Shown here: piece after piece, positions 1 through 44,568 of the stretch
Numbering within the stretch: the first letter of the stretch is position 1
How the letters are laid out: the number at the start of each line of letters is the position of its first letter
Source of the DNA: a virus
Taxonomy: Duplodnaviria; Heunggongvirae; Uroviricota; Caudoviricetes
DNA: 44,568 nt
IMG/VR virus record: IMGVR_UViG_2740892423_000027
Reading direction: 5' to 3' (one strand)
Program-made: the position numbers and the translations under genes
Notes under the pieces: generated by a model
Database searches by the model: none
The model's input: the letters and a program-made list of their open reading frames with translations, nothing else
What the model was told of the DNA's origin: nothing

Positions 1-234
1 TCACTTATTTAAGTGATACTGGTTGTCTGGAGATTCAGGGGGCCAGTCTAGCACGGAGCCAACGAGCGGGGTATTTAGAATGGTATTCCCAGAGCCATCT
101 GTTATGAGGACATACCACCTCATCCCGGCAATGTTCCATTTGACCTGGCAGTTATAGACGGTGCCATCAAGGATCGGTGTAAAAGTCATGCTTTGACGAT
201 CATTGCCGGTAAACGGATAATTCTGGGTTGTCAT
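1..234 (-). CDS. Phage virion protein, N-terminal part only (gene runs off window start)
   Basis: Open frame on minus strand starting near 234 and still open at position 1; lies at distal end of virion gene string; product not recognised. Confidence 0.35.
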   Translation of the reverse strand: MTTQNYPFTGNDRQSMTFTPILDGTVYNCQVKWNIAGMRWYVLITDGSGNTILNTPLVGSVLDWPPESPDNQYHLNK

Positions 235-941
235 GGCCCTACCCCCAACTTACCCAATAGGCCGGTTATTGCTTCCGATACAGAGCTCCCGAGTGGCGTG
301 TTGCCAAGAGCATTGGCGGTATTAGTCCAGGATGGGTCGGTTACCATATCCCCGGCGCCAATCTTGTTTAAAAAATTGTTCACAGCCTGCTCTGCACCAT
401 TATCGGTTATCAGTGGCTGCTCGAAATCCCATATCCATGAACGCTGTGGTAATGGATCATTACCAGAAGTGATGTCCCTCACGACACGCAAAATGCAGTT
501 GCTATAGATAACGGATGGGGTGGCGACGATAAACGTGCCGCCTAAGTTAGAATGCGCCTGAAGGACAGACTGCAAAGCACTCATAGTGACGAGCTTTGTC
601 ATCGCCCCGGTGTTTTCATTGACCGGGGCCTCCATTACCAACGAAACGCGCAAAGGCTGAGCAAGCAAGGCGTTCGCAGCTACCACCTGGTTGGCGAAAG
701 GGTATCTGGCAATTTCATAATCAACCATTGTGGCGCCCTGAACCGGGCGCCAGTGGCAGAAATATTTATCCAGATCGGTTAGGTTTATGGCTCCTCCAAG
801 CAGTCCCGTAACAAAGCTCGAGCTCTGCGTCAAAGCGACGATCGGGAGCATTCCTCCAGGAATGGCCTGCGCTATCCCTCCGCAAAGTATTACTGGGGAT
901 ATTTCAAAACCCAGCTTATACATTTCACGTGTGAATCCCAT
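231..941 (-). CDS. Phage tail-associated structural protein (hypothetical)
   Basis: 236-aa ORF tightly packed (4-nt overlap) with downstream virion gene; Gly/Thr/Ala-rich composition typical of virion proteins; no specific family recognised. Confidence 0.45.
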   Translation of the reverse strand: MGFTREMYKLGFEISPVILCGGIAQAIPGGMLPIVALTQSSSFVTGLLGGAINLTDLDKYFCHWRPVQGATMVDYEIARYPFANQVVAANALLAQPLRVSLVMEAPVNENTGAMTKLVTMSALQSVLQAHSNLGGTFIVATPSVIYSNCILRVVRDITSGNDPLPQRSWIWDFEQPLITDNGAEQAVNNFLNKIGAGDMVTDPSWTNTANALGNTPLGSSVSEAITGLLGKLGVGP

Positions 942-2758
942 TACCTCGCCCCCAATTGCGCTGAAGTTACCACTGCATTCCCACCGGTATTGTTATAGAT
1001 CTGAATGACTGTGCTCTCAGAAACTCTGCTACCAGCCCCTTCTTTTTGAGATATAGCAGAAATGAGTTTCGCGATAACCTGAGGATCATTGAGATTCAGT
1101 TTCTGATTCTCATTAAATCCAGTAGTTTTAACCACATGCCGAATATACTCAGCGGTATTATTTTCCTTAGGAGGAGCCCATTTTCTTGCAATATCTCCTA
1201 CCGTATTTATTCCTTTAGCGCCATACATTTGAAGTTGCTTTGTCGCCGCCAGTACGCCTTCATCCAGCGTTGGGAAGACGGCAAATTTACCGCTTCTCGT
1301 ATTCTCGCTGCTATATCCTTCAGCCCACCGCAGATTTCCCGGATTATTAAATCGATCTGCAATAGTCCTGTTTCTGTCGGAAGTATTTGCAGGTGTGGGA
1401 TCAACAGCTTTAACGGTTCCATCTTCAAAGAAGCGCCTAACACCCTTGAGCCAGCCCCATACATGCGGGTCATCATTGCTTCCAGGAGTATAGGATTTTC
1501 CCGTTTTCGGATCGATGATGGTGCTTGGGCTCAACATCGTTGACCCGGATGATATATCCGCAGTAGAGATACTCGCTTTCCCTGTTACCCAATCAATAAC
1601 CTTGCCAATTAGATTTCCCATTTTCTCTACTTTGTCCATAAAGTTGCTTACATCTGTGGAAAATTCAGGAGAAGCGAGGTAATTACCGAACCGCTCAATG
1701 CCGCCGGCCAGCGCATCAATCCACTTGCCGAGTTCGGGTGATTTCAGAACGGTATCGATCGCGCCTGACAGCGCATCAGACAGCTTGCTCAGTTGCGGCG
1801 TGAGTGGCCCCAGGCCGCGCACAAACGTGTTCCTGATGCTCTGGCTGCTGTAGTCGAGCTGGACGTTAAAATCCTGCCACTGGCGCGCCTGCTGGTCGGT
1901 AATTTGCAACATACGCGCATCCTGCTGCGCGCGCTTCTCCATGGCGGTGATCTCTTCATCGCTCATGTTTTTGAAGCGGTTCAGGTCGTCCAGTGTAAAG
2001 AAGTTTGTCAGGCCGTGCGCCTGTGCGCCCTGCAGCGTGCTGCCGTTCTGCACGAAGATATCGCGCGCATTACGGATCATCTGCGGGAGCAGTTTGGCCG
2101 GGTCCTGGTCGGGGTTGTTAATCCCCATCGCCTGAAACGTCCAGCGCTTCGACAGGTCCATTTGCGAATCGCGGATAGCGCCCAGCGTACCCGCCGGATT
2201 ACCGAGTGCTTTCTGGTAGTTTATGGCGGTGGAATCAAGTGCGCCGATACTCGTCCCAAGCCCGAGAGAAGTAAACCGCTGGGCACCGGTGGTGGCAGCC
2301 AGCCGGTTGATGCCGAACAGGCCGCCAACGCCAAGGACGCCGGTAAATATCCCGACAATGCCACCCCATGACAGAAGGCTGGCCGTCGCTTCCTTGATAT
2401 GCCCTGCCAGCGATTTAGCGTCTTTCGTCGCATCGCTGAGGAATCCCTTCGCAGAGCGAGTACTTTTGTTGAATTCGTCCTGCTTTTTCTTCGAGTCTTC
2501 CAGGTTGGTATTGAGCCGATCGATACCACTGTTGATAGTCAGAATGGCCTCGGCCACGGCATTAAACTCCGCGCCTAACTCCTTCGTCTCACCTTTGGCC
2601 TTTTCGGTCTGCTTGCTGCTTTCGCCAATACCAACGGCAGCTACCCGCCAGGCTTCCGGTAAATCATCCAGCGCGCTCTGGTACTCGCGAAACCTTTCCA
2701 TAAACGCGACAAACTTGTCGTCATTTACGTCAATGTCGACGATCGACTTAGCTACCAT
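941..2758 (-). CDS. Tape-measure-like or ejection protein with hydrophobic Gly-rich segment
   Basis: Long ORF; likely start MVAKSIV at 2758 preceded by AGAGG; coiled-coil-like N-terminal half; Gly-rich hydrophobic stretch GGIVGIFTGVLGVGGLFGI; follows putative sheath/tube/chaperone genes. Confidence 0.45.
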   Translation of the reverse strand: MVAKSIVDIDVNDDKFVAFMERFREYQSALDDLPEAWRVAAVGIGESSKQTEKAKGETKELGAEFNAVAEAILTINSGIDRLNTNLEDSKKKQDEFNKSTRSAKGFLSDATKDAKSLAGHIKEATASLLSWGGIVGIFTGVLGVGGLFGINRLAATTGAQRFTSLGLGTSIGALDSTAINYQKALGNPAGTLGAIRDSQMDLSKRWTFQAMGINNPDQDPAKLLPQMIRNARDIFVQNGSTLQGAQAHGLTNFFTLDDLNRFKNMSDEEITAMEKRAQQDARMLQITDQQARQWQDFNVQLDYSSQSIRNTFVRGLGPLTPQLSKLSDALSGAIDTVLKSPELGKWIDALAGGIERFGNYLASPEFSTDVSNFMDKVEKMGNLIGKVIDWVTGKASISTADISSGSTMLSPSTIIDPKTGKSYTPGSNDDPHVWGWLKGVRRFFEDGTVKAVDPTPANTSDRNRTIADRFNNPGNLRWAEGYSSENTRSGKFAVFPTLDEGVLAATKQLQMYGAKGINTVGDIARKWAPPKENNTAEYIRHVVKTTGFNENQKLNLNDPQVIAKLISAISQKEGAGSRVSESTVIQIYNNTGGNAVVTSAQLGAR

Positions 2759-2881
2759 TGAAGAAACCTCTTTCTTTGAGCGCGGCGAGAAGGTAGCGCT
2801 GCCGGTACTGCGCCGGGCTGGCATACTCCTCGCCGGTGATCTCCCTTATCACCTGCCAGAAGCCCTCATTAGACGCCCAGT

Positions 2882-3454
2882 CTAAGAGGGTATAAATGAC
2901 GTTTCCGGCGGGGCATTCTGGGTCGGGGTATCGGTAACCGGCTTCGACGTCTGCAACGAATCGCGGAACGCCGTAACGCTCGATGAGGTTAGTTGCCCAT
3001 CGTACATTTTGATCACCGTTCCCACGGTCGGCGCGATCAGGTTTGCCTTCTGAATAGCAGAGGAAACCATAAAAAAAACCACTTCGCCTTCGACCTCGCG
3101 ATACTCATCAGGGGCGATAATCCCCTGATTGAATGCCACCTCAAGGGGCGTGGTTTTCCACTGGCCGCCGACGTTATGGATAACGACCGTCAGTCGCTGA
3201 ATTTCATCTACGATGTTCGGGCCTGCCCGACCGTTATCGATTTCCGCTTTCAGGCTCTGCCTCAGCATCATCGCGGCGATTCTGGCGGCGCCAAGACCAC
3301 CCACCTGCGAGATGAATTTTGTGAACAGGTTCCCCAGCAGGATGCAGTGTTCTTCCACCACCTCATAGGGGAATGGCGTCACATGCAGGTATACGATCGA
3401 GCCGTCTTCGCGGGTAACGTTGGTGACCAGATTCAGTTTCTTGTCAATTTTCAT
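2882..3454 (-). CDS. Phage tail assembly/structural protein (hypothetical)
   Basis: 190-aa ORF in virion gene string between putative tube and tape-measure-like genes; no family recognised. Confidence 0.4.
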   Translation of the reverse strand: MKIDKKLNLVTNVTREDGSIVYLHVTPFPYEVVEEHCILLGNLFTKFISQVGGLGAARIAAMMLRQSLKAEIDNGRAGPNIVDEIQRLTVVIHNVGGQWKTTPLEVAFNQGIIAPDEYREVEGEVVFFMVSSAIQKANLIAPTVGTVIKMYDGQLTSSSVTAFRDSLQTSKPVTDTPTQNAPPETSFIPS

Positions 3455-3457
3455 GCA

Positions 3458-3895
3458 TTACACCCACATGTTGTCGTTGGTGACCATATAGCCGCTGATG
3501 GTTACCACAAAAGCCGGGTCCATCCCGCTGAAAGCCAGCTCGTTGAAGTTGACCAGATAGCAGTTGAGCAGCGTGATATTGCCGAACGTCGTTGCATCCG
3601 GCGTTACCACGATTTCACCCAGCGACGTGTCGGTTAAAAAGCGTTGCCGGTAGCTTTCGCCCAGCCCCTGGGTTTTCAGGAGATGCACGGTCAGCGTTAC
3701 CTGCTGATACGGCGCCTGGCTGCCGACGGTTCCGGTCATCGTAGGGATGATGTCGGTCGCCGGGCCATCCGGACGCAGGCTAATGCCGTCCTTTGCCAGG
3801 TACGACGCCGAAACGTTCAGCGCCGGTGTGTCCGTGACGGAAAGAGCCCCGCGTACGCGGTTAAGGAAGCCCTGCGGTACTAATGGGTTCGCCAT
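3458..3895 (-). CDS. Putative tail tube-like protein
   Basis: 145-aa ORF directly downstream of the 464-aa putative sheath gene with 3-nt spacing; assignment by size and order only. Confidence 0.3.
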   Translation of the reverse strand: MANPLVPQGFLNRVRGALSVTDTPALNVSASYLAKDGISLRPDGPATDIIPTMTGTVGSQAPYQQVTLTVHLLKTQGLGESYRQRFLTDTSLGEIVVTPDATTFGNITLLNCYLVNFNELAFSGMDPAFVVTISGYMVTNDNMWV

Positions 3896-3898
3896 TTT

Positions 3899-5293
3899 TT
3901 ACGCCCCTACAAAGTTCGTTACGTTCACGTTAAACGTGATGGATTCGAAGCCGCGGCGCGGCGTCATGACGGCGCTCAGCCCGTTATATTTGCCTTCCTG
4001 GTAATCGGAGGGGTTCAGGCTGTTGTAGTTACTGAACGGCACGGCGTTGATCACGGCGTTGCCGGCGTAAGTGCCTTTGTCATACTCGGTGTTGAAATCT
4101 TCCTGCGTAAGTTGCGTGTCAATGACGCGACCGAGGATCAGCCCGTAGCTGATGCCATTACGCAAGGTTTTCAGAGCACGACGCTGCAGGCGGTCAATGC
4201 CCTTCTGCTCGTAGTACAGCGGGTTAACGGTGGTGTTGGAGCCGTTGATAATTTCATTCGCCAGGTCGAGCTCAAGGTTGATCGCCGTCCACGCCACCGA
4301 ATACCAGTAGTTGAACGGGTTACCGTCGAGCATGCGGCCGGTGAACAGCACTTTATTGCTGAGACCACCTTCTGCGCCGGTGCCGACGTAGTTGATGTTG
4401 TTGTCCTGCAGCGATTTCAGCAGTGCGCTGTTACCTTCCAGCGGGTACTCAGTCAGGCCGTACATAAAGCGGTACGACATCGGCGGCACCATGTTGCTCG
4501 ACCCCGGGTCGTTTGCCAGGGATGACTGGAACGGGCCGGCCATGGAAAACTCGCTCGCCGGAATATCCGGAGCCTCGACGCCGGCAAAGACAGTTTTGTA
4601 TTTCGTCGCAGTCCACGCTTCATAGGTCGCGATCGTTGTGGTGACAAAGAAGTAAACCAGACTTCCCGGCGAAGTATAGAGGCTGGTCAGGGTTTTAAAT
4701 TCATCGACCGAATCCCATTCGCGCGGCACCAGATAGGAGAAAAACTTCTGGTAGGTGTTACCCAGGGAGACGTCTTCAGCAATGAAGGTTGTCAGCGCTG
4801 CGACAGCTGCCTCCATGGACACATCGCCCAGTTCCAGCACATAAACAGCCCGCGTTTTACCCTGGGCCCAGAACGAAGTATTCATCTGGGAAATTTCGGT
4901 CTGCACTACCGTTTTTACCGTTCCCATTGCCGTTGCGGTTCCTGGGTTGGTCGTCAGCGGATAGGTGAAGGTGTTGGCTCCTGTCACCGTAGCGGTATAG
5001 GCGCCATTGTACCCCGCCGGAGTCGCGCCGGAGATGATCACCGGGACCTGCGACCCGTTAGTCCATCCGTGAGCGGCAGCCAGCGTGACGGTTACCACGC
5101 CAGTAGCCCAGGCGAGCGTCGAGATGGTTTTCGCCGGTGCAAGGATGTCGGCCAGGTCGGTTTCACTGGTCAGCAGCTGATATTCACCGGCATTCAGCGT
5201 CGTGCCGCCCATAGAAATCATCGCCCCGGACTTTAACAACTGCGAGGGCTTCGGCGGATTCGTCACCGACACGTTAATATTAACAATTGCCAT
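3899..5293 (-). CDS. Putative tail sheath-like structural protein
   Basis: 464-aa Thr/Gly/Ala-rich ORF preceded by four small connector-sized genes and followed by a tube-sized gene; assignment by order and size, no motif confirmed. Confidence 0.35.
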   Translation of the reverse strand: MAIVNINVSVTNPPKPSQLLKSGAMISMGGTTLNAGEYQLLTSETDLADILAPAKTISTLAWATGVVTVTLAAAHGWTNGSQVPVIISGATPAGYNGAYTATVTGANTFTYPLTTNPGTATAMGTVKTVVQTEISQMNTSFWAQGKTRAVYVLELGDVSMEAAVAALTTFIAEDVSLGNTYQKFFSYLVPREWDSVDEFKTLTSLYTSPGSLVYFFVTTTIATYEAWTATKYKTVFAGVEAPDIPASEFSMAGPFQSSLANDPGSSNMVPPMSYRFMYGLTEYPLEGNSALLKSLQDNNINYVGTGAEGGLSNKVLFTGRMLDGNPFNYWYSVAWTAINLELDLANEIINGSNTTVNPLYYEQKGIDRLQRRALKTLRNGISYGLILGRVIDTQLTQEDFNTEYDKGTYAGNAVINAVPFSNYNSLNPSDYQEGKYNGLSAVMTPRRGFESITFNVNVTNFVGA

Positions 5294-5297
5294 TTAC

Positions 5298-6236
5298 TTA
5301 TTTCTCCGGGTCAATGGACGGAATTGCAGACGTGATCAGCTGGCGCGCTAAGTTACGCATCCGTTGCTGGTAATAATTGATTTTAAATTTGATGGTCTTA
5401 CGCATGGCGATGATGTTGAGCTCGTTCTGAGTGACTCGCTCATCCTGCACGACGGGAATATTCATGATCCCCATCTCCGGGGCATCGCCGGTCGTGTAGT
5501 CCTGCACATACCGCACAAAGTCTTCAATGCTGGCGTTACGCAGGCCGGTGACCGAAAGCGTGACATCTTCCGTTACCAGCTGATACTGGTTTTGCTTCTC
5601 GTCCAGATAGAACGCGCCGGCGATCGGTGACGTGTTACTGCATTTCACTGTCGCATAGGGCGGCGAAAGGTTCTGCGTTGAGAGCATCGCCGGGAACATC
5701 GGCATGTACTGATTCAGGGCCAGCCAGATCGGCAACGAGCTCGACACCACTACGTCAGAGAGGTCTATGTCATCCGCAGAGTTGATGATCTGCGACCGCA
5801 TGTGCGGGAAAATTGCCTCTCCGGTGTAGTGGTACAGGTTCGCCGGCTCATTCAGCCCGGTACGCCGGGAGAACGAGAACTGAACGCCAAAAAACTCGCC
5901 GATGTACAGCACCTCTGACCCGATGTCGTTAAACGGGTCGATGTCCGCCTGCGCGGTGAACGTCACCACGTTGCGATCGTACAGTTGCTCGTCGTCCTGA
6001 ATGGTTTCGGTCGTCAGGTGCAAATAACCTTTCACATCTACCGTATCCGGCTCATTGTTCGGATCGTCTGACAGGACCGAGGCTTTCACCCAGAACACGA
6101 AGCCATCGAGCGGAAGTACCTTTCTGATGTACTTCGTGAACGTCACCACCTGGAACCGGCTCAGATCATCCAGCCCCTGTGTCAGGGTAGCGTTAAGCTC
6201 GGTTTTGGCGTTCTGTAACTCACTCAGGGAAGGCAT
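5298..6236 (-). CDS. Phage structural protein (hypothetical, neck/tail-completion region)
   Basis: 312-aa ORF in packed minus-strand virion operon; no family recognised. Confidence 0.4.
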   Translation of the reverse strand: MPSLSELQNAKTELNATLTQGLDDLSRFQVVTFTKYIRKVLPLDGFVFWVKASVLSDDPNNEPDTVDVKGYLHLTTETIQDDEQLYDRNVVTFTAQADIDPFNDIGSEVLYIGEFFGVQFSFSRRTGLNEPANLYHYTGEAIFPHMRSQIINSADDIDLSDVVVSSSLPIWLALNQYMPMFPAMLSTQNLSPPYATVKCSNTSPIAGAFYLDEKQNQYQLVTEDVTLSVTGLRNASIEDFVRYVQDYTTGDAPEMGIMNIPVVQDERVTQNELNIIAMRKTIKFKINYYQQRMRNLARQLITSAIPSIDPEK

Positions 6237-6654
6237 TCAGCACCCCGCTTACCCAGGCTCGCATAGCTGCCTGATAGGTTCCTGTGTCAATGAACGAAGG
6301 GCGTGGCGGCCCCTTTTTGCCTTTAAAGCGCTTCGATATACCCTCAAGCGCGCGGCGCGTTGGAACACCAGGGAGGCCGTTCATCTCGGTGTTATCGAGG
6401 AAGCCGACAAAGAGATCGTGAACTTTGGACATTGACTCAGCGAGCGGGTCTTTTGCCGGCGGCGCGCCGGCGAACATGTTTTCAAACGCTGCGGCCAGGT
6501 CTTTGCTCATCAGATCAGCGATGTCGTTCCCGTAGCGGTCAAAGAACGTCTGCATAATCTGATACCTCGCTTCCAGCTCTTCCGCTACGCTCCCCGTCGT
6601 GGTGTCCTCGTCCTCGTAGGGGATATCGATAACGCCCAGATGAAAGGTGATCAT
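6220..6654 (-). CDS. Head-tail connector candidate (hypothetical)
   Basis: ORF with ATG at 6654 overlapping upstream stop (ATGA coupling); the longer frame to 6711 would overlap the upstream gene. Confidence 0.4.
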   Translation of the reverse strand: MITFHLGVIDIPYEDEDTTTGSVAEELEARYQIMQTFFDRYGNDIADLMSKDLAAAFENMFAGAPPAKDPLAESMSKVHDLFVGFLDNTEMNGLPGVPTRRALEGISKRFKGKKGPPRPSFIDTGTYQAAMRAWVSGVLNAFPE

Positions 6655-7079
6655 GTCAGACCCCACAGGCTCCCGAACTGCTGAGCGAACATCAGGTAGC
6701 GACGGCCCCACGGGTCCTGGAGCATCTGCAGATCTGCCAGCGACAGGTCTTTGAAGAAATCAGGGACCAGGCGCTGTGCGCTGGTAGAGTTATCCCCGGC
6801 TCCCGTGATAACCCCGGCTTTGAAGTCATTCAGCCCATATTGTTTACGGAACTCAGCAAACACAGCCTCTGTCCCGTAATTGATGAGAAACGATGCCCCA
6901 AGGTTATAAACCGCGATGCTGTACATGTTAGGCATAACGCACGCGATGTCCGGGTTAACCCATTCAATGGCGCCGCCATAGGCGAGAGAAAAAGACGGCG
7001 AGTCGTCGGGAACCTGGTCGGGGGTGATGCCCATATCAGATCGAACGAATTCGATGAATCCCGACAGACTGGTGGTCAT
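6651..7079 (-). CDS. Head-tail connector candidate (hypothetical)
   Basis: 142-aa ORF with 4-nt overlap to upstream gene; position between capsid and tail genes. Confidence 0.4.
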   Translation of the reverse strand: MTTSLSGFIEFVRSDMGITPDQVPDDSPSFSLAYGGAIEWVNPDIACVMPNMYSIAVYNLGASFLINYGTEAVFAEFRKQYGLNDFKAGVITGAGDNSTSAQRLVPDFFKDLSLADLQMLQDPWGRRYLMFAQQFGSLWGLT

Positions 7080-7558
7080 TTCTTCTTGCTCCCGGCTTTC
7101 GGCGTGACAATTTTTTCGTTGATGGTCGGGTCGTCTGAATGGTCATCGCGCCCCTTGGCCTGCTCTGCGCTGAATTCCATGTCACCTTCGTAGCCGATAC
7201 CGCTTTCGCGCAGTGTGTTATCCAGCGCGGCGACGGATGCCTGCCGGCGGTTATGAGCCCCGCGGGTCAGATGACCATCGTTATCGCGAATGGTTTTCTC
7301 AATAACGCTGGCGGAAACGGGTTTGTTGATGCTGTAGCACAGGCCGACAAATGCCTGGCTCTGGTCGATTTTGGTTGAGTCAACCAGACCGTAAACCTGA
7401 TGATGCTGAATAACCGCTTCGACTTCTTCGGTCGAGCCATCCAGAACCTGCATCTGTGAGCCGTGCTCAATGGGGATCTGGCGAAGGCGCCCGGTTTCCA
7501 GCTGGCGGAAAGTGAAGATGTGGCGCTGCTTGGTAGTGTTGGCGATGTACAGTTTCAT
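7076..7558 (-). CDS. Head-tail adaptor candidate (hypothetical)
   Basis: 160-aa ORF downstream of major capsid gene; coupled to following gene. Confidence 0.4.
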   Translation of the reverse strand: MKLYIANTTKQRHIFTFRQLETGRLRQIPIEHGSQMQVLDGSTEEVEAVIQHHQVYGLVDSTKIDQSQAFVGLCYSINKPVSASVIEKTIRDNDGHLTRGAHNRRQASVAALDNTLRESGIGYEGDMEFSAEQAKGRDDHSDDPTINEKIVTPKAGSKKK

Positions 7559-7630
7559 TGTTTACCCTTCGTAAAAAAGCCCCTGCACAGCGAACCATGC
7601 AGAGGCTTAAGCACTTCTCAATTTCGCGTT

Positions 7631-8662
7631 TTAGGAGCTGTATGCCATCGACAGGATGGTGATAGCTTCCGGACGGACTGCCCAGCCAGCCGTAGAGCGC
7701 ATTTCTGACAGCACGTCGATAGCGCCCCCGGGGATTGGCGTCGGGATTTCCATCGGTGCCGCCATGTCGGTGAACATCAGGGCATTAGCCGCCAGAGACG
7801 GGCTCAGTTTGGCGAATTCGTTGGTGTTCACGGTGGAGTTAACCATCGGCACTTCCACTTCCGGGATGGTGATAACCACCGCGTCAGTACCGCCGGCACC
7901 GGCGCCGATCAGCGTGTCGTCGTACACCCAGTCAACCTGAACATTCGCGCCACGGAGAACCTCTTTCACGGTGCCGCCGACGGTATCAGTACCGCCGCCA
8001 GGACGCTGATAAGATGTCAGCTGAACGATCTGCTGAATCTCCATCGCGCCCAGCACTCGCTGCGGCCCGAGGATAACAACACGCTGCTGGCGACCCAGTT
8101 GCATGGTGCGGGTCAGCGCGGCCTGTACATGGCCCAGCAGATAGACAGCCATCTGTCCATGGTCGTAGGTCAGCACAGTGGTGTTGCTGTTGCTGTCCGG
8201 CGGCAGGGTTTCGGTGGTCGCGCCTGCGGTGTTCAGCAGACCTTCGCCGCCTGCCGGGTTCATGCCGTACAGCAGCGCAGAACGCAACTGCTGGAAGATG
8301 CCCTGACGCATGCCGAGACGCTGAGCTTCTGGCAGTGCCACGTTCCAGTTACCGGCCGCCGCGGTGTCGTGGTGATCGTAGATACCACGGCAGCGGAACA
8401 GGTAGGTTGGAGTGGAGATCATGCGCGCCTCGAGCGCCACGCTCGGCAGCTGGTTGGCGTTGCCGGACTGGCTGGAGGTTACCTGGGTACGAATATCCAG
8501 GCGGCGCATATAAACGTACTGGTCGCCTACGCCAAGGCGGACCTGCGGGTTACCGCTGGCGATGGTTTCGAACGCACCGGACGCCTGCTGGTAACCAATG
8601 ATCAACTCCGGCGCAATATACGACGGGTTGACGATGGTGTAGCTGGGGGTAATTGCAGCCAT
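7631..8662 (-). CDS. Major capsid protein
   Basis: 343-aa ORF immediately after scaffold-like and decoration-like genes; size and position typical of a major capsid protein; strong RBS region; family not verified. Confidence 0.6.
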   Translation of the reverse strand: MAAITPSYTIVNPSYIAPELIIGYQQASGAFETIASGNPQVRLGVGDQYVYMRRLDIRTQVTSSQSGNANQLPSVALEARMISTPTYLFRCRGIYDHHDTAAAGNWNVALPEAQRLGMRQGIFQQLRSALLYGMNPAGGEGLLNTAGATTETLPPDSNSNTTVLTYDHGQMAVYLLGHVQAALTRTMQLGRQQRVVILGPQRVLGAMEIQQIVQLTSYQRPGGGTDTVGGTVKEVLRGANVQVDWVYDDTLIGAGAGGTDAVVITIPEVEVPMVNSTVNTNEFAKLSPSLAANALMFTDMAAPMEIPTPIPGGAIDVLSEMRSTAGWAVRPEAITILSMAYSS

Positions 8663-8675
8663 TTAAAGCTCCCGA

Positions 8676-9536
8676 TTAAAGTAAGACCAGCGCGCAGCTG
8701 TCGGTGTTGTTCCAGGTAAGGAAGCCCGTAGCGCTGTCATAGCTGACAGTTTTAGAGTTCCCACTCTCGATGGAGATGACTTTCACCGGCAGGGTGATGT
8801 CTGCCTGAGCCACAGCGCCGATAGCGCCCTGCGTGGTCGCGGAGCCGCCCGGCGCGCTGGCAGGCGCATAGGTGAAGGTTGTCGTACTCGGTACGGTCAG
8901 CACAACGACGGTGCCGTTATAGGCAGCCGGATCTACGCCGCTGATCTTCACGTACTGGCCTGCAGTCAGACCATGTGCAGAGGCAGTGGTGGCGGTGGCC
9001 ACGCCATTCGAGTAGGTAACAGCGGTCGTGTCAATGTCAGCACCGGAAAAAGCCGCCGCGGCTGCGGTGGTCACCTGGTTATTGACGAAGTCCCACGCCA
9101 GCGGCGTTTTCACCGATGCGCCAGCGGTTCCCAGTGCGACCACCTGCGCTGAAGCTTTCAGCGGAACGCGCATGTTGGAGCCAAGGCGATAGAATGAAAC
9201 GCTCATGCCGGACGCATACAGCGGAACTGGTGATTGCGGAGTGGTAAGCCCGTTGTGGGCCTGGTTGAAGACGGTGAAGCCTTCGAGCTCAGCCAGTGAT
9301 ACAGCGCGACGAATAGTCGACCCGCGAGGGCTGGAATTCACGCCGGACAGCAACTCGGCAACCGGCAGGCCACCCCACAGCGGTTTGGTTTCGGTGGCGG
9401 CGACAGTGCCGGAAGCCAGGTTAAAGCGGTTTGCCGGATCATCCAGAGCAACACCCTGAATGAAGCCATCAGACTGCACACCGAAGGAACCAGCGGCATT
9501 CGTGGTCGCCATCGGGTTAAGAGATAAATTAGCCAT
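8676..9536 (-). CDS. Capsid accessory/decoration-like protein
   Basis: 286-aa Ala/Thr/Gly-rich ORF between scaffold-like gene and major capsid gene. Confidence 0.4.
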   Translation of the reverse strand: MANLSLNPMATTNAAGSFGVQSDGFIQGVALDDPANRFNLASGTVAATETKPLWGGLPVAELLSGVNSSPRGSTIRRAVSLAELEGFTVFNQAHNGLTTPQSPVPLYASGMSVSFYRLGSNMRVPLKASAQVVALGTAGASVKTPLAWDFVNNQVTTAAAAAFSGADIDTTAVTYSNGVATATTASAHGLTAGQYVKISGVDPAAYNGTVVVLTVPSTTTFTYAPASAPGGSATTQGAIGAVAQADITLPVKVISIESGNSKTVSYDSATGFLTWNNTDSCALVLL

Positions 9537-9551
9537 GCTTCAGAGCTCCCG

Positions 9552-11168
<1,617 letters not shown>

Positions 11169-11177
11169 TTAATGCTC

Positions 11178-11999
11178 CTATGCTGCTTTCATGGACTCCA
11201 GGAACTTGCGGCCCTTCTGGGTCAGCATGTCCTCGGGAATGCTGCGGAGGTTGTACAGATAGGTGACGTAGCACCGACAGAAAACCTCTTCGCCAGGCTG
11301 CGTAATTTCGTCGAGATAGCCGGCAGGGCCAGCTTTGACATAGCCATTTTTCTGCGCCCAGTTCCCGCGGATGAGATAGATCAGCTTGTCCCTCTCCTTG
11401 TGATCTTCCCGGTAGTCGTACCCTGGCTGGCGCCAGTGGCTATGCCACTCGGCAGCAATCGCGTTGTTGCCCGTCGCGATGATGTTGTCGATATTGGCGA
11501 TCAGCTTATGGCTCTGGTCAATCATCACGCGGCGCGCTTCATAGTCCACCTTCTCGGCGGCCTTCTGAATGTGCGCCGCCGTCTCCCGCATCGTTCCCTG
11601 AATGCCGGTCAGCGCAATGCTGTCTGCTGAGGGAATGCTGCTGGCCCATCCGCTAAACCGCGACAGAGTAGTGTCGATGGCTTTCTTGCGATTCAGCTTT
11701 ATCAGGTCAACGCTGGCCAGGATGCGGCGATCCAGCTCGCTGCGTAACTTCGGCTCCATGTAGTTCAGCGTGAAGCGTGAAAGCCCCTTGTGGCGCTCCA
11801 GCGCTCCAGCCTTGCTCACCTGCAGGTCATAGGTCTTACGCAACCGATCGGACACCATGCTCATGTAGTCGTCATCAGTTTCGCTTTCGGCCGCTTGCCG
11901 GATAATGGCCTGCCATTGCTCCAGCTCCTGCCGCGAGGTGTAGCCATTGCGCAGAAAGAACTTCACCGCCTCGCGTACGGTGCGCGTGAAAGTCTTCAT
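11178..11999 (-). CDS. Head morphogenesis protein (minor head protein, Mu F / SPP1 gp7-like)
   Basis: 273-aa ORF directly downstream of portal with 4-nt overlap; conserved position of F-like morphogenesis genes; family assignment by position and weak recollection. Confidence 0.45.
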   Translation of the reverse strand: MKTFTRTVREAVKFFLRNGYTSRQELEQWQAIIRQAAESETDDDYMSMVSDRLRKTYDLQVSKAGALERHKGLSRFTLNYMEPKLRSELDRRILASVDLIKLNRKKAIDTTLSRFSGWASSIPSADSIALTGIQGTMRETAAHIQKAAEKVDYEARRVMIDQSHKLIANIDNIIATGNNAIAAEWHSHWRQPGYDYREDHKERDKLIYLIRGNWAQKNGYVKAGPAGYLDEITQPGEEVFCRCYVTYLYNLRSIPEDMLTQKGRKFLESMKAA

Positions 12000-13411
12000 A
12001 GCATCATCCCGCCGCCGGGCTCTTCATCCCGTGGCTGTTCAGGCCGGTTAGCCTTTAACGAGTCGATATCGAGATCAAGTCGCTGCGGGAACAGGCTTTC
12101 GTTAGCGTTCGCGTTGGTCTGCGCCCACTCGATAAGAAGCGCGCGGTTCTCATCATCCGTGTTGACCTGCGGGAGAAGGACTTCCAGCATGCTGACGATG
12201 GCCTTAAAGCGGATTTCGTCGACCTTCACTTTTTCGCTTTCCGGCTCTTTCAGGGATGACGGCCAGCGATATTCGAAGTTGTTAATCCATGAGGAGAAAT
12301 ACAGGCTGTACGTGTTTTTAAGCTCCGGGAAGTCAGCACGCAGAGAATTGAAAAACTCAATGCTCCAGGCGCGATACTGGCAAATACGGATGAAATAGTC
12401 ATACAGCGGCTCAAGCCACTCGCGGATGTTGTCGATGTAGACTGCAACAGATCGAGCGTCTTCCGTCCCCTCGCCGAAGCCCTGGGCGAATGTTTCCGAG
12501 TTCAGAATGATAGCCGGCATGTCAGCTGCCGCAGCGATATTCTCCAGAATGTGATTCCGGGAGGAGTCGAGCGGCTTTTCCAGGTTGCTCAGGTCGATGG
12601 ATTCGATGCTGTCATTTGCGCCGATCTGCAGGACCTCGCCTGTCTTCCCTCGCTTCAGCATCATTCGTTTGATGCCGCTGAGCTTTTGCATCATGTTGTT
12701 GACGACTGAGCTCGGTCCCTGAATCTTCGTTACCAGCAAGCCACCCTTCACGGAAACCATGTCATCGGTGCGCATGGTCTGGATGAAGGATTTCAGCGGG
12801 AACAGAGCGCGCTGGTAAACGCTGCGACCGGTAAAGCCAAAGGCAGCAGAGTTATAGGCCAGATAAATCGGGTCCTCGTTCTGTTGCACAACACAGCGGG
12901 ATTTGTGATACGGCTTGCCCGCCACTCTGATCCCGTCGACCTTCTGAAAGTCCTGCGCGTTCGGATCCTGGTTCAGGACGATGCTTCCGGCAGTGTTCAG
13001 CGGGTCGAGAATGTTGAATGTCACGTTGTGCTTATACAGCGTGCGGTAGTCCACCGCAGAGGACGGCTCCTGGTTATCAACCAGCATTGCGATCGCCGAA
13101 ACACCGTAAATGCGAGAGATGCGCGCCGCATTAGCGATGTGCTTATCGGCGCCCAGTGCTTTCCACTCCCGCTCAAATGCATCGCGGAGACGCTGCTCAA
13201 TGCCATACGCCTGCGAAATGTGAACCGTGCGCGACTCGTTCATCGCCATCTTGATCGGGCGATCTACCATTTTCCCGCCCAACGGGTGGAAGAGGTAAAT
13301 CGTTTTGCAGGTCTGATAGCCAGCCGACATACCCGGCTGAATGTCATCGCTGTCCAGGAGCGTGATCAGCTCCGGCGAGCAACTGCCGATTGCGATATCA
13401 TCTTCGTTCAT
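11996..13411 (-). CDS. Portal protein
   Basis: 471-aa acidic protein immediately downstream of terminase large subunit; conserved gene order. Confidence 0.6.
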   Translation of the reverse strand: MNEDDIAIGSCSPELITLLDSDDIQPGMSAGYQTCKTIYLFHPLGGKMVDRPIKMAMNESRTVHISQAYGIEQRLRDAFEREWKALGADKHIANAARISRIYGVSAIAMLVDNQEPSSAVDYRTLYKHNVTFNILDPLNTAGSIVLNQDPNAQDFQKVDGIRVAGKPYHKSRCVVQQNEDPIYLAYNSAAFGFTGRSVYQRALFPLKSFIQTMRTDDMVSVKGGLLVTKIQGPSSVVNNMMQKLSGIKRMMLKRGKTGEVLQIGANDSIESIDLSNLEKPLDSSRNHILENIAAAADMPAIILNSETFAQGFGEGTEDARSVAVYIDNIREWLEPLYDYFIRICQYRAWSIEFFNSLRADFPELKNTYSLYFSSWINNFEYRWPSSLKEPESEKVKVDEIRFKAIVSMLEVLLPQVNTDDENRALLIEWAQTNANANESLFPQRLDLDIDSLKANRPEQPRDEEPGGGMML

Positions 13412-13422
13412 TGGTTTTCTCG

Positions 13423-14754
13423 CTAGAGTGCGTCGCCGCTACCGAACGCGATGATCAGCCCGTAGGTGTAATCATCCAGCAAATCGTCGGCGCGCTTGTG
13501 CGCGTTCTTATCGGCAAGGTGGAATCGTGATACCTGCTTATGCAGATGGTTTGCTGTTTCGCCCTTGAAGACTGCCGTCTTCTCGTAGGCGTATCGGGAT
13601 ATTTTCGCCAGCCCGCGGTAGTGATACCCAGAGGCCATAATGGCGCGCTCGTCCTTCCCTTTGCTGGTCAGGGAGGATTCAATTTTGTTGACCGGCCATC
13701 CCAGGCTCTCGCCTTTCTGCAGAAGGATGCTTCCCATACTGGCGTCTTCAATGAAAACGCCGAGGCTGCCATTTACAGCGACGCACTGGCCGGATAGCTC
13801 ATTCAGCCGGGTGAAAACGGACGGAATCCACTCTTCCAGCAGCGCGCCGTCGATCTGCACCACATCCCAGTCAAGAATGGTCAGGCGCTGAATTCCGGGC
13901 CGGGTGTCTACGGCGTAGTAAACCACCGCCGTGCCGTCGTGATCAGTACCGCCCTTAACGGCGGTATCCATGACAGCGAAAACGGCCTGGCACATCTCAG
14001 GGTAATCGACAGGCTGATCCTGGTTTTCACCCTCGAACCATTTGCGGACGTCGAACAGCGACGCAGCGGACCAGTCGACGAACTCGGCCAGGAACTCCTG
14101 CCGGAAAACGCGAGGATCGTTGTTCTGTCGCTCTTTCTCCAGCTCCTCGGGAGGAACGAAGGGGTTTGATGACGTCGGCGCGTGATGCTCATGGAAGCCG
14201 AGGTCTTTGTTATGGCAGATGGCATAGAAGAAGTTTTCTTCATCCACACCGTCAGGCGTTGAGAATACGTAGGCCCGGCCTTTTGTCGTCAGTAGCGTCG
14301 GCTTAATCGACTTCGGCCAGATTTCCTTCAGCATTTCAGGCGACTTGGTAAAAGCCGCCTCATCGATCAGGATAATTTCGTACTCACGACCACGACCGGC
14401 CAGTTTGTTGTCGTTGGTGACCCAGAAGTCAATCTTCCCGCCGTTCTTCAGCAGCAGGCGCTTTTCCTGCCGGCTGAAACTCTTTTTCAGCGGCAACAGG
14501 ATTTCTTCCAGCTTGTCGTAGATCTCCTGGTACTGGCGATACTCGGCAGTGAAGATACCGACCCGGCCGCCCAGCTCGATGTCCATGCCCGGGCGCCGAA
14601 ACTGCGACGTTGCGTAGGTCACCGCGGCGCTCGACAGCATGAAGGTTTTCCCCCAGCGTCGACCACAGCGAACCGCATTCAACTGGTGATCCCAGGAATC
14701 AGACCAGACCGTTAACTGCCCGTTGTGTAGCGTGGGTAGGTAAATGTCGGCCAT
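13423..14754 (-). CDS. Terminase large subunit
   Basis: 443 aa; N-terminal Walker A-like GRRWGKT; C-terminal nuclease-like acidic residues; follows small subunit gene. Confidence 0.85.
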   Translation of the reverse strand: MADIYLPTLHNGQLTVWSDSWDHQLNAVRCGRRWGKTFMLSSAAVTYATSQFRRPGMDIELGGRVGIFTAEYRQYQEIYDKLEEILLPLKKSFSRQEKRLLLKNGGKIDFWVTNDNKLAGRGREYEIILIDEAAFTKSPEMLKEIWPKSIKPTLLTTKGRAYVFSTPDGVDEENFFYAICHNKDLGFHEHHAPTSSNPFVPPEELEKERQNNDPRVFRQEFLAEFVDWSAASLFDVRKWFEGENQDQPVDYPEMCQAVFAVMDTAVKGGTDHDGTAVVYYAVDTRPGIQRLTILDWDVVQIDGALLEEWIPSVFTRLNELSGQCVAVNGSLGVFIEDASMGSILLQKGESLGWPVNKIESSLTSKGKDERAIMASGYHYRGLAKISRYAYEKTAVFKGETANHLHKQVSRFHLADKNAHKRADDLLDDYTYGLIIAFGSGDAL

Positions 14755-14757
14755 GAT

Positions 14758-15498
14758 TTATCTTCCCGGTATTGGCAGCGAGTTATGCACGACGATCGCG
14801 TTATCCTTGTCGCCGTCTTTCAGTACATCAATTTCGAGCTCAACCTTTTCGGTCGCGGCTTCGCGGTAAGCGGCATCAACGCGCTGCTTGATAATCGCCG
14901 CCTTGGTGTACTCCAGCGACTCAATGCGCGCAGTGTTGCGATGCATGGCTTTCTGCGCCTGAGAGATGAGGTCGTGCAGATCTTTGGCCTGCTCGCTGGC
15001 GGCTGTCTCCAGCTCTGTCTGCCAGCGCCCGATATTCTCTGCCGCTGTCAGGCTCGCCGCTCGCAGCCAGAAAAGCTCATCGTCGAGCGTGAGCATCTGG
15101 GCATCTTCGGTGATGGCGTCAGAGAGCAGCATCCGGCGGCCATAGCCACCATGCTTTAATGCGTTCTGGTTGCCAGGCTGGAAGGCGTTCGTCGGCGGAG
15201 CAGTGCGCGATCCGCGTATCGGTTTCGTTTCTGGAGATTTTGAGTGGGCGCCTGTGTCGGGCTGGTTTTTTTTCACCTCCCCGTTTTTACTGACCCCGCC
15301 TTTCTCCTTCTGCGAATTCGCAGATTTGTTCGCACTTTTTTTTTGCGAATTCGCACCGTAAGTCGTTACTTTGATATAGCGTTTCGCAGATGAGTAATTC
15401 AGTCCCTGCGCTGCGCACCAGTCTTTCGGGGATATTCCTGTTTTGGCATGCTCGGCGAGGAACTGGTGTTGCAGTGCTCCCCAGTCCGGTTTTGCCAT
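14758..15498 (-). CDS. Terminase small subunit (putative)
   Basis: 246 aa, N-terminal HTH-like segment (GISPKDWCAAQGLNYSSAKRY), immediately upstream of large subunit with 3-nt spacing; contains palindromic DNA repeats. Confidence 0.5.
   Translation of the reverse strand: MAKPDWGALQHQFLAEHAKTGISPKDWCAAQGLNYSSAKRYIKVTTYGANSQKKSANKSANSQKEKGGVSKNGEVKKNQPDTGAHSKSPETKPIRGSRTAPPTNAFQPGNQNALKHGGYGRRMLLSDAITEDAQMLTLDDELFWLRAASLTAAENIGRWQTELETAASEQAKDLHDLISQAQKAMHRNTARIESLEYTKAAIIKQRVDAAYREAATEKVELEIDVLKDGDKDNAIVVHNSLPIPGR
15311..15355. repeat. Two identical 12-bp palindromes TGCGAATTCGCA, 33 bp apart, inside terminase small subunit gene (pac-site candidate)
   Basis: Exact copies at 15311-15322 and 15344-15355, separated by a T-run. 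Confidence 0.5.
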
Positions 15499-15558
15499 AG
15501 TCCTTACCTCGTTGTGACATTATCGAGCCACCTCTGGAAGTGGCTCTGTAATGCCCGA

Positions 15559-16143
15559 TCAGTCCTTAATGAACTCTTCCGTGTGAATGCCGATTTCACC
15601 AGTAAGCAGCTGAGCACTGGTTGCGTCGATGTTCACTGATGTATGAGGGTTGGCGTTTTCGTTAAGCCATTTGATTACGGGCTTCACCACGTCTTCGAAG
15701 GAGGAGCTGCGAGCCTTATTAACGTCGGCAACGTGGCAGTCACCAAGGCACGGACCGCGACCAAGGAAGCAGTTAATACAGGCATGGTCATGGATTTTTT
15801 CTGGCGCCTTTGCTGCGCCCGCGCCACCAATGACGGCTCGGCATTTGGAAATCTGAGGCTCAAGGTGGATGGTAATGTCTACCCCCTCACTTTTGTCGCC
15901 ATCATCTTCACACACCGGGAAGCAACGCACACTGTCAACGAGGTGGTCACGAAAGATACGTGTTTCCAGCGAATCGGGTGCTGTAAATAACTCAATATTT
16001 ACTCCGGAACCGAGATTAATTTTCGGTTTATCTCTCGAGTACCCCTCAAACAATAGGCTTTCGACCAGATTGCGGGCGTTGATAATGCTGGAAGGCTGAG
16101 AAAGCTGCAGAAGCTGAACTTTCCAATACTTGATAACTTTCAT
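15559..16143 (-). CDS. Hypothetical Cys/His-rich protein between lysis cassette and terminase
   Basis: ATG at 16143 preceded by AAAGGAAAA; contains CFPVC and HDHACINCFLGRGPCLGDCH clusters suggesting metal binding; family not recognised. Confidence 0.5.
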   Translation of the reverse strand: MKVIKYWKVQLLQLSQPSSIINARNLVESLLFEGYSRDKPKINLGSGVNIELFTAPDSLETRIFRDHLVDSVRCFPVCEDDGDKSEGVDITIHLEPQISKCRAVIGGAGAAKAPEKIHDHACINCFLGRGPCLGDCHVADVNKARSSSFEDVVKPVIKWLNENANPHTSVNIDATSAQLLTGEIGIHTEEFIKD

Positions 16144-16294
16144 GCTGTTTTCCTTTAGGTGTGAGCCTGTCGTACAGGAACGCCGCCCGAGAGAGGTCGC
16201 CACCTTTAACGGCGCTCCTCAGGCTCACGACTGAAAGACTCTCGATGGTTTGCGTGTACGATACGCATTAAAAAGCCCCGCTATTGCGAGGCTG

Positions 16295-16762
16295 TTATTT
16301 CAGGCACTGCGTGGTGATGTATTCCTGCAGGGCTCTCAGGGCTGTTTGGTCGCTGAGGATTCCGGACCGGATACCGAGAACGTTTCGTCCAGCAACTGCA
16401 GAGAGTTCGACGGTGGCATCATTGCCCATGCCGGAGGCGCTGGAGGTTTTGGCTGAGGCTGGCACAGGGCATTTTCCTTTGACGAGCACCCGACCACCAT
16501 TATCAAGCTTGCGCCGAAGAGCATCATTTTCAGCTTTCGCATCCGCTAACTCCTTTGTGTATTTAGCATCGAGTGCATCTGCATCACGCTGGCGCTGCTG
16601 CATGTCAGTAATGGTGGCGTTCACCTTCTCCAGTTCACTGGCCTTGTTATCGCGCTGCTCTTTGTAGGCGATGGCGTTATCACGGTAATGATTAACAGCC
16701 CATGACAGGCAAACGATGATGCAGATAACCAGAGCTGAGATAATCGCGGTTACTCTGCTCAT
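16295..16762 (-). CDS. Rz: Rz i-spanin
   Basis: N-terminal about 85 residues near-identical to lambda Rz ([31 protein letters not shown]...[17 protein letters not shown]); C-terminal half diverges; overlaps R stop (ATGA). Confidence 0.9.
16336..16542 (-). CDS. Rz1: Rz1 o-spanin lipoprotein, embedded in +1 frame of Rz
   Basis: Embedded [24 protein letters not shown] with lipobox Cys and Pro-rich region, matching lambda Rz1 architecture. Confidence 0.8.
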
Positions 16763-17235
16763 ACCTCAATCTCTCTGACCGTTCCGCCAGCTTCTTTGAA
16801 TTTTGCAATCAGGCTGTCAGCCTTATGCTCGAACTGACCATAACCAGCGCCCGGCAGTGAAGCCCAGATATTGCTGCAACGGTCGATTGCCTGACGAATA
16901 TCACCGTGGTCAATCATCGGTAAAGCGCCACGCTCTTTAATCTGTTGCAGTGCCACAGCGTCCTGGCTTTTCGGAGAGAAGTCTTTCAGGCCAAGCTGCT
17001 TGCGGTAGGCATCCCACCAACGGGAAAGAAGCTGGTAGCGTCCGGCGGCTGTTGATTTGAGTTTGGGGTTTAGCGTGACAAGTTTGCGAGGGTGATCGGA
17101 GTAATCAGTGAACAGCTCTCCGCCAACAATGACGTCATAACCATGATTTCTGGTTTTCTGCCGTCCGTTATCAGTTCCCTCTGACCACGCCAGCATATCG
17201 AGGAACGCCTTACGTTGATTATTGATTTCCACCAT
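16759..17235 (-). CDS. R: Endolysin R (lytic transglycosylase)
   Basis: 158 aa, near-identical to lambda R ([53 protein letters not shown]...). Confidence 0.95.
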
Positions 17236-17542
17236 CTTCTACTCCGGCTTTTTTAGCAGCGAAGCGTTTGATAAGCGAACCAATCGAGTCAGTACCGATG
17301 TAGCCGATGAACACGCTCGTTATATAAGCGAGATTGCTACTTAGTCCGGCGAAGTCGAGAAGGTCACGAATGAACCAGGCGATAATGGCGCACATCGTTG
17401 CGTCGATTACTGTTTTTGTAAACGCACCGCCATTATATCTGCCGCGAAGGTACGCCATTGCAAACGCAAGGATTGCCCCGATGCCTTGTTCCTTTGCCGC
17501 GAGAATGGCGGCTAACAGGTCATGTTTTTCTGGCATCTTCAT
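17219..17542 (-). CDS. S: Holin S (dual-start S107/S105 type)
   Basis: 107 aa, essentially identical to lambda S ([69 protein letters not shown]...). Confidence 0.95.
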
Positions 17543-17663
17543 GTCTTAGCCCCAATAAGGGGATTTGCTCTATTTATTTAGGAATAAGGTCGATTACTGA
17601 TAGAACAAATCCAGGCTACTGTGTTTAGTAATCAGATTTGTTCGTGACCGATATGCACGGGCA

Positions 17664-17697
17664 AAACGGCAGGAGGTTGTTAGCGCGACCTCCTGCC
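17664..17697 (-). terminator. Strong hairpin between tRNAs and holin (tR'-like candidate on late transcript)
   Basis: 10-bp perfect stem GGCAGGAGGT/ACCTCCTGCC with 10-nt loop at 17668-17697; on the minus strand it is followed by GTTTTG. Confidence 0.4.
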
Positions 17698-17784
17698 ACC
17701 CGCTTTCACGAAGATCATGTGTAGAAGGCCGCAGCGTAACTATCACTGATGAATTCAGGATAGTCAGTGGCTACGGCTCAGTTA

Positions 17785-17860
17785 TGGTGCTGGTTAACGG
17801 ACTTGAACCGCTACCCATTCGCTTACAAGGCGACTGCTCTACCATTGGAGCTAAACCAGC
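17785..17860 (-). tRNA. tRNA-Thr (anticodon UGU), phage-borne
   Basis: Manual cloverleaf: 7/7 acceptor pairs, 4-bp D stem, anticodon stem with loop CUUGUAA, T-loop UUCAAGU, encoded 3' CCA; folded by hand only. Confidence 0.7.
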
Positions 17861-17865
17861 ATGTT

Positions 17866-17940
17866 TGGCGGGACAGCGTGGACTCGAACCACGATAAGAA
17901 GGTTAACAGCCTTCCGTAATGACCTTTATACGACTGACCC
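17866..17940 (-). tRNA. tRNA-Asn (anticodon GUU), phage-borne
   Basis: Manual cloverleaf: anticodon stem GAAGG/CCUUC with loop CUGUUAA, T arm CGUGG-UUCGAGU-CCACG, encoded CCA; one mismatch each in acceptor and D stems. Confidence 0.55.
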
Positions 17941-18004
17941 AAATAAAAAAAATCCACCGTTGCAACTTAAGAGTCACTAACGGCAGCTTACCTTCTAATT
18001 ATGG

Positions 18005-18523
18005 CTAAATGGATAATTGCATGTCAAGGCCTTTAACAGCAACATGCTTAACTTTCTCAACACGTTTACGCATTTTGAAAGCATTTTGCATTGGCTGGTA
18101 CAAAACAAATAACGACGCTTTCAGGATGTCGTCAATTTCGTTTCTACAGGTTGCCAGTGAAGGTTTTCTCCATCCCTCGCCACCACGTCCACACATCTTG
18201 CGTGGCTTTGCAGTCGCGTGATAGTAGGATGCAATTGCTCGCTTAGATGAACCATGAGCGTAGTAGCTTAGGAGGATGCCAAAGGCTTTCTTGTCAATGT
18301 ACATGACGGAATCGACGACCTGAGAAATCAACATTCCATCATCATCATTACACATTGGCCTTGTCATAACTCTTCCCGGCTCTACGCTCTCCATGAACTT
18401 CGCTATTACGCTGCTCATGCGCTTTTCCAGACGACCTGAATAAACCCATGCGCCCCACAGTTCAAGCCAGCCATTCAGCCACTCATGCTGTTCTTTGGTG
18501 AGGTTTAGTTCTCTTATGCCCAC
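18005..18523 (-). CDS. Late-gene antiterminator Q (Phage_antitermQ / QuuD-82-like family)
   Basis: 172 aa with [11 protein letters not shown] and RPMCNDDD motifs resembling QuuD-type Q proteins; canonical position between nin/phosphatase genes and the lysis cassette. Confidence 0.65.
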
Positions 18524-19185
18524 GCGCCTTCTCCCTGTACCTGAATCAATGTGAGGTTTCCGCAGAACACTGCGCCGGTATCGATATACATCTGGTTGGC
18601 AAATTTGAGTGGTTTCACTGCTGGCGTATGACCAAAGATGAACGTGTCCGCGCCTTTGATTTCTTTCACGATCCCGTCTTGTGAGTTGCCGATTCGTTCG
18701 CGGTTCCAGATTACCTGCTGATGATCAACTGGCTTTCCAAACTCGTATTCATCACAAGGATAATCGGCGTGGCAAATGACATATTTTTTACCTTTGCTCA
18801 CCAGTTCGATGATTAACGGAAGTTCTTCTGCTTTATGGGCAAGAGCTTTAGCCAGAATCTCTTTGTCGTAATCGAGATTGAAGAACCAGCCACCGCCATT
18901 AAGCAGCCAGTGATTAACGTTTCCACGCTCTGATAAGCCATCAATCATCATTTGCTCATGGTTTCCACGTACAGCTCTGAACCAGGGGAATGTGATTAAT
19001 TCCAGGCATTCAACGTTCTCTGCACCACGATCAACCAAATCTCCCACCGAGATAAGCAGGTCTTTTTTGTTGTCGAATCCAATCGTATCCAGTTTGTTCA
19101 TCAGGTTCGTGTAGCATCCGTGCAGATCGCCAACTACCCAAATATTTCGGTATTTGCTGCCATCAATTCTTTCGTAGATATTCAT
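18514..19185 (-). CDS. Ser/Thr protein phosphatase (lambda PPase, NinI-like)
   Basis: 223 aa near-identical to lambda phosphatase: [22 protein letters not shown] and GNHE metallophosphatase motifs. Confidence 0.9.
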
Positions 19186-19787
19186 GCAGCCTCACTTCTG
19201 CTGTTTCGCAGTTTTTTAAGTTTCTGTTGATACTCCGCCTTGATGGTCCTGCACTCTTCGACAGTCCAGCGATGGCGGTTATGGTTTGATTCGATTTCGT
19301 CTACTGCTTCCTGCCCGATGCGGCTAATCAGTTCGACGCGATACGGAACGAGATTTCCGCTTTTGTGCTGGTTGCACACCACGCATTGCTTGTGAATATT
19401 GCGTTCATCAAATCGGAGTTGAGGTGCCGCAGCAGTTGTCCGGTAATGTCCGGCATCCCACTGAGCAGACGTGAGCGTTCCGCACGAGATACATGGTAAG
19501 TCGCGGTCTCTTTCTCTGATGAAGGCGTTTACGGCTTGTTGGGCTTGTTTAATCCAGTAACTGCGGTGCTTTAAGGCGAGTTTTCGAATCTTCAGTTTAT
19601 CTTTCTGTTTCTGCTCCTCTCGTCGTCGTTTCTTCTCTGCTGCTTTTTCCGCTTTTTTTCGCTGTTTACTTTGTAGTTTGAGTGCTAACTGAGTTCCGTG
19701 TTCCGGGCAGCACCACCACTGATTTGAGAATGCCGGGTGAAACCATTCCTTGCATATTTTGCATTTCCTTCGCGCTGGTTTAGCCAT
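19182..19787 (-). CDS. ninG: NinG (Rap) recombination protein
   Basis: 201 aa, N-terminus [31 protein letters not shown] characteristic of lambda NinG; ATGA coupling to phosphatase gene. Confidence 0.9.
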
Positions 19788-19956
19788 CGTCTTCTTCCTC
19801 GTACATTGAGCTATTCGGATCGCTCATCAGTTCTGCACAGCAGTGCTCACACACGTGAACTTCCAGCACATGCAGCTTCTGACCGCAGTTAGCGCACGTT
19901 AAAGCCCGCTCGACGCTTTCTTTCTGGTATTGGAGGGATTGGGATGGGCTAAGCAT
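19780..19956 (-). CDS. ninF: NinF
   Basis: 58-aa ORF (below ORF-track cutoff) translated manually: [58 protein letters not shown], matching lambda NinF; stop overlaps ninG start. Confidence 0.85.
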
Positions 19957-20308
19957 TATTGGCGTCCTGCATCATGAGAAAGACAATCATGGCGGCGCGG
20001 AGGGAATTTTCATGTATAGCTCGCTTAGATTTACAGTCGGCCACACCACGTGCACCCCACTCGTCTTCATCGAGATTGATGATGCTAATCCTGTACTTCT
20101 CAATAATCGGCCATGAGGCGCTAGGATCATTGCAGTAGTCAGGCAAAGGGTTTAATGGCTCAAAAGTTGTATCAGCATTTCCGTAATACCATTTGTTGGT
20201 GTTATTCCCTGATGTTTCCGGTTTACATGCCCAAAGGCCTTTAAAAATTATGTCTCCTACCATTCTGTTAATTTCAAAATCACTTAACTGTGAATAATCC
20301 ATTGTCAT
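19949..20308 (-). CDS. Nin-region protein (NinX-like, hypothetical)
   Basis: ATG at 20308 overlaps ninE stop (ATGA); product [19 protein letters not shown]...; sits between ninE and ninF where P22-like phages carry ninX. Confidence 0.4.
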
Positions 20309-20481
20309 TTCCTCGCACGATGTCTTAGCCACCGGATATCCCACAGGTGAGCCGTGTAGTTGAAGGTTTTTACGTCAGATTCTTTTGGGATTGGCTTGCG
20401 TTTATTTCTGGAACGTTTCGTTGGAAGGTATTTGCAGTTTTCGCAGATTATGTCGGTGATACTTCGTCGCTGTCGTCTCAT
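20305..20481 (-). CDS. ninE: NinE
   Basis: 58-aa ORF translated manually: [58 protein letters not shown], matching lambda NinE; start overlaps ninB stop. Confidence 0.85.
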
Positions 20482-20888
20482 TCGTACCTCCTGTCGATAA
20501 ATCTGACACCCTGACCAATAGCCCAGGCTGTTGTGTACTCGATCAGACTTGCCATACGCTTCACGCTCATCTGCGCGCTGCTTTCGCGAATGTTGACGAA
20601 TTCGCCTTCAAGGCCGCGCAAAACATCAGCTTCCTGTTTTGTTGCCACTGCATGACCGCTAATCAACAAAACCTTCCACTGTTCCGGTTTTAACCATTTG
20701 CCGCACCATTGAACCTGACGAGCGATATCCGCCAGCATCGCGTGAAATTTTGCGTTCTGGTCAAGATTGCGCTTGTAGTCAGTAATGCGGATGGTGACTG
20801 GCTTGTCTTTATCGAGTGGTGTTGCGAGGATGGCATTTATTGCGGCTTGCTGTTGTTGCTTACTTCGGAGGAAGATTGTTTGCTTCAT
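20478..20888 (-). CDS. ninB: NinB (Orf-family recombination mediator)
   Basis: 136 aa with [11 protein letters not shown] and [16 protein letters not shown] segments paralleling lambda NinB. Confidence 0.75.
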
Positions 20889-20890
20889 CG

Positions 20891-21235
20891 TTACTCCTTC
20901 AATTTGACTCCAGCAGCGCGGATGTTTTCCTCATAAGCATCCATTGCATCACTGAAGCCATTGGAATAATCAACAGTAAACCCTTTGGCTAATGCTTCTC
21001 TGCTGTCGATAAACTTTGGCGCGGTTATTTCAATAGCTGATCGCGATGCCTGCCACGTTTGCCAGTGGCCTTGAACATCGTCCATCACGTATTGACCACC
21101 AATATCACCACTGCCAATTTCATGGTGATTTTCAGGGTAACGGATAAGGTCTGAAGATTCGCCCCCACGTCGCAACCAGCTTTCTTCAAACTGCTTTCTT
21201 GATTCGTCCATATCAATCCCCGTTAGTCGTTTCAC
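20891..21235 (-). CDS. Hypothetical nin-region protein
   Basis: 114-aa ORF, 3-nt spacing to ninB; product not recognised. Confidence 0.4.
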   Translation of the reverse strand: MKRLTGIDMDESRKQFEESWLRRGGESSDLIRYPENHHEIGSGDIGGQYVMDDVQGHWQTWQASRSAIEITAPKFIDSREALAKGFTVDYSNGFSDAMDAYEENIRAAGVKLKE

Positions 21236-21434
21236 TCACGAATCTGACAAAACCAGCCATGTTAATTTGCATGAGTTTTTTCAACACTTTGTCTCGCCGG
21301 CTACGTTTTGGTTTTGGCCTGTGGTTGAATCTTTCACAAACTGGAAGGCTTGATGATTTCCAGTACCTATTACGCCTTGCTCCATCTTCCGCCATATCGG
21401 CATGAATAAGGTCTGCTAGTGTGCTCATATTCAC
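21213..21434 (-). CDS. Hypothetical small basic protein
   Basis: 73-aa ORF overlapping next gene by 23 nt; start uncertain. Confidence 0.3.
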   Translation of the reverse strand: MNMSTLADLIHADMAEDGARRNRYWKSSSLPVCERFNHRPKPKRSRRDKVLKKLMQINMAGFVRFVSETTNGD

Positions 21435-21443
21435 CTCTTCCAG

Positions 21444-21644
21444 TTACATTGGTTTTGTAATGTTGCTAGTCATCGTTCGAATAACAAAATGCGTAAGTAA
21501 CCTTGCTTTCCACATGTAAATCTCTTCAAGGCGAGATAAATCTACGAATACCGGACCTTTGTAATCTGGTCTTGATGCCCTTATGTATGAGCTAATAGTT
21601 TGTGCATCTTGCTCGTCCAGATTCATGACTTCCCTCTCCCCCAA
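21444..21644 (-). CDS. Hypothetical small protein (ren position)
   Basis: 66-aa ORF directly downstream of helicase gene. Confidence 0.3.
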   Translation of the reverse strand: MGEREVMNLDEQDAQTISSYIRASRPDYKGPVFVDLSRLEEIYMWKARLLTHFVIRTMTSNITKPM

Positions 21645-21699
21645 ATAAAAAGGCCTGCGATTACCAGCAGGCCTGTTACAAGCTCAGTGATGTAGATGG

Positions 21700-23076
21700 T
21701 CATACGTCAGCCCCTTGTGCATATCGTCTGCCACGTGCAGCAGGTGCATTTGATGTTGTGCAAATCTGTCTGGCTTCATCCTGGTCACATGCAACAAAGT
21801 GTCCGTTGCAGAACCGCTGGTAAACCGTACCAAGCGAGCCAAAACGGTTTTTCGTCACGATGATTTCAGCAAATGGCGCGGCGCTACTGTTCTCGTCATA
21901 TACCGCTTCCCGATAGAGCATGATGATTGAGTCTGCGTCCTGTTCAATGCTTCCAGAATCACGCAAATCTGCGTTTGTCGGGCGTTTGTTTGGTCGCTTC
22001 TCAACATCGCGCGAAAGCTGACTCAGGGAGATAACAGGCGTTTTCAGGTCTTTCGCCATCGCCTTCAGGCTTCCGGAGATGTGAGCAATTGCGAGGTCGT
22101 TGCGGTCTGCTTTCGGCTTCTCAATCAGGCCAAGATAATCCGCCATGATGAGTGACAGATTTGGATTTTCCTGTTTGTGCCGTTCTGCGATTGAGCGTAT
22201 TTCTTCGACCGATAACCGCGAGGCATCGACAACCCATACATCCAAATCTGCAAGCTGACTCATGCCGTTAGCAACACGTGCCCAGCCTTCGTCATCCATC
22301 GCTGCAGGATTTCGCAGCACACTAACCGACATCCTCCCGGCGTTGGCAATGCTTCGCTCTGCAATCTGCAATGCGCTCATTTCCATTGAGAAAATCAATA
22401 CCCCGCGCCGGACGTCAGAACCAGGAATAACGCGGCTTGCAACGCCTTCGGCAATCTTCAGCGCCAGTTCGGTTTTCCCCATACCAGGACGAGCAGCGAT
22501 TATCACAAGGTCTTCTGCGTTCATCCCTCCGGTGATGGCGTCAAGTTCTTCGATTCCGGTCTTCAGGGTATCTGACTCTTCTCCGTTCCTCAGACGCCTG
22601 TCAAGCGTGTCGGTGTAGTCAGTGATGATTTCCCCTAACCGTACAGGTTTAACCTCGTCACGGGGCTTTCTGATGGCTGAAAGACGCTTTACAAGCTCGT
22701 CCATCGCCTGACTCGATGTATCGATGGTTCCGCTCTGAATTGGTTCACGCATTTCATCCATGATTTCCAGCACCAGACGGCGGTGATAGTTATCCGCGAC
22801 CATTCCGGCATATCCCTTCAGGTTTGCGGCGCTCGGGCAGTTTTTGCTGGTCATCAGGATTGAGGTGAAATGCTCCTCTCCGCACGCCTCGGCAACCATC
22901 AGCGCGTCGATTAGGTTTCTGTTTCTCGCCTGCTTGCGGATAACCTCGAAGGCTTTCCGGTAGAGCGGAATTGAAAACGCTTCCGGCTCCAGCGTTGCCA
23001 GAACGTCGCTGGCGGTTGGAGTTAATCCACCAATCAGCAGGCCACCGATAACGCTCGCTTCGATATCCTGTCTCAT
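21700..23076 (-). CDS. Replicative DNA helicase, DnaB family
   Basis: 458 aa; Walker [13 protein letters not shown] and RecA-like C-terminal domain; overlaps O-like gene stop (ATGA). Confidence 0.85.
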
Positions 23077-24020
23077 GCTATCCCCCTGTCTGCAAACTTC
23101 CCCTCCCGTACTCCCGTTAACGAATCTTCCCTCAACAGGTAATCAAAATCAGCTATCCAGCCCGTGTCGTTGTCTCCGAAGTAAAACGGCTTGGCCTGAT
23201 GCACAAACGCCCTGACATACGCTCTGAAACCGTCCACGTTTGGCGTTTTCAGTTGCGGGATGATTTTCTTCAGGCGGCGTTTGCGTTTCTCGTTGACCGC
23301 AACAGCGTGTGGAAGTCTGTCACCGACTTCGGTGTTGTAGGCGTTCAGGAAGGATTCGTAGTCGATTCGTTCTGCCTTTCGACGTTCAGGTTTAACCTGC
23401 CCATCACCTCCCCCATTGGGGGGTAGGGGGGTATTATTTATATTCTTGTTAATACCTTCTTGTTCATGATGTGCGGTTGTTTGTGCGGCTTCATGTGCGC
23501 TTTCATGTGCGGCATGCACTCTGAAAGCCGCGCCATTGCTGGCTTCGTCATGTGCGGCATCATGTGCGGTTGTTTGTGCGGCTTCATGTGCGGGTGAATC
23601 GTCCATTTTTTGAGCATATTCATGGTAATTTGTGATGGTAATCACACGACCTTTTTGCTTCTCTCCATCAATGGTGATCATCCCCTCTTTCACAAAAACC
23701 TGAAGCATCCGCTCAACCTGATCACGGCTTGCTGGCTTGCCATGCCTGTCGCATAACTGAAGACCTAAATCAGCTGCTGTCACAACCAGTTGACCGGGTT
23801 GCAGATGCCATTCATGACCTTTGAAATTCGCTTTGTATGGCTTTCTGGCGGCATTCAGGAGAAGGTTTTCCCACAGGGTGCGAAGATAAACATCTTTCGC
23901 CCATGACTGTTTCAGAATGCTCCGGTACAACGGAATGTAACCAGTTTTCTGGTTCTCCATCCTGTTGCTCCTGCGCTCGTGTGCGGCGCTGAAATCGTAG
24001 ATTTTTGCTGTATTGCTCAT
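23073..24020 (-). CDS. Replication initiator, lambda O-like, with internal iteron-encoded repeat
   Basis: N-terminus [10 protein letters not shown] parallels lambda O MTNTAKILNF; central repeated HEAAQTTAH peptide encoded by DNA iterons; coupled to helicase gene. Confidence 0.7.
23465..23593. repeat. Iteron cluster: about 8 direct copies of (C/T)ATGTGCGG inside O-like gene (candidate replication origin)
   Basis: Copies near 23468, 23483, 23493, 23505, 23549, 23562, 23575 and 23585; two longer units catgatgtgcggttgtttgtgcggcttcatgtgcg and catcatgtgcggttgtttgtgcggcttcatgtgcg. Confidence 0.6.
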
Positions 24021-24066
24021 AACTACCTGCCTTGACGAAAGACCTTAAGAACATCGTTAAACTGAC

Positions 24067-24294
24067 TTACGGATATGTCTTCTTTGAGAAGCTTTTCCAG
24101 AAATGCGTTTGGAATGAACGTATATCCCTCCCTTTTGGTAGAGACGGGAGCAACGCCCTCGCCTCAGCCTTCAGAAGCTCAGTTCTGGCAACTTTCACAA
24201 AAGAGATTTGAGTTCTTTCATCAATGGAACGAAGGAAGCGCAAACGCTTAGCTTCTTTGTGTGTATCAGGTGGATTAAAGCCTTTGTTTCGCAT
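24067..24294 (-). CDS. Possible small ORF between cII and O-like gene (doubtful)
   Basis: 75-aa frame from internal ATG of a longer ORF that otherwise overlaps cII; no recognisable product. Confidence 0.15.
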   Translation of the reverse strand: MRNKGFNPPDTHKEAKRLRFLRSIDERTQISFVKVARTELLKAEARALLPSLPKGRDIRSFQTHFWKSFSKKTYP

Positions 24295-24316
24295 ATAATT
24301 ACCTCGTTGGATGTTA

Positions 24317-24616
24317 TTAAAATTCCATCTGGATTTGTTCAGAACGCTCGGTCTTGCACACCGGGCGTTTTTTCTTTGTGATTTCAGCAAGCGCATACTT
24401 AAAAGCCCTACTAATCGGACTGATGTCTGATGCCATTCCGAAAGCACACAAGACTGAAGCAATAAATCTCCAGTCCGTTCTGCTTATCTTCGATTCATGA
24501 CAGCCAATCATCTTTGCCAGACCGCGCTGGGTAAGCGTTGACAGGTTGATGAGTAAATCTGTTTCTGCGCGATCAACATCGCGCTGTGATAGTTTGCTGT
24601 AACTTGTTCTTTCCAT
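24317..24616 (-). CDS. cII: CII transcriptional activator
   Basis: 99 aa; C-terminus KKKRPVCKTERSEQIQMEF matches lambda CII tail (TNKKRPAATERSEQIQMEF); HTH segment ESKISRTDW parallels lambda KSQISRWKRDW. Confidence 0.8.
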   Translation of the reverse strand: MERTSYSKLSQRDVDRAETDLLINLSTLTQRGLAKMIGCHESKISRTDWRFIASVLCAFGMASDISPISRAFKYALAEITKKKRPVCKTERSEQIQMEF

Positions 24617-24701
24617 TTCTTAAGATTTCCAATAGTGAATAGTTAGTTGAAAGGTATGCGTGGAAACGCATATGGCCTTAGTTGGTCAGATATCTTGGGG
24701 C

Positions 24702-24748
24702 TCGCTTTTCAGCGACGTAGGACGAATGTCCATTGTTACAAAGAGCGG
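24702..24748 (-). promoter_or_regulatory. nutR-like site (boxA-like CGCTCTTTG and boxB-like hairpin TCGCT-GAAA-AGCGA on minus-strand transcript)
   Basis: Minus-strand boxA-like at 24736-24747 and stem-loop at 24702-24715, between cro stop and cII. Confidence 0.4.
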
Positions 24749-24754
24749 GGTTAC

Positions 24755-24982
24755 TTATGCAGCCAGAAGGTTCTTTTTGCTTATTTCAAGCATTTCGCTT
24801 GCTTGATATTTGCCACCAGAAATCTCTTCGATTTTTGATGCGTATTTAGTTTTCCCAAAAAACTCAGTCTTAGGGAGGAAGCCGTTTTTGAGCCACTTAT
24901 AGACAGCCCTTTCGCTAACTCCACAAGCCTTCGCAACTTCAGGGATGCCGACACCTTTAATCGGCTCATCAAGATTTTGCAT
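24755..24982 (-). CDS. cro: Cro-like repressor (HTH)
   Basis: 75-aa ORF divergent from cI; HTH-like segment VAKACGVSERAVYKWLKNG; canonical position. Confidence 0.6.
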   Translation of the reverse strand: MQNLDEPIKGVGIPEVAKACGVSERAVYKWLKNGFLPKTEFFGKTKYASKIEEISGGKYQASEMLEISKKNLLAA

Positions 24983-25061
24983 AGGAATATCCTTTTTTCG
25001 TACTTTCAGTACGCATTATGGTTGAACTGAAAGTTTTTGCAAGTGCTTTAGTATCGTACTC
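24983..25061. promoter_or_regulatory. OR-like operator/promoter region between divergent cro and cI
   Basis: Three related repeats sharing ACTTTCAGT/ACTGAAAGT or CGTACT: CGTACTTTCAGTACG (24999-25013), TGAACTGAAAGTT (25023-25035), TATCGTACTC (about 25050-25061). Confidence 0.6.
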
Positions 25062-25769
25062 ATGGTTCAGAATGAAAAAGTGCGCAAAGAATTCGCCCAG
25101 CGGCTAGCGCAAGCCTGTAAAGAAGCTGGTCTTGATGAACATGGTAGGGGGATGGCCATAGCCCGTGCCCTTTCTCTTTCGTCCAAAGGCGTTAGCAAAT
25201 GGTTTAATGCTGAGTCTTTACCGCGCCAGGAAAAAATGAATGCGCTTGCGAAATTTCTAAACGTTGATGTTGTTTGGCTTCAGCACGGCACTTCGTTAAA
25301 TGGAGCGAATGATGAAGATACTCTTTCATTTGTTGGCAAATTAAAAAAAGGGTTAGTGCGCGTGGTTGGTGAGGCAATTCTTGGTGTTGATGGTGCCATC
25401 GAGATGACCGAAGAGCGCGATGGGTGGCTCAAAATTTATAGCGATGATCCAGATGCCTTTGGTCTTCGTGTGAAAGGAGACAGCATGTGGCCCAGAATAA
25501 AATCAGGAGAATATGTACTCATTGAGCCTAACACCAAAGTATTCCCGGGTGATGAGGTGTTTGTCAGAACCGTTGAAGGACACAACATGATTAAGGTTCT
25601 TGGCTATGACAGAGATGGAGAATACCAATTTACAAGCATTAACCAGGACCACAGGCCAATAACGTTGCCTTATCATCAAGTAGCAAAGGTGGAGTATGTG
25701 GCTGGTATTCTGAAGCAATCTCGCCATCTGGATGACATCGAGGCAAGGGAGTGGCTGAAAAATTCGTGA
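25062..25769 (+). CDS. cI: CI-type repressor with LexA-like S24 autopeptidase domain
   Basis: 235 aa; N-terminal HTH region; C-terminal GDSMWP catalytic-serine motif of S24 peptidases; divergent from cro. Confidence 0.85.
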   Translation: MVQNEKVRKEFAQRLAQACKEAGLDEHGRGMAIARALSLSSKGVSKWFNAESLPRQEKMNALAKFLNVDVVWLQHGTSLNGANDEDTLSFVGKLKKGLVRVVGEAILGVDGAIEMTEERDGWLKIYSDDPDAFGLRVKGDSMWPRIKSGEYVLIEPNTKVFPGDEVFVRTVEGHNMIKVLGYDRDGEYQFTSINQDHRPITLPYHQVAKVEYVAGILKQSRHLDDIEAREWLKNS

Positions 25770-25892
25770 CTTCATCGTCACATAGCTGGTAGCCAGTGGC
25801 CTGAAGAGACGTTTGGGTAATTCCAATTGTGATTAATAAAAAACCGATAGTGCAACATGTTATTGTAAATTGTTGATATAGCAAGGTATCAC

Positions 25893-26795
25893 ATGAGCCA
25901 AAATCTTGATTCAACACTAGAAACATACATTTCTTGGCAGTTAGAGCAATTTAAAAATAACTTTTTCCCAAGCTGCGACGTCATAGCGTACTACGGTGGT
26001 ATCTTTCCATGGTCAAAAGAAGTTTACCAACCAAAACTTGAGGCTATTGGGGAGATGGCTAACAGTCGTACCAATAGATTTCTAGTTATTATACTCAATA
26101 CAAATGGTGGCTCTGTTGAGTCTGTGGAAAAAATGGTAGAAATTACAAGGCATTTCTATCAAGAGGTATATTTTATCATTCCAGATATGGCCATGTCGGC
26201 AGGCACAATATGGTGTATGTCTGGAGATAAAATTTACATGAACTATGCTTCTTCATTAGGCCCCATTGACCCTCAAGTGCAATCCTCTGACGGTAAATGG
26301 GTTCCTGCTTTGGGATACCTTGATAAAGTTGAAGAAATGATTACTAAATCCAGAGAAGGAACCATTACCCAAGCTGAACTAATGATGCTTAGTCAGTTAG
26401 ATCTTGCGCACTTAAGGAGATACGAGCAAGCCAGAGAGCTATCAATAGACTTGCTTAAGAAGTGGCTTGTAGAGTATAAATTCAGAGAGTGGACGGTTCA
26501 TCAAGGTAACACAAAACGAGGAAAGCTAGTTTCCAAGAGGGAAAAAGAAGCAAGAGCTAAAATGATCGCTACCGCTCTTAGTGACAACGGAAAGTGGCAT
26601 TCTCACGGAAGAACGATAGGAATAAATACTCTTATCAATGACTTAAGAATTAAAGTAGAAGACTTTACATACGACAAAGATTTTAGCATGGCGTTAAAAA
26701 ATCTGCACAACGTCATTAATGAATACATGTATAAGACAAATCGACAGGTTCTTGTTCTGTCTTCATTCCCCTTCTCAGAACAAAGTGAGTCATAA
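25893..26795 (+). CDS. ClpP/S49-clan serine protease-like protein (rex-position cargo)
   Basis: 300 aa; LNTNGGSVESVEKMVEITRHF...IIPDMAMSAGTIW aligns with the ClpP/SppA NSPGG...AASMG catalytic-Ser region; AT-rich relative to flanks; immediately downstream of cI. Confidence 0.55.
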   Translation: MSQNLDSTLETYISWQLEQFKNNFFPSCDVIAYYGGIFPWSKEVYQPKLEAIGEMANSRTNRFLVIILNTNGGSVESVEKMVEITRHFYQEVYFIIPDMAMSAGTIWCMSGDKIYMNYASSLGPIDPQVQSSDGKWVPALGYLDKVEEMITKSREGTITQAELMMLSQLDLAHLRRYEQARELSIDLLKKWLVEYKFREWTVHQGNTKRGKLVSKREKEARAKMIATALSDNGKWHSHGRTIGINTLINDLRIKVEDFTYDKDFSMALKNLHNVINEYMYKTNRQVLVLSSFPFSEQSES

Positions 26796-26966
26796 ATGAG
26801 CAAAGACAAATCACTGACACAGCAAGTGGCAGAAATACTTAGCAAGCAAAAAGTTAGCGAGCAAGGTAAAATGATTCAATCATTAAAGAACAACGGATTG
26901 ATCAACAAGCCTGTTTTTACTTTGGCTTATGGACCTGATACTACAGTCTGCCAAATGCACCAATAA
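26796..26966 (+). CDS. Small ORF coupled to protease gene (hypothetical, 56 aa)
   Basis: ATG at 26796 directly after protease stop; product MSKDKSLTQQVAEILSKQKVSEQGKMIQSLKNNGLINKPVFTLAYGPDTTVCQMHQ; followed by terminator. Confidence 0.35.
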   Translation: MSKDKSLTQQVAEILSKQKVSEQGKMIQSLKNNGLINKPVFTLAYGPDTTVCQMHQ

Positions 26967-26976
26967 CAAAACCCCA

Positions 26977-27002
26977 CCCGGCCTCAGCGCCGGGTTTTCT
27001 TT
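26977..27002 (+). terminator. Rho-independent terminator after cI-protease cassette
   Basis: CCCGGC-CTCAGC-GCCGGG hairpin followed by TTTTCTTT. Confidence 0.7.
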
Positions 27003-27172
27003 GCCTCACGATCGCCCTCCCATATTTAATAGCCGCAAATGTGGTAAACCGCGAACCAACTCACCAGCAATACCCCCTCCAACTACAGACCAATCTGCAG
27101 CATTTACAAAAATAAATTTCCTTATATATCAAAATTATATCTCGTTGCATTAATAAATCACAAAATTTTCGT

Positions 27173-27205
27173 ACCAATAGTTCTTGATAATGTCGAACTA
27201 TTGGT
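27173..27205. promoter_or_regulatory. OL/pL-region inverted repeat ACCAATAGTTC..GAACTATTGGT
   Basis: 11-bp perfect arms with 11-bp spacer; overlaps a TTGATA -35-like hexamer; upstream of nutL and N. Confidence 0.45.
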
Positions 27206-27257
27206 TCAATATTGTCACATCAGCAGGACGCTGGAAGCCAAACGGAACAGACTGGCA

Positions 27258-27285
27258 GGCTCTTTAAACAACGTCGAACACTCGA
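27258..27285 (+). promoter_or_regulatory. nutL-like site (boxA GCTCTTTAA + boxB hairpin GTCGA-ACAC-TCGAC)
   Basis: boxA-like at 27258-27266, 5-bp stem hairpin at 27272-27285, about 120 nt upstream of N. Confidence 0.5.
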
Positions 27286-27402
27286 CTACGTGGCTGAAAA
27301 GCCAGATCACCCAACCACATAAGCTGTGGGATGCAATGCCGAAGCAACCGTCTCAGGAGGGGCTTCGAGATTGCATCGCCAAAGTTTATTCGGGAGGAAT
27401 CC

Positions 27403-27675
27403 ATGTCCAGAAAAACAGAATTTAAAGGCACCGCAGCTTCTCGCCGTAGAGCTCGTCGCGCAAATTTGCAAAGTCAGGAGGCGATCAGCTCCGACAAGCT
27501 ACACAGGCCAACCCCTTCACGAGTGGTCTTGCAATGCAAGCGCAAACCAGCAATGAGAGCAGAAGTGATAACTCTGACAACGTTGACCAGAAAATATGAA
27601 GGTTCAACTTGTCTTCCAAATGTAGCTCTTTACGCGGCAGGCTACAGGAAATCAAAACAACTGACAGCAAGGTGA
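27403..27675 (+). CDS. N: N-type antiterminator (arginine-rich motif protein)
   Basis: ATG at 27403 after GGGAGGA; N-terminal arginine-rich motif TAASRRRARRA; first gene of early-left operon downstream of nutL. Confidence 0.65.
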   Translation: MSRKTEFKGTAASRRRARRANLQSQEAISSDKLHRPTPSRVVLQCKRKPAMRAEVITLTTLTRKYEGSTCLPNVALYAAGYRKSKQLTAR

Positions 27676-27733
27676 CTTGTGTTGGTCGCCAGAAAACGAA
27701 GGGCAAATCCATCGCATTAATCTGAGGTGGCCC

Positions 27734-27898
27734 ATGAAGAACAGCATCAAGTGCCCGGTATGCGGTCGTGACTTCGATCCACGCACTCCGGTCTGCCACA
27801 TCAGCAAGTATCACCAGTCAGCGAAGAACTGCGAGCTGGAGAAGATACGCGATGCCCGGCGGCAATATTTCAAAGTAACAGCGAGTGAGGTTCGGTGA
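27734..27898 (+). CDS. Small zinc-ribbon protein (hypothetical)
   Basis: ATG at 27734; MKNSIKCPVCGRDFDPRTPVCHISKYH contains CxxC...C..H. Confidence 0.4.
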   Translation: MKNSIKCPVCGRDFDPRTPVCHISKYHQSAKNCELEKIRDARRQYFKVTASEVR

Positions 27899-28236
27899 TG
27901 GAAAATAAAACGGCTAACGGGATGTACGTACTGCGTGGTGAGCTGAAAAAGGGACTGATAGCGGAGCTGGTAAAGGCATACGACCAGCTGACTCAGGAGT
28001 CAGAAAAATTAAAGATCCTCGGACTCAGGTATAACACCCCTCGACGCATTGTTTATGGCTTTATGTATGAGGTTGCAGCATTAACCGTCAAGGAAATTAT
28101 GTTTAAAACTGAGGGTGGCTTTTACATCCCACAGGATGACTTCGAATCGAGCGACGATATCGATTCATTAGCCAAAGAGATCATCGATGTAATTGACTGT
28201 AATGGCGCATTCCTTGAGCGCCTTCTTAAGGAGTAG
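27898..28236 (+). CDS. Hypothetical early-left protein
   Basis: ATG at 27898 overlapping upstream stop; 112 aa; not recognised. Confidence 0.4.
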   Translation: MENKTANGMYVLRGELKKGLIAELVKAYDQLTQESEKLKILGLRYNTPRRIVYGFMYEVAALTVKEIMFKTEGGFYIPQDDFESSDDIDSLAKEIIDVIDCNGAFLERLLKE

Positions 28237-28238
28237 CA

Positions 28239-28397
28239 ATGAAAAAACTGTATGAAAAACTCCCGGTCGTAGTGCAGGGGGTCATTTTGGGTCTGCTTAT
28301 CACTGCGGCCATTCTTCTTATCAATGCGGCCATTCTTCTGTCTACCCCGCCAGTCGTCATGTTTCTTCGTTGGTGGTTCAGAGTTTGGGGTGTCTGA
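28239..28397 (+). CDS. Small hydrophobic membrane protein (52 aa)
   Basis: Manually translated MKKLYEKLPVVVQGVILGLLITAAILLINAAILLSTPPVVMFLRWWFRVWGV; ATG 3 nt after upstream stop. Confidence 0.35.
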   Translation: MKKLYEKLPVVVQGVILGLLITAAILLINAAILLSTPPVVMFLRWWFRVWGV

Positions 28398-28472
28398 TCG
28401 GCGCAAGCATTACGCACAGAACGAATCGAGCGGGTCGAGTGGCCTGCGGTGAATAAACAAAGGGGTGAGGGT

Positions 28473-28715
28473 ATGGAAAATTTGGACAATGAACTGAAAA
28501 GAGTAGTACAGGAACTGGCCAATGAAGAAGGCATCAGTTTTGCCGATGCCGTGGACGTTTCGATTAAGACGCTTCGTTACGAAATTCAGCACAGAAAGTC
28601 TTTTAATGGGTCGCCTGACCCCGATGGAGGCGCATCAGGAGTAGAGGTACGCCGACCAAATATCGAAGCGGCAAACAAAAATCGCTGGGGTTTGACGATT
28701 GGTGTAACTGGATAG
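28473..28715 (+). CDS. Hypothetical small acidic protein
   Basis: ATG at 28473 with AAAGGGGTGAGGG upstream; 80 aa. Confidence 0.35.
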   Translation: MENLDNELKRVVQELANEEGISFADAVDVSIKTLRYEIQHRKSFNGSPDPDGGASGVEVRRPNIEAANKNRWGLTIGVTG

Positions 28716-28794
28716 ATACGTAACTTGGTGGGATAAATAACAGGTAACTTAAGCGTATTTACTTTCGCAGCAAACCACTTATTTGAGGTGATAT

Positions 28795-29244
28795 ATGGAA
28801 GAACAAGCAAACAAGATTCTCGTAGAACTACTGAAAAAAGCCAGTAATGGAATAGACGCGGCTGTTTCATTTAGCCAGGCACATATTCCTGATGTTGTTC
28901 ATCAGTTGCTGCTATGGAATATGGTTGACAGTCTGATTAAAACATTAATTGCCATTCTAACAATCCCACTGGTTTTCTGGTTTATGAAGAAGCAGTGCCA
29001 AAGAGTTGAGACAGGTAAAATCGGTGATGAAGGATACTCATGGGAGAGGGGAAATCCCAAATACAGGCCGACAATGGTTTGGGATAGCAAAGGAGATATT
29101 AACCTTCTTATCATGCCATTGGTTGGAGTTTTGGCTCTGTGGGGGGTTTTTATTATTGGTGTAGTAACCAATATGACTTGGTTAAAAATTTGGCTGGCCC
29201 CAAAGCTTTACCTTATCGAATATGCAGCATCATTGGTTAAGTAA
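28795..29244 (+). CDS. Membrane protein, two predicted TM helices (superinfection-exclusion candidate)
   Basis: 149 aa, AT-rich; hydrophobic segments LIKTLIAILTIPLVFWFM and LLIMPLVGVLALWGVFIIGVV; occupies the sieB region of the early-left operon. Confidence 0.45.
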   Translation: MEEQANKILVELLKKASNGIDAAVSFSQAHIPDVVHQLLLWNMVDSLIKTLIAILTIPLVFWFMKKQCQRVETGKIGDEGYSWERGNPKYRPTMVWDSKGDINLLIMPLVGVLALWGVFIIGVVTNMTWLKIWLAPKLYLIEYAASLVK

Positions 29245-29248
29245 TTTC

Positions 29249-29275
29249 AGGCCGCATAGTCGGCCTTTATTTTTG
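29249..29275 (+). terminator. Rho-independent terminator-like hairpin
   Basis: AGGCCG-CATAGT-CGGCCT followed by TTATTTTTGG. Confidence 0.55.
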
Positions 29276-29484
29276 GCATAAACAACAGAATAAACACTGC
29301 ACTGTGTATTCATTCCAACGAGTGAATACACGGAGCAATGTCGCTCGTAACTAAACAGGAGCCGACTTGTTCTGATTATTGGAAATCTTCTTTGCCCTCC
29401 AATGTGAGGGCCTTTTTATATGCATACCAATAACGCTTCACTCGAGGCGTTTTTCGTTATGCAATCAAATATAAGGAGTTACCC

Positions 29485-29619
29485 ATGATGCACTTTCAGC
29501 TCGCGGGTAGCGGCGTCATGTCCGCTTTCTACCCGCACGAATCTGAATTATCACGCCGAGTTAAACAATTAATCAGAGCAGCAAAGAAACAACTGGAGGC
29601 GTTATGCGCAATGAAATAG
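29485..29619 (+). CDS. CIII-like protein (FtsH-inhibitor family, 44 aa)
   Basis: Manually translated MMHFQLAGSGVMSAFYPHESELSRRVKQLIRAAKKQLEALCAMK; central ESELSRRVKQLIR resembles lambda CIII ESLLERITRKLR; position N-proximal to kil-like gene. Confidence 0.45.
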   Translation: MMHFQLAGSGVMSAFYPHESELSRRVKQLIRAAKKQLEALCAMK

Positions 29620-29756
29620 CCATTAATCACCAGATGCTTCGTGCGGCACAAAACAAAGCAGTAATAGCCAGATTTATTGGTGATTCCAAAATGTGGCTTG
29701 AAGCAAATAAAGCGATGAAATCAGCTATCAACCTTCCATGGTATCGCAGGAAATGA
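29604..29756 (+). CDS. Kil-like small protein (50 aa)
   Basis: Manually translated MRNEIAINHQMLRAAQNKAVIARFIGDSKMWLEANKAMKSAINLPWYRRK; FIGD.KM segment and position after cIII-like gene recall lambda Kil. Confidence 0.35.
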   Translation: MRNEIAINHQMLRAAQNKAVIARFIGDSKMWLEANKAMKSAINLPWYRRK

Positions 29757-29831
29757 GTTTTACAGATAACTGGTCAGACGAAGAATTCATTCGTCAGATG
29801 AAAGAATTAATCGGTAACGAAGGAGATATTC

Positions 29832-30002
29832 ATGTCACTTGCAACCACAGTGAAGGAGAGCAAGTTACAGAGACGCATGTACACGCAGAAAGCTCTCTGG
29901 TATCGCCATAATGGCGACCGCGAAGGAATGCGGGTATGCCTTAATTTGTCCCGAGTCGAAGTATTAAATCAGCGTTATTTCCTTGGGCCGTGTCCATTCT
30001 GA
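29832..30002 (+). CDS. Hypothetical small protein (56 aa)
   Basis: ATG at 29832 with AAGGAG 8 nt upstream; ends 8 nt before Rad52-like gene; an overlapping alternative ORF 29753-29911 exists. Confidence 0.3.
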   Translation: MSLATTVKESKLQRRMYTQKALWYRHNGDREGMRVCLNLSRVEVLNQRYFLGPCPF

Positions 30003-30010
30003 GGTGAATT

Positions 30011-30718
30011 ATGGATTTGAACAAATTCGATGAGCCATTCAGCCCTGAAGATATCGAATGGCGAATACAGCAAAGCGGTAAAACACGCGATGGCAAGGTG
30101 TGGGCTATGGTGCTGGCTTATGTCACGAACCGGGCAATCATGAAACGCCTGGACGATGTTTGCGGCAAAGCAGGATGGCGCAATGAATACCGCGATATTC
30201 CCAACAACGGCGGCGTTGAATGCGGCATATCAATAAAGATTGATTCCGAATGGGTAACCAAATGGGATGCTGCTGAAAACACGCAGGTAGAAGCCGTAAA
30301 AGGTGGTCGTTCCGGTGCAATGAAGCGCGCTGCCGTTCAGTGGGGAATCGGTCGGTATCTGTATAACCTTGAGGAAGGTTTCGCACAAACATCTCTCGAT
30401 AAAAAGCAGGGGTGGCACAGGGCAAAACTGAAGGATGGAACAGGATTTTACTGGCTCCCTCCATCGCTGCCGGGATGGGCAACCCCAGCATCAGATAACA
30501 AACCATCACCAGAAAATACCAACCAGAAATCTCCATCGGTTGATTGCGAACAAATCCTGAAAGACTTCAGCGATTATGCATCGAAAGAAACTGACAAGAA
30601 AAAACTCATCGAGCGTTATCAGCGTGACTGGCAATTAATGGCTGGCAATGAGGATGCGCAGGCTAAATGCGTTCAGGTAATGAACATCAGAGTTAACGAA
30701 CTAAAACAGGCGGCATAA
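30011..30718 (+). CDS. Rad52-like single-strand annealing protein (Sak-type recombinase)
   Basis: 235 aa; YVTNRAIMKRLDDVCGKAGWRNEY resembles the Rad52/Rad22 signature; followed directly by SSB and exonuclease. Confidence 0.55.
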   Translation: MDLNKFDEPFSPEDIEWRIQQSGKTRDGKVWAMVLAYVTNRAIMKRLDDVCGKAGWRNEYRDIPNNGGVECGISIKIDSEWVTKWDAAENTQVEAVKGGRSGAMKRAAVQWGIGRYLYNLEEGFAQTSLDKKQGWHRAKLKDGTGFYWLPPSLPGWATPASDNKPSPENTNQKSPSVDCEQILKDFSDYASKETDKKKLIERYQRDWQLMAGNEDAQAKCVQVMNIRVNELKQAA

Positions 30719-31225
30719 ATGGCAAGCAGAGGCGTAAATAAGGTGATTATCCTTGGTCGGGTAGGACAAGACCCGGAAGTTCGATACTCACCATCAGGAA
30801 CAGCGTTCGCTAACCTGACAATAGCCACGTCAGAACAATGGCGAGATAAAAATACTGGCGAGCAAAAGGAATTGACTGAATGGCATCGTGTTGCTGTATC
30901 CGGGAAACTGGCTGAGGTCGTGGGGCAGTATGTGAAAAAAGGTGATCAGATTTATTTCGAGGGAATGCTGAGAACCAGAAAGTGGAAAGACCAGTCAGGG
31001 CAAGACCGTTACACAACCGAGGTTCATGTCGGAATTAATGGCGTGATGCAAATGCTTGGCGGAATTGGCGACAGCAAACAACAAGCAGCCAGCAGGCAAT
31101 CACAGAAGCCACAGCAGCAATCATCACCAGCACAACACAACGAACCTCCGATGGATTTTGACGACGATATACCCTTTGCACCAGTAACTCTCCCCTTCCC
31201 TCGTCACGCTATTCACGCAATTTAA
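30719..31225 (+). CDS. ssb: Single-stranded DNA-binding protein
   Basis: 168 aa; OB-fold N-terminus [23 protein letters not shown], Gln/Pro-rich linker and acidic tail DFDDDIPF. Confidence 0.9.
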
Positions 31226-31233
31226 GGACTTAC

Positions 31234-31782
31234 ATGAATCACTTAATGGTTGACCTTGAAACAATGGGCAACGGGCCATATGCGCCAGTTATTTCTATTG
31301 GGGCGGTATTCTTTGACCCGAATACCGGAGAAACAGGAGAAGAGTTCTCGGTAAATATCTCGCTTGAGTCATCAATGCGATATCGGGCGCGTCCTGACGC
31401 TTCAACGATTTTATGGTGGATGGAACAGAGTGAAGAAGCCAGAAAATCGCTAACCAGCAACACTCAAGAGCTTTCAACGGCTCTTTCATGGTTATCTGAA
31501 TTCATCATAAAGAACGCCAACCACAAACTCGTTCAGGTTTGGGGGAATGGAGCATCATTTGACTGCGTTATTCTCCGCAACAGTTATTCGCTGACAGGGC
31601 AGCCAGTTCCGTGGCAGTGGTGGAATGACCGCGACGTAAGAACAATCGTCGAACTTGGGAAGGCAATAGGATTCGACCCTAAGCGAGATATGCCATTCAA
31701 AGGAACTCGCCACAACGCGCTTGATGATGCCATCCACCAAGCCAAATACGTTTCAGCGATCTGGAAAAAGTTAGCTAAATAA
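31234..31782 (+). CDS. DEDDh-type 3'-5' exonuclease (DnaQ-like)
   Basis: 182 aa; N-terminal MVDLETMG (Exo I D-x-E) and C-terminal HNALDDA motifs. Confidence 0.7.
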   Translation: MNHLMVDLETMGNGPYAPVISIGAVFFDPNTGETGEEFSVNISLESSMRYRARPDASTILWWMEQSEEARKSLTSNTQELSTALSWLSEFIIKNANHKLVQVWGNGASFDCVILRNSYSLTGQPVPWQWWNDRDVRTIVELGKAIGFDPKRDMPFKGTRHNALDDAIHQAKYVSAIWKKLAK

Positions 31783-31798
31783 TCAACAGGAGAAAACC

Positions 31799-32095
31799 AT
31801 GCCAGCGCCTCTATATGGTGCGGACGACGCGCGCCGCTGTTCCGGCAATTCCGTATCGGAGGTGCTGGATAAATTCAGAAAAAACTACGACCTGATAATG
31901 TCGCTACCGCAGGAAACGAAAGAGGAAAAGGAATTTCGTCATTGTATATGGCTTGCAGAGAAACAAGAACGCGAGCGAATTTACCAGACATCAATCCGAC
32001 CATTCCGCAAAGCCACATATACCAACTTCCCTGAATATATCGACCCGCGTCTGCGTAATTACCGCTCACGCTATGGCGCTATCAGTAATGACTGA
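31799..32095 (+). CDS. Hypothetical protein
   Basis: 98-aa ORF with AGGAGAAAACC upstream. Confidence 0.4.
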
Positions 32096-32105
32096 GGAAT
32101 TTACC

Positions 32106-32273
32106 ATGAGAGGACTTGCATACAATCCCGGCATTCTTCCAGCAGAAATGATTATTCGCCAACGCGTAAAGCCAATGCCATCGAGAGAGGAATTGCTTAA
32201 GAGAAATTCTTTTCCATCAGTGAATCAAAACAAATATCTGAATGCGATGTGGCGTAAAGGAGGCAACCAGTGA
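32106..32273 (+). CDS. Hypothetical small protein (55 aa)
   Basis: ATG at 32106; stop overlaps start of Ea22-like gene. Confidence 0.3.
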
Positions 32274-33061
32274 GCGAGATTAATTACCAGGCACTGCGTG
32301 AGGCCGCAGAGAAGGCTACGAAAGGTCAGTGGGCTGTTGAATTCGACGATGAGATTTACTCCACTGACGGCGTGAACCATGAGCAAATAGCTATGGTGTT
32401 CAGTGAAAACGAATCGCGTGATGCTGCTTTCATCGCCGCAGCCAATCCGGCTACCGTCTTGGCGCTACTGGATGAACTGGAAAGAAACCAGCAATACATC
32501 AAACGCCGCGACCAGGAGAACGAGGATATTGCGCTAACGGTAGGGAAACTGCGTGTTGAGCTGGAAGGCAAAGACAGCAAAATAGCCAATCTCACCGCCG
32601 AACGCGATGCTCTTCGTGAAGGTGAGATGGGCGACGCTAGGCATAGCAACACACGGTCCGCAGCTGATATCTACTTCCAACTGGTCGAGGAGTGCGAAAT
32701 TCCTGCTGGCGGATCTCTGGTCGAGTACGTTGATGATATGCGCGAGAAGCTGGAAGCCGCAGAGAAGCGCATTGCAGAACTGGAAGCCGAACCTGTAAGC
32801 CAAACTTACAAGTTGAACGAGCTGTCTGGCAATTCTCCGGTAACTCCGGATGGTTGGATAAGCTGTAGTGAGCGAATGCCGAATACCAAAACAGCCGTTC
32901 TTGTTGCCGTGGAGTTTGACAGGAAAGGTGACTGGCGAATGAAATGGGCTACTTACATCCCGGGGCATCCTGACGCTAATGATGGGTGGATAATTCCTGG
33001 TGCGTCGTGGAAACCGTCACACTGGATGCCGCTACCAGAACCGCCGCAGGAGGCAAAATGA
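32270..33061 (+). CDS. Ea22-like protein with DUF551-like C-terminal domain
   Basis: 263 aa; N-terminus [23 protein letters not shown] typical of Ead/Ea22 proteins; coiled-coil middle; C-terminal [17 protein letters not shown]. Confidence 0.6.
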
Positions 33062-33318
33062 TGGATGTAAAAGAGAAGGTTTTGCAGGTGATGCGTTCCC
33101 GTTCTGCCCTGCAAGAGAAAGCTCTCGGCGGGGAATATCCATTCACGATAGCAACCTGGAATCTGCGGTTGGCAATGGAGAAGGAATTTCCTGATGAAGA
33201 ATGGTGTTCGGCAGATTTGCGCAAAATTCTTATGGAGCTGGCTAAAGACGGAGCAGTATCCAAAGATACCCATGCCAGCCGGATTGGTCAGGCGGTATGG
33301 AGACTGGAGGTGCGGTAA
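33058..33318 (+). CDS. Hypothetical protein (86 aa)
   Basis: ATG at 33058 overlapping upstream stop. Confidence 0.4.
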   Translation: MMDVKEKVLQVMRSRSALQEKALGGEYPFTIATWNLRLAMEKEFPDEEWCSADLRKILMELAKDGAVSKDTHASRIGQAVWRLEVR

Positions 33319-33425
33319 TGGCTAACCTGCAACTTGCCGTCAAAGGTGAATAACAATCCTCGAACTCGCGGGGATTTCTTTTATCTGAGCTCGCTACGGC
33401 GAGTTTTGTTTTATGGAGATGATAA

Positions 33426-33593
33426 ATGCACTTCCGAGTCACAGGTGAATGGAATGGAGAACCATTCAACAGAGTTATCGAAGCCGAGAACATCAACGAC
33501 TGCTATGACCACTGGATGCTGTGGGCGCAGATAGCACATGCAGACGTAACCAATATTCGAATTGAAGAACTGAAAGAACACCAAGCCGCCTGA
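33426..33593 (+). CDS. Hypothetical small protein (55 aa)
   Basis: Manually translated MHFRVTGEWNGEPFNRVIEAENINDCYDHWMLWAQIAHADVTNIRIEELKEHQAA; terminator overlaps stop. Confidence 0.3.
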   Translation: MHFRVTGEWNGEPFNRVIEAENINDCYDHWMLWAQIAHADVTNIRIEELKEHQAA

Positions 33594-33607
33594 TGGCGGT
33601 TTTTTAT
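33584..33607 (+). terminator. Rho-independent terminator
   Basis: GCCGCC-TGAT-GGCGG hairpin followed by TTTTTTATT. Confidence 0.7.
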
Positions 33608-33650
33608 TACCTGATTTGCAGGTTCGATTCCCTATTCGGAGATAGCACTC

Positions 33651-33851
33651 ATGCAACACGAACTACAGCCTGATTCCCTGGTTGATTTGAAATTCATCAT
33701 GGCCGATACTGGCTTCGGTAAAACCTTCATCTATGACCGGATTAAGTCCGGAGACCTGCCTAAAGCCAAAGTTATCCACGGGCGAGCAAGATGGTTATAT
33801 CGTGACCATTGTGAATTCAAAAATAAGCTCTTAAGCCGCGCCAATGGGTAA
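33651..33851 (+). CDS. Excisionase / AlpA-family small DNA-binding protein (putative Xis)
   Basis: 66 aa; FIMADTGFGKTFIYDRIKSGDLPKAKVIHGRARWLYRDHCEF fits AlpA/Xis-type HTH pattern; directly upstream of integrase. Confidence 0.5.
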   Translation: MQHELQPDSLVDLKFIMADTGFGKTFIYDRIKSGDLPKAKVIHGRARWLYRDHCEFKNKLLSRANG

Positions 33852-33900
33852 AATAGCGGGTAAAATATTTCTCACATCTAAAAAACACCATTCCAATCAA

Positions 33901-33934
33901 TCCCCTGCTGCTTCAAGTAGATGTCTGCAGGGGA
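33901..33934. repeat. Inverted repeat TCCCCTGC..GCAGGGGA in xis-int intergenic region
   Basis: 8-bp perfect arms with 18-nt loop; no T-run following. Confidence 0.5.
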
Positions 33935-34050
33935 CACTTTAAAGACCTTTCTCTACATTTCACTTCATTACATAACCACTTAAAAAACAGTAATTTATCA
34001 CCGAATCGGCCTGATTTTCATTTCAGTTAATTTCATGACATTACAACCTC

Positions 34051-34100
34051 GTGATGGTATAAGTGATGGTATTCCCCAGTTCGATATGCAGATACCATCA
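34051..34100. promoter_or_regulatory. GTGATGGTAT repeats (2 direct, 1 inverted) immediately upstream of int: candidate Int/regulator binding sites
   Basis: GTGATGGTAT at 34051-34060 and 34063-34072; inverted ATACCATCA at 34092-34100; int ATG at 34111. Confidence 0.45.
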
Positions 34101-34110
34101 ATTTACCAAA

Positions 34111-35397
34111 ATGAGTACAGATATGGCCATTAATGTGCTTTCCCCCAAACAGATAGAAAACGCCAAGCCGAAGACCAATGATTACAAACTTACCGATGGA
34201 GGGAGTTTGTATCTACTGGTACGAAAGACTGGTGGAAAATACTGGCGTATGAATTATCGTTTTGATGGAAAACAAGTGACATTGGCATTAGGGGTCTACC
34301 CAGATGTCTCACTTGCAACAGCGCGGAAACGGCGTGATGAAGCCAGGCAACTACTAGCCGATGGTCGTGATCCTCGCGAAGCAAAGAAACCCAAAAAGGA
34401 AGACCCAATTTCCCCCACGTTCGAGAGTGTTGCCAGAGAGTGGCATAGTGGAACGATGGGGCATCCTGAGTGGAAAGAGATCACCCGTAAAAAAATTCTC
34501 CGAGAAATGGAAAACCACCTCTTTCCTGCCATCGGTTCAAAGCCTATCGATACGCTCAAAACCCGTGACTTGATGCCGATGCTGGTTGAGATGACTGAGA
34601 AAGGAATTGGTGCCACAACGAGCCGGGTAAAAACCACTATGACGAGCATCTTCCGTTATGCCGTGCAACGTGGAATTGTCGATTACAACCCTGCCCACGA
34701 TCTAAAAGGTGCAATTACGGCCCCCAAAGTACGACATCGCCCCGCACTACCTCTCGAACGTTTACCTGAACTGTTAGCGAAAACGAGAAGTTACACGGGA
34801 AGACCATTGACTCGCCTAGCAGTTCTCTTTTCCCTGCACACTTTTGTGCGATCCAGCGAACTACGACATGCCAGATGGGAGGAGATCGACATTGAAAATG
34901 GGCTATGGACGATACCAGGACAACGTGAAGAGATCGCAGGGGTTAAATTCTCAGATCGGGGTGCAAAGATGGGGGCTGCTCATTATGTCCCGCTATCTAG
35001 TCAGGCTATCGGGGTACTGGAGGATATAAGGAAAATCAGTGGTGAATATCTGCTGGTTTTCCCCGGTGACAGCAACCCATATAAACCGATGAGCGAAAAC
35101 ACAGTTAATAAAGCACTGCGAACGATGGGTTACGACACTCAAACTGATGTATGCTTGCATGGGTTCAGGGCGATGGCCTGCTCTGCACTGACCGAATCAG
35201 GACTCTGGTCACGCGATGCAGTTGAACGGCAGATGAGTCACCAAGAAAGAAACGAAGTGCGGGCAGCATATGTGCATCTTGCGCAGCACATGCAGGAACG
35301 CCGCAGAATGATGCAATGGTGGTCTAATTATCTGGAACTAAATAAGGACGAATTTCATGCTCCTTATGACTTATCAGGTATTAACATTATCAATTAA
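34111..35397 (+). CDS. int: Tyrosine integrase, P4/CP4-57 type with N-terminal arm-binding domain
   Basis: N-terminus AKPKTNDYKLTDGGSLYLLVRKTGGKYWRMNYRFDGK (DUF4102-type); C-terminal catalytic region with HGFRAMACSAL and RAAYVH...; start 34111 or 34123. Confidence 0.9.
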   Translation: MSTDMAINVLSPKQIENAKPKTNDYKLTDGGSLYLLVRKTGGKYWRMNYRFDGKQVTLALGVYPDVSLATARKRRDEARQLLADGRDPREAKKPKKEDPISPTFESVAREWHSGTMGHPEWKEITRKKILREMENHLFPAIGSKPIDTLKTRDLMPMLVEMTEKGIGATTSRVKTTMTSIFRYAVQRGIVDYNPAHDLKGAITAPKVRHRPALPLERLPELLAKTRSYTGRPLTRLAVLFSLHTFVRSSELRHARWEEIDIENGLWTIPGQREEIAGVKFSDRGAKMGAAHYVPLSSQAIGVLEDIRKISGEYLLVFPGDSNPYKPMSENTVNKALRTMGYDTQTDVCLHGFRAMACSALTESGLWSRDAVERQMSHQERNEVRAAYVHLAQHMQERRRMMQWWSNYLELNKDEFHAPYDLSGINIIN

Positions 35398-35427
35398 ATA
35401 CTCTTATAATTTAAAACAGAGGTCATA

Positions 35428-36309
35428 ATGCAGCATTCAACAGAGAATGAAACTATATTCTTAGGAAATCTATGGATTGACAAAAAAATACCACCATTAG
35501 AATATTGTTCATTTGAACGCGCTTCAAGATTATTAGAATGCGAGATTGATGATTTATTACACCTATACGAAATAGGCGCTTTTAATATCGCATTCAAGGC
35601 GGATGGACTTGCAGTTAGATTTAATGTTAATTTCCTCAATAAAAATCAGAAAATGGAAATTGACTTAATTCATCCCGTATTAACTAATCAATCACTAGAG
35701 ATGGAGTTTTCAACAATATGGTATGACCTTAAAGATGATTCCTTTGAACATTTTGAAAATGGGCTTCAAATTATAGGATTTGCCTGTGGTATTTGGTACG
35801 CCGATGATATGATAAGTGACATAAAAAATGGATTAGCTATAGATCCAGATTATGAATTCAGGCTTAAACCGGTAAAAATACGAGATAATGTTTTGATGGC
35901 AACGGCCTCATATGAAGGAAATAAGGTCATTGATATTCCATTTGAAGATCTTCTTATCATGCGAAGAGATTTAGAGTTAATATGGAAATCAGTAAAAACT
36001 GGAATTCCTATGCCAAGTTTACTTACGAAAAGAATTTCATCTGAACCTAAAATCCCCAAGCGATTAAATAACACTGCTGAGCATCATGCAAAAAATAGGG
36101 AGGGGTTATTAAATGCAGCCATATATATTTTAGCAAAATACCCAAGCGAATGTCGTGGTGAAAGAAAAGAGATAAGTCCTGAAAAGTGGACTAACGCCAT
36201 AATTAAACATTTAGGAGAGCTACCTCCAATATTTATCACTAATGAACAAGAAATCTTAAGAAAATTACGATTAGCGGTTAATCATGCGGGGTTAAAACAA
36301 AAGGGGTAG
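35428..36309 (+). CDS. Hypothetical AT-rich cargo protein (293 aa) between int and alpA
   Basis: Starts 31 nt after int stop, AGAGG upstream; strongly AT-rich; no recognisable motif. Confidence 0.55.
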   Translation: MQHSTENETIFLGNLWIDKKIPPLEYCSFERASRLLECEIDDLLHLYEIGAFNIAFKADGLAVRFNVNFLNKNQKMEIDLIHPVLTNQSLEMEFSTIWYDLKDDSFEHFENGLQIIGFACGIWYADDMISDIKNGLAIDPDYEFRLKPVKIRDNVLMATASYEGNKVIDIPFEDLLIMRRDLELIWKSVKTGIPMPSLLTKRISSEPKIPKRLNNTAEHHAKNREGLLNAAIYILAKYPSECRGERKEISPEKWTNAIIKHLGELPPIFITNEQEILRKLRLAVNHAGLKQKG

Positions 36310-36411
36310 ACTGAAACAATCTACAGGTAGAGTTGATTACACTACCTTCACAGCATTTTGATATCCCCATAGTATCTGCCGTGTTCATTACATAACACGG
36401 CAGGTAATTTC

Positions 36412-36627
36412 ATGACATTAAAAACTTATCCTATCACTGGACATGCCCGCCCACGAGCTACTGCTGACTTTTTGCAAATAAGTACGGTTACTCTCTGGCG
36501 CTGGGAAAAGAACAATCCTGAATTTCCCAAATCTATACGCATTTCAAAACGGGTATCTGTTTACGATGCACAAGAAATTAGGCAGTGGGTTAAAGCTCAA
36601 TCAGCAGGATTGGAGGAAGTAGTGTAA
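36412..36627 (+). CDS. alpA: AlpA-family transcriptional regulator (prophage CP4-57-type)
   Basis: 71 aa; FLQISTVTLWRWEKNNPEFPKSIRISKRVSVYDAQEIRQWV matches AlpA HTH pattern. Confidence 0.8.
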   Translation: MTLKTYPITGHARPRATADFLQISTVTLWRWEKNNPEFPKSIRISKRVSVYDAQEIRQWVKAQSAGLEEVV

Positions 36628-36676
36628 TGACAATATTAACAAAGCTGGGGAGAAAAAAGCCTCCCCAACGTATTAA

Positions 36677-36871
36677 TCAATTCTTTGGTTCTAAACCTCG
36701 GCTTTGTAACTCTTTGCGTAGAATGCGCTTGATCCAAGCCGCTAGCGATTCATCGCCATCCTGCTGTTGTGCTTGTTCCATCAGTTCACGCAGTTCAGGG
36801 TCAAGTCGGAACTGGAATGGCGGATTCCCACGTCTTTCATTTTTGTGTGTTGACACGTCAATTACACCCAT
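36677..36871 (-). CDS. Small ribbon-helix-helix-like DNA-binding protein (putative satellite repressor)
   Basis: 64 aa; PFQFRLDPELRELMEQAQ...ESLAAWIKRILRKEL resembles RHH strand-helix-helix; divergent from rightward operon; weak RBS. Confidence 0.4.
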   Translation of the reverse strand: MGVIDVSTHKNERRGNPPFQFRLDPELRELMEQAQQQDGDESLAAWIKRILRKELQSRGLEPKN

Positions 36872-36904
36872 TGTAATGTATTTATGTGTAATGACACATT
36901 ACAC
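36850..36904 (+). promoter_or_regulatory. Sigma70-like promoter (TTGACA, 18 nt, TAATGT) with adjacent palindrome GTGTAATG-ACA-CATTACAC (operator candidate) for satellite rightward operon
   Basis: -35 TTGACA at 36850-36855, -10-like at 36874-36879; palindrome 36886-36904; a third ATTACAC copy at 36861-36867. Confidence 0.45.
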
Positions 36905-37537
36905 ACAGAAAAACAAAATAGCAACGCCCCGGAGTGTTTGCAGCAGCACCGAGGCGTCTGACCAGCACGTTATATGAGGTAACGAAGATGGCTAAACAGA
37001 AGTGTACCTGGTTATTTGCGGCGATCAACCGCAGTCAACGTAATGCCCGTCCGGTGATGTTAAGGATCATCGCAGATAACGAACGATCAGCGCGGCGCAG
37101 ACTTGCCCCGGACTATGTACTGAGCTTTGCCGGGCGCATTCCCTGCGGAGGTGAACATGCGTAATTATCCGCACCCCGGCGAACGCTGGCAGCATGAACG
37201 TGGCTGGACGGTCACGATTATCCGATTAATAGAAGCCTGGCGCTGGTTAATCCTGAATTCAGCTGTGAAGTGCTGATACGTCATGACAGCGACAACCAGC
37301 TATCCTCCTGCCCTCTGGCATGGTTTGAACAGCGGTATACGCGCCTGTTTGATGTACCGCTCTTTAAGCCTGCACCAGCTCCTGCAGGCGGTAGTGGTTC
37401 CGGCCCGCTGACACTGCATCCGTCTGTGCTATTTATCCGCTGGCGGGAGCGTAGCATATGGCGCTCTGCTGAGCCTGACGACGGTCACTATTCAAAGTTT
37501 CTCTGACAAAATACCGCTGAAAACGGAGTAATCCACG

Positions 37538-37822
37538 ATGAATATTTCAAACGGGCACAACGGTGCTCAGGGCCACACTTTGCCTGAAAAACACAATACC
37601 GGTGCTTTTGCCTATGGGTTGTCAGAGGACAGTTTCGGAAAGCTGACCCGCGCAAGAAATGCCTGCGACATGCTCCAGCTTCTCTTTTCTGAATACCCGT
37701 CTCAGGCCGGAGCACTGGACGCTGGCTGTGCGCATGGTGTCGCCGCGCTGATGGAGTACCTGCTGGCAGATTTGACGGATATTGCACACAGCTGCGCACT
37801 GATTGAAGGAGGTGCCAGATGA
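37538..37822 (+). CDS. Hypothetical protein, first of three translationally coupled genes ending in primase
   Basis: 94-aa ORF; stop overlaps next start (ATGA) at 37819-37822. Confidence 0.45.
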   Translation: MNISNGHNGAQGHTLPEKHNTGAFAYGLSEDSFGKLTRARNACDMLQLLFSEYPSQAGALDAGCAHGVAALMEYLLADLTDIAHSCALIEGGAR

Positions 37823-38202
37823 ACCAGCCGCAGGTTTCCATTTTCCCGGCAGAAATGACCACCGCGCTTTACCGGCGGGCTATTGCTTCAGCATGGCGGC
37901 AGAAAATGCTGAACGAAACTGGCAGTGATCAGTATGGTCCGCACAGCCTGACGGTGGAGCGTATTGAAATGGCCATTGCGCTGCATATCGAGTGCGTACT
38001 GATTAACGAGTACGGCGAAGTGCAGGGCGCCGCTGCCGCGCTGGCACTGCTGACTGACATGCTGGAGCCGTCACTGCTGACCGCGCCGCCGGTACTGACC
38101 GCGCGCGGCTGTGAAGTGATGGCGGAGATGTACCGCACGCTTCCGGCGGCCTTTGATGACTTCTGCAGTACCGGTGTGACGTTGTATGAGGGGGAAGTAT
38201 GA
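37819..38202 (+). CDS. Hypothetical protein upstream of primase (epsilon position)
   Basis: 127-aa ORF; ATGA overlap with both neighbours. Confidence 0.45.
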   Translation: MNQPQVSIFPAEMTTALYRRAIASAWRQKMLNETGSDQYGPHSLTVERIEMAIALHIECVLINEYGEVQGAAAALALLTDMLEPSLLTAPPVLTARGCEVMAEMYRTLPAAFDDFCSTGVTLYEGEV

Positions 38203-40871
38203 CAATACAGACGGTTACGCAGATTTCAGCCGCCGCACGGGGGAAATGGCCCGTTATTCTGCAGATGCTGCGTATTGATGTACCTGAAAACGGCAGGCAC
38301 GGTCCCTGCCCGAAATGTGGGGGCAAGGATCGTTTTCGCCTTGATGACCTTGACGGGCGCGGGACGTGGATCTGCAGCCAGTGTGGCAATGGTGACGGTC
38401 TGGATCTGGTTAAGCTCGTAACCGGTTACAGCGTCAGAAAGGCTGCGCAGGAGGTGGCGCAGGTGCTTAATGTGCCGGATGTGCAGGAACTGCCTGTTAA
38501 GCCTGCCAGACAAAAAGCCCCTAAACGCGACATGGGTCTTACCGTGGCGGCGCTGATGAAAGAGAGCCACACGGGAGAAAGCGCCTATCTGACAGGAAAA
38601 GGGTTCGCCGGATACCCGGCCTCTCTGACCGGAAGCGTGCAGCATATCAGCGGTAAGGATTTTCCTGCCGGTTCCCTGCTGTTACCACTCACGACCAACA
38701 CCGGAGCCGTGACCGGTGCACAGCTTATCGCCCCGACGGGTGAAAAAAGCATACTGCCCGGCAGCACGATGAAAGGCGCGTTTGTGTCGCTCAGCCCGTT
38801 ACCGTCTGAACCACCGGTACAGGTGGTGATTACCGAAGGTTACGCTACGGCGCTGACGGTAAGCCAGCTCACTGCCGGATGCGTAGTGGCTGCCATATCT
38901 GCGGGCAACCTGCCCAATGTGGCGCAGTCGCTGCGGGCACGCTGGCCTGAGGTAAAAATTATCATCGCCGGTGATAACGATTTTCAGGACGGGGGTGAGA
39001 ATCCCGGCAGAGCCTTTGCTGAACGGGCGGCAAAAGCTGTTGGCGGCTGGATGACGCTGCCACCAGGAGAGATTAAGGCTGACTGGAATGACTTTCATCG
39101 GGAGCACGGTATTACCCGTGCCCGTGAAGCCTTTCGCAACGGTCTGGTACTGTGCGGGGAAGGCCGCACGCAACTGCCGCACGGGTTCCGTCTTACCCAG
39201 GAATATCTCTGGTATGAAAAGCAGGTACAGCGCAACGGTGAGACGGAGATCCAGAACGTCAAAATATGCAGCCCGCTGCGCGTGACGGCAATCACCTGCG
39301 ATGCCGATGGCGGTAACTTCGGACGACTGCTGGAATGGGAAGATACGTGGGGTGAGTGTCGCCGCTGGGCGATGCCGATGGAAATGCTGAGCGGCAGTGG
39401 TGAGGAACTGCGCCGGGTACTGCTGGTTAACGGGCTGTCTTATATCAGCACCACCGGTGAGGCACGCGCACGCCTGATGGAATATATCTCACTGTGTAAA
39501 CCGGAACGCCGCGTGACCTGCGTCAGTCGTACTGGCTGGCATGGTCAGGTTTACGTCCTGCAGGATGAGGTCAGCGGTGAAGGTGCAGAGGGTGTCATTC
39601 TCCAGACCACTTCCGTGCAGGGGCGTGATTTCCGCGTGTCGGGCACAACAGAGGAATGGCGGGAGCATGTATCCCGCTACTGTACCGGCAACTCCCGCGT
39701 GGCATTTGCTGTCAGCCTGGCCTTTGCTGCACCACTGTTACGGCTGGTTGGTATGGACGGCGGCGGCTACCACCTCAAAGGGGAATCGACAGACGGTAAG
39801 ACCACCACCATGAAAGCGGCAACCTCCGTCTGCGGCGGGCCTGACTACTGGCAGACATGGCGGGCCACCGGCAACGCGCTGGAGGGATGCGCCAGCCGCC
39901 GCAACGATGCCGCCATGATGCTTGATGAGATCCGGGAAGTTGACGGACGCGAGGCAGGCAATATCGCCTACATGCTGGCAAACGGTCAGGGCAAGGGCCG
40001 TGCCGGTACGGACGGTGAGCTGCGTACCCGTAAGCAGTGGCGCCTGTTGTTCTTTTCAACTGGCGAGTTGTCTCTGACCGAACATGCGGCAAAGGCCGGT
40101 GAGCGTACTTTTGCCGGGATGGAAGTCAGGATGATCCAGATCCCCAGCGATTCCGGGAAGTTTGGCGTTTTTGAGGAGCTGCACGGCTTCGACAGCGGCA
40201 AGGCTCTGGCAGAGCATCTTGAATGGGCCACGTCCTGCTACTACGGTTCGCCGTTCCGGGAGTGGCTGAAAGCACTGACCGCTGATCTTAACGGACTAAC
40301 GGCACAGGCAAAATCGCTGATGAAGGAATATGCTGCCGCCCTGACTCCTAAAGATGCAGGCAATCAGGTGGGCCGGGCTGTGAACCGCTTTGCACTGGTG
40401 GCGATGGCAGGTGAACTGGCAACCCGTCTGGGTATCACCGGCTGGCCTGAGGGTGAAGCACTGCGGGCAACCCGCGTCTGCCTGAACGCATGGCTGAAAG
40501 ATCGCGGGCACACCGCCAATCAGGAAGATATCGCCGCACTGGAGCAGGTTCGCAGTTTCTTTACCGCGAATCAGTACAGCCGCTTTGCAGACTGGTATGA
40601 CGAGCGCAACCGCCCCGGCAATATGGTGGGCTGGCGCAGGGTGGAGAAAGGCAGTACCGCGCAGGGCACGGAAGCTATCACTACGTTCTATGTCATGCCG
40701 TCCGGCTGGAAAGAAATCTGCAGGGGATTTGACCCGCGCAAGGTGGCGCGTCTGTGCGTAGATCGTGGATACCTGCTGCCCTCCACTGATGGCAAACTCC
40801 AGACAACCATTCGCCCGCCAGAGATGAATCCCCGCAGGCTCTATGTCTTCAACAGCGAGGTGCCGGGTTAA
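38199..40871 (+). CDS. Primase-helicase, P4 alpha type (zinc-binding N-term, TOPRIM primase, D5-like helicase)
   Basis: 890 aa; N-terminal CPKCGG...CSQCGNGDG zinc ribbon; TOPRIM-like ITEGYATAL...IIAGDND; C-terminal P-loop region HLKGESTDGKTT. Confidence 0.85.
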   Translation: MTIQTVTQISAAARGKWPVILQMLRIDVPENGRHGPCPKCGGKDRFRLDDLDGRGTWICSQCGNGDGLDLVKLVTGYSVRKAAQEVAQVLNVPDVQELPVKPARQKAPKRDMGLTVAALMKESHTGESAYLTGKGFAGYPASLTGSVQHISGKDFPAGSLLLPLTTNTGAVTGAQLIAPTGEKSILPGSTMKGAFVSLSPLPSEPPVQVVITEGYATALTVSQLTAGCVVAAISAGNLPNVAQSLRARWPEVKIIIAGDNDFQDGGENPGRAFAERAAKAVGGWMTLPPGEIKADWNDFHREHGITRAREAFRNGLVLCGEGRTQLPHGFRLTQEYLWYEKQVQRNGETEIQNVKICSPLRVTAITCDADGGNFGRLLEWEDTWGECRRWAMPMEMLSGSGEELRRVLLVNGLSYISTTGEARARLMEYISLCKPERRVTCVSRTGWHGQVYVLQDEVSGEGAEGVILQTTSVQGRDFRVSGTTEEWREHVSRYCTGNSRVAFAVSLAFAAPLLRLVGMDGGGYHLKGESTDGKTTTMKAATSVCGGPDYWQTWRATGNALEGCASRRNDAAMMLDEIREVDGREAGNIAYMLANGQGKGRAGTDGELRTRKQWRLLFFSTGELSLTEHAAKAGERTFAGMEVRMIQIPSDSGKFGVFEELHGFDSGKALAEHLEWATSCYYGSPFREWLKALTADLNGLTAQAKSLMKEYAAALTPKDAGNQVGRAVNRFALVAMAGELATRLGITGWPEGEALRATRVCLNAWLKDRGHTANQEDIAALEQVRSFFTANQYSRFADWYDERNRPGNMVGWRRVEKGSTAQGTEAITTFYVMPSGWKEICRGFDPRKVARLCVDRGYLLPSTDGKLQTTIRPPEMNPRRLYVFNSEVPG

Positions 40872-40905
40872 GGCTTTGCGTGAGTCTTATTTATTAAGGG
40901 TAACA

Positions 40906-41094
40906 GGTGAAACAGGTGGAACAACCGTATTTTACAGGGCTGAACCTGTTCCACCTTCTGAAATAGTGAGGTGGAACAGATGTAACGCCAGCCAATCCGC
41001 TGTTCCACCTTGTTACCCGCGATGTTCCACCGGTGCAGTGTATATAAATGCCTTATAAAACAAAGCAGTAACACATGTTTCACCTGTTCCACCG
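40906..41094. repeat. Iteron cluster: at least 8 copies of TGTTCCACC / TGTTTCACC in both orientations (P4 ori/crr-like alpha-binding sites)
   Basis: GGTGAAACA 40906, GGTGGAACA 40915 and 40970, TGTTCCACC 40947, 41001, 41024, 41086, TGTTTCACC 41078; P4 type I iteron is TGTTCACC. Confidence 0.6.
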
Positions 41095-41271
41095 CATCAG
41101 GGACATAAAGCAGACTGAAACAGAGGGTATTTTTATCTGGCTGGCTTTCATAGCCACGTCTGAATAACCGCAAGCGCCCGTTGTGCCAGCCACCACACAC
41201 TGAGCACCGATAGTGTGCTTGTGTCAGCCACGACACAATTGACGTAACGAACCAACCCGACAGGAGAAGTC

Positions 41272-42015
41272 ATGAACAACACCGCAGTGAATATCAACCT
41301 TTCCACTTTTCCGGCTGTAACGCAGCGGGCACTGGAAACCATGAACACAGCCAGAAACGCATGGCTTGAAGCACGTCGTCAGCAGAAAGCGGCAGCGGAT
41401 AATATTGCGACAATCCGCCAGCGTCGCGCTGAAATGGAAGCCACGACGAACACACTGAATGAGGAGTGGCGCACGCTGTTTCGTGAAAGTCAGGGCGTGG
41501 TCTCAAAGGAAATGAAAAAACTGCGCACGGAAATTGCGCTGGGACGAGAAACGCTTGAGGATTTTGATGAGCTGCTGGCGGCTCAGGAAAGCGAAAATGC
41601 ACTTTTGCCGCAGAAAGCTGCGGAATTAGCCGGAAAGTATATCCACGCGCATAACATTCTTGTGGATATTCGCGCAAAACAAATCTGGGAAGATTTTATG
41701 CAGTCGCATGGAAAAGCGCTTATTCAGACGCTGAGCCTGCTTAAATCCACAATGGGCCGGGAAGCCAGTGCCGTTGTGGGTGTGGTGAATTCAGTTAATG
41801 ACCCGGACACAGTGCTGAAAGACTTTATTCATAAACATATCACCAGACCGGCTCTGGCTAACGATGCGATGCCTGAACAGGACCCGGTGTTTAAACTGGC
41901 GGGAGTTGCCCCGGATTATGCGGCGCGTCTGGATTTCAGTAATCAACTCTCTCCGGCAGCTATGCATAAAATAAAGGTTCGTCAGGAACTTGCTGAGAAG
42001 GAGAAAGCAGTATGA
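41272..42015 (+). CDS. Sid-like capsid size-determination protein (putative)
   Basis: 247-aa helical ORF immediately upstream of and coupled to psu; size matches P4 Sid; assignment by position and size. Confidence 0.45.
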   Translation: MNNTAVNINLSTFPAVTQRALETMNTARNAWLEARRQQKAAADNIATIRQRRAEMEATTNTLNEEWRTLFRESQGVVSKEMKKLRTEIALGRETLEDFDELLAAQESENALLPQKAAELAGKYIHAHNILVDIRAKQIWEDFMQSHGKALIQTLSLLKSTMGREASAVVGVVNSVNDPDTVLKDFIHKHITRPALANDAMPEQDPVFKLAGVAPDYAARLDFSNQLSPAAMHKIKVRQELAEKEKAV

Positions 42016-42563
42016 CGGCCCGAGGCACACCTGACCAGGCACTTACCAGTTTTCGGAATGCCCGTATTCTGTGGGCCGGACATAGTGAGAGCCGAAAAGC
42101 CGTTGAACAACAGATAACATCTCTCCTCGCTGCCACAGAAAAACCAGCAGATTATGCCCGACAGCTCGAATTACTGCGGGAACGTCTGGATGTGCTGAAA
42201 TGGCAAATTAACTGTGCTGCTCGGGAATGCATTTACTCGCAGCATTTATTGATGGAGGCCTGCACAGAAGCTGCTCTCAGCAATTTTATGCAGGCGAATG
42301 GGGCAGCCCTGACATCTGCACTGGCTCCGTTCCTGAAGGGGCGCGGAGGGGTTGACGTTGCGTCCCGTATATTACGCAGTGCTCTGGTTCGCCAGCTGGC
42401 AATAACACCGCCTGAAATTGCCGGGGATTATCGTGAGATCCTGGATGAATCCGGTTTGATGCCAGACCCCGGGATGATTCGTGATTGCCAGGGCTCTTAC
42501 ACCCCGGCACAACATCTGCGTTTTCAGCAACGCCTGAATGACATTAACGATATACAGGAGTGA
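42012..42563 (+). CDS. psu: Polarity suppression protein Psu
   Basis: 183 aa; LKWQINCAARECIYSQH, FMQANGAALTSALAPFL and YTPAQ segments parallel P4 Psu (RKWQVNQAAGRYIRSHE, FMQQHGTALAAALAPEL, FTPAQ). Confidence 0.8.
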   Translation: MTARGTPDQALTSFRNARILWAGHSESRKAVEQQITSLLAATEKPADYARQLELLRERLDVLKWQINCAARECIYSQHLLMEACTEAALSNFMQANGAALTSALAPFLKGRGGVDVASRILRSALVRQLAITPPEIAGDYREILDESGLMPDPGMIRDCQGSYTPAQHLRFQQRLNDINDIQE

Positions 42564-42568
42564 TATTA

Positions 42569-42841
42569 ATGGCACTTAAATGTCCGGAATGCGGTACAGT
42601 TGCACACGCCAGAACAGCAGCCTATGAAGCTCCGTCAGTTAAACGCTCGTGGTATCAGTGCCAGAATCTGGAATGTTCCTGCACATTTACGGCACTGGAG
42701 AGTGTGGATAAGATAATCATGAAACCCCGGCGCAATGAACAGGAACCAGACAAATCACAACCCCCGGTAAAACAACAGCAAACGCTCAATCGCTATGGCT
42801 CCGCGTCAAAACTGTCAAGCCGTCAGCAGATTCCTATCTGA
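42569..42841 (+). CDS. Ogr/Delta-family zinc-finger late-gene activator
   Basis: MALKCPECGTVAHARTAAYEAPSVKRSWYQCQNLECSCTF parallels P2 Ogr (MFHCPLCQHAAHARTSRY...ERYHQCQNVNCSATF); ATG 42569 after CAGGAG. Confidence 0.8.
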   Translation: MALKCPECGTVAHARTAAYEAPSVKRSWYQCQNLECSCTFTALESVDKIIMKPRRNEQEPDKSQPPVKQQQTLNRYGSASKLSSRQQIPI

Positions 42842-42860
42842 TTAGAAAAAAACGCCCACG

Positions 42861-42888
42861 TAATCCCGGTCGAGTACCGGGATTTTTA
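42861..42888 (+). terminator. Rho-independent terminator after delta-like gene
   Basis: AATCCCGGT-CGAGT-ACCGGGATT hairpin followed by TTTTAA. Confidence 0.65.
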
Positions 42889-43104
42889 ACACCTTTTCCC
42901 TGGCTGGCCTGAGAGCGCATGAGTGCATGTCTATGGCGCATGAAAACGCATGAGCCTTATGCACCATTTTTGACGAGAAAGCCCTTGTGTGGTGGCTTCT
43001 GAGACGATTTATGAGGTGCATGAAAACCAGTCTGTTAAGCGAAGCGGGCAGGCGTGCGGGGCTGCCCGCGCAGAAGGAGAAAGAGGTGTATTCAAAGTAT
43101 TTTT

Positions 43105-44568
43105 CTACCCATGACATTTTTTGAATTTTTTTCCTGATCCACAATAGCAAGGCTCATTTCTTCCCATTTTTTTTTCATTATTAACTATAGGGAATGTAGA
43201 CATATATGATGTCGGCTTAGGCAAGATGTCTGTAAGAACGCTATACTCCTTCATGGATTTTTTCGCTAATAAGCGCTCATCCTTTGTAAGTGGCTCATCA
43301 AACTTACAATAAACAACATCTTCAGAACGGCCCTCAGAATCTTTGCTTTCCGTTGCAATAATTATCAACTTCTTAATTTGACTGTATTTATACTTCGCCA
43401 CTAGTGCATACATTTGCACACAAGAAAAACGCTCCAATCTATATTTTTCATATGATAACCCTTCATCACGCGGAAAGAACAAAAAAATATAATATTTGCC
43501 TTTTTCGTCAATCGACTCAACAATCCTAGAACTTCTTCTATTAGTAGGAACCTGTTTGAACTTTTCTATAAATGCCTTAGAAAGATGATATCTTGACACT
43601 CTGCTTTCTGCTGCCAGTTGTCTAACTGTTTCCTCATGACTATGAAAGTCATTTTCTATACCCAAACCTACAGTTGCAGTAAGAATTGATTCCGAAAGTC
43701 TCTGTATCATTTCATCCCAAAACACACTTCCTTTTTTCATTGCCTTGTAATAATCATACTGAGGAGATTTTTTTAACACTTCCCACTCATTTTCTGCTAT
43801 TTGCACAAATGTATTTTCAGGTACCAATTTCTCATCTACAATCACTCCATGCCCGCTCAAATATGCAGCCAAAGTATCATCTTCTCCTGGACTTAATCTC
43901 AGAAGGCCAGAACGGACAACACGTTCCTTCTCTTTCAAGTAACTAACAAAGTCAGTAATTGTATCTAACTCCGACAATAAGAGATTTAATGACAATTCAT
44001 CTAACACATGAACAAATGTTTTATTTGGATAAATATCTCCAATGGAAAAAGGTTGCTCCATACTTTCCTTTATTCCAAATGAGAAAACATTCATGAGAGT
44101 ACCAGAACTCCCTTCAGCTATACGTGAAAAGAAATTAGATGCAGGAACCGAACTATTATTGGTTACAGCGATAAGGAAAAACCTCATATCTCTATTTATT
44201 TTAACTGGAAAGGGAACTTTGCATTTTTTATCTAAGAACAATCGTCCATGATGATCTTTTAAAAACTTCTCTGCCCCATGTAACTGAACAGCCGATTCAG
44301 TTATGGATTTTTTAAACCATCTTTTCCATGCTACAGAAACTTCAATCTCTTCGTTAAAGTTAATATCCTTATCTGAAAATAAAATCACATTATTTTCAAA
44401 AACAACTAATAAATCACACACCTCCTTCCCCGATTTGTTTTTAGAAAGCCCTTCATCACTATACACATTAGGATATGACCATAAACCAATAAACGCACTA
44501 TTAGCCAGTTCTATTAATCTTTTTTCAGTTTGATTAACTCCCTGCCCTTTGTTAATCACTTTTAACAT
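43105..44568 (-). CDS. AT-rich cargo protein with C-terminal SEC-C zinc-binding motif (487 aa; defence candidate); start coincides with last base of window so N-terminus may be longer
   Basis: C-terminus ends [14 protein letters not shown] (SEC-C motif); strongly AT-rich, antisense to satellite late operon; N-terminal region has a D..E..DK-like pattern ([17 protein letters not shown]) that could be nuclease-like but is unverified. Confidence 0.6.

Follow-up and report, generated by a model that had tools for sequence, protein, structure and literature searches.

A modular Cys/His-containing protein encoded between Rz and the terminase genes of a tailed phage, and its associations with phage sponge domains

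HNH endonucleases, for example those of the HK97 gp74 type, adjoin phage terminase genes, and lambda-type morons are exemplified by bor, located downstream of Rz. A third kind of phage protein with which the gene described here has to be compared is the immune-evasion sponge. Sequestin sponges are small, mostly stand-alone proteins that were discovered through their fusion to Tad2 and Acb4, the latter corresponding to PF13876, and fusions of Tad2 with Acb4 block Thoeris and CBASS both (Tal et al., bioRxiv 10.1101/2025.07.12.664507).

The window, i.e. the whole stretch of 44,568 nucleotides that was analysed (Caudoviricetes, IMG/VR record IMGVR_UViG_2740892423_000027), carries on its minus strand a gene of 194 codons and a stop, designated ORF194 (15559..16143; ATG at 16143-16141, TGA at 15561-15559). 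A Shine-Dalgarno sequence, AAGGA, can be read directly on the same strand 7 nt before the ATG (16151..16155). The list of open reading frames also offers a 214-aa reading from an alternative GTG; since all homologues begin with MKVIKYW, the ATG start is favoured. Homologues, 276 in number, were found in E. coli, Klebsiella, Citrobacter and Raoultella, and a protein identical to ORF194 (P0001) occurs on 28 contigs. Comparison with one homologue, 87% identical in DNA, gave dN/dS values of 0.21, 0.26 and 0.18 for the parts of the protein termed N, C and Z below (a single pair). The homologues and these values together demonstrate that ORF194 is a real and conserved gene, not a chance reading frame. 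Its product contains no signal peptide and no membrane segment (the maximum Kyte-Doolittle value in a 19-residue window is 0.8); a membrane or lysis protein was ruled out for want of any hydrophobic segment. A naturally disrupted copy exists as well: P0124, a 152-aa database protein found on 2 contigs, is ORF194 frameshifted inside cassette C, and its tail corresponds to an out-of-frame 59-aa ORF of the window (15684-15863, minus strand).

ORF194 lies between Rz and the terminase genes, as the preliminary description had placed it. Upstream is Rz (16295-16762, PF03245); downstream follow a gene for a 246-aa protein (14758-15498), called TerS-like from its position only, then TerL (13423-14754, PF03237) and the portal gene (11996-13411, Phage_portal_3, PF06381, E 2e-20), all on the minus strand. 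The TerS-like protein has no Pfam match and its RefSeq orthologues are hypothetical. In RefSeq the portal orthologues go under the name 'anti-CBASS protein Acb1 family protein', apparently assigned automatically and misleading. In its layout the late region matches that of Shigella phage Sf6. Pfam confirms Q (PF06530) and holin (PF05106), a PR'-like promoter (11/12) is present at 18027-17998, and genes for tRNA-Thr(TGT) and tRNA-Asn(GTT) (17785-17940, minus strand) stand between this promoter and holin, arranged as in phages 21 and Sf6. ORF194 is thus located downstream of Q, the PR'-like promoter, holin and Rz.

How ORF194 might be expressed can be judged from its immediate surroundings. A consensus scan, which weak promoters could escape, found no sigma-70-like promoter in the 151-nt leader of the gene. 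A terminator-like hairpin (8 pairs followed by TTTTT; 16274..16293, minus strand) stands directly after the Rz stop codon, upstream of ORF194; it is the only one, no terminator being found downstream of the gene. This hairpin is absent from a relative in which the position of ORF194 is empty (L001), and a sibling prophage has a similar one in its Rha cassette. In Salmonella, a related gene of the N-Z type shares its first 11 nt with the spanin gene's end, and in Yersinia a Z gene begins 10 nt past the spanin gene. Because the scan revealed no promoter belonging to ORF194 and its homologues overlap or abut spanin genes, it is a late-operon gene rather than a classical moron composed of promoter, gene and terminator. 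The simplest reading is that its expression would be late and Q-dependent, the gene being silent in the lysogen, which would speak against its being a classical moron or a defence gene of the prophage.

Next, we compared the Rz-TerS junction among related genomes, where variants with an empty slot, with Acb2/Tad1, with Rha and with other genes were distinguished. In the window, an inserted cassette of 739 bp (15556..16294, minus strand), which includes the terminator-like hairpin, begins immediately past the Rz stop codon and ends immediately ahead of the conserved GGCATTACAG; ORF194 and its leader are thus accommodated exactly between the Rz stop and the conserved pre-TerS sequence. In E. coli ST540 the slot is empty: the Rz stop codon is followed without a gap by GGCATTACAGAGCC..., which is the conserved sequence preceding the TerS-like gene. 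The flanks are at least 96% identical, yet the slot is either empty or filled with Acb2/Tad1, Rha or another Z-family gene. Its right border is formed by a backbone hairpin, GAGCCAC-N8-GTGGCTC, a perfect 7-bp inverted repeat (15525..15546) located 27 nt upstream of the TerS-like start and conserved in 5/5 slot variants; conceivably it marks a boundary of recombination, acts as a regulatory hairpin or is related to packaging.

A census of 74 analysable viral contigs with related TerS showed the slot to be occupied by Z-family genes in about 22 cases, by Rha (PF09669) in about 11, by KilA-N (PF04383) in about 6 and by GrlR-like genes in 3; it was empty in about 8 and held unknown genes in the rest. 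The GrlR-like proteins (PF16518, lipocalin-type; 106-118 aa) are encoded upstream of TerS at loci L099, L159 and L160. Identical terminases occur with the slot empty or containing Acb2/Tad1, Rha or a membrane protein. The last case is that of the cultured Klebsiella phage RothC, whose TerS and TerL are 97% and 98% identical to those of the window and whose slot encodes a 122-aa membrane protein instead. Conversely, N-Z, C-Z and Z-only genes are found at the spanin-terminase junction of phages whose holin, endolysin, spanin and TerS families differ, and the family is also located beside small subunits of the Terminase_2 and DUF2280 types. The precise insert, the empty or otherwise filled slots, RothC and the frameshifted P0124 together indicate that ORF194 is not tied to the terminase and is an accessory gene dispensable for growth. 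Conservation with the terminase type, suggested beforehand as a check, did not hold, since RothC combines terminases 97-98% identical with a different slot gene and siblings have an empty slot. The preliminary description had also taken absence or disruption of the ORF in infectious relatives without phenotype as a point that would tell against its proposals, and part of this is borne out by the isolated phage RothC. Its alternative of a moron survives in one respect: ORF194 is a discrete accessory insert between conserved genes, its slot being empty or otherwise filled in near-identical prophages. As a late-operon gene for which the scan detected neither an own promoter nor a downstream terminator, it departs from a moron in the other.

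The internal organization of the protein was deduced from an alignment of 24 family members (A1), 166 to 289 aa in length. The first ~81 and the last ~48 residues are conserved, and the members differ widely in which of the middle blocks they possess. Similarity in DNA between the window gene and its relatives breaks at aa ~81-84, ~113-116, ~139 and ~146-147. On the basis of these mosaic breakpoints and of the alignment, ORF194 was divided into four parts, all read on the minus strand: the N domain (aa 1-81, 15901..16143), cassette a (aa 82-115, 15799..15900), cassette C (aa 116-146, 15706..15798) and the Z domain (aa 147-194, 15562..15705). AF2 modelling with the shallow alignment A1 was unusable (pLDDT 50); with A2, which adds distant N-Z and stand-alone Z proteins, both end domains were modelled confidently. 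The N domain (pLDDT mostly >90, block means 81-96) is predicted to be a five-strand beta domain, with strands at residues 4-15, 27-36, 49-53, 61-65 and 71-78; W7, L11, G34, Y35 and P76 are invariant in alignment A5. It is always N-terminal in its proteins (30/30 representatives). The Z domain, assigned to phrog_4621, is acidic (pI 4.6) and predicted to consist of a helix and a beta-hairpin. It is a widespread C-terminal domain, ending at most 3 residues from the protein C-terminus in 124/133 instances. Cassettes a and C were modelled with low confidence (pLDDT 32-64). Cassette a is a variable linker, probably disordered, which is replaced or absent in relatives.

An exhaustive profile search (502 matches at E<=0.001) showed that the modules behave as independent units. 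Z is found as stand-alone proteins of 51-70 aa and also behind many unrelated N-terminal parts, often preceded there by modules resembling Zn-ribbons, and minimal N-Z proteins of 130-155 aa are devoid of any cassette. Further cassettes, B (...EMLEYIKxAIGEGYQPE...CWQWY), D (QEYFPNGGRDWD) and E (FFTIE...), occur alone or in other orders. When cassette a was compared with its counterpart in L017, 10.75 nonsynonymous and 0.25 synonymous differences were counted, the flanking domains showing dN/dS of ~0.2. Such values, from one pair and with small counts, would be compatible with either diversifying selection or no constraint.

The Cys/His clusters had first drawn attention to this ORF. ORF194 contains seven Cys (74, 78, 101, 122, 125, 132, 136) and seven His (67, 93, 118, 120, 137, 167, 187), and the CxxxC and HxHxCxxC...CxxxCH clusters reported for it are indeed present at that spacing, as C74-x3-C78 and H118-D-H120-x-C122-x2-C125-x6-C132-x3-C136-H137. 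The latter is cassette C, a mini-module HDHxCxNCFx4-5CxxxC and putative Zn knuckle (Cys4His2). Among its 63 distinct instances, including the most distant ones, HDH and C-x2-C-x6-7-C-x3-C are kept, so that two CxxC-like pairs at fixed spacing, as expected of zinc knuckles and ribbons, are present. His137 is not conserved, being replaced by N, S, Q, Y or A, and neither is the CxxxC of the N domain, where C78 is Tyr in most relatives and C74 is variable too. Cassette C is an optional element of 25-30 aa: it is absent from P0053, P0096, P0105, P0046 and all minimal N-Z proteins, and it also serves as the N-terminal module of proteins without the N domain. From this pattern, cassette C is probably a small zinc site of the structural Cys4 kind, to which two further His are added. 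The window's Cys/His-rich protein matching a named Pfam family is another one, NinG (PF05766, E 3e-88; 19182-19787, minus strand), whose gene adjoins that of a NinI-type metallophosphatase (18514-19185) and Q.

Searches for known relatives of ORF194 were uniformly negative. No match was obtained in Pfam, NCBIfam or PADLOC at E<=10, HNH, nuclease and defence-system models included, which agrees with the earlier remark that the pattern is not a clean HNH motif and leaves the HNH and defence profiles recommended for checking without a hit. Specifically, Pfam does not match ORF194 with Tad2 (PF11195), Acb2/Tad1 (PF24729), Acb4 (PF13876) or Sequestin (PF21825), and PF21825 was likewise missing from the roughly 90 family members scanned. 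A Foldseek search of the PDB with the model gave nothing at E<=0.001 and no nuclease-like fold, profiles made from the N and Z alignments matched no PDB sequence, and BFVD returned only other uncharacterised small phage proteins. Similarity to DNA-binding families was found neither in sequence nor in fold. The idea that the N domain may be a Lockin-like beta sponge was provisionally set aside, as the predicted structure had no match in the PDB fold search. Cryptic homology of ORF194 to Acb4 or Acb2 was ruled out: when the N and Z profiles were compared by hhalign with Sf6 gp66 and with the Acb2/Tad1 protein of the sibling prophage, the probabilities were at most 0.2%. In PHROGs, two families were matched, both of unknown function, and a literature search with their identifiers gave no mention. 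The modules N, a, C and Z have no Pfam family, no solved structure and no description in the searchable literature. While small modular phage accessory and anti-defence proteins in diversity hotspots are already known, this family and its cassette architecture are new.

The distribution of Z is wide. A search with a profile of Z alone yielded at least 1045 clusters at 90% identity; the best 120 of these are nearly all 51-94 aa long and range from enterobacteria to MAGs of other phyla. Among 50,697 cultured-phage records, Z is found in only 7. Stand-alone Z genes are located also among the small ORFs of early regions and after DnaB.

We then looked for physical connections between the family and proteins of defined role. 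A 168-aa Klebsiella protein, present on 93 contigs, consists of a Tad2-like domain (PF11195, E 3e-22) followed by C and Z, and stand-alone Tad2 versions of 91 aa share a cluster with it. Its gene lies on the reverse strand between TerL and portal of BPP-1-like prophages; in Salmonella, the corresponding slot is occupied by C-Z without Tad2 (82 aa). This accessory slot of BPP-1/epsilon15-like Klebsiella and Salmonella prophages was seen with Tad2-C-Z in L174-L176 (5001-5507) and with C-Z in L166 (4001-4249), and near one such locus there is a reverse transcriptase gene (PF00078). The Serratia protein P0147 combines B-like, C, PF13876 and Z modules. When 69 longer relatives were scanned with Pfam, one PF13876, one DUF5071 and no Tad2 were detected, the Tad2 fusion having been found separately; the N-profile search revealed no annotated fusion partner of the N domain. 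Association exists also at the level of the slot: between Rz and TerS, the sibling E. coli prophage carries an Acb2/Tad1 gene (PF24729, E 5e-17) and Sf6 carries gene 66, a PF13876 member of the Acb4 family.

Most likely, ORF194 is a soluble, non-enzymatic and modular protein; the absence of enzymatic function is suggested by the negative results of Pfam, NCBIfam, PADLOC and of the PDB sequence and fold searches. Our preferred, if tentative, reading is that it is a late-expressed, polyvalent counter-defence protein. This reading is built on association, namely on three independent lines: fusion to Tad2 and Acb4-family domains, a slot shared with anti-defence genes, and a style of evolution that would suit an arms race, seen in the in-frame shuffling of cassettes and in the excess of nonsynonymous changes in cassette a. 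The constant N-terminal beta domain and the constant Z of about 50 aa bracket exchangeable cassettes, in the window a probably disordered linker and a Cys4His2 mini-module probably binding zinc structurally. During lytic growth, each module might capture and thereby neutralise a target, either a component of host immunity or a nucleotide that signals it, in the manner of fused phage sponges. Z might serve these proteins as a common unit of oligomerisation, or might itself be a binding module. Several facts weaken the counter-defence reading. Fusions to known sponges are a small minority in the family; the slot is a general one, receiving Rha, KilA-N and GrlR-like genes too; Z is acidic, whereas sponge pockets are usually basic; and the strong preference of N-Z and Z genes for the spanin-terminase junction could instead mean a role linked to lysis or packaging. 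It is more doubtful still that Z and the enterobacterial N constitute new families of phage immune evasion, genes of the ORF194 type being a combinatorial platform that strings anti-defence modules, Tad2 and Acb4-like sponges among them, into one late-expressed polyvalent protein.

Four other explanations have to be weighed against the counter-defence reading. The preliminary description had thought of a zinc-dependent nuclease, HNH-like, assisting terminase in DNA packaging. A cluster of 4 Cys and 2-3 His in a gene directly upstream of the terminase genes, from a family repeatedly found beside terminases, makes this idea tempting. It is nevertheless extremely improbable: apart from the missing nuclease profiles, the cluster spans a mere 25-30 aa, in which AF2 shows just a 4-residue helix (aa 116-146, pLDDT 45-59) and no beta-beta-alpha-metal fold, it is missing in many family members, and its His137 varies. 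Nor does the gene track terminase type, identical terminases being accompanied by empty or other slots (cultured RothC included) and the same family standing beside unrelated TerS types, so the packaging nuclease was abandoned. If, on the other hand, the position at the junction is itself functional, ORF194 might be an accessory factor of lysis or morphogenesis, acting for instance in lysis timing, in a lysis-to-head expression switch or in packaging. N-Z, C-Z and Z-only genes recur at this junction across differing lysis and TerS families, sometimes overlapping the spanin stop, and about 22 of the 74 related-TerS loci carry a family member there. We consider this unlikely, as close relatives, a cultured phage among them, have nothing or another gene in the slot, stand-alone Z is encoded also in early regions and after DnaB, other members are located on the opposite strand between TerL and portal, and ORF194 has no membrane segment.

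That ORF194 is a regulator or DNA-binding protein comparable to Rha, KilA-N or antirepressors is very unlikely in our estimation. In many relatives the slot is indeed occupied by regulators of this sort (PF09669, PF04383), other proteins often have Zn-ribbon-like modules in front of Z, and the helix and hairpin of Z could dimerise into a small DNA-binding fold; however, no DNA-binding family resembles ORF194 in sequence or fold, and combinatorial shuffling of cassettes together with Tad2 and Acb4-family fusions is atypical of regulators. Much the same low probability is given to a moron expressed from the prophage for the benefit of the lysogen, e.g. in superinfection exclusion or anti-phage defence. 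What speaks for it is that ORF194 is a variable insert in a prophage hotspot and that C-Z and Tad2-C-Z genes run opposite to the structural genes in BPP-1-like prophages, which probably requires a promoter of their own. In the window, however, no promoter was found and a terminator-like hairpin stands upstream; homologues translationally coupled to spanin genes imply late lytic expression; no PADLOC defence model is matched; and the fusion partners are anti-defence, not defence, domains.

Should the association on which the counter-defence reading is built hold, ORF194 would represent a new candidate family of phage counter-defence proteins, directly testable, and an unusually clear case of in-frame cassette shuffling building polyvalent proteins. 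The family is common in prophages of E. coli, Klebsiella and Salmonella and almost invisible in cultured phage collections. Its modules, 50-85 aa in size, could be synthesised cheaply and screened against panels of defence systems. Even if the association is false, a tempting misannotation is corrected, which equates a Cys/His-rich protein next to terminase with an HNH nuclease, and the Rz-TerS junction is documented as an accessory-gene hotspot for Acb2/Tad1, Acb4-family, Rha, KilA-N and Z-family genes.

Compared with the systems named at the outset, ORF194 shares with HNH endonucleases of the HK97 gp74 type the small size, the Cys/His-rich composition and the place beside terminase genes; it differs in having no HNH motif or profile match, in its optional Cys/His module, in lacking linkage to terminase type and in being absent from a cultured relative. 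Like lambda-type morons, it is a non-essential insert between lysis and head genes that varies among relatives, but its strand is that of the late operon, the scan for a promoter belonging to it was negative, and it carries neither signal peptide nor membrane segment. Acb2/Tad1 and Sf6 gene 66 share its slot, within a late operon of like composition (phage 21-like Q, tRNA-Asn, tRNA-Thr, holin, endolysin, Rz), although neither has detectable sequence or profile similarity to ORF194. With Acb4-Tad2 of Pasteurella phage Pm86 the family has in common that several small independent modules are joined in one polypeptide, and relatives of ORF194 indeed carry a Tad2 or Acb4-family domain as one cassette; ORF194 itself is without a known sponge domain, its N, a, C and Z being uncharacterised. 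As for Sequestin (PF21825), none of the roughly 90 members of the ORF194 family scanned matches its profile, and the likeness lies in the pattern: small proteins of phages and prophages, previously of unknown function, mostly stand-alone and also fused to Tad2 and Acb4, a description that fits Z equally well.

Follow-up and report, generated by a model that had tools for sequence, protein, structure and literature searches.

Why does a temperate phage keep two tRNA genes, and when would it make use of them? The question is raised by a stretch of 44,568 nucleotides of Caudoviricetes DNA (IMG/VR record IMGVR_UViG_2740892423_000027), here called the window, which holds a lambdoid prophage. Between the late antiterminator gene Q and the lysis genes of this prophage, the initial annotation had placed two adjacent tRNA genes on the minus strand, one for threonine and one for asparagine, from cloverleaves folded by hand. 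These very probably form a functional Asn-Thr tRNA cassette in the late-operon leader of a mosaic lambdoid prophage, which is most likely transcribed by Q-dependent read-through and may boost late decoding.

The two tRNA genes

The first gene in the direction of transcription, tRNA-Asn (GUU), occupies positions 17866-17940 of the minus strand. It is followed by tRNA-Thr (UGU) at 17785-17860, and the sequence reads only five nucleotides between them, AACAT (17861-17865, minus strand). ARAGORN finds exactly two tRNA genes in the whole 44.6-kb window, Thr (tgt) and Asn (gtt). Both genes also match the Rfam model RF00005 over its full length, with 61.5 bits (E 4.8e-11) for tRNA-Thr and 55.3 bits (E 2.4e-9) for tRNA-Asn; the gathering score of the model is 29. 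Each gene encodes its own CCA, preceded by the discriminator base A in tRNA-Thr and G in tRNA-Asn. When each sequence is folded alone, the minimum-free-energy structure is a cloverleaf.

ARAGORN, Rfam and the sequence itself thus bear out the hand-made assignment to the base, including both isotypes, the coordinates, the strand, the spacing and the encoded CCA. The isotypes that ARAGORN returns are those read manually from the anticodons. The two stem mismatches reported for the Asn candidate are also real. One, U4.U69, falls in the acceptor stem and the other, U13.U22, in the D stem. In tRNA-Thr, the uppermost position of the anticodon stem is mismatched (G27.A43).

Alignments with homologues describe how the stems have changed. 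The Asn alignment joins the gene of the window with its homologue from a Klebsiella lambdoid phage and with those of four virulent phages (Mosigvirus, Eneladusvirus, Stephanstirmvirinae and Gualtarvirus). Among these six phage sequences 94.4% of cells are paired, and 10 of the 21 pairs show compensatory changes. For tRNA-Thr, where the window gene was aligned with six homologues, phage P1 and E. coli thrU among them, 95.2% of cells are paired and 11 of 21 pairs changed in a compensatory manner. None of 500 shuffles reached the observed covariation score for either tRNA. Slid controls gave 19-52% of cells paired (36-46% in the case of Asn) against the 94-95% observed. The mismatch U13.U22 is common to five of the six aligned Asn sequences and U4.U69 to the two lambdoid copies, so that both are best regarded as tolerated features rather than signs of decay.

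The bases expected for charging by the host are in place as well. tRNA-Thr (17785-17860) has G1-C72, C2-G71, G35 and U36, the established identity elements for ThrRS, and tRNA-Asn (17866-17940) has G34, U35, U36 and the discriminator G73, those for AsnRS. Both sequences are bona fide tRNA genes, kept under structural selection. A pseudogene or att-site fragment was considered and rejected, because both genes are full-length, high-scoring and covarying.

Position in the late operon

The tRNA genes lie between a gene for a late antiterminator and a lysis cassette, as had been proposed, and the flanking reading frames match Pfam Phage_antitermQ and Phage_holin_3_1. All the elements are on the minus strand, and their order along the late operon is Q, PR', tR', tRNA-Asn, tRNA-Thr, S. 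Q (18005-18523, 90.3 bits to Phage_antitermQ) is of the Q21/Sf6 type. It is 83% identical to the Q of phage 21, with a diverged C-terminal part, and its homologue in Sf6 is gene 59, annotated as Q-like.

The late promoter PR' (17998-18027) overlaps the end of Q. It consists of TTGACA, an 18-nt spacer and CATAAT, which matches 11 of 12 positions, and the same sequence carries the PR' annotation in Sf6 and HK75. It is followed by the leader terminator tR' (17941-17986), a hairpin with a run of eight T (dG -17.3 kcal/mol, z -3.3). In Sf6 and HK75 this element bears the tR' annotation, and the short “aRNA” transcript of phage 21 has an identical sequence as its 3' part. In that phage, the annotated short PR' transcript ends exactly where an identical tRNA-Asn begins. 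A simple terminator scan, with its loop and T-run criteria, called neither tR' nor a second hairpin further downstream; both were judged by folding and by the annotations of Sf6, HK75 and phage 21.

On the other side of the tRNAs lies the lysis cassette. It begins with the holin gene S (17219-17542), followed downstream by R (16759-17235) and then Rz (16295-16762). The three genes are of lambda type, are covered by the Pfam families Phage_holin_3_1 and Phage_lysis, and have annotated counterparts in Sf6.

From which promoter are the tRNAs transcribed? For such tRNAs, it is described as not known whether they have a promoter of their own or are excised from the late mRNA (phage L; PMC8022706). 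In the window, a scan of the minus strand from 17400 to 18200 for sigma-70-like sites found PR' and no separate tRNA promoter. Only 3 nt separate the end of the tR' T-run from tRNA-Asn, a distance that a separate promoter does not fit. A promoter of their own is therefore unlikely, and the pair is most likely transcribed from PR' after Q-mediated read-through.

Related cassettes in other phages

The feature is already known: the pair is an ordinary member of the phage 21/Sf6 type of late-leader tRNA cassette. Over its 156 bp it shows 100% identity to phage 21 and to two Salmonella phages, recorded as S135 and P6. Identity is 99.4% for SPN9CC and further Salmonella phage records, and about 99% for Sf6 and BTP1-type phages. 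The 1001 bp around the pair are 98.0% identical in Sf6, where the tRNAs (Sf6t01 and Sf6t02) are annotated as “similar to phage 21”. The copies in E. coli genomes are routinely annotated as tRNA-Asn and tRNA-Thr by the NCBI pipeline (PGAP).

Several papers mention the genes. The tandem of Asn-GUU and Thr-UGU genes downstream of Q was described in SfI, together with one or both tRNAs at the same position in Sf6, ST64T, PS3 and phage 21 (PMC3636060). Asn and Thr tRNAs at this position in Sf6 are also mentioned in the paper on phage L (PMC8022706), and the same pair was noted in a Salmonella prophage in the epsilon34 paper. The claim that lambdoid phages carry tRNA genes here is thus supported by the Sf6 annotation, by these three papers and, for Stx phages, by PMC7547250.

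Within the cassette itself no difference was found between the window and the cassettes of the phage 21/Sf6 type. Phage 21, Sf6, SPN9CC, BTP1, SfI and E. coli prophages share the order Asn then Thr, the 5-nt spacer and the encoded CCA, and in this type the cassette directly follows tR', in a unit with PR' and a Q of the Q21 family, and precedes the holin gene. The differences lie outside it. The C-terminus of Q and the PR' region in the window are of Sf6 rather than phage 21 type, and the virion module is not P22-like but myovirus-like and related to Klebsiella phages. A sharp mosaic junction is visible when 17941-18040 is compared with phage 21: the two differ in the C-terminus of Q and in the PR'/Q-binding region but have an identical tR' hairpin and identical tRNAs.

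A more distant likeness is found in the Stx phages, which the initial annotation had taken as its notable precedent. Their tRNA clusters (also that of 933W) presumably carry the isotypes Ile and Arg, unlike the pair in the window. The position agrees: clusters such as that of Sp5 are likewise placed in the leader of the late operon, after Q, PR' and tR' (PMC7547250). However, in Stx phages toxin cargo follows the tRNAs, and a separate start mapped between tR' and the tRNAs of an Stx2 phage seems to drive them (PMC7547250). In the window, there is neither toxin nor other cargo between the tRNAs and the lysis genes, nor room for such a promoter. The comparison therefore holds for the position, but the closest precedent is the Asn-Thr pair of phage 21 and Sf6.

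Other phages show how the pair can vary. In phage L and ST64T, the Asn gene occupies the same slot after Q, and in phage L it is 100% identical. The second gene of phage L differs: it is a rearranged Thr-like tRNA, published as Leu-UAA. This “tRNA-Leu(UAA)” (681-752 of the examined record) has the acceptor, D and T arms of the Thr gene in the window, with the anticodon arm replaced and shortened. ARAGORN reports no tRNA here, and the Rfam match, in which the anticodon loop is shortened, scores 42.1 bits; the gene may be degenerate or encode an unusual tRNA. In the Klebsiella phage ST16-OXA48phi5.2, a 91% identical Asn gene lies in the same slot after Q; it differs in being part of a four-tRNA array, Asn-Phe-Thr-Arg.

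The temperate coliphage P1 also has a tandem of Asn(GUU) and Thr(UGU) in the same order, with a 2-nt spacer (1425-1578 of the examined record). Here, however, the tRNAs lie downstream of the C1-controlled ban promoters, and the Asn and Thr genes are only 52% and 75% identical to those of the window. The same isotype pair thus recurs in temperate coliphages in an unrelated context.

A probable role in decoding late genes

The role of the cassette is most likely to provide extra decoding capacity for ACA/ACG and AAC/AAU codons during late synthesis, which is held with moderate confidence. The same codon-supply reading has been given for SfI (PMC3636060) and phage L (PMC8022706). As the geometry of the leader suggests, Q would let RNA polymerase from PR' pass tR' late in lytic growth, so that the tRNA pair would be transcribed. 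The late transcript would then be cut by host RNase P at the 5' ends of the tRNAs and by endo- and exonucleases at their 3' ends, where the CCA is already encoded. The tRNAs would be charged by the ThrRS and AsnRS of the host, and would help to decode the Thr codons ACA/ACG and the Asn codons AAC/AAU while virion proteins are being made in a burst.

A comparison of codon usage in the late genes with that in a host sample gave a mixed answer. Codons were counted in greedily called ORFs. The late genes comprise the minus strand of 1-17542 (5625 codons), and the reference is a 50-kb sample of E. coli K-12 with ORFs called in the same way. Per 1000 codons, the late genes have 28.8 ACA+ACG against 17.7 in the K-12 sample, and 49.2 AAC+AAU against 35.6. 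The matching codons are thus 1.4-1.6-fold in excess over the K-12 sample, and ACG, ACA and AAC rank within the top 14 late-gene codons by enrichment. In the probable capsid gene (7631-8662, a weak major-head match), AAC accounts for 13 of the 15 Asn codons, a preference shared with phage L.

On the other hand, 22 of the 30 Thr codons of the probable capsid gene are ACC and only one is ACA, so that a UGU tRNA is hardly needed there. ACA is also more frequent outside the late genes: it reaches 14.2 per 1000 codons in the early genes and 13.9 in the neighbouring element, against 8.4 in the late genes and 5.2 in the K-12 sample. The best-matched codon of tRNA-Thr therefore peaks in genes that are read before the tRNA is expected to be produced. 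As a share of Thr codons, ACA makes up 31% in the early genes (18005-34000), 12% in the late genes (1-17542) and 10% in the K-12 sample. As for asparagine, E. coli K-12 has four tRNA-Asn genes, so that its decoding is not obviously limiting. The support for a codon-supply role is modest.

Alternative explanations

Could the pair be kept for another reason? The tandem might be a spare set against tRNases that strike outside the anticodon loop, or a lysogenic-conversion function that works through leak-through at tR'. This broader claim seems unlikely. The recurrence of the Asn-Thr tandem in lambdoid phages and P1, together with an Asn lineage that is shared with virulent phages, is what makes the spare set conceivable.

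In the form of a counter-defence, the phage tRNAs would replace or outlast host tRNA-Asn and tRNA-Thr that are hit by colicin E5-type or acceptor-stem tRNases, or by the anticodon nucleases of abortive infection. Such a role is favoured by the low resemblance between the phage tRNA bodies and those of the host. tRNA-Asn is 58% identical to asnT and has a completely different acceptor stem, and tRNA-Thr is 66% identical to thrU. The Asn gene lineage is common to virulent phages (Mosigvirus, Gualtarvirus, Stephanstirmvirinae and jumbo Erwinia phages) rather than to the host. P1 holds the same Asn-then-Thr tandem independently, and colicin E5 cleaves tRNA-Asn among others. However, the seven-nucleotide anticodon loops are those of the host in 7 of 7 positions, CUUGUAA as in E. 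coli thrU and CUGUUAA as in asnT. The documented escape from nucleases by a changed anticodon loop is therefore rejected here. A literature search for a defence specific to tRNA-Thr or tRNA-Asn also found nothing specific. On balance, a counter-defence is decidedly improbable as the reason for keeping the pair.

Another explanation is that the pair is a near-neutral passenger, or “moron”, which is spread by recombination at conserved flanks and does nothing measurable for the phage. The slot between the flanks is indeed variable. In HK75, CUS-3, HK629 and lambda the flanks are as in the window, tR' at one end and the sequence from AACTGAGCCGTAGCC onward at the other; roughly 1500 E. coli genomes have them too. 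The DNA between these flanks in all four phages is unrelated to the tRNAs: it is non-coding in HK75 and CUS-3, and HK629 has a gene for an HNH endonuclease. None of the four has the tRNA pair, and ARAGORN finds no tRNA genes in the slot of HK75, CUS-3 or HK629. Since relatives share the flanks and hold other DNA, the tRNA pair is a dispensable, exchangeable cassette. It is 99-100% identical across unrelated virion modules and absent from close relatives, so it is neither tuned to one set of genes nor essential, which also counts against codon supply.

A permissive Rfam search for tRNA remnants found nothing in lambda and only a sub-threshold, tmRNA-like 3' fragment in HK75. The latter consists of a T-arm and an acceptor-like part (1386-1444 of the examined record, minus strand; RF00023, 20.2 bits, E 7e-5). 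The idea that the right boundary of the slot is a universal tRNA relic was dropped, as no remnants beyond this fragment were found.

The apparent degeneration of the second tRNA of phage L would also suit a passenger. The pattern of substitutions does not. The E. coli and Klebsiella lambdoid copies differ by compensatory substitutions in three pairs of tRNA-Asn and two pairs of tRNA-Thr. The pair is also present in 369 of 5426 complete E. coli genomes (about 7%), with 97-100% conservation. Compensatory substitutions and this conservation indicate purifying selection on functional tRNAs, and a passenger without effect is very unlikely.

Finally, the tRNAs might serve the lysogen. Transcripts from a constitutive PR' would leak through tR' and stop at a second hairpin (17664-17697) before S, and low levels of the tRNAs would aid acquired genes rich in ACA and AAU. 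Lysogens of lambdoid phages have a constitutively active PR' (PMC7547250), the tRNAs are flanked by two terminator-like hairpins, and the enrichment of ACA in the early genes and the neighbouring element would fit. A literature search for expression data on BTP1 or prophage tRNAs gave nothing usable.

The nature of the second hairpin bears on this possibility. tRNA-Thr is followed by a non-coding S leader (17543-17784, minus strand), which alignments with Sf6, HK75, CUS-3 and lambda identify as a conserved, lambda-type sequence of relatives with and without tRNAs. Its 242 nt, down to the start of S at 17542, are about 97% identical to the non-coding DNA upstream of S in lambda. No credible ORF was found between tRNA-Thr and the S start, where the sole ORF is a mechanical one of 50 aa that starts with GTG and runs across the hairpin. 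The initial annotation was thus right that no cargo ORF lies here.

It had also pointed to a strong hairpin at 17664-17697 (minus strand), and the hairpin is there. A 10-bp G+C-rich stem (17668-17697) is followed by GUUUUG; the fold has a dG of -28.2 kcal/mol (z -4.1), and none of 200 shuffles folds as well. The 30-nt stem-loop is identical to lambda 45031-45060, and in CUS-3 the stem has a compensatory change from G-C to U-A. Because the hairpin is found in relatives without tRNAs, it belongs to the S leader and not to the tRNA cassette. It is possible that it acts as a second, weak terminator, and the late leader of lambda reportedly holds tandem terminators. However, only four U follow the stem, the terminator scan does not call the hairpin, and its presence in lambda and other relatives without tRNAs means that it did not evolve for the cassette. 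Expression in the lysogen is accordingly the least probable of these explanations.

The surrounding prophage

The cassette is set in a composite genome. Judging from sequence similarities, the prophage is a cross-genus mosaic that combines a virion module like those of Klebsiella phages, S, R and Rz of lambda type, and a Q of Sf6 type. The virion module (1-15570) is myovirus-like, with a tail sheath gene at 3899-5293, and is about 96% identical to the Klebsiella phages Chronis, RothC and RothD. An ORF of about 200 aa (15559-16203, minus strand) lies between Rz and the gene for the small terminase, a typical “moron” position. It has no Pfam match, and its only match is a PHROG of unknown function.

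The lambdoid prophage is adjoined by what looks like a P4-like satellite (34066-44568). This has genes for an integrase (34066-35397) and for a primase-helicase with Zn-ribbon, Toprim and DUF927 domains (38199-40871), followed by two Psu-family ORFs (41272-42563). A large ORF on the minus strand (43105-44568) extends beyond the end of the window; it has a C-terminal SEC-C motif and may be hotspot cargo.

Significance

As a discovery the cassette has little weight, since it is annotated in Sf6 and in E. coli genomes and several publications have dealt with it. For annotation it offers a clean anchor at the junction of the late operon that leads from Q, PR' and tR' to S. It also provides a small, well-defined test case for the question of why a temperate phage should retain a tRNA gene or two.

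Follow-up and report, generated by a model that had tools for sequence, protein, structure and literature searches.

Directly behind the repressor gene of an Escherichia coli lambdoid prophage lies a two-gene cassette, which we analysed within a window of 44,568 nucleotides (IMGVR_UViG_2740892423_000027; the window is the whole stretch of DNA that was analysed). Profile searches and a structural model identify the product of the first gene as a soluble serine protease of the SDH family, with a ClpP fold. The second encodes a 56-residue protein that, judged by its conservation, is a real partner found throughout the protease family. The pair travels as a unit with its own leader and terminator, both between immunity regions and into unrelated genomes. 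There is in our estimate an even chance that it is a self-contained, horizontally mobile exclusion or abortive-infection module, carried as lysogenic cargo in the slot that holds rex in phage lambda; the functional part of this claim, exclusion, is plausible.

Organisation of the locus

The gene order of the region is O, CII, Cro, CI, cassette, terminator and N; the first three genes are read from the minus strand and N from the plus strand (Table 1). The N gene is the landmark that places the cassette between cI and PL/N. A first-pass annotation had placed the pair directly after cI on the same strand and in the rex position, and both statements hold: the pair is co-oriented with cI and lies between it and the terminator, PL and N, which is the position of lambda Rex-type cargo. 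The CI repressor is context and stands outside the mobile cassette. The position between cI and the terminator is also occupied in loci L001–L003, L086–L091 and L174–L177.

Table 1. Features of the repressor-to-N region, with positions counted from the first letter of the window
Feature	Position	Strand	Evidence
CI-type prophage repressor	25062–25769	+	Pfam Peptidase_S24 4.4e-16, HTH_3 1.2e-5; PHROG 4 'transcriptional repressor' 1.2e-48
Cassette leader	25790–25892	+	Homology boundaries with other carriers
Predicted SDH-family ClpP-fold serine protease, 300 aa	25893–26795	+	PF01972, PHROG 11747, AlphaFold
Small partner protein, 56 aa	26796–26966	+	Family-wide conservation, PHROG 28875
Intrinsic terminator	26976–27004	Scores on both strands	Hairpin 26976–26995 and T run
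Antiterminator N gene	27331–27675	+	PF25694 N_peptide 2.4e-32; N peptide annotated at the matching place in L001

The spacer between cI and the protease gene is 123 nt long, and neither a plus-strand terminator nor an unusual fold was found in it (z = −0.31 for folding). Because no terminator follows cI, we infer that the cassette is expressed in lysogens, and the cI gene is probably the source of a lysogenic transcript that reads into it. A promoter may lie within the leader as well, since in one other carrier, L002, a hairpin with a T-rich tail stands immediately upstream of the leader; no promoter-like site in the leader passed our scan. A Shine-Dalgarno-like AAGG is found 7 nt ahead of the protease ATG.

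The stop codon of the protease gene and the start codon of the partner gene abut (TAA/ATG), with 0 nt between them and both open reading frames (ORFs) in the same frame. The second ORF had been described as lying 1 nt downstream; it is a real, coupled ORF, and it is the spacing that has to be corrected, to 0 nt. Ten bases past it begins the terminator hairpin, which has a 7-bp stem with 6 G-C pairs, followed by UUUUCUUUG. The folding energy of −14.2 kcal/mol (z about −2.8, or −2.83, against shuffles) agrees with the strong intrinsic terminator proposed at first. A T run flanks the stem on either strand, and the terminator is at a tIMM-like position. Rfam and tRNA scans gave no match in the region. 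GC content is 0.35–0.41 across the gene pair and 0.44–0.51 in the flanks, so the pair was rightly called AT-rich, although the effect is modest.

The large protein

The 300-residue protein matches Pfam PF01972 (ClpP-like, SDH-type) over residues 64–199 with 41.0 bits, against a gathering cut-off of 31.3, and a precomputed table assigns the same domain to all of its close homologues. PHROG 11747, a family whose function is not assigned, matches it from end to end (2e-99), and the RefSeq name for the protein is 'SDH family Clp fold serine proteinase'. The NCBIfam model NF047768 (Clp_like_SDH) is matched over residues 60–149 only (1.1e-14), and the score of 54.5 bits falls below the equivalog cut-off of 250 bits.

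The first-pass annotation had likened the protein to ClpP and SppA. In profile searches it scores above the gathering cut-off for SDH, whereas those two families remain below theirs: CLP_protease (PF00574) reaches 17.5 bits against a cut-off of 20.2, and SppA (TIGR00706) 20.2 bits against 155 (3.6e-4), so that by sequence the protein is not a member of the latter. NfeD1b_N also falls below its cut-off (1e-6), and models of head-maturation proteases give weak matches (PHROG 53, 1.4e-6; NF045542, 2e-5).

In an alignment of 60 homologues, extending down to 49% identity, Ser102 and His238 are conserved in all 60 and Asp126 in 59, and these three residues make up the predicted catalytic triad. Lys145, located 43 residues past Ser102, is invariant too (60/60); given this residue, the protein may use a Ser/Lys dyad as in the S49 and NfeD proteases. 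The order along the chain is Ser-Asp-His, which we take to be the definition of PF01972 (SDH), with Asp126 at what is presumably the position of the ClpP histidine. The database name 'serine dehydrogenase(ase)' would presumably be a mis-expansion of SDH (Ser-Asp-His).

By the family profile, Ser102 corresponds to Ser97 of the NfeD protease 1510-N, and the motif AMSAGT to AASAGT of 1510-N and AASMGT of ClpP. The aligned position is that of the nucleophile because the S97A entry, 6m4b, has Ala there. The stretch GGSVE...DMAMSAGTIW had been read as the neighbourhood of a catalytic serine, and with Ser102 equivalent to Ser97 of 1510-N and to the ClpP serine that reading was sound.

AlphaFold gives a model of the protein with a pLDDT of 89.9 and a pTM of 0.87. 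A Foldseek search of the PDB with this model returned SppA as the best match (E = 7e-6), together with ClpP and 1510-N, and among viral models it returned giant-virus 'serine dehydrogenase proteinases' (TM about 0.55). The protease fold that had been proposed is thereby supported by Pfam, NCBIfam, AlphaFold with Foldseek and the conserved Ser, Asp and His. No hydrophobic or transmembrane segment and no signal peptide was found in the protein, which is predicted to be soluble with a pI of 6.3. The family is large, with 4334 homologues at E values of 0.001 or better, and comparison of the gene with the 91.6%-identical L002 allele of E. coli gives a dN/dS of 0.045.

The small partner protein

The product of the second gene is basic, with a pI of 9.3, and matches PHROG 28875 at 2e-30. 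In the AlphaFold model (pLDDT 72) two helices at residues 7–17 and 20–32 are followed by an unstructured tail, and it is this tail, GLINKPVFTLAYGPDTT, that is the sole conserved part of the protein. The hydrophilic sequence contains no membrane segment or amphipathic pore-forming segment, the maximum 19-residue hydropathy being 0.49. Against the L002 allele dN/dS is 0.31, and dN is 3–4 times that of the protease. Close relatives are few and enterobacterial throughout. A weak ArgR-like match (E = 0.005) lies below the cut-off, and matches to designer PPR proteins in the PDB are spurious, being the sum of about ten insignificant helix-turn repeats (each with an E value of about 20).

We surveyed the neighbours of protease relatives at 80 loci, taking one genome per species and grouping every surrounding ORF into clusters. 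A single neighbour recurred, an ORF of 55–80 residues on the same strand after the protease stop codon. At 61 loci it fell into two BLAST clusters, and at all the others except one a similar ORF was found on inspection. With the three E. coli loci counted in, a partner ORF is present at 82 of 83 genome loci from many phyla. Where we examined the gap between protease and partner, it measured −27 to +35 nt and both genes lay on the same strand.

These partners share a common plan, in which an N-terminal helix is followed by a second helix closing in K-x-G-[LIV]-h, after which comes x-K-P-x-[YF]-x-L-[PA] and often x-x-D-T-I-G-[KR]; the version in the window is ...MIQSLKNNGLINKPVFTLAYGPDTT. A profile built from non-enterobacterial partners only ranked the small ORF of the window first among the 494 ORFs of the window (E = 3.2e-6; the runner-up had 0.023). 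The small ORF is therefore not a chance reading frame, since a profile that is not circular places it first.

On IMG/VR contigs the partner profile matches at 47 of 80 loci. Among its misses, those loci whose protease is at least 44% identical and whose downstream sequence is present still have an ORF of 58–81 residues at −27 to +14 nt, so that every viral locus of this kind has a partner ORF. On these contigs the more distant SDH proteins, with less than 33% identity, have no partner ORF. The partner has 89 relatives in the database, all of them free-standing proteins of 51–111 residues that carry neither a Pfam domain nor a name. No natural fusion of protease and partner was found, and the extensions seen in longer homologues are N-terminal or internal.

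Exchange of the cassette behind different repressors

Homology with other carriers delimits a cassette of about 1.2 kb, which runs from about 25790–25808 to about 27010–27023. The homology with L001 and L003 (99.9%) begins at 25790 and, for L001, ends at 27010, and that with L002 (91.6%) extends from 25808 to 27023. The 5′ boundary of the mobile cassette can be placed at about 25790–25820, and it is at 25818–25821 that homology with Stx2a phages stops. The 3′ recombination boundary coincides with the terminator position.

Three different cI genes of E. coli have the same cassette behind them. L001 and L003 carry the 99.9%-identical version behind a cI different from that of the window, and L002 carries the 91.6% allele behind a third cI and a small membrane protein, beside HicAB. 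The converse is seen in Stx2a phages, where the cI region is about 94–97% identical in DNA to the window and the segment 26976–27020 is shared at 87%, behind other cargo. That cargo consists of a DUF3024 protein (PADLOC candidate PDC-S43, 7e-42) and an NYN-domain protein. The earlier suggestion that this is a slot for exchangeable cargo is well founded in both directions, with one cassette behind three E. coli cI genes and the cI of the window in front of different cargo.

Alleles with 62–68% identity, found in Klebsiella, Enterobacter and Cronobacter prophages, also lie directly behind the repressor, and several repressor types are involved. Some of these repressors, HTH proteins of 155 and 137 residues, have no S24 domain. 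Among 63 distinct upstream genes on IMG/VR contigs, 29 encode S24 plus HTH repressors and a further 8 are Phage_CI_repr. In four look-ups of enterobacterial loci no phage-inducible chromosomal island (PICI) context was found, and each was a prophage repressor slot.

Distribution and gene neighbourhood

The protease is found at about 50% identity across Proteobacteria, Bacteroidota, Acidobacteriota, Planctomycetota and other phyla, and the patchiness of this distribution suggests horizontal transfer. Its 138 nearest neighbours in diverse genomes belong to 160 Pfam families, none of which occurs at more than 4 loci; the commonest is HTH_3, with 4. An S24 domain occurs in 2 of the 138. No conserved third gene beside the pair emerged from this survey. 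The neighbours are a mixture of housekeeping and defence genes, and many loci that are not in phages lie amid housekeeping genes. The defence genes include parts of type I and type III restriction-modification systems, SngC, DrmD, BrxH, dGTPase, JetC and PADLOC candidate families.

The cassette is carried by 17–20 of 5426 complete E. coli genomes, and no close homologue was found among the sequenced phages of INPHARED. It is because of this scarcity in both collections that no phenotype has been reported for the pair. Among 20 E. coli carriers, 5 have lost or broken the protease gene and keep the partner (3 by deletion, 1 by an ISEc52 insertion and 1 by a frameshift), and the reverse case, a lost partner with a retained protease, was not seen. 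Such carriers rule out the small protein as a constitutive toxin held in check by the protease. The imbalance of 5 losses against 0 is not significant (P = 0.42) given targets of 900 and 171 nt, and for this reason we dropped it as evidence for a toxin.

Comparison with known systems

The closest match in composition is FS_HP_SDH_sah, a DefenseFinder system reportedly described by Fillol-Salom and colleagues in 2022 on PICIs and said to block phages. We take it to consist of two genes, one for a hypothetical protein and one for an SDH_sah protein, and we know of no mechanism for it. The likeness would lie in an SDH_sah/PF01972 protein and an adjacent domain-less protein, carried by a mobile element akin to temperate phages. 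The window protein corresponds to SDH_sah through its Pfam PF01972 domain only. The system was described on PICIs, whereas the window pair is in a prophage immunity region, and the order of its name, with 'HP' first, counts against membership. On balance we think it somewhat probable that the two are the same type of system. A gene model named FS_HP_SDH_sah has been found to match oral phage contigs (PMC13532340). In the literature on the SDH family, on ClpP-like defence and on this system, nothing was found beyond the DefenseFinder gene name, mentioned in passing, and in PADLOC v2.0.0 (5027 models) no family matched either protein of the pair at E values up to 1.

Lambda RexA/RexB is the obvious counterpart in position and strand, and it too consists of two genes and belongs to the cargo that lambdoid phages exchange. 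Lysogens express Rex, which aborts superinfection, and Stk of 933W is another cargo of the slot between cI and N. There is, however, no relation in sequence or fold, and the effector here is a protease. Searches of Pfam, PHROG and NCBIfam gave protease families only, with no RexA/RexB homology and no hydrophobic segment; RexB is a polytopic membrane protein, whereas both proteins of the window are without a membrane segment.

The protease shares the ClpP/crotonase fold, with a nucleophilic Ser in a G-x-S-x-G-like turn, with ClpP (S14), SppA (S49) and NfeD/1510-N. It differs from them in its residue order, Ser-Asp-His rather than Ser-His-Asp, and in an extra helical C-terminal half that contains His238. 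It also has no ATPase partner, membrane anchor or signal peptide.

Protease genes occur beside the repressor of other mobile elements as well. In ImmA/ImmR of ICEBs1 and Gram-positive phages the protease gene adjoins the repressor gene and is co-oriented with it, which is the arrangement seen here. ImmA, by contrast, is a COG2856 metalloprotease without a small partner, and the window pair is also found far from repressors.

A further comparison is with IetAS, whose IetS component is a subtilisin-like (S8) protease. Both are two-gene mobile modules whose toxic effector is presumed to be a serine protease. The partner in IetAS is an AAA ATPase, whereas here a ClpP-fold protease is combined with a 56-residue protein. 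IetAS joins a serine-protease toxin with an ATPase antitoxin and acts in plasmid stabilisation and against phages (PMC13069673). Small hypothetical proteins with a conserved site near the cleavage point, as in Pepco/Trypco and EACC1, are known beside defence proteases (PMC12642450). Those proteases are trypsin- or caspase-like and fused to sensors (Avs/STAND), unlike the one described here. Pepco forms beta-barrels and EACC1 pores, while the window partner is a hydrophilic helical hairpin with a tail.

Possible function of the pair

If the pair is an exclusion or abortive-infection module, the following sequence of events could be envisaged. The two genes would be transcribed in lysogens through read-through from cI, from a promoter in their own leader, or both, and would be translated in a coupled fashion across the TAA/ATG junction. 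The tail of the partner would dock in the substrate groove of the protease, as pseudosubstrate or bait, and the docked tail would keep the protease inactive or set its specificity. A superinfecting phage would then remove or displace the partner, or bring the true substrate, and the freed protease would degrade phage or host proteins, such that the infection fails and the lysogen population is protected. The pseudosubstrate role given to the tail is purely our conjecture. In favour of an exclusion module we count the fold and its conserved residues, the constancy of the partner, the patchy spread, the defence genes among the neighbours, the adjacency to repressors and the swapping of cargo; the many non-phage loci amid housekeeping genes and the negative PADLOC result weigh against it.

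A bolder version, which we advance tentatively and consider doubtful, is that the SDH protease and its tail protein form a pan-bacterial class of two-component proteolytic switch, in which the tail (Y-x-L-[PA]-x-x-D-T-I-G) plugs the protease and a phage cue frees an ATPase-independent ClpP-fold protease that kills or arrests the cell. The pair would in that case be a new defence mechanism, rather than a variation on a characterised one, and a standard replacement for rex in the lambdoid prophages of Enterobacterales.

The alternative that survives best, although we consider it unlikely, is a toxin-antitoxin-like addiction module, with the protease as toxin and the small protein as a labile antitoxin, which would stabilise the prophage or island that carries it and have no anti-phage role. 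The architecture of the pair is compatible with a type II toxin-antitoxin system, and the compact two-gene operon, the faster evolution of the small partner, the varied mobile and chromosomal contexts and the precedent of IetAS for a serine-protease toxin (cited in PMC13069673) are all in its favour. So are the three genomes in which an orphan partner is tolerated and the repeated inactivation of the protease, with two more cases, although this asymmetry of loss is not significant. Having the large gene first is the rarer order among type II systems, and addiction and defence are not exclusive, so that this explanation overlaps with the exclusion module that we prefer.

Less credible is that the small protein is a latent effector which becomes toxic when the protease cleaves its conserved tail, as with Pepco/EACC1. 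This has an established precedent in small hypothetical proteins encoded beside defence proteases (PMC12642450), the tail motif Y-x-L-P-x-x-D-T-I-G could be a cleavage site, and an orphan small gene would be harmless without the protease. The protein is nevertheless a 26-residue helical hairpin with a tail, basic and hydrophilic, whose low hydropathy leaves no pore-forming segment, and the protease has no sensor domain. We regard this explanation as quite improbable.

It is very unlikely that the pair regulates lysogeny in the manner of ImmA, with the protease cleaving the resident or a competing repressor, or an early regulator, and in this way tuning induction. The highly consistent site behind the repressor in Enterobacterales, including repressors without S24, is what would be expected of such a regulator. 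Most of the partner repressors, however, own an S24 autoprotease (29/63), and one cassette stands behind three unrelated cI genes, in a slot that unrelated cargo fills in sister phages. The pair is also common where no repressor is nearby, as the 2 S24 and 4 HTH_3 domains among 138 neighbours indicate. This was the second idea of the first-pass annotation, a regulator of the CI S24 pathway, which the same low S24 count and the presence of the pair in many phyla away from repressors make unlikely.

An ordinary protease that is located here by chance, whether for head maturation or of the SppA/NfeD membrane-protein type, can practically be dismissed: the weak profile matches that speak for it (PHROG 53, NF045542, TIGR00706 and NfeD1b_N) score far under the family cut-offs, the gene is in the immunity region and outside the morphogenesis module, the protein has no transmembrane segment or signal peptide, and neither the obligatory small partner nor the occurrence outside phages fits.

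Significance

The novelty of the pair is limited, since databases already annotate the gene family and a system with these components has probably been catalogued before. New with respect to the searchable literature are the finding that the small partner and its tail motif are conserved across phyla, the regular location behind the repressor in Enterobacterales and the defined boundaries of the cassette. The occurrence of the same cI with either SDH or DUF3024 plus NYN cargo is a clean natural case in which defence cargo is exchanged at one fixed hotspot of a prophage. To find out how an ATPase-independent ClpP-fold protease could be silenced and released, the conserved small protein with its tail motif offers an experimental handle. 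Confirmation of the exclusion function would show that lambdoid prophages, relatives of Stx phages among them, guard their hosts by means of a protease module in the rex slot, and would give a function to a large and widespread family that is still labelled 'serine dehydrogenasease'.

Retention of the small partner gene

Distant SDH-type proteases (25-32% identity) are found without a small partner in other phages, and therefore the partner is a mark of a subfamily rather than of the Pfam family PF01972 as a whole. Within Escherichia coli genomes the converse arrangement is also found. In three genomes (E. coli FHI_NMBU_10 and strains 48 and JNEC-KY176) the protease is absent and the 56-aa partner gene lies intact right behind cI, with only the last ~13 bases of the protease ORF remaining ahead of the partner ATG. 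The partner gene is likewise intact in E. coli CP52E, where ISEc52 has inserted into the protease gene after ~122 nt, and in UCPROB-002, where a frameshift splits the protease gene, although this frameshift may be an assembly error.

The stop codon of the protease abuts the start codon of the partner and both ORFs share one frame, so that read-through of the stop codon would yield a fusion of 357 residues. The spacing between the two genes differs in other alleles, and the in-frame abutment is therefore probably incidental.

Surroundings of the cassette

In the promoter scan the only plus-strand promoter-like site upstream of the antiterminator gene N was TTGATA-18-AATATT. Inspection of the sequence revealed an 11-bp inverted repeat, ACCAATAGTTC ... 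GAACTATTGGT, that overlaps this site, and the two together are likely to represent the OL/PL operator-promoter. Elsewhere the prophage carries adjacent genes for tRNA-Thr and tRNA-Asn, and a homologue of replication protein O that has an internal His/Ala-rich repeat C-terminal to its Phage_rep_O domain.

The cassette is also present on the 111 kb plasmid pSM107_MCR, which has mcr in its name and holds a complete lambdoid early region from NinB to exo; this replicon could represent a phage-plasmid, or else a cointegrate.

Features of the prophage and of the comparison loci
Feature	Sequence	Position	Strand
tRNA-Thr (tgt) and tRNA-Asn (gtt)	window	17785-17940	minus
Replication protein O homologue	window	23073-24020	minus
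TAA/ATG junction of protease and partner	window	26793-26798	plus
Inverted repeat and promoter-like site	window	27173-27213	
Lambdoid early region with cassette	L003 (pSM107_MCR, NZ_CP130669)	1-13074	
53-aa 'transmembrane anchored protein' gene	L002 (E. coli 2015C-3121)	5660-5821	
HicA/HicB pair	L002	7191-7780	opposite to cassette
Partner without protease	L084 (E. coli FHI_NMBU_10)	4179-5184	
ISEc52 in protease gene	L172 (E. coli CP52E)	2323-4452	
Frameshifted protease gene	L173 (UCPROB-002)	301-1375	
Alternative cargo (equivalent to window 25820-26975)	L085 (Stx2a phage Stx2_EH0505, LC616031)	3331-4677	
SDH-type protease without partner	MZ568827 (Shewanella); MW601219 (Gordonia BeeGee); BK068108-12 (Porphyromonas); loci L162-L171		

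Accessory cargo behind cI

Several small accessory modules are piled up at this slot in the prophage of E. coli 2015C-3121, where the gene for the 'transmembrane anchored protein' separates cI from the cassette and the HicA/HicB pair lies just past it. Stx2a-converting phages that share the cI of the window carry behind it a two-gene cargo unlike the window's cassette. One gene encodes a DUF3024 protein that matches the PADLOC candidate family PDC-S43 (7e-42), and the other an NYN-domain protein of 285 aa; together they may form another uncharacterised defence pair that is expressed in lysogens.

Follow-up and report, generated by a model that had tools for sequence, protein, structure and literature searches.

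Two exchangeable accessory cassettes in the N-cIII interval of a mosaic lambdoid phage

Introduction

In lambdoid phages the interval between N and cIII is a known store of small genes directed against the host or against other phages, such as ral, sieB and P22 gene 17, and most of its cargo is unnamed. The interval holds sieB, orf28, ral and ea10 in lambda, and sieB, ral, orf78, orf87 and gene 17 in P22. According to the genome paper for phage L, functions are not known for the majority of the early-left genes (PMC8022706).

Two of these genes set the standard for comparison. SieB of lambda and P22 is a membrane protein of about 190 aa with two hydrophobic segments, encoded antisense to pL under a promoter of its own (annotated on the opposite strand in P22) and containing an internal start, esc. 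Ral is a small cysteine-containing protein encoded in the sense of pL. P22 gp17, annotated ‘allows growth on phage Fels2 lysogen’, is a soluble, acidic protein of 103 aa whose gene is the last before the terminator and c3. Further points of reference are T4 Imm, a small stand-alone inner-membrane protein of 83 aa that is expressed early in a virulent phage, and HK97 gp15 (62 aa), an exclusion protein encoded by a moron that consists of a gene plus terminator among the tail genes.

Here we describe the N-cIII interval in a stretch of caudoviral DNA of 44,568 nucleotides (IMG/VR record IMGVR_UViG_2740892423_000027), hereafter the window, to which all coordinates refer. An initial annotation, made from the letters of the sequence, had assigned this interval to the place of ral and sieB and proposed its genes as candidates for exclusion or anti-restriction functions.

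Results

The cargo at 27734-29244 is flanked by N (27403-27675) and cIII/kil (29485-29756) and is read in the sense of the pL operon. In lambda, as the initial annotation held, and also in P22 this is the position of ral and sieB. The interval belongs to a mosaic lambdoid phage, in whose early-left (pL) operon it forms the hypervariable accessory segment, with the following features.

27184-27213, + strand: pL-like promoter within an operator-like palindrome (27173-27205), upstream of N
27260-27268, + strand: nutL boxA, GCTCTTTAA, upstream of N
27273-27286, + strand: nutL boxB hairpin, GTCGAACACTCGAC, upstream of N
27403-27675, + strand: antiterminator N of the Stx-phage type (PF25694, E 2.4e-32), Shine-Dalgarno (SD) sequence GGGAGGA; left boundary
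27672-28785, + strand: rare cassette (cassette 1), four tightly packed ORFs (Zn54, p112, p52, p60/p80)
27676-27725, + strand: 3′-terminal remnant of a different N allele, reading ...VTCVGRQKTKGKSIALI*
27734-27898, + strand: Zn54, 54 aa, basic, with a single C2H2-like finger; SD GAGGTGG
27898-28236, + strand: p112, 112 aa, acidic ORFan (pI 4.8)
28239-28397, + strand: p52, 52 aa, hydrophobic, with a 45-aa variant elsewhere; SD AAGGAG
28473-28715, + strand: p60/p80, acidic, 80 aa in the window (88 aa counted from GTG 28449)
28786-28803, + strand: right joint of the rare cassette, AGGTGATATATGGAAGAA
28786-29275, + strand: widespread cassette (cassette 2), the single gene p149 plus an intrinsic terminator
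28795-29244, + strand: p149, 149 aa, predicted inner-membrane protein with two transmembrane (TM) segments, PHROG 3054
29249-29275, + strand: intrinsic terminator of the p149 cassette, hairpin 29249-29266 (AGGCCG-CATAGT-CGGCCT) followed by TTTATTTTT
29394-29459, + strand: two more terminator-like hairpins before cIII, from the terminator scan
29485-29619, + strand: cIII (PF08134, E 2e-30), right-boundary context
29604-29756, + strand: kil (PF06301, E 1.7e-20), right-boundary context

The boxA and boxB elements at 27260-27286 are presumably nutL, on the lambdoid nut consensus. All five cargo ORFs have SD sequences and are tightly spaced on the + strand. The ORFs, hydrophobic segments, low G+C content and terminator were all found on that strand where the initial annotation had placed them; the order in its gene list has to be corrected to Zn protein, 112, 52, 80 and 149 aa from 5′ to 3′. 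ORF length alone is no proof of coding here, because the minus strand also holds ORFs of 89-109 aa. The codon-usage scores of p112 (0.35, the best of the region), p52, p60 and p149 peak in the called frame.

We compared the interval with the described systems by several routes. No ORF of either strand matched the Pfam models for SieB, Ral or GP17, with lambda and P22 controls at E 1e-29 to 1e-58. For SieB (PF14163) nothing in the interval reached E<=1 on either strand (P22 SieB, E 4e-29; lambda SieB, E 9e-30); the controls for Ral (PF11058) and GP17 (PF17420) gave E 1.6e-48 with lambda Ral and E 1.2e-58, respectively. A hidden antisense sieB was considered, and a scan of the minus-strand ORFs found none. 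In tblastn searches the SieB, Ral and gp17 proteins of lambda and P22 had no match in the interval, and Ral of lambda, P22 and CUS-3 had none over 26901-30100. Alignment with hhalign to SieB, SieA, HK97 gp15 and T4 Imm gave probabilities below 1% throughout, with p149 at 0.2% against SieB and 0.3% against Imm. The Imm_superinfect model (PF14373) detected a control protein of Vibrio phage K367 at E 3e-9 and matched neither p149, p52 nor their homologues. By these comparisons ral and sieB are absent, and nothing in the interval is homologous to either. No homology to housekeeping genes was found, which the initial annotation had named as evidence that would speak against its proposal. Searches of all ORFs against Pfam, PHROGs, NCBIfam and PADLOC returned only PHROG 3054, a weak match to phrog_20899 and zinc-finger matches. 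PADLOC 2.0 contained no defence-protein family matching any of the five ORFs at E<=1, Rfam had no match over 26800-29700, and a PDB sequence search had none for p149, p112 or p60. The cargo therefore comprises ordinary accessory genes.

The interval is built from two independently exchangeable cassettes. Its three segments differ greatly in their distribution among phages: the N gene has matches in 339 phage records, and across 80 IMG/VR loci with the order N-[sieB antisense]-[orf28-ral]-p149-[ea10/orf78]-cIII, cassette 1 occurs only on the window's own contig. Its left recombination joint, at about 27672, is marked by the N remnant, a sequence with which, in ETEC4091, elppa10 and MEI008, the annotated N gene ends; the Zn ORF starts 8 nt further on. 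At the right joint, alignment with ETEC4091 shows the 18-19 nt present twice in that genome, on either side of orf28 and a ral with an internal deletion. The arrangement in the window suggests a deletion between two such 18-19-nt repeats, which would have removed ral.

Consensus scans of the + strand, which are simple and miss weak promoters and Rho-dependent terminators, found no promoter-like site over 27213-29759 and no terminator over 26995-29249. Three terminators lie between 29249 and 29451, the first ones directly after p149; likewise, P22 has an annotated terminator after the last gene before c3. The hairpin at 29249-29266 with its TTTATTTTT tract has a folding z-score of -2.9, and 58 of 77 related loci retain a matching hairpin. 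In HF4s only 8 nt separate N from the start of p149, too few for a promoter. Since neither an intrinsic terminator nor a sigma-70-like promoter intervenes between N and 29249, the whole cargo would be transcribed together with N from pL, (immediate-)early after infection or induction, and would be silent in the repressed prophage. Such genes would act in lytic development rather than in lysogen exclusion of the SieB or Rex kind. We consider this probable, bearing in mind the blind spots of the scans and a moron-like context in Vibrio phages (below) that is equally compatible with prophage expression.

The product of cassette 2, p149, matches PHROG 3054 over its entire length (E 9.8e-63; residues 1-149 aligned from profile position 1 to the last, 137). 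Its hydrophobic segments span about residues 43-65 and 102-126, and two TM segments were predicted by TMHMM for its homologue, SPN9CC orf47 (Silas et al., Suppl. File 3). Conserved residues cluster just before TM1 (F26, P32, V34, Q37-L39, W41) and just after TM2 (I132, A135-K137, L140, E142, A144-A145, L147), and correspond to the family motifs IP(D/E)V..QLL.W and (W)L(K)I.(x)APK...E.AA.L that flank the TM hairpin, both of which p149 possesses. Lysine and arginine counts, 7.8 in the loop vs 2.3 and 3.2 in the tails, weakly favour an N-out/C-out topology. Across 53 unique alleles dN/dS is 0.215 overall, with 0.075 in the N-terminus, 0.06 in the C-terminus and 0.87 in TM2. To judge from these alleles p149 is under purifying selection. 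AF2 modelled the protein with mediocre confidence (pLDDT 69.6), and a Foldseek search of BFVD yielded no match at E<=0.001. The p149 cassette has a G+C content of 0.404 vs 0.503 for the window, within the lowest 7.6% of 450-nt windows. As regards the hallmarks of a moron, a terminator directly follows the gene, and an insensitive scan found no consensus promoter upstream.

We found 459 homologues of p149, every one unnamed. Phage records with a homologue number 178; N4-like Schitoviridae, Stephanstirmvirinae and phages of Vibrio, Pseudomonas and Campylobacter are among them, and virulent phages are represented. Members of PHROG 3054 include CUS-3 ECRS218_0047, Oslo gp47, HF4s gp37 and SPN9CC AEW47744.1, as well as Sf6 gene 34 on the annotation of Lyrsu01. 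They share with p149 its length, two TM segments, motifs and position after ral/sieB and before cIII; the subfamilies differ in the TM1-loop-TM2 core, and p149 is about 50% identical to the CUS-3 protein with near-identical ends. Vibrio myophages carry the homologue among their tail genes as a solitary gene on the opposite strand, with a bidirectional terminator, 2.5 kb from an Imm-family moron (PF14373). Selection, distribution and this context mark p149 as a real, autonomous gene. Its neighbours elsewhere are ral in CUS-3, sieB in Oslo, and sieB, ral and ea10 together in L094. Because other phages have it alongside ral, sieB and ea10, p149 has a slot of its own, and we rejected it as the slot equivalent of any of the three. 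It was also rejected as the equivalent of gene 17: in each case no other gene comes before the terminator and c3/cIII, but p149 has no similarity to gp17.

The first ORF of cassette 1 encodes Zn54. The initial annotation called it a zinc ribbon; it has a single CxxC (C7/C10) and aligns instead with C2H2 fingers. The putative ligands are C7, C10, H22 or C21, and H27, with the spacing C-x2-C-x11-H-x4-H and a phenylalanine at F14. The motif IKCPVCGRDF...H....H aligns to the consensus fingers of PDB 2i13 (E 6e-5) and 1mey (E 6.5e-4), and UniRef names a member of its cluster ‘C2H2-type domain-containing protein’. It differs from a classical finger in having x11/x4 in place of x12/x3, in being the single predicted finger, and in scoring below the Pfam cut-offs (zf-Di19, E 3e-4, 21.3 bits vs 27.5). 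A weak match to phrog_20899 (E 2.6e-7) was also obtained. Directly after N in Leclercia and metagenome prophages, residues 1-46 recur at 94-98% conservation, followed by differing tails; wherever N precedes it, Zn54 begins 8 nt after the N stop, and a variant of 87% identity keeps all the Cys/His ligands.

The p112 ATG overlaps the Zn54 TGA by 1 nt (TGATG), and p112 is translationally coupled to Zn54. The exact p112 sequence occurs on 360 contigs; among 5.8e9 proteins and 1.8e9 representatives there was no homologue of less than 99% identity. Over the full library phmmer returned only a near-identical cluster representative (99% identity) and P0123, a 719-aa repeat protein that matches a 33-residue stretch seven times, which we judged spurious. 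A single-sequence AF2 model (pLDDT 53.5) was too poor for a fold search. Since all 4 substitutions in Zn54 and p112 among five copies are non-synonymous, selection cannot be shown for this pair.

Downstream, p52 reaches Kyte-Doolittle values of up to 2.8 in 19-residue windows, and contains a G-run (28277-28281) and an in-frame tandem duplication of 21 bp (28304-28324 / 28325-28345). The frame is broken at the G-run in four other assembled copies, from three complete E. coli genomes and phage PDP110P2. These breaks would fit a pseudo-ORF, a view that is softened by intact 52-aa or in-frame 45-aa forms on 248+129 draft contigs; the in-frame length variant and the hundreds of intact copies point to coding. 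The 80-aa ORF that follows is a read-through of one of 60 aa, with CGA at 28653-28655 in the window and TGA in four other copies. Contigs carry the 60-aa form 262+169 times and the 80-aa form 31 times. The p60 matches were all sub-threshold (RepA/CopB, E 0.11; MerR, E 0.21).

Discussion

The best overall explanation of the locus is an accessory cargo of two cassettes expressed from pL in lytic growth, to which we give an even chance. The resulting map sets a rare ORFan cassette apart from a widespread single-gene cassette. One point has to be put right: as a module independent of ral and sieB, with which it coexists, the 149-aa family should not be filed as a replacement for either. If the cargo is indeed co-transcribed with N ahead of any terminator, its products would be among the earliest proteins made after infection, which narrows their plausible roles.

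For p149 we propose, tentatively, an envelope factor of the Imm/Sie type. It would be a stand-alone inner-membrane protein, and as its two conserved motifs flank the TM hairpin both would face the same side of the membrane. At the envelope of the infected cell p149 may block the entry of secondary phage DNA or otherwise guard the membrane, with the variable TM2 and loop setting the specificity. In being small and stand-alone p149 resembles T4 Imm, and its Vibrio homologues share with HK97 gp15 the arrangement of gene plus terminator among tail genes; both of those proteins, however, are much shorter than p149 and lack profile similarity to it. Experimental evidence comes from a screen in which ECOR strains expressing accessory genes, 200 in all and SPN9CC AEW47744.1 (orf47) among them, were exposed to T2-T7, P1 and lambda (Silas et al.). 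The gene orf47 is absent from those reported with a lethal, counter-defence or exclusion phenotype, which counts against our proposal, although the authors note that exclusion effects were poorly reproducible in that design (Silas et al.). Another gene of that study, orf184, comes from an accessory region in common with ral and triggers gop-beta-cII (Silas et al.); it was considered as a relative of p149 and proved to encode a different, acidic protein of 107 aa. Literature searches by accession and PHROG identifier gave nothing; a paper on Sf6 deletions covers the nin region only, and one on lysogeny transcriptomics has no data on the p149 gene. We know of no exclusion phenotype for PHROG 3054. 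Being conserved, under purifying selection, spread across lifestyles and moron-like, the family is a reasonable target for functional work on envelope-level conflict between phages or between phage and host.

The products of cassette 1 could be immediate-early host-takeover or counter-defence proteins, with Zn54 and p112 working jointly and p52 being a small peptide active on membranes; this proposal, too, is tentative. Somewhat less likely again is a broader reading. In it, PHROG 3054 would form a new class of stand-alone inner-membrane proteins that phages of Enterobacteria, Vibrio, Pseudomonas and Campylobacter, both temperate and virulent, have in common; it would act early at the envelope, excluding secondary infection or neutralising membrane-acting abortive-infection effectors; and its variable TM2 and loop would be an arms-race surface. 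As a separate part of this reading, Zn54-p112-p52-p60 would be a new immediate-early counter-defence or host-takeover set.

The nearest rival to the two-cassette reading is that the cargo comprises functional analogues of SieB and Ral, in which the membrane proteins would provide superinfection exclusion from the prophage and the small cysteine protein would alleviate restriction, to the advantage of the lysogen or of the incoming genome. The location is right for this, and the interval encodes two predicted membrane proteins and one small Cys/His protein, the last of these a pL-sense protein like Ral, which adjoins p149 in many phages. In addition, the p149 cassette is moron-like in being AT-rich with a terminator of its own, and the Vibrio homologues are tail-region morons near an Imm-family gene. 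Against this, there is no similarity to SieB, SieA, Ral, GP17, Imm, HK97 gp15 or the PADLOC families, and the C2H2-like ligand pattern of Zn54 is not that of Ral. Unlike the antisense sieB with its own promoter, all the ORFs, p149 included, run in the sense of pL and no promoter of their own was detected; p149, which shares neither sequence nor profile with SieB, occurs in phages that also carry ral and sieB, and the screen result for orf47 weighs here as well. Homologues of p149 also occur in virulent phages, which never form lysogens. We regard the analogue explanation as unlikely. Of the exclusion functions put forward in the initial annotation, a role in lytic growth is plausible for p149 in the light of its moron-like Vibrio homologue, whereas SieB-style protection of the lysogen is unlikely, because all ORFs are pL-sense with no detectable promoter of their own. 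For the anti-restriction role position is the sole argument.

It is still less probable that p52 is a membrane-damaging, toxin-like peptide that kills the host in the manner of Kil or Hok, perhaps buffered by the acidic p60, and that the frameshifts reflect selection for its inactivation in prophages. The peptide has a lysine-rich N-terminus, one long hydrophobic helix, a tail rich in tryptophan and arginine, and a strong SD sequence. In 4/5 assembled copies this one G-run, at three different lengths, interrupts the frame; deletion variants lose p112 and p52 jointly; and a small acidic protein is encoded downstream. The intact forms on 248+129 contigs, however, make the ON form a common one, long-read homopolymer errors could account for the G-run differences, and p52 has no match in Pfam, PHROG, NCBIfam or PADLOC, whilst the p60 matches fall below threshold.

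Equally improbable, in comparison with the two-cassette reading, is that Zn54, p52 and the 20-codon extension of p60 are chance ORFs in a recombination-scarred spacer whose only genes are p112, p60 and p149: long minus-strand ORFs do arise here by chance, all three frames are open across 28280-28400, the Zn54 codon score is ambiguous (no better than the antisense frame), PGAP left p52 uncalled in three genomes and Zn54 in two, and the extension is the minority form (31 vs 431 contigs), but Zn54 keeps its ligands, its constant spacing from N and its finger and phrog_20899 matches, and p52 has an AAGGAG SD, a frame-keeping length variant and its best codon score in its own frame. In one prophage an HNH endonuclease gene replaces N ahead of Zn54.

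Genes and genomic setting

The segment between N and cIII in this lambdoid phage or prophage is hypervariable and carries uncharacterised accessory cassettes, as is ordinary for lambdoid phages. The immunity region and early-left operon lie on the plus strand, followed after kil by genes for a Rad52-family recombinase, SSB and an exonuclease, and a second IMG/VR contig (IMGVR_UViG_2648501669_000020) is identical over a locus of 6,447 bases. The ORF products are named by length in amino acids.

Features of the immunity and early-left region
25062-25769, plus strand: cI
27184-27213, plus strand: pL-like promoter within an operator-like palindrome
27260-27286, plus strand: nutL-like boxA/boxB, downstream of the pL-like promoter
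27403-27675, plus strand: N (PF25694, E 2.4e-32)
27734-27898, plus strand: Zn54
27898-28236, plus strand: p112, its own ATG overlapping the TGA of Zn54
28239-28397, plus strand: p52, strongly hydrophobic, with SD AAGGAG
28473-28715, plus strand: p80
28795-29244, plus strand: p149, hydrophobic segments at about 43-65 and 102-126
29249-29266 then TTTATTTTT, plus strand: intrinsic terminator directly after p149
29485-29619, plus strand: cIII (PF08134, E 2e-30)
29604-29756, plus strand: kil (PF06301, E 1.7e-20)

Given the gene order, 27734-29244 is therefore the counterpart of the lambdoid N-cIII segment, which in lambda holds sieB, orf28, ral and ea10, and in P22 sieB (antisense, with its own promoter), ral, orf78, orf87 and gene 17 with a terminator. 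The initial annotation had thus placed it correctly in the ral/sieB slot. All the features it listed are in the window, including the terminator after the 149-aa gene and the AT-richness of that gene (G+C of 0.404 for the p149 cassette vs 0.503 for the whole window), but the order it gave has to be replaced by Zn54, p112, p52, p80, p149. Its 'zinc ribbon' has a single CxxC, followed by H-x4-H, and aligns with consensus C2H2 fingers, so the label is wrong. ORF length alone is poor proof of coding here, because the minus strand carries ORFs of 89-109 aa; the codon-usage score is maximal in the called frame for p112, p52, p60 (the shorter form of p80) and p149.

A mosaic of two cassettes

By DNA search the region falls into three parts. 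The N gene is of the Stx-phage type and has matches in hundreds of phage records. A rare cassette follows at 27672-28785; just 3 of 5,426 complete E. coli genomes and a single phage (Wanchaivirus PDP110P2) have it, though its proteins do occur on hundreds of draft contigs. The third part, 28786-29400, is widespread and includes p149. At the left joint, some 50 nt past the N stop (27676-27725) are identical to the 3′ end of another N allele, ending in VTCVGRQKTKGKSIALI and a stop, and this remnant is, to judge from its sequence, the scar of recombination inside N. The right joint of the rare cassette is AGGTGATATATGGAAGAA. In ETEC4091 this 18-19-mer, present once in the window, forms a direct repeat on either side of a lambda-like orf28 and a ral with an internal deletion (locus 5113-5340; PGAP calls a 23-aa 'Ral family' fragment), which together separate the rare cassette from p149. 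The window arrangement looks like the product of a deletion between the two copies. In further variants approximately codon 46 of Zn54 is joined to sequence downstream of p52, removing p112 and p52. Since a gene for an 'Nmad5 family putative nucleotide modification protein' (MEI008, locus 4549-5172) or for an unrelated 156-aa protein (elppa10, locus 4129-4599) takes the place of p149 after the rare cassette, the two cassettes assort independently.

Within the rare cassette, residues 1-46 of Zn54 recur at 94-98% identity in Leclercia prophages and metagenomes, with varying tails and downstream partners, and a variant at 87% identity retains every Cys and His. These homologues begin 8 nt past the N stop with one exception, a prophage in which an HNH endonuclease gene precedes the homologue. 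By database search p112 is an ORFan. The 5.8 billion sequences searched included no match with less than 99% identity, and a full phmmer search of 1.8 billion representatives likewise gave none except one repeat protein, a spurious match; there was no family match, PDB match or usable structure prediction. All four substitutions in Zn54 and p112 among five DNA copies are non-synonymous, a number too small for any inference on selection.

In the four other assembled copies the reading frame of p52 changes at a G-run (28277-28281); over the five (the window, ETEC4091, elppa10, MEI008 and locus L010) the run is 4, 5, 6 or 6+GTGG G, and all three frames stay open for about 120 nt beyond it. The run could be a switch with a high mutation rate, or the differences could be homopolymer errors of long-read assembly. 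Since 248 contigs have the exact 52-aa form and 129 have an in-frame 45-aa form without a 21-bp duplication, p52 is probably a genuine gene, its G-run being hypermutable or prone to error. At 28653-28655 the window has CGA where the four other copies have TGA, and the predicted p80 is a read-through of a normally 60-aa protein, p60, which gave sub-threshold matches only.

The p149 family

p149 is a full-length member of PHROG 3054 (E 9.8e-63), a family of as yet unassigned function; all 459 homologues detected are named 'hypothetical' and none has a Pfam domain. By tblastn the family is present in 178 phage records, including lambdoid and P22-like temperate phages, N4-like Schitoviridae (FSL SP-058 and a Vibrio phage), Stephanstirmvirinae (alia), a Pseudomonas phage and Campylobacter phage records. 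Invariant residues form one motif directly before TM1 (F26, P32, V34, Q37-L39, W41) and another directly after TM2 (I132, A135-K137, L140, E142, A144, A145, L147), and the loop between them is variable in both sequence and length. The overall dN/dS, from 53 unique alleles, is 0.215; the value is 0.075 for the N-terminal and 0.06 for the C-terminal part, but 0.87 for TM2. Mean K/R counts (N-tail 2.3, loop 7.8, C-tail 3.2) weakly favour a cytoplasmic loop. In the AF2 model (pLDDT 69.6) a long N-terminal helix continues into TM1, after which come TM2 and a C-terminal helix; BFVD gave no fold match.

That p149 stands in for ral or sieB is ruled out by its co-occurrence with both in other phages: the order is N-ral-p149 in CUS-3 and N-sieB(antisense)-p149 in phage Oslo, and 80 IMG/VR loci keep the constant order N-[sieB]-[orf28-ral]-p149-[ea10 or orf78]-cIII, one of them with sieB, ral, p149 and ea10 together. 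In HF4s p149 begins 8 nt past N. The kinship with Ral and SieB that the slot had implied likewise found no support, as profile and sequence tests for SieB, SieA, Ral, GP17, Ea10, HK97 gp15 and T4 Imm were negative, the Pfam models recovering their positive controls; PADLOC was negative for the interval ORFs.

Expression and possible function

All interval ORFs lie on the sense strand of pL, with no sigma-70-like promoter between pL and 29759 and no intrinsic terminator between the tImm-like one at 26976 and 29249, which argues that the cargo is co-transcribed with N as an early message, possibly N-independent, and is silent in a repressed prophage. It would thus differ from P22 sieB, which has its own promoter (P22 annotation), and from known P22 exclusion systems, which are reported to be expressed from the prophage (PMC10883804). 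Between p149 and cIII there are three terminator-like hairpins within 200 nt, the last two at 29394-29451. On balance, the cargo would be made together with N at the outset of lytic development.

The presence of the p149 family in virulent phages means that it must have a role in lytic infection. In two Vibrio myophages, K367 g1 and 1.094.O, the homologue stands alone among tail genes on the opposite strand and is followed by a strong bidirectional terminator, a classical moron architecture, implying that the protein functions by itself and moves as exclusion or immunity cargo does. K367 g1 also has an Imm-family gene (PF14373, E 3e-9; locus 266-457) 2.5 kb from the PHROG 3054 homologue (3001-3405) and in the same orientation, both being opposite-strand single-gene inserts. 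We tentatively propose that p149 might act as an autonomous inner-membrane factor at the infected cell's envelope, of Imm/Sie type by function and not ancestry. A p149-family protein of SPN9CC (AEW47744.1, 'orf47', 2 TM by TMHMM) was included by Silas et al. (bioRxiv 10.1101/2023.04.06.535777) in a screen of 200 accessory genes and is absent from those reported with conditional-lethal, counter-defence or exclusion phenotypes; a follow-up paper found exclusion effects poorly reproducible in that design (PMC12373910). The rare cassette, again tentatively, might encode immediate-early takeover or counter-defence proteins.

Neighbouring modules

The rexAB position is the usual site of defence cargo expressed in lysogens. 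In the window (25893-26995) it directly follows cI, ends in a terminator (26976-26995) and encodes a 300-aa ClpP/SDH-type serine protease-like protein (PF01972, E 1.6e-10; phrog_11747, E 2e-99) and a 56-aa ORF (phrog_28875), with no PADLOC match and no megablast match among 50,697 phage records. Between kil and the recombinase gene (29738-30002) two small ORFs of 57 and 56 aa overlap each other and have no Pfam match. The recombination module (30011-31782) differs from lambda Exo/Bet/Gam, comprising a Rad52/22-family annealase (PF04098, E 5e-26; phrog_1097), SSB and, as annotated in MEI008 where the arrangement is the same, a 3′-5′ exonuclease.

Follow-up and report, generated by a model that had tools for sequence, protein, structure and literature searches.

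The window analyzed in this study, a stretch of 44,568 nucleotides of virus DNA, places the end of a lambdoid prophage next to a P4-like satellite with an integrase gene between them, and this locus raises the question to which of the two elements the integrase belongs. Two answers had been offered by the original prediction: either the integrase completes the early-left operon of the lambdoid prophage, or it belongs to the satellite in the gene order integrase, ORF and alpA, leaving the prophage without an adjacent integrase. The observations underlying this prediction were partly confirmed and its interpretation is partly supported, with the second alternative being the correct one. The arrangement is best explained by two independent integrative elements that very probably reside in tandem at one attB site, the 3' end of the tRNA-Arg gene argW, with the integrase being that of the satellite and separate from the phage integrase IntS. 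The full order of the locus, the ends of which are located outside the window, reads yfdC, argW, intS, prophage, xis (torI), core, satellite int, satellite, core and the dsdC side.

The right-hand ~34 kb of the lambdoid prophage occupies positions 50-33937, with the late genes on the minus strand and the early-left operon on the plus strand, and terminates at an att core. Over positions 50-14754, the prophage shares 95.8% identity with Klebsiella phage Chronis, and its PHROG matches include a tail sheath, a portal, a terminase, a Q antiterminator and a CI repressor. The xis-like gene noticed previously at 33651-33851 (plus strand) indeed encodes an excisionase of the TorI/HkaC/Sf6 gp18 type (66 amino acids, PHROG 66) that is identical to the product of Sf6 gene 18 in 66 of 66 residues. 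The gene is annotated as torI in RefSeq genomes and is found where the prophage ends in attR, with 73 bp separating it from the core. At the other side of the prophage region, positions 1-49 of the window represent the end of a multicopy insertion sequence, presumably IS2, with matches in 4,455 of 5,426 E. coli genomes as well as on plasmids; phage homology starts at base 50, inside what is a small gene of the tail region in the related SW07096 prophage. Since the insertion sequence end interrupts the prophage, the latter may be defective or no longer viable. Genes for tRNA-Thr(TGT) and tRNA-Asn(GTT) are located at 17785-17940 (minus strand), between the Q antiterminator and the lysis genes, and the SW07096 prophage is annotated with the same pair.

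The P4-type integrase was likewise recognized correctly by the original prediction. It is a tyrosine integrase with the three Pfam domains Arm-DNA-bind_3, Phage_int_M and Phage_integrase and is encoded on the plus strand at 34123-35397. An ATG at 34123 is the best-supported start of the gene, as RefSeq annotates identical genes from this codon and the alignments of the integrase to P4 Int and to Sf6 Int both begin here. Consequently, the gap between xis and int, previously given as 259 bp, does exist but measures 271 bp. In the same way, satellite genes with Pfam and PHROG matches do follow the integrase, and the next ORF begins at 35428, at a distance of 30 bp.

A visible att or tRNA junction had been reported as missing from this region. 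In fact, the 13-bp sequence CTGCAGGGGACAC at 33925-33937 (plus strand) corresponds to the 3' end of argW, comprising the 3' half of the T stem and the 3' acceptor strand, and it is located at the boundary between phage and satellite homology. This is the only copy in the window, and no second one was detected there with one mismatch allowed, which places the satellite attR outside the window. Scanning the window with ARAGORN yielded only the phage-borne tRNA-Thr and tRNA-Asn genes; a tRNA fragment of 13 bp is invisible to this program, which may explain why the core had been missed.

The two sides of this core have different relatives. In a search of phage records, Sf6, HK620, Kapi1 and Louie, among others, matched the window up to position 33937 and no further, whereas a search of complete genomes revealed satellite-only E. 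coli genomes that match from 33925 onward with up to 99.9% identity and that carry argW directly to the left of the integrase gene. At base level, the window and the Sf6 attP site are identical for at least 150 bp leftward of the core and for 0 bp rightward, whereas the satellite-occupied argW (satellite attL) shows the reverse, with 50 bp of identity rightward of the core and 0 bp leftward. The attR site of KplE1 in strain K-12 is a 100% match to positions 33852-33937 and ends there as well. Since the Sf6 and KplE1 matches on one side and the satellite-only matches on the other side meet at the core, these comparisons identify the gap between xis and int as a hybrid att site that reads as phage attR to the left and as satellite attL to the right. 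When the core of the IntS/TorI module was examined, 13 of the 16 bases of the Sf6 attP core were found to be kept at 33925-33937, and satellite sequence takes the place of the last three, which is what a hybrid site should show. Compared with the native attR, the right flank of the hybrid core differs at 2 of 16 core positions (CACCAT to CACTTT), and this change might lower excision by IntS.

Both the inverted repeat and the GTGATGGTAT motifs that had been described for the gap were recovered, in the form of two inverted repeats and three TGATGGTAT matches. One of the inverted repeats is a perfect 8-bp repeat, TCCCCTGC/GCAGGGGA, at 33901-33908 and 33927-33934 with a spacer of 18 nt; it is part of the phage attP, overlaps the core and is identical in Sf6. 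The other one is made up of the tandem and inverted copies of the GTGATGGTAT motif. A promoter scan of the gap revealed nothing useful, and no terminator-like site was predicted between xis and the satellite int.

The identity of the phage half of the hybrid site also indicates where the integrase of the prophage is to be sought. In the KplE1/HK620/Sf6 module, attP is located between xis and int (PMC2951348), and the integrated form carries intS at attL, with a promoter overlapping the att site, and torI at attR (PMC2951348, PMC3509656). The annotated order in Sf6 is xis (gene 18), the 16-bp attP core and int (gene 16). As attP lies between the two genes, integration sends intS to the far end of the prophage beside argW, and the prophage's own IntS gene is expected ~40 kb away, adjoining argW, beyond the start of the window. 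The complete genome of strain 44, which contains the same hybrid junction, carries argW-intS at the far prophage end, in the order yfdC, argW, intS, prophage, torI, hybrid site, satellite int, P4-like genes and satellite attR. The SW07096 prophage, which has the same late genes as the window, shows the order yfdC, argW, intS and tail genes, and its IntS is 98% identical to Sf6 Int. The phage arm of the hybrid site contains two tandem copies of GGGTAAAATA with a period of 12 bp at 33846-33867 (plus strand); the 8-mer GGGTAAAA begins at 33846 and 33858 and occurs in the window to the left of the core only. In the Sf6 attP region, the same 8-mer is present twice on this arm and three times directly upstream of int, and a total of 7 copies was counted in 5.4 kb versus 0.18 expected. 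By analogy with this layout, the GGGTAAAATA repeats are putative arm-type sites of IntS on the phage P arm. The absence of right-arm GGGTAAAA copies from the window is as expected if these are located beside intS outside the window.

On the satellite side of the core, (G)TGATGGTAT occurs three times at 34051-34100 (plus strand), as two tandem copies and one inverted copy. The longer motif GTGATGGTAT is found at 34051-34060 and 34063-34072 with an inverted copy at 34092-34100, and the exact matches to TGATGGTAT at 34052, 34064 and 34092 (inverted) are the only three in 44.6 kb, versus 0.35 expected. In the satellite-only genome at locus L001, all five exact copies of TGATGGTAT in 21.6 kb flank the two satellite cores: 9129, 9141 and 9169 (minus strand) near attL, and 20093 and 20105 near attR. 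Each arm thus carries a tandem pair of the motif with a period of 12 bp, and an inverted copy directly precedes int. The copies are located 50 and 115 nt from the core, compared with 53 and 112 nt for the annotated attP arm repeats of P4. We regard the TGATGGTAT motifs as predicted arm-type binding sites of the satellite integrase, with those of the window forming its P' arm.

Several lines of sequence comparison assign the integrase to the satellite rather than to the prophage. The protein shares 52% identity with P4 Int versus 31% with Sf6 Int, the arm-motif layout and spacing resemble the P4 attP, and TGATGGTAT recurs as a tandem pair by the other att site of the satellite in L001. Moreover, a 21-bp direct repeat, TTCGATTCCTGCAGGGGACAC, at positions 8993 and 20166 of L001 bounds an element of 11.2 kb that begins in argW, contains the same integrase together with the P4-like genes and ends before dsdC. 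The original prediction had stated that it would be refuted by att direct repeats placing the integrase and the satellite genes inside a single element; the L001 repeat does so for these genes, and the refutation thus holds in part.

The genes downstream of int are those of a P4-like satellite according to their domain and family matches, as all six members of the core set int, alpA, alpha, sid, psu and delta were matched by Pfam and PHROG. The length of 11.2 kb in L001 also agrees with the ~10-12 kb over which this set is grouped in such satellites. An AlpA-family DNA-binding protein (36412-36627, plus strand; PF05930, E = 1.6e-7) is likely the excision or regulatory factor of the satellite. 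The 890-aa alpha-like primase/helicase (38199-40871, plus strand) matches Zn_Ribbon_Prim, Toprim_3 and DUF927 in Pfam as well as PHROG 1139 and is 38% identical to the primase region of P4 alpha. The genes for a Sid-like protein, Psu and an Ogr/Delta zinc-finger protein (41272-42841, plus strand; Pfam and PHROG matches) form a module for capsid size and late-gene hijacking, with Psu and Sid being 30% and 24% identical to their P4 counterparts. In addition, an Icd-like ORF and a DUF5375 protein were identified by Pfam and PHROG. One small ORF of 94 aa (37538-37822) was compared with P4 epsilon and showed no similarity. Directly upstream of this ORF and the DUF5375 gene, a 10-bp deletion at ~37237-37238 relative to PM4 and 2023CK-01509 frameshifts a satellite ORF of 119 aa. 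The ORF that follows the integrase (35428-36309, plus strand, 293 aa) is conserved in satellite-only genomes, had no match in Pfam, PHROG or PADLOC, and may represent accessory cargo; the stretch containing it between int and alpA is low in GC (0.38 for 35001-36000).

The assignment of the integrase to the satellite has to be weighed against other readings of the locus. That the integrase completes the lambdoid early-left operon in a P22-like xis-int arrangement, with the satellite's own integrase located elsewhere, has next to no probability in our assessment. The two genes are indeed on the same strand, 271 bp apart and free of a terminator-like site between them, and they are also neighbours in the free Sf6 genome, but it is precisely in Sf6, HK620 and KplE1 that attP separates them, as the att core does in the window. 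All phage records terminate at 33937, the integrase is closer to P4 Int than to Sf6 Int, the motifs upstream of int recur at the far end of the satellite, and the presence of the same integrase directly beside argW in satellite-only genomes, with no phage adjoining, refutes this operon. An origin of the junction by homologous recombination or by an assembly error instead of site-specific integration is extremely unlikely. Lambdoid prophages are mosaic and recombine frequently, but the breakpoint falls exactly on the 13 bp that are common to both attP sites and argW, with perfect phage sequence to the left and satellite sequence to the right, and 10 complete records from independent assemblies share this junction.

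The adjacency could also have been selected, the two elements forming one composite mobile unit or a functional pair of helper and satellite, and a helper-type phage beside a satellite had indeed been proposed. Junctions of this kind recur in about 21 of 5,426 complete E. coli genomes, the same hybrid junction being complete in at least 10 records and a related junction being present in 11 more; all three att sites are in direct orientation in related genomes, and no predicted terminator would stop transcripts that run from xis into the satellite int. We nevertheless consider this reading very unlikely, as the predicted arm sites are specific to each element and the satellite, in most of its copies, occupies argW by itself. 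In P4, the targets of Sid, Psu and Delta are P2-type capsids and Ogr-dependent late promoters. The satellite encodes counterparts of all three, whereas the features of a P2-type helper, a gpN-family capsid and late activation of the Ogr type, were not found in the prophage: its capsid showed no similarity to P2 gpN and its late control is exerted by a Q antiterminator, so that it is not a P2-type helper. The neighbouring phages also differ in kind. A different prophage was present beside the junction in both records checked: the phage adjoining the satellite in strain 44 is P22-like according to the RefSeq annotation, as opposed to the sheath-encoding phage of the window, and a lambdoid prophage adjoins an IS1-truncated remnant of the satellite in ETEC1720. 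The common factor among the tandem pairs is the argW site and not the kind of phage, and prophage and satellite are adjacent because they share this attB site and not because of a helper-satellite relationship.

A further case is provided by the ST131 strain 4993 (L008, 6800-8424), in which the torI end of a prophage is located directly beside a different integrase gene, followed by sce7725/sce7726, Ogr/Delta and DUF927 genes. To judge from this gene order, a second P4-like lineage is also found in tandem with argW phages. None of the complete E. coli genomes covered at least 80% of the right half of the window. Tandem integration of prophages and other integrative elements at one site of the E. 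coli chromosome has been documented at several loci (PMC9997748), and tandem P4-like elements have been noted as well (PMC8628076). The arrangement is therefore an instance of ordinary, already known tandem integration, to which the present analysis adds a clean dissection of a hybrid att site.

For two independent elements in tandem at argW, the architecture of the middle site suggests how each of them would leave. This site would consist of the phage P arm (two copies of GGGTAAAATA), the shared 13-bp core and the satellite P' arm (three copies of TGATGGTAT), and the arm sites cognate to each integrase would be confined to the surroundings of the element that encodes it. IntS together with TorI would recombine the argW-side attL with the hybrid site and release only the phage, so that argW becomes joined to the satellite, which is the state seen in PM4 and 2023CK-01509. 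Conversely, the satellite Int would recombine the hybrid site with the satellite attR and release the satellite alone, leaving a normal phage attR, the state seen in KplE1 of K-12. Excision of a composite would not be favoured by the arm architecture, and independent excision of the two elements is what we infer from it. The phage attL and the satellite attR are located beyond the window, and hence the complete arrangement of three sites is visible in related genomes only. The predicted sequences are argW (ending in GGGGACACCA) followed by intS beyond the window start, and two copies of TGATGGTAT followed by TTCGATTCCTGCAGGG(G)ACACCATCC beyond the window end; from L001, the satellite attR is expected ~0.5 kb past the end.

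As the crossover takes place within the shared 13 bp, both orders of arrival give the same product and the order cannot be read from the junction. Parsimony favours the phage as the second arrival, since the satellite-only genomes among the matches listed (99.1-99.9% identity) have it as the sole element at argW, and the phages that adjoin it differ between strains. With xis and int sharing a strand and no terminator predicted in the gap, antiterminated transcripts of the early-left operon of an induced prophage could cross the hybrid att site into the satellite int, although we consider this unlikely. If it did so, a phage that is not a helper would trigger expression of the satellite integrase, and possibly excision, by tandem placement alone.

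Among known systems, the prophage resembles the KplE1 (CPS-53)/HK620/Sf6 module in its xis, identical to Sf6 gp18, in the P arm and core, which equal the Sf6 attP and, up to 33937, the KplE1 attR of K-12, and in the split layout, which puts xis and int at opposite prophage ends. It differs from this module in that attR is flanked on its host side by the arm of a resident satellite, with 13 of 16 core bases kept, and it differs from Sf6 in that the remainder of the phage is Chronis-like in the late genes and encodes a tail sheath. The satellite shares with P4 and P4-like satellites the gene set of int, an AlpA-type regulator, an Icd-like ORF, DUF5375, alpha primase, Sid-like, Psu and Delta, and with P4 itself an Int of 52% identity, integration at the 3' end of a tRNA gene, and an attP in which each arm has two tandem repeats with a period of 12 bp and a further, inverted repeat precedes int, the distances from the core being nearly equal to those in P4. 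Unlike P4, which targets leuX and uses the arm motif TGGGGGCA, it targets argW and carries TGATGGTAT; furthermore, the C-terminal part of its alpha protein is of the DUF927 type, and its Psu and Sid are only 24-30% identical to those of P4. Other tandem elements of E. coli, such as the two at leuX and the O157 prophages, likewise share an attB site and are arranged head to tail with a hybrid att site between them, whereas the present pair combines a lambdoid phage with a P4-like satellite, the integrases of which are 31% identical and use different arm sites.

These data resolve an annotation puzzle, as an xis gene followed by an integrase gene in a prophage need not belong together: in lysogens of phages with the Sf6/KplE1 module, the integrase beside xis is always that of another element. 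Arm motifs flanking a short tRNA-derived core provide a practical way to assign the ownership of an integrase and to predict excisable pieces. Otherwise, the locus represents a routine case of competition between two mobile elements for the hot spot at argW.

Some additional observations concern the far end of the satellite and the argW gene itself. A 487-aa SEC-C/YecA-like cargo gene (43105-44568, minus strand) is located inside the satellite in a second low-GC stretch (GC 0.37 for 43001-44000); PADLOC matched only the C-terminal SEC-C motif, and the same gene is found in L001 at 18192-19655, inside the 21-bp direct repeats. The position between delta and the satellite attR is variable, being occupied by this gene in the window and by a different one in strain 44. 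The attR core of the satellite lacks one G (CTGCAGGG-ACAC) relative to attL in PM4, strain 44 and ETEC1720 (G-less cores at L006 20166, L004 2391 on the minus strand and L009 15249). Finally, the 3' end of argW varies with the adjoining element, as deduced from a comparison of L001 8941-9016 with L005 2987-3064. With the satellite alone at argW, the tRNA gene ends in ...GGGGACAC|TTT, the encoded CCA is lost and the gene is annotated with 72 nt, whereas beside an IntS-type phage it reads ...GGGGACACCA|TTT with 75 nt, the encoded CCA being restored by the phage.

Follow-up and report, generated by a model that had tools for sequence, protein, structure and literature searches.

In the SaPI islands, the gene adjacent to the integrase encodes Stl, a highly divergent and modular repressor that is transcribed divergently from the excision/replication operon, whose loss derepresses the island and whose variable part sets which helper phage induces it. 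The Stl sensors are also known for the swapping of their alleles, together with the fast evolution of their variable part. In the Vibrio PICMIs, the gene that follows int was named iolg or icg, for integrase-overlapping or integrase-contiguous gene (Barcia-Cruz et al. 2024, PMC10803314), with an iolg in 21 of the 35 subfamilies and an int-contiguous gene in 4 others (25/35), and with 13 sequence families among the genes of this slot, none of them with a known function (PMC10803314). In PICMI115, int and iolg appear to be constitutive and alpA is phage-induced, and deletion of iolg led to the loss of helper-induced excision, packaging, and transfer, which was complemented by int/iolg in trans (PMC10803314). 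In parallel, AlpA of the E. coli PICIs is described as a self-activating inducer that a helper signal switches on, and no master repressor is known (PMC6092414). Two questions arise for the Gram-negative satellites, i.e., the P4-like elements, PICIs, cf-PICIs, and PICMIs, namely, how the helper is sensed, and what role the integrase-overlapping gene has in excision (PMC6092414, PMC10803314).

Here we describe a gene of the same slot in an E. coli P4-like satellite contained in the window, that is, the whole stretch of 44,568 nucleotides that was analysed (IMGVR_UViG_2740892423_000027). The gene is called X below, and our preferred reading, to which we give a probability of about one half, is that X would be an integrase-coupled accessory factor for the excision/induction switch. 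The genes of the element that are needed to follow the argument are located as follows.

33925..33937, no strand: attL core CTGCAGGGGACAC, the 3' end of tRNA-Arg argW, where homology to the argW satellite of strain PM4 starts
34123..35397, + strand: P4-type tyrosine integrase (int), with Arm-DNA-bind_3 (PF13356), Phage_int_M (PF22022), and Phage_integrase (PF00589)
35428..36309, + strand: X, putative accessory protein gene without a Pfam model, 293 aa (from the ORF, the profile family, and the AlphaFold model)
36412..36627, + strand: alpA (PF05930, from Pfam), directly 3' of X
38199-40871: TOPRIM/DUF927 primase (from Pfam)
41272-42015: Psu-family gene, weak match (E 2e-9)
42012-42563: Psu-family gene, strong match (E 1.5e-44)

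The longest int ORF runs from 34063, and 34123 is the equivalent of the RefSeq start in PM4. In that strain, X is 100% identical and the element is inserted at tRNA-Arg argW, with the gene order int, X, alpA, a ylcI-like gene (minus strand), an icd-like gene, three small ORFs including a DUF5375 one, and the TOPRIM/DUF927 primase, followed 3' of the primase by two Psu-like genes, Ogr/Delta, and an AT-rich SEC-C/YecA-like gene (minus strand). The satellite of the window is P4-like but has its genes in a non-canonical order; in canonical P4-like elements, the neighbours of int are a defence hotspot and psu, not alpA (PMC8628076, PMC13586616). Its primase consists of Zn-ribbon, TOPRIM, and DUF927 parts and is not of the P4 alpha type (D5/Pox_D5). 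According to the PM4 annotation, the YlcI/YnfO-family gene (36677-36871, minus strand) lies antisense between alpA and the Icd-like gene (36934-37164, plus strand), and the YlcI-like segment is matched by E. coli plasmids at 85% identity.

X begins with an ATG that has an AGAGG Shine-Dalgarno 5 nt 5' of it, and it is separated from the int stop codon by a 30-nt spacer, being contiguous with int without overlap. Its GC content is 33.7% (GC3 25.5%), against 48.2% in int, 42.1% in alpA, and 59.0% in the primase gene. The preliminary description of this DNA had reported an AT-rich ORF of 293 aa at these positions closely 3' of int, belonging to no recognised family and devoid of TM segments and nucleotide-binding motifs, and all of this agrees with what we find: the protein obtained zero matches in Pfam (E<=1), NCBIfam, and PADLOC (E<=10) and a chance-level match only in PHROGs, it belongs to no named family, and it contains neither a hydrophobic segment nor a P-loop. 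X is present in 66 of 5,426 complete E. coli genomes, chromosomal, in single copy, and labelled "hypothetical protein" in every case, and the int, X, and alpA genes of the window are inherited in E. coli as a block, covered to at least 80% in 63 genomes. In the complete genomes of E. coli strains E41 (H13) and CE0021a (H17), X is disrupted by IS1 elements, and therefore, the host tolerates the loss of X; in strain MB51, the satellite is cut off by IS elements immediately after int.

The search for relatives of X was carried out at two depths. A word-indexed search returned 14 relatives, with the N-terminal ~45 residues moderately conserved, the middle poorly conserved, and the C-terminal ~75 residues strikingly conserved, and a profile run against 1.84 billion representatives recovered at least 566 protein clusters at E<=1e-3, 176 of which stayed within E<=1e-10, with lengths of 220-380 aa for nearly all of the 150 clusters listed. 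X belongs to a very large and fast-evolving family without a name, whose members come from Escherichia, Salmonella, Klebsiella, Yersinia, Serratia, Cronobacter, Brenneria, and Pectobacterium, and also from Kosakonia, Morganella, Xenorhabdus, Photorhabdus, Pantoea, Pseudaeromonas, and Zobellella, all of them annotated as "hypothetical". Pfam on 148 members gave nothing beyond chance (5 single chance matches only, E<=0.01), a PDB sequence profile search with the family gave a best E not below 0.7, and phrog_7144, of unknown function, matches 37 of the 148 members, with the window protein itself not reaching it. A tblastn search of X against 50,697 phage records found no match, so X is absent from P4 and the other deposited phages, and a scan of genome contigs with the A1 query found 3 loci only. 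That X could be a spurious ORF is ruled out by the size of this family and by an omega of ~0.10 (Nei-Gojobori), which comes from the 10 synonymous and 4 non-synonymous differences between X and its counterpart in E. coli a15. Among about 25 distinct elements, the GC of X is 0.32-0.40 (0.46 in one member), with 0.42-0.55 in int and 0.47-0.67 in the primase gene; the low GC is common to nearly the whole family and hence no evidence of a recent insertion into the window satellite, so the AT-richness was discarded as a sign of recent acquisition.

The order int, X, AlpA on one strand was found in 9 of 9 gene-called contexts, eight of them located by protein identity and the ninth being the annotated E. 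coli argW element, where the Pfam order is PF13356/PF22022/PF00589, X, PF05930. The insertion is beside yicC in E. coli, Yersinia, Xenorhabdus, and Morganella and beside der in Klebsiella, and in capsid-forming PICIs of Enterobacter and Hafnia, X sits in the slot with a 4-nt int/X overlap. The satellites that host X, which occupy four integration sites, are P4-like, PICI-like, or capsid-forming PICIs, and they vary in their replication module (DUF927, D5_N/DUF5906, or AAA_25) and in their hijacking module. A second E. coli argW satellite (L003) carries a distant 324-aa member of the family in the equivalent position.

A sample blind to X was obtained by choosing viral contigs by the att sequence of the fis 3' end and by running the family HMM on all their ORFs, which left 22 distinct integrases with enough downstream sequence. 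The slot was filled in 20 of these 22 elements by a gene of 121-302 aa at the int stop, overlapping int by 4 nt in 17, by 1 nt in two, and starting 89 nt downstream in one. The X family occupies 14 of the 20 filled slots, with 11 of the 14 overlapping int by 4 nt (ATGA), and DUF6387 (PF19924) occupies 6 of the 20. The DUF6387 proteins, 280-290 aa long and with 4-nt or 1-nt int overlaps (L048 2395-3267, L065 8966-9820, L077 1537-2382, L087, and L098), follow integrases up to 94% identical to those that precede X-family genes, and hhalign gave no detectable similarity between DUF6387 and X (probability 1.6%). Since DUF6387 shares the int-overlapping slot behind near-identical integrases, it may be a functional analogue of X. 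In CP4-57 of K-12, the intA-alpA interval holds yfjH on the opposite strand, and YfjH was ruled out as a homologue of X by this orientation and an hhalign probability of 0.6%. In EcCICFT073, ORF3 follows alpA (PMC6092414), which suggests, from the numbering only, that there is no gene between int and alpA, in which case the slot would not be universal.

The variability of the int-alpA interval that the preliminary description had pointed out is borne out by the divergent X alleles, by DUF6387 in some fis-site satellites, and by the opposite-strand yfjH of CP4-57, and the survey across satellites that it had proposed reveals a conserved slot with variable content. Its main proposal, a cargo or moron gene inserted between int and alpA, has for the most part to be abandoned in view of the presence of the family in all nine contexts and in 14 of the 20 filled fis slots, the ATGA coupling, the block inheritance, and the family-wide low GC. 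Conservation as a core gene across related elements, which the same description had set against its own proposal, is largely what we encountered, given that the X family is conserved in the slot of the related elements. We suggest keeping in mind, for annotation in general, that low GC and the lack of a family match beside an integrase gene do not automatically mean cargo or defence.

Like the Vibrio iolg/icg, X is a single gene that lies directly after int in the same orientation and precedes alpA, in an element with a primase; like them, it has no known domain, in a slot filled by many sequence families, and its relatives in the fis-site elements and cf-PICIs share with iolg the frequent ATGA overlap with int. 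The X gene of the window differs from iolg in its 30-nt gap, which is of the "icg" type, and in possibly having its own promoter, and its host is an E. coli P4-like satellite with psu and delta, whereas a PICMI is a 6-kb minimalist island. By this positional analogy, X is to be regarded as the enterobacterial P4-like-satellite variant of the integrase-coupled slot genes and not as a new kind of system. The primer-derived termini of the PICMI115 IOLG (MSELNKEDI..., ...YKNPFD), together with exact and degenerate DNA patterns, had no match in the loci, viral, and metagenome collections.

The evolution of X is different from that of its neighbours. When X is compared with its Pantoea orthologue, its dN is 0.226, with values of 0.295 for the middle part and 0.093 for the C-terminal domain; int, alpA, and the primase gene have lower values of 0.115, 0.078, and 0.050, respectively. 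These values, together with the omega given above, indicate that X is under purifying selection, yet evolving two to four times faster than its neighbours. Between the window and L003, the primase is 98%, AlpA 88%, and Int 77% identical, and the N-terminal, middle, and C-terminal parts of X are 45, 28, and 36% identical; at the DNA level, int is 70.6% identical, X has no similarity, and identity is 91% from 36374 on. Conversely, the C-terminal domain of X is 62-65% identical between elements where Int is only 27-28% and AlpA 27-35% identical. Among the fis-site elements, integrases are 58-96% identical and the slot proteins 18-67%; in the pair L075 and L099, Int is 96% and X 27% identical, and in the pair L064 and L065, with Int 94% identical, the slot families differ. 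The boundary of this variability is sharp at the int stop codon. The slot is nearly always filled, and its content is hypervariable, mosaic, and decoupled from Int and AlpA. The C-terminal domain as an Int- or AlpA-specific interface was considered and disfavoured, since the type of this domain does not track Int or AlpA.

Such hypervariability, with its sharp edge at the int stop codon and the replacement of X by the unrelated DUF6387, is also what would be expected if the position after int were a one-gene hotspot and X a defence, exclusion, or counter-defence cargo, i.e., an effector directed at phages or at satellites. Defence genes are known to be carried by satellites (PMC9122126, PMC13586616), the cargo of the P4-like hotspot resembles X in being AT-rich, variable among similar satellites, and unannotated (Rousset et al. 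2022, PMC9122126; PMC13586616), and the low GC of X is shared by the SEC-C/YecA-like cargo gene at 43105-44568. We consider this explanation quite unlikely. PADLOC on the 148 members gave chance-level matches only (E 1e-3 to 1e-2) and none among the 12 fis-type members, so the candidate defence function of the preliminary description finds no support in homology; its other candidate, a regulatory function, stays plausible. The slot holds exactly one gene of fixed format, 230-330 aa long and in the orientation of int, in many cases with translational coupling to it, from essentially two families and without defence-model matches, in contrast to real hotspots, which carry variable numbers and kinds of systems, and the described P4 hotspot lies elsewhere, between psu-delta-sid and int/att, whereas X lies between int and alpA. 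Neither an enzymatic nor a TM effector domain is predicted in X, and the phenotype of the PICMI iolg deletion is a loss of excision (PMC10803314). One PADLOC lead, PDC-S05, was followed and dropped, as its few matches at E ~1e-3 are a chance number and it is a RhuM-domain family, with no RhuM found in the members by Pfam.

The structure of X was modelled with AlphaFold2 from a 148-sequence alignment (mean pLDDT 85.5). The model has a strand-helix-helix-wing domain at residues ~20-70, a beta-rich domain to ~178, a helix at 179-191, a disordered linker at ~200-214, and a helical C-terminal domain at 215-292, and three parts are distinguished on the DNA.

35485..35652, + strand: X residues 20-75, predicted MerR/Xis-like winged helix, net acidic (from the model and the family alignment)
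35653..36027, + strand: X residues 76-200, beta-rich acidic middle, the fastest-evolving part (from the model, and dN 0.295 vs. Pantoea)
36070..36306, + strand: X residues 215-293, helical C-terminal domain (from the model and the alignment)

The N-terminal family consensus is LPPLEYCxLxRAAxLLxCExxDLxHxAxIG and the C-terminal domain has the motif AEHHAxNRE...YPxECRGxxKEISPEKW...; the middle domain retains GLW and DLxI motifs and is almost missing in the short family members, as in P0037 (197 aa), where the N- and C-terminal domains are present and the middle is nearly gone. Foldseek searches of PDB and BFVD with the model had no match at E<=1e-3. The profile and structure searches, which had been proposed in the preliminary description, have provided a large family and a three-part model, and no PDB or BFVD match for the fold. 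The predicted N-terminal domain has the strand-helix-turn-helix-wing fold of the MerR/Xis/AlpA proteins, and hhalign places its HTH core in register with the AlpA of the satellites themselves, weakly (probability 25%, E 7.7e-4). The earlier statement that X has no HTH motif is therefore true of sequence motifs only: none of the MerR/Xis/AlpA sequence models (PF05930, PF12728, PF13411, etc.) match the window protein or the 148 members, and the AlphaFold model does contain a MerR/Xis-like winged helix. X differs from the excisionases TorI (1z4h), Pukovnik Xis (4j2n), and the AlpA-family excisionase of GIsul2 (8c3t), as well as from MerR regulators, which are basic proteins of 55-140 aa, in being acidic, in its 293 aa, and in having two further domains without a solved relative. 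By charge counting, the median pI of the X family is 5.5 against 9.9 for AlpA, and the net charge is about -2 in the wHTH core (-4 in the window), about -10 in the middle, and +2 in the C-terminal domain; moreover, the wHTH core is without the basic recognition-helix residues of MerR and AlpA. An acidic winged helix makes Xis-like DNA bending unlikely and classical Xis-like DNA binding doubtful.

If X is indeed an accessory factor coupled to the integrase, it would be produced along with the P4-type integrase while the satellite is integrated and act in trans, and, by positional analogy to the iolg of PICMI115, the switch to excision would require it in addition to Int and the phage-induced AlpA; this excision requirement is inferred from the Vibrio genetics. 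The conserved N-terminal domain would work as an anchor, docking on Int or AlpA more probably than on DNA because of its acidity, and the swappable middle and C-terminal parts would, from this anatomy, give specificity for a helper phage or a host factor. We favour this accessory role because of the coupling to int, the conservation of the slot, and the PICMI genetics. Several points stand against it: the PICMI slot contains 13 families, so the transfer of function to X may be uncertain, X in the window has a strong promoter-like site of its own and a 30-nt gap, with no overlap, the numbering of EcCICFT073 suggests an element that lacks a slot gene, and IS1 disrupts X in two E. coli genomes. 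Furthermore, the absence of co-variation with Int or AlpA and the acidic winged helix argue against a snug intasome subunit, and the same absence of co-variation, the acidity, the allele swaps at the int stop, and the fast and dispensable middle suggest a specificity module with its target outside the element.

The sequences around X and alpA contain three predicted regulatory features.

35381..35410, + strand: promoter-like TTAACA-18-TATAAT, 11/12 matches, in the 3' end of int and 5' of X (consensus match only)
36347..36375, + strand: predicted promoter-like TTCACA-17-TAGTAT, 5' of alpA
36373..36406, + strand: 13-bp hairpin/palindrome over the alpA Shine-Dalgarno (-19.7 kcal/mol, z -5.7)

The int-X interval has no terminator-like site on the + strand, and X ends ~100 nt before alpA, with the second promoter-like site and the palindrome in between. 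The predicted alpA transcription start (-10 at 36370-75) falls inside the 5' arm of the hairpin, and thus, the read-through from int-X could be silent for alpA translation, with the transcripts from the alpA promoter not being so; the hairpin could equally be a dimer operator. Such a hairpin was found in 10 of the 11 elements examined (z -2.9 to -7.5; listed for the window, L003, L004, L008, L011, L013, L014, L017, L018, and L115), with a stem of 8-14 bp in at least four unrelated sequences, ending 2-10 nt before the start codon and covering or abutting the Shine-Dalgarno. Repeats link this region with the one 5' of int: TTCATTACATAAC is 13/13 identical at 33964-33976 (5' of int) and 36384-36396 (5' end of alpA), a CAGkTAATTTCATGACATTA block is 88% identical over 26 nt between 34024-34049 and 36401-36426, and the segment 34051-34103 has GTGATGGTAT direct repeats and inverted ATACCATCA. 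The block 5' of int is conserved in L003 and L011, and judging by these sequences, the repeats may be binding sites of a shared regulator or of the arm type.

Alternatively, X could be a helper-phage sensor and positive regulator that stays idle until a helper-phage protein is bound by its variable acidic domain, then switches on alpA by MerR-like activation or anti-repression, working outside the recombination complex and determining which helper induces the satellite. The fastest-evolving middle domain and the swapping of alleles between near-identical backbones are consistent with a sensor, as is the end of X ~100 nt from alpA next to the promoter-like site and palindrome; no phage signal has been described as the inducer of alpA in Gram-negative PICIs (PMC6092414, PMC10803314), and the lack of an activator would account just as well for the excision defect of the PICMI iolg deletion. 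This proposal is nonetheless rather unlikely, in view of the acidic wHTH core without the basic recognition-helix residues of MerR/AlpA, the alpA palindrome that is the same in the window and L003 in spite of X N-domains only 45% identical, and the MerR or HTH_17 models that match 0 of the 148 members. More broadly, and rather doubtfully, the X family and its slot-mates, i.e., DUF6387 and the Vibrio iolg families, might constitute the missing helper-recognition module of Gram-negative satellites, in which a constitutive X would bind a specific helper-phage protein by its hypervariable acidic domain and license AlpA-dependent excision, as a positive-acting functional counterpart of the SaPI Stl. 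If true, this would explain the allele shuffling between otherwise identical satellites.

An Stl-like repressor or maintenance factor, holding the satellite integrated until it is inactivated, would likewise be int-adjacent, modular, with an HTH-like N-terminus and a variable domain, and likely to be expressed while the element stays integrated, and no master repressor of the Gram-negative PICIs is known (PMC6092414). Deletion of the positional equivalent in PICMI115, however, abolished excision and did not derepress the island (PMC10803314), the N-domain of X is acidic, and the genes are all co-oriented, without the divergent promoter architecture of the SaPI type. X has no homology to Stl, and the PICMI slot gene is a positive factor in contrast to the repressor Stl. 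We regard a repressor role for X as highly improbable.

Returning to X as an integrase-coupled factor, E. coli and its relatives have in this slot a very large unannotated family with a conserved three-part architecture, and its allele swapping at the int stop codon is a pattern typical of specificity determinants. Given that X occurs in tractable E. coli satellites by well-known helpers, both helper sensing and the role of the slot gene in excision become experimentally testable.

At the far end of the satellite, after psu/delta and at the canonical P4-like cargo/defence hotspot, the SEC-C/YecA-like gene (43105-44568, minus strand) encodes 487 aa at 34.6% GC, with a C-terminal SEC-C motif as its sole domain and a RefSeq assignment to the YecA family; the end of the window coincides with its start codon, and its PADLOC matches (PDC-S12 and E2 models, E 1e-5 to 1e-7) lie within the SEC-C motif only. 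At the other end, just 5' of the satellite, a small AlpA-like ORF (33651-33851, + strand) is TorI, matching PDB 1z4h over its full length (E 7e-43), the excisionase of KplE1/HK620-type prophages and the last gene of an upstream prophage (1-33900) that looks complete, with terminase, portal, DnaB-like helicase, and Ead/Ea22. Prophage and satellite lie in tandem at argW, with the att core CTGCAGGGGACAC common to both, and the prophage contains genes for tRNA-Thr(TGT) and tRNA-Asn(GTT) at 17785-17940 (minus strand).

Follow-up and report, generated by a model that had tools for sequence, protein, structure and literature searches.

The window, i.e., the whole stretch of 44,568 nucleotides analysed here, carries a P4-like satellite in which int, alpA/vis, an alpha-type primase, sid, psu and delta are all present. 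An integrase and a TOPRIM/DUF927 primase are annotated in the satellite, and Pfam recognizes the Psu family twice (the sid-like and the psu products), Ogr_Delta, Phage_AlpA and DUF5375; no epsilon gene was detected among the ORFs scanned in the window. The gene order, int-alpA-...-primase-sid-psu-delta, differs from that of P4. A near-identical (99.9%) island in Escherichia coli PM4 is the source of the operon annotation, and 516 of 5426 complete E. coli genomes contain parts of the control region described below. Both P4-like satellites and Gram-negative PICIs are common and carry defence and virulence genes between bacteria.

The features considered here extend from alpA into the rightward operon that ends with the primase (Table 1). 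The product of alpA matches PHROG families of excisionases and regulators and is named either “helix-turn-helix” or “AlpA family transcriptional regulator” in RefSeq. The gene adjoins the control cassette and is convergent with a minus-strand RHH gene. The initial annotation had counted alpA as part of a candidate immunity switch, but we found no evidence placing it inside the switch proper, and this assignment is unsupported. The features on which that annotation was built, namely, alpA, a minus-strand ORF of 64 aa, TTGACA and TAATGT hexamers 18 nt apart, a perfect palindrome and a third copy of ATTACAC, all lie where it had placed them. The rightward operon, in which the ORFs are packed tightly or overlap, starts with an Icd-like gene; the Icd protein of P1 blocks cell division via FtsZ (PMC11897509). 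Of the genes that follow, the one for the 119-aa protein is frameshifted in the window (10-bp deletion), and the DUF5375 gene is a homologue of P4 ORF106.

Table 1. Genes and predicted regulatory features of the control region (window coordinates)
Feature	Position	Strand	Remarks
alpA (AlpA/Vis-family HTH gene)	36412..36627	+	71 aa; Pfam Phage_AlpA, E 1.6e-7
Intrinsic terminator of the RHH gene	36644..36669	-	terminator scan: 10-pair stem, then TTTGTT
RHH gene	36677..36856	-	from GTG 36856 (59 aa, MSTHK...); open to ATG 36871 (64-aa form, RefSeq WP_000538173.1)
Predicted P_R	36850..36879	+	-35 TTGACA 36850-55; 18-nt spacer; -10 TAATGT 36874-79
Inverted repeat O2	36860..36879	.	AATTACAC-ccat-TGTAATGT, in the P_R spacer and -10
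Inverted repeat O1	36886..36904	.	GTGTAATG 36886-93 / ACA / CATTACAC 36897-904
Predicted P_rhh	36896..36924	-	-35 TTGCTA 36924..36919; 17-nt spacer; -10 TAATGT 36901..36896
Minus-strand intrinsic terminator	36910..36958	-	hairpin 36958..36923; U-rich tail 36922..36910
Predicted antisense RNA	36912..36994	-	~80 nt, ends inferred; complementary to 5′ UTR, Shine-Dalgarno and AUG of the Icd-like gene
Anti-Shine-Dalgarno stem-loop (helix 2)	36968..36984	-	loop CCUC opposite GAGG of the icd-like mRNA
Icd-like gene	36988..37164	+	58 aa; first gene of the rightward operon; NCBIfam phage_ICD_like, 83 bits; RefSeq
Predicted P_as	37001..37028	-	-10 TACACT 37006..37001; possible -35 TTGATC 37028..37023; 16-nt spacer
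Remaining operon	37157..40871	+	119-aa gene, 94-aa gene, DUF5375 gene, TOPRIM/DUF927 primase

The RHH gene and its homologues

The RHH-like ORF is a genuine, strongly constrained gene with an RHH fold. The doubt that the initial annotation had cast on it is answered by the 102 homologues of its product, a pN/pS of 0.11 (in the comparison of the window with locus L004, pN is 0.01 and pS 0.80), the fold of the AF2 model and the intrinsic terminator, which starts 8 nt past the stop codon. The model has a beta-alpha-alpha fold: as in the RHH superfamily, an N-terminal beta-strand is followed by two helices, beyond the second of which only about 7 residues remain, i.e., there is almost no C-terminal extension. 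Read from the ATG at 36871, the ORF (36677-36871) encodes 64 aa, but this codon is less likely to be the start than GTG 36856, which is preceded, 8 nt upstream, by a Shine-Dalgarno-like GGGTG motif, overlaps the TTGACA hexamer of the predicted rightward promoter and corresponds to the start of most homologues. The N-terminal extensions (64-71 aa) of some database entries are due to conserved operator DNA that is open in frame in some lineages only.

Among annotated families, the protein matches PHROG 228 (“Arc-like repressor”, E 8.9e-6). With NCBIfam YlcI_YnfO_N (NF041551) it scores 20.7 bits, below the cut-off of 30, and some copies are still labelled “YlcI/YnfO family protein” in RefSeq. The Pfam scan of the protein returned neither an RHH family nor any other, a sequence-profile search of PDB yielded chance matches only, with no solved relative, and a search of the literature on YlcI/YnfO, on Icd-like genes with RHH genes, and on PICIs with RHH/CopG/Arc-like proteins found no functional study.

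The loci compared below (L002-L046) were gathered with the RHH protein as query, so that the conservation of the neighbouring DNA is partly conditioned on this choice; the PICI EcCICFT073 and an upstream paralogue in L027 are cases independent of it. In the alignment of 37 loci (A2), non-coding positions are conserved although synonymous sites are saturated. The main-type RHH protein is 75-98% identical across genera, and together with its putative sites it is unusually uniform, which is atypical of diversifying immunity repressors. Genes for sid, psu or delta are carried by only 3 of the 45 loci, and EcCICFT073 has the same layout; hence, the module is not specific to P4.

The pairing of a small RHH gene with a gene for a potential division inhibitor brings to mind a toxin-antitoxin system, in which the RHH protein would neutralize the Icd-like toxin by direct contact and bind DNA for autoregulation only. 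We regard this as very unlikely. The two genes are divergent rather than co-transcribed; the short tail after helix 2 leaves the RHH protein without the toxin-binding C-terminal extension of a type II antitoxin; PADLOC returned nothing relevant for the RHH protein, the Icd-like protein or the 293-aa and YecA-like proteins; and the first gene beside the same RHH protein and control region is not always Icd-like, being, for example, a primase in Xenorhabdus.

Predicted facing promoters and inverted repeats

The rightward promoter P_R, with a predicted start at about 36886, had been described as near-consensus. This is true of its -35 element, TTGACA, but not of the -10, which matches TATAAT at 3 of 6 positions, and the list returned by a consensus promoter scan of the window does not include P_R. 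We accept P_R as a promoter because of its conservation, not its match to the consensus: TTGACA is found in 34 of the 37 loci, the 18-nt spacer in 32, and a -10 of the form TAnnGT in 34. Given that TTGACA is also kept where the RHH start lies 4 codons downstream, coding constraint alone is insufficient as the cause. With its poor -10 and 18-nt spacer, P_R may need an activator; the action of the RHH protein could also differ from simple repression.

Two inverted repeats flank or overlap this promoter. O1 spans positions +1 to +19 relative to P_R and also takes in the -10 of the predicted leftward promoter P_rhh. The third ATTACAC copy, at 36861-67, pairs with a fourth half-site, TGTAATGT at 36872-79, which overlaps the -10 of P_R, to form O2. 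Chance is an unlikely source of these repeats, considering the low expected counts: allowing up to 2 mismatches, 0.11 copies of TGTAATGNNNCATTACA are expected in the window, where a perfect one is present, and GTGTAATG occurs 5 times against 1.17 expected, with 3 copies within 36622-36904. Across the aligned loci, O1 is conserved as GTnAT-N5-ATTAC; the palindrome is perfect (8/8) in only 3 of 37 loci and usually matches at 5-7 of 8 positions elsewhere. Because its arms vary without compensatory changes, we rejected a role as an RNA stem. The centres of the predicted half-sites are separated by 10-12 bp (36863 from 36875, 36890 from 36900), as would suit RHH dimer sites spaced by about one helical turn. 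The promoter and repeats recognized initially hold up in comparison, being conserved at fixed spacing in the 37 loci.

The predicted promoters are not arranged as a simple back-to-back divergent pair. P_rhh, with a predicted start at about 36889, faces P_R, and the two predicted starts are only about 3 nt apart, so that RNA polymerase could occupy only one of the promoters at once. The TTG of its -35 is invariant, the 17-nt spacer is kept in 35 of 37 loci with variable sequence, and the -10 TAATGT is kept in 31.

What binds the repeats is best addressed by comparing loci with different neighbours. The ATTACA-type repeats could be sites of AlpA (or Int), in which case AlpA would activate P_R and the RHH protein would have another role. 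Indeed, AlpA of EcCICFT073 activates the island genes and its own promoter (PMC6092414), P_R looks weak by itself, and CATTACA or ATTACAC also occurs ahead of both alpA (36336, 36386) and int (33966, 34039) and at the alpA stop codon (36622). The motif is, however, concentrated in the control region, usually with 3-6 copies in about 160 bp (0-6 overall), whereas stretches of 3.5 kb elsewhere contain 0-2; it is retained in loci where alpA is unrelated or has given way to Bro-N genes; and it changes with the RHH allele. These patterns make AlpA an improbable owner of the sites. More generally, the promoter and repeats are conserved in about 37 loci that lack alpA, int, the primase or the first gene or have different ones, whereas four other RHH variants or alleles at the same position are accompanied by different repeats, e.g., GTAAGACAA-N11-TTGTCTTAC in L027, TTGTCAT...ATGACAA in L045/46, and GTGGGCCACACCT twice in EcCICFT073, in the spacer and directly after the -10. 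That the repeats stay with the main RHH type and change with the other alleles supports an RHH operator over the head-on promoter pair. Covariation between residues of the beta-strand and the operator was also considered and dropped: the contact residues (P, Q and R, by analogy with Arc) are identical in the divergent L040 and L044-46, so that only covariation at the level of alleles is usable.

A predicted antisense RNA over the first gene of the operon

The leftward strand carries a second set of signals, within and upstream of the start of the Icd-like gene. The predicted promoter P_as lies inside codons 5-7 of this gene, and the T, A and last T of its -10, TAnnnT, are kept in 36 of 37 loci although the codons across it encode differing residues (KCT, QST, NSN, QHT, YDS and others) in unrelated first genes; in EcCICFT073, an extended -10, TGGTATGAT, occupies the same position. 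The terminator hairpin consists of 13 pairs, 10 of which show changes on both sides, with 96.5% of cells paired (RNAalifold, pair counts), and helix 2 shows double changes from G-C to A-U in 11 sequences. In the covariation test of the predicted RNA, 96.8% of cells are paired and 13 pairs have double changes, compared with 3-5 in slid controls and 0 of 500 shuffles, whereas the z-score of the single-sequence fold is only -1.74. From these signals, which are strong as comparative evidence, we predict an antisense RNA with its own promoter and terminator, lying over the RBS of the Icd-like gene.

A covariance model of the element, R1, matches the window at 36915-37007 on the minus strand with 81 bits and also detects the element in EcCICFT073 (64 bits) and in L027/L036 (85 bits), none of which were in the model, always on the strand of the RHH gene. 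There is no Rfam match to the element, either in the whole window at the gathering score or in 36250-37250 at E values up to 10; a RybB-like match (21.5 bits, at a hairpin upstream of alpA) and a traJ_5 match (21 bits against a gathering score of 50) were treated as chance. The element is a candidate for a new RNA family, absent from Rfam.

Opposite helix 2, the sense strand folds into the mirror hairpin, with GAGG in the loop. The structures might function in the icd-like mRNA, as a 5′-UTR stabilizer or translational element without any antisense RNA, with the palindrome as a 5′ stem-loop of the P_R transcript. The leader does fold (z-score -2.86 for 36886-36995), with the palindrome as 5′ stem and the Shine-Dalgarno sequence in a hairpin loop. 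Nevertheless, the internal U-G wobbles of the terminator hairpin are valid in the minus sense only: such pairs, which 11 and 7 sequences contain, would read as A-C mismatches on the sense strand. In 30 of 31 loci the hairpin is more stable in the minus sense, with a mean difference of 4.3 kcal/mol, and a T-rich tail follows it in the minus sense only (7.1 of 12 positions are T, against 2.2 in the plus sense). A sense-strand function would also be at odds with the uncompensated variation of the palindrome arms and would leave the conserved minus-strand TAnnnT without explanation. We thus deem it improbable and retain the antisense RNA as the preferred reading.

Another possibility concerns the relationship between P_as and P_rhh. 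Transcription could start at P_as only and drive the RHH gene as a single leftward transcript, the hairpin and U-tail serving as a leader attenuator that is passed by read-through. The leftward RNA would in that case still overlap the icd-like 5′ end in antisense and act there in cis, and there would be neither a separate P_rhh nor a free small RNA. P_as and the terminator are, after all, the best-supported RNA signals, and the conservation of P_rhh could have other causes, since its TTG is directly next to the terminator stem and O1 includes its -10. Yet, the G of TTG never varies, despite lying outside the stem, and the distance of 17 nt between TTG and TAATGT in 35 of 37 loci, with a free spacer sequence, is what one would expect of a promoter. 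Overall, a single transcript appears unlikely, if somewhat less so than AlpA ownership of the repeats or a sense-strand element, and we proceed with separate P_rhh and P_as.

Proposed control and comparison with known systems

Taken together, positions 36644-37028 probably constitute a three-part control cassette for the early/replication operon, from the Icd-like gene through the primase. That the RHH protein binds DNA, that it regulates negatively, where the transcripts end and what induces the operon are all inferred. In the proposed mechanism, the 59-aa RHH protein produced from P_rhh would bind the GTAAT/ATTAC repeats of O1 and O2, thereby shutting off P_R and limiting its own synthesis, and RNA polymerase would occupy P_R or P_rhh one at a time, making for a sharp switch. 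P_as would yield the ~80-nt antisense RNA ending at the conserved terminator, and this RNA would pair with the Shine-Dalgarno sequence and AUG of any leaked P_R transcript, blocking the synthesis of a potentially toxic division inhibitor; through translational coupling, it may also lower the expression of the downstream genes. Induction could come about via AlpA induced by the helper or via a helper protein that inactivates the RHH protein. Once induced, transcription from P_R through P_rhh and P_as would lock the ON state.

More tentatively, the cassette might be the master switch that has been missing from Gram-negative PICI-type satellites and related P4-like ones, combining an RHH repressor that has allele-specific operators on head-on promoters with a widespread new antisense RNA family that silences the Icd-like or other first early gene, and being defeated by the helper either directly or via AlpA. 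If true, this would account for the absence of a known Stl-like repressor from these elements. In any case, the cassette is a concrete candidate for the satellite OFF state, with a counterpart carrying a different RHH allele in the model island EcCICFT073, and the interchangeable RHH/operator alleles, which sit beside an RNA/leader half that they have in common, could sort satellites into groups of regulatory specificity.

EcCICFT073 has a layout identical to that of the window, in which int and alpA are followed by an RHH gene (YlcI/YnfO, minus strand), an Icd-like gene, several small ORFs and then the primase, but its late genes are capsid genes rather than sid/psu/delta, and its RHH allele, with its own repeats, scores 67.4 bits to NF041551. 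Given that the hhalign comparison of the RHH family with the EcCICFT073 protein is not significant (probability 0.3%), homology between the two alleles is unproven. The published work on this island, where induction is activator-based, takes AlpA to be the regulator and calls a global repressor unclear (PMC6092414); locus tags suggest that the RHH and Icd-like genes were added on re-annotation. In SaPIs and Gram-positive PICIs, the gene for the repressor, Stl or Rpr, respectively, is opposite to the satellite excision-replication operon (PMC6092414), and the RHH gene is likewise read against the operon. Stl and Rpr are, however, larger HTH proteins that work without an antisense RNA partner, and their repression is lifted when they bind a helper protein.

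In gene order, the cassette stands where P4 has its immunity region, with vis/alpA on one side and the DUF5375-primase genes on the other. P4 immunity (CI RNA, C4, with seqA/isrK, downstream of P_LE) thus shares with it the slot in the gene order, the predicted role of silencing the replication operon while the element is integrated, and an RNA component. The P4 RNA, however, is cut from the sense transcript and acts by premature termination (PMC10111431), whereas the RNA of the cassette is predicted to be a separately transcribed antisense RNA, with a protein regulator in addition. Neither C4 (RF01695) nor isrK (RF01394) was found in the window at the gathering score or in 36250-37250 at E values up to 10, and the same search of P4, as a positive control, recovered both (74.9 and 60.8 bits, respectively); conversely, neither model R1 nor, by tblastn, the RHH protein has a match in P4. 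The initial proposal that a protein takes the place of the RNA-based immunity of P4 thus agrees with the lack of C4 and isrK but has to be amended, in that a conserved antisense RNA element is also present.

The immI region of P1/P7 (c4 RNA, icd, ant) is similar to the cassette in that the first gene to be translated from a tightly controlled operon is of the Icd family and an RNA blocks its RBS, as is predicted here; that icd belongs to the P1 immI operon is stated in the title of a reference cited in PMC11897509. The c4 RNA of P1 is co-transcribed in the sense direction and is a member of the Rfam C4 family, which is absent from the window; furthermore, P1 has no RHH gene and the window no ant.

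There is also a parallel in design with the immI region of P22 (Mnt, Arc, sar, ant). There, symmetric operators lie over overlapping promoters, and an antisense RNA made from within or beside the regulated gene covers its RBS. Judged by sequence, the cassette likewise has a small RHH gene read away from the regulated operon and symmetric predicted sites over the promoters, and, like sar, its predicted antisense RNA would cover the RBS of the regulated gene. The resemblance does not extend to detectable homology, with no Arc/Mnt Pfam match and no sar-type Rfam match in the window; Rfam should include a sar family. P22 is a phage and the host of the cassette a satellite; P22 immI has two RHH genes compared with one in the window; and the regulated gene of P22 encodes an antirepressor, whereas that of the window is Icd-like (with others elsewhere) and its operon runs into replication genes. 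In P22, two protein repressors and an antisense RNA control ant (PMC2629481), and it is this combination of protein plus RNA that the predicted control of the satellite operon resembles.

Conservation of the RHH gene within a P4-like island

The satellite island in this window carries a control cassette, conserved among PICI-type and P4-like satellites and apparently uncharacterised, in which a ribbon-helix-helix (RHH) regulator on predicted head-on promoters is combined with a probable antisense RNA. The island, which extends from ~33925 to the end of the window, is 99.9% identical to one located at tRNA-Arg in E. coli PM4. Its genes run in the order integrase, a 293-aa gene, alpA, the small minus-strand RHH gene, an Icd-like gene, three small genes including DUF5375, a TOPRIM/DUF927 primase, two Psu-family genes (sid-like and psu), and an Ogr/Delta gene. 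Judging from this gene list and order, the island is a P4-like satellite by content, but is arranged as Gram-negative PICIs are.

The initial annotation correctly located alpA, the 64-aa minus-strand ORF, the TTGACA-18-TAATGT promoter, the palindrome and a third ATTACAC copy, but regarded the RHH gene as uncertain, with a weak ribosome-binding site. Our analysis shows that this ORF is a real RHH gene. Its product has 102 database relatives (58-100% identity) in Escherichia, Klebsiella, Pantoea, Serratia, Yersinia, Xenorhabdus, Proteus/Providencia, Edwardsiella and Frischella/Gilliamella, the majority of which are 59 aa long and start with MSTHK, corresponding to GTG 36856 in the window, with a GGGTG motif 8 nt 5′ of this codon. 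Given that pN is far below pS (means of 0.096 and 0.85 over 42 genomic copies; 0.01 versus 0.80 between the window and locus L004), the gene is under strong purifying selection. The AlphaFold2 model consists of a strand (19-22) and two helices (25-38 and 43-57), with a mean pLDDT of 76.5 (84-90 in the core). Sequence-family support for the RHH assignment is weak: a Pfam scan of the protein found no family, NCBIfam YlcI_YnfO_N scored 20.7 bits, below the cut-off of 30, and the PHROG 'Arc-like repressor' matched at 8.9e-6.

Several further features deserve mention. The 15-kb 'Pasteurella phage Pmp8' record encodes an RHH protein with 56% identity. Two Citrobacter loci contain tandem RHH genes (L027, 5778-5951 and 6010-6177; L036 likewise), of which the upstream gene (45% identical) is accompanied by a separate palindrome and adjoins the RNA/leader half, and the second is of the window type, with a partial operator only. 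The window lacks 10 bp (TCGCCCTCTG) at 37237/37238 that are present in the PM4 island, so that the 119-aa second operon gene (PHROG 30862) is frameshifted into 49-aa and 78-aa ORFs. Identity to PM4 begins at 33925, a point inside the tRNA-Arg 3′ end in PM4. The left part (1-33925) is occupied by a different phage-like element, which carries an AlpA-like gene of its own (33651-33851) as well as tRNA-Thr and tRNA-Asn genes on the minus strand (17785-17940); the satellite thus appears to be in tandem with another integrated element. Directly after delta, a frequent site of defence genes in P4-like satellites, lies the gene (43105-44568, minus strand) for a 'YecA family' protein of 487 aa, which has a metal-binding motif of the SEC-C type at its C-terminus; its PADLOC match covers only the last ~25 residues.

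Features of the control cassette and its surroundings
Feature	Position	Strand	Description
alpA	36412-36627	+	Pfam Phage_AlpA, E 1.6e-7
RHH gene terminator	36669..36644	-	3′ of ORF; rated good
RHH gene	36677-36871	-	64-aa ORF
P_R, predicted rightward promoter of the early operon	36850-55 (-35), 36874-79 (-10)	+	TTGACA, 18 nt, TAATGT
Third half-site	36861-67		ATTACAC
Fourth half-site	36872-79		TGTAATGT; overlaps P_R -10
O1, perfect palindrome	36886-36904		GTGTAATG-ACA-CATTACAC
P_rhh, predicted RHH-gene promoter	36924..22 (-35), 36901..36896 (-10)	-	TTG, 17-nt spacer, TAATGT
Hairpin	36958..36923	-	followed by GCTATTTTGTTTT in minus sense; between O1 and Icd-like start codon
Second, small hairpin	36984..36968		CCUC (Shine-Dalgarno complement) in loop
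P_as, predicted antisense-RNA promoter	37006..37001 (-10)	-	TACACT; inside codons 5-7 of first gene
Icd-like gene			NCBIfam, 83 bits

Predicted head-on promoters and co-varying repeats

For comparison, 45 genomic loci, each encoding a relative of the RHH protein, were retrieved. Only 3 of these (L002, L003 and L007) contain sid, psu or delta, and the remaining loci have differing primases, integrases and first genes, with AlpA/excisionase-like or Bro-N genes downstream of the RHH gene. What is conserved, at near-constant length, is the RHH gene, a non-coding stretch of ~130 bp and the ~13 initial codons of the opposite-strand first gene, which in Xenorhabdus is the primase itself; the non-coding positions are kept even though changes at synonymous sites in the neighbouring gene have reached saturation.

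The description of P_R as a near-consensus promoter holds for one hexamer but not for the other. In an alignment of 37 loci, TTGACA is present in 34 and the 18-nt spacer in 32, with a -10 of the form TAnnGT, but only three of the six -10 bases in the window fit the consensus, and a simple promoter scan of the window did not list the site. TTGACA is retained also in lineages whose RHH gene starts four codons later, indicating conservation beyond coding alone. In P_rhh, the TTG is invariant, the 17-nt spacer is maintained in 35/37 loci although its sequence is free, and TAATGT is found in 31/37. As predicted from the hexamer positions, the P_R and P_rhh starts (~36886 and ~36889, respectively) would face each other, with almost complete overlap of the polymerase sites. 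In P_as, the T, A and last T of the -10 are kept in 36/37 loci, and the codons over it encode residues of unrelated proteins (KCT, QST, QHT, NSN, YDS and others).

By chance, the window should contain the palindrome pattern of O1 only 0.11 times, even with two mismatches allowed, and GTGTAATG occurs 5 times versus 1.17 expected, with 3 copies within 36622-36904. In the main type, O1 is conserved as an imperfect inverted repeat, GTnAT-N5-ATTAC; a second one, O2 (ATTACAC-N4-TGTAATG), lies in the P_R spacer and -10, and the half-site centres are spaced by 10-12 bp. The arms of O1 vary without compensation (8/8 positions match in only 3/37 loci), which argues for a protein site rather than an RNA stem. 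In nearly all sampled loci, the repeat motif clusters within the control region, with no more than background occurrence outside it. Furthermore, different RHH alleles are accompanied by different repeats: in the model PICI EcCICFT073 (beta-strand region SQALKARVP), a TTGACG-17-TATAGT promoter has one copy of GTGGGCCACACCT in its spacer and another immediately past its -10; the upstream paralogue of L027/L036 (NKQIALRVEP) has GTAAGACAA-N11-TTGTCTTAC; and L045/L046 (SAPFQLRLE) have TTGTCAT...ATGACAA together with a palindrome centred on GTAC. Of the support available for the putative binding of the RHH protein at the control region, this co-variation at the level of alleles is the best.

Additional repeats surround alpA. 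The inverted repeat CTGCCGTGTT-CATTACAT-AACACGGCAG (36373-36400) has perfectly matching arms of 10 bp and precedes the alpA start codon by 11 nt. It overlaps the -10 hexamer of TTCACA-17-TAGTAT (36347-36375), a promoter-like site, and could serve as an operator, or as a terminator that keeps transcription from upstream out of alpA; a weak RybB-like Rfam match here probably reflects the hairpin only. The 13-mer TTCATTACATAAC (33966-33978 and 36384-36396) and the 15-mer AATTTCATGACATTA, which includes an ATG (34031-34045 and 36406-36420), are found upstream of int and again upstream of alpA, each with an ATTACA or ACATTA core resembling the RHH half-site, suggesting common regulation or partial duplication of the alpA 5′ region. 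The alpA stop codon is overlapped by GTGTAATGACA (36622-36632), which is identical to the palindrome's left arm together with its centre, and a further ATTACAC is located at 36336; both copies are specific to this lineage and absent from most related loci.

A predicted antisense RNA and a proposed model of the switch

RNAalifold and a pair counter, applied to 31 sequences, yielded 22 pairs for the hairpin region, with 96.8% of cells paired and 13 pairs changed on both sides, compared with 3-5 such pairs in slid controls; none of 500 shuffles reached the observed values. The internal U-G pairs seen in 11 and in 7 sequences can form only as minus-sense RNA, the minus-sense fold is the stabler one in 30/31 loci (-21.1 vs -16.8 kcal/mol), and only the minus sense has a T-rich tail (7.1 vs 2.2 T per 12 nt). 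In 11 sequences, the second hairpin has G-C exchanged for A-U, and P_as lies ~7 nt upstream of the start-codon complement. Together, the hairpins and the position of P_as predict an ~80-nt RNA antisense to the leader, Shine-Dalgarno and AUG of the first gene. Because the single-sequence z-score is modest (-1.74), the case for this RNA rests on comparison. R1, a covariance model built from the aligned elements, finds it in three places outside the training set, EcCICFT073 (64 bits, E 1e-14) and L027/L036 (85 bits), always on the RHH strand beside other RHH alleles, but not in P4; an Rfam search of the window returned no family matching the element.

We propose that, in the OFF state, the RHH protein would occupy O2 and O1, blocking P_R and limiting P_rhh, and, as a second layer, the P_as antisense RNA would neutralise leaked Icd-like message. 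Such leakage would be costly because Icd of P1 blocks division through FtsZ (PMC11897509), and, as the Icd-like stop codon and the following ORF overlap by 8 nt, translational coupling may carry the antisense effect downstream. In the ON state, polymerase firing from P_R would run through P_rhh and P_as and therefore lower the output of both, so that the switch could be bistable. A P. aeruginosa protein named AlpA is described as an antiterminator (PMC7969949).

Distribution and comparison with known systems

Among 5426 complete E. coli genomes, 516 contain part of the 171-bp control region; 33 of the places are on plasmids (for instance, NZ_CP138394.1, 39968-40110). Some matches span only the RHH/operator half (query 1-68) and others only the hairpin/leader half (query 100-171), so that the halves appear, from these matches, to recombine at ~36907-36940.

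In P4, the order is vis, cI region, epsilon, ORF151, ORF106 (DUF5375) and alpha, and the cassette occupies exactly the position of the immunity region, which it replaces. The same Rfam tool that detects P4 CI RNA as C4 (74.9 bits) and seqA as isrK (60.8 bits) found neither in the window, and no homologue of the RHH protein was found in P4. The initial annotation, which envisaged a protein switch distinct from the RNA-based immunity of P4, is partly supported, but has to be widened to include the probable antisense RNA. P1 immI and P4 immunity resemble the cassette in having an RNA component and in either the Icd gene or the position, but their RNAs are of the sense-encoded C4 type, absent in the window.

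Gram-positive PICIs employ a divergent master repressor, Stl/Rpr. According to the literature, a global repressor is unclear for Gram-negative PICIs (PMC6092414). In EcCICFT073 (NC_004431.1 1380242-1381052), a 57-aa minus-strand gene adjoins the RHH gene. The late RefSeq locus tags of the RHH, 57-aa and Icd-like genes (C_RS30800, C_RS30120 and C_RS30125) suggest that all three were missing from the original annotation, and hence they may have been overlooked in the published genetic work (PMC6092414). The literature searched contained no functional study of the RHH protein or the cassette, the interest of which lies in the question of how Gram-negative satellites stay silent.

Closest in logic is P22 immI, where the RHH repressors Mnt and Arc are combined with the sar antisense RNA controlling ant (PMC2629481). 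The cassette does not belong to immI by sequence, and the regulated genes differ; it varies an already known theme, that of RHH-plus-antisense switches.
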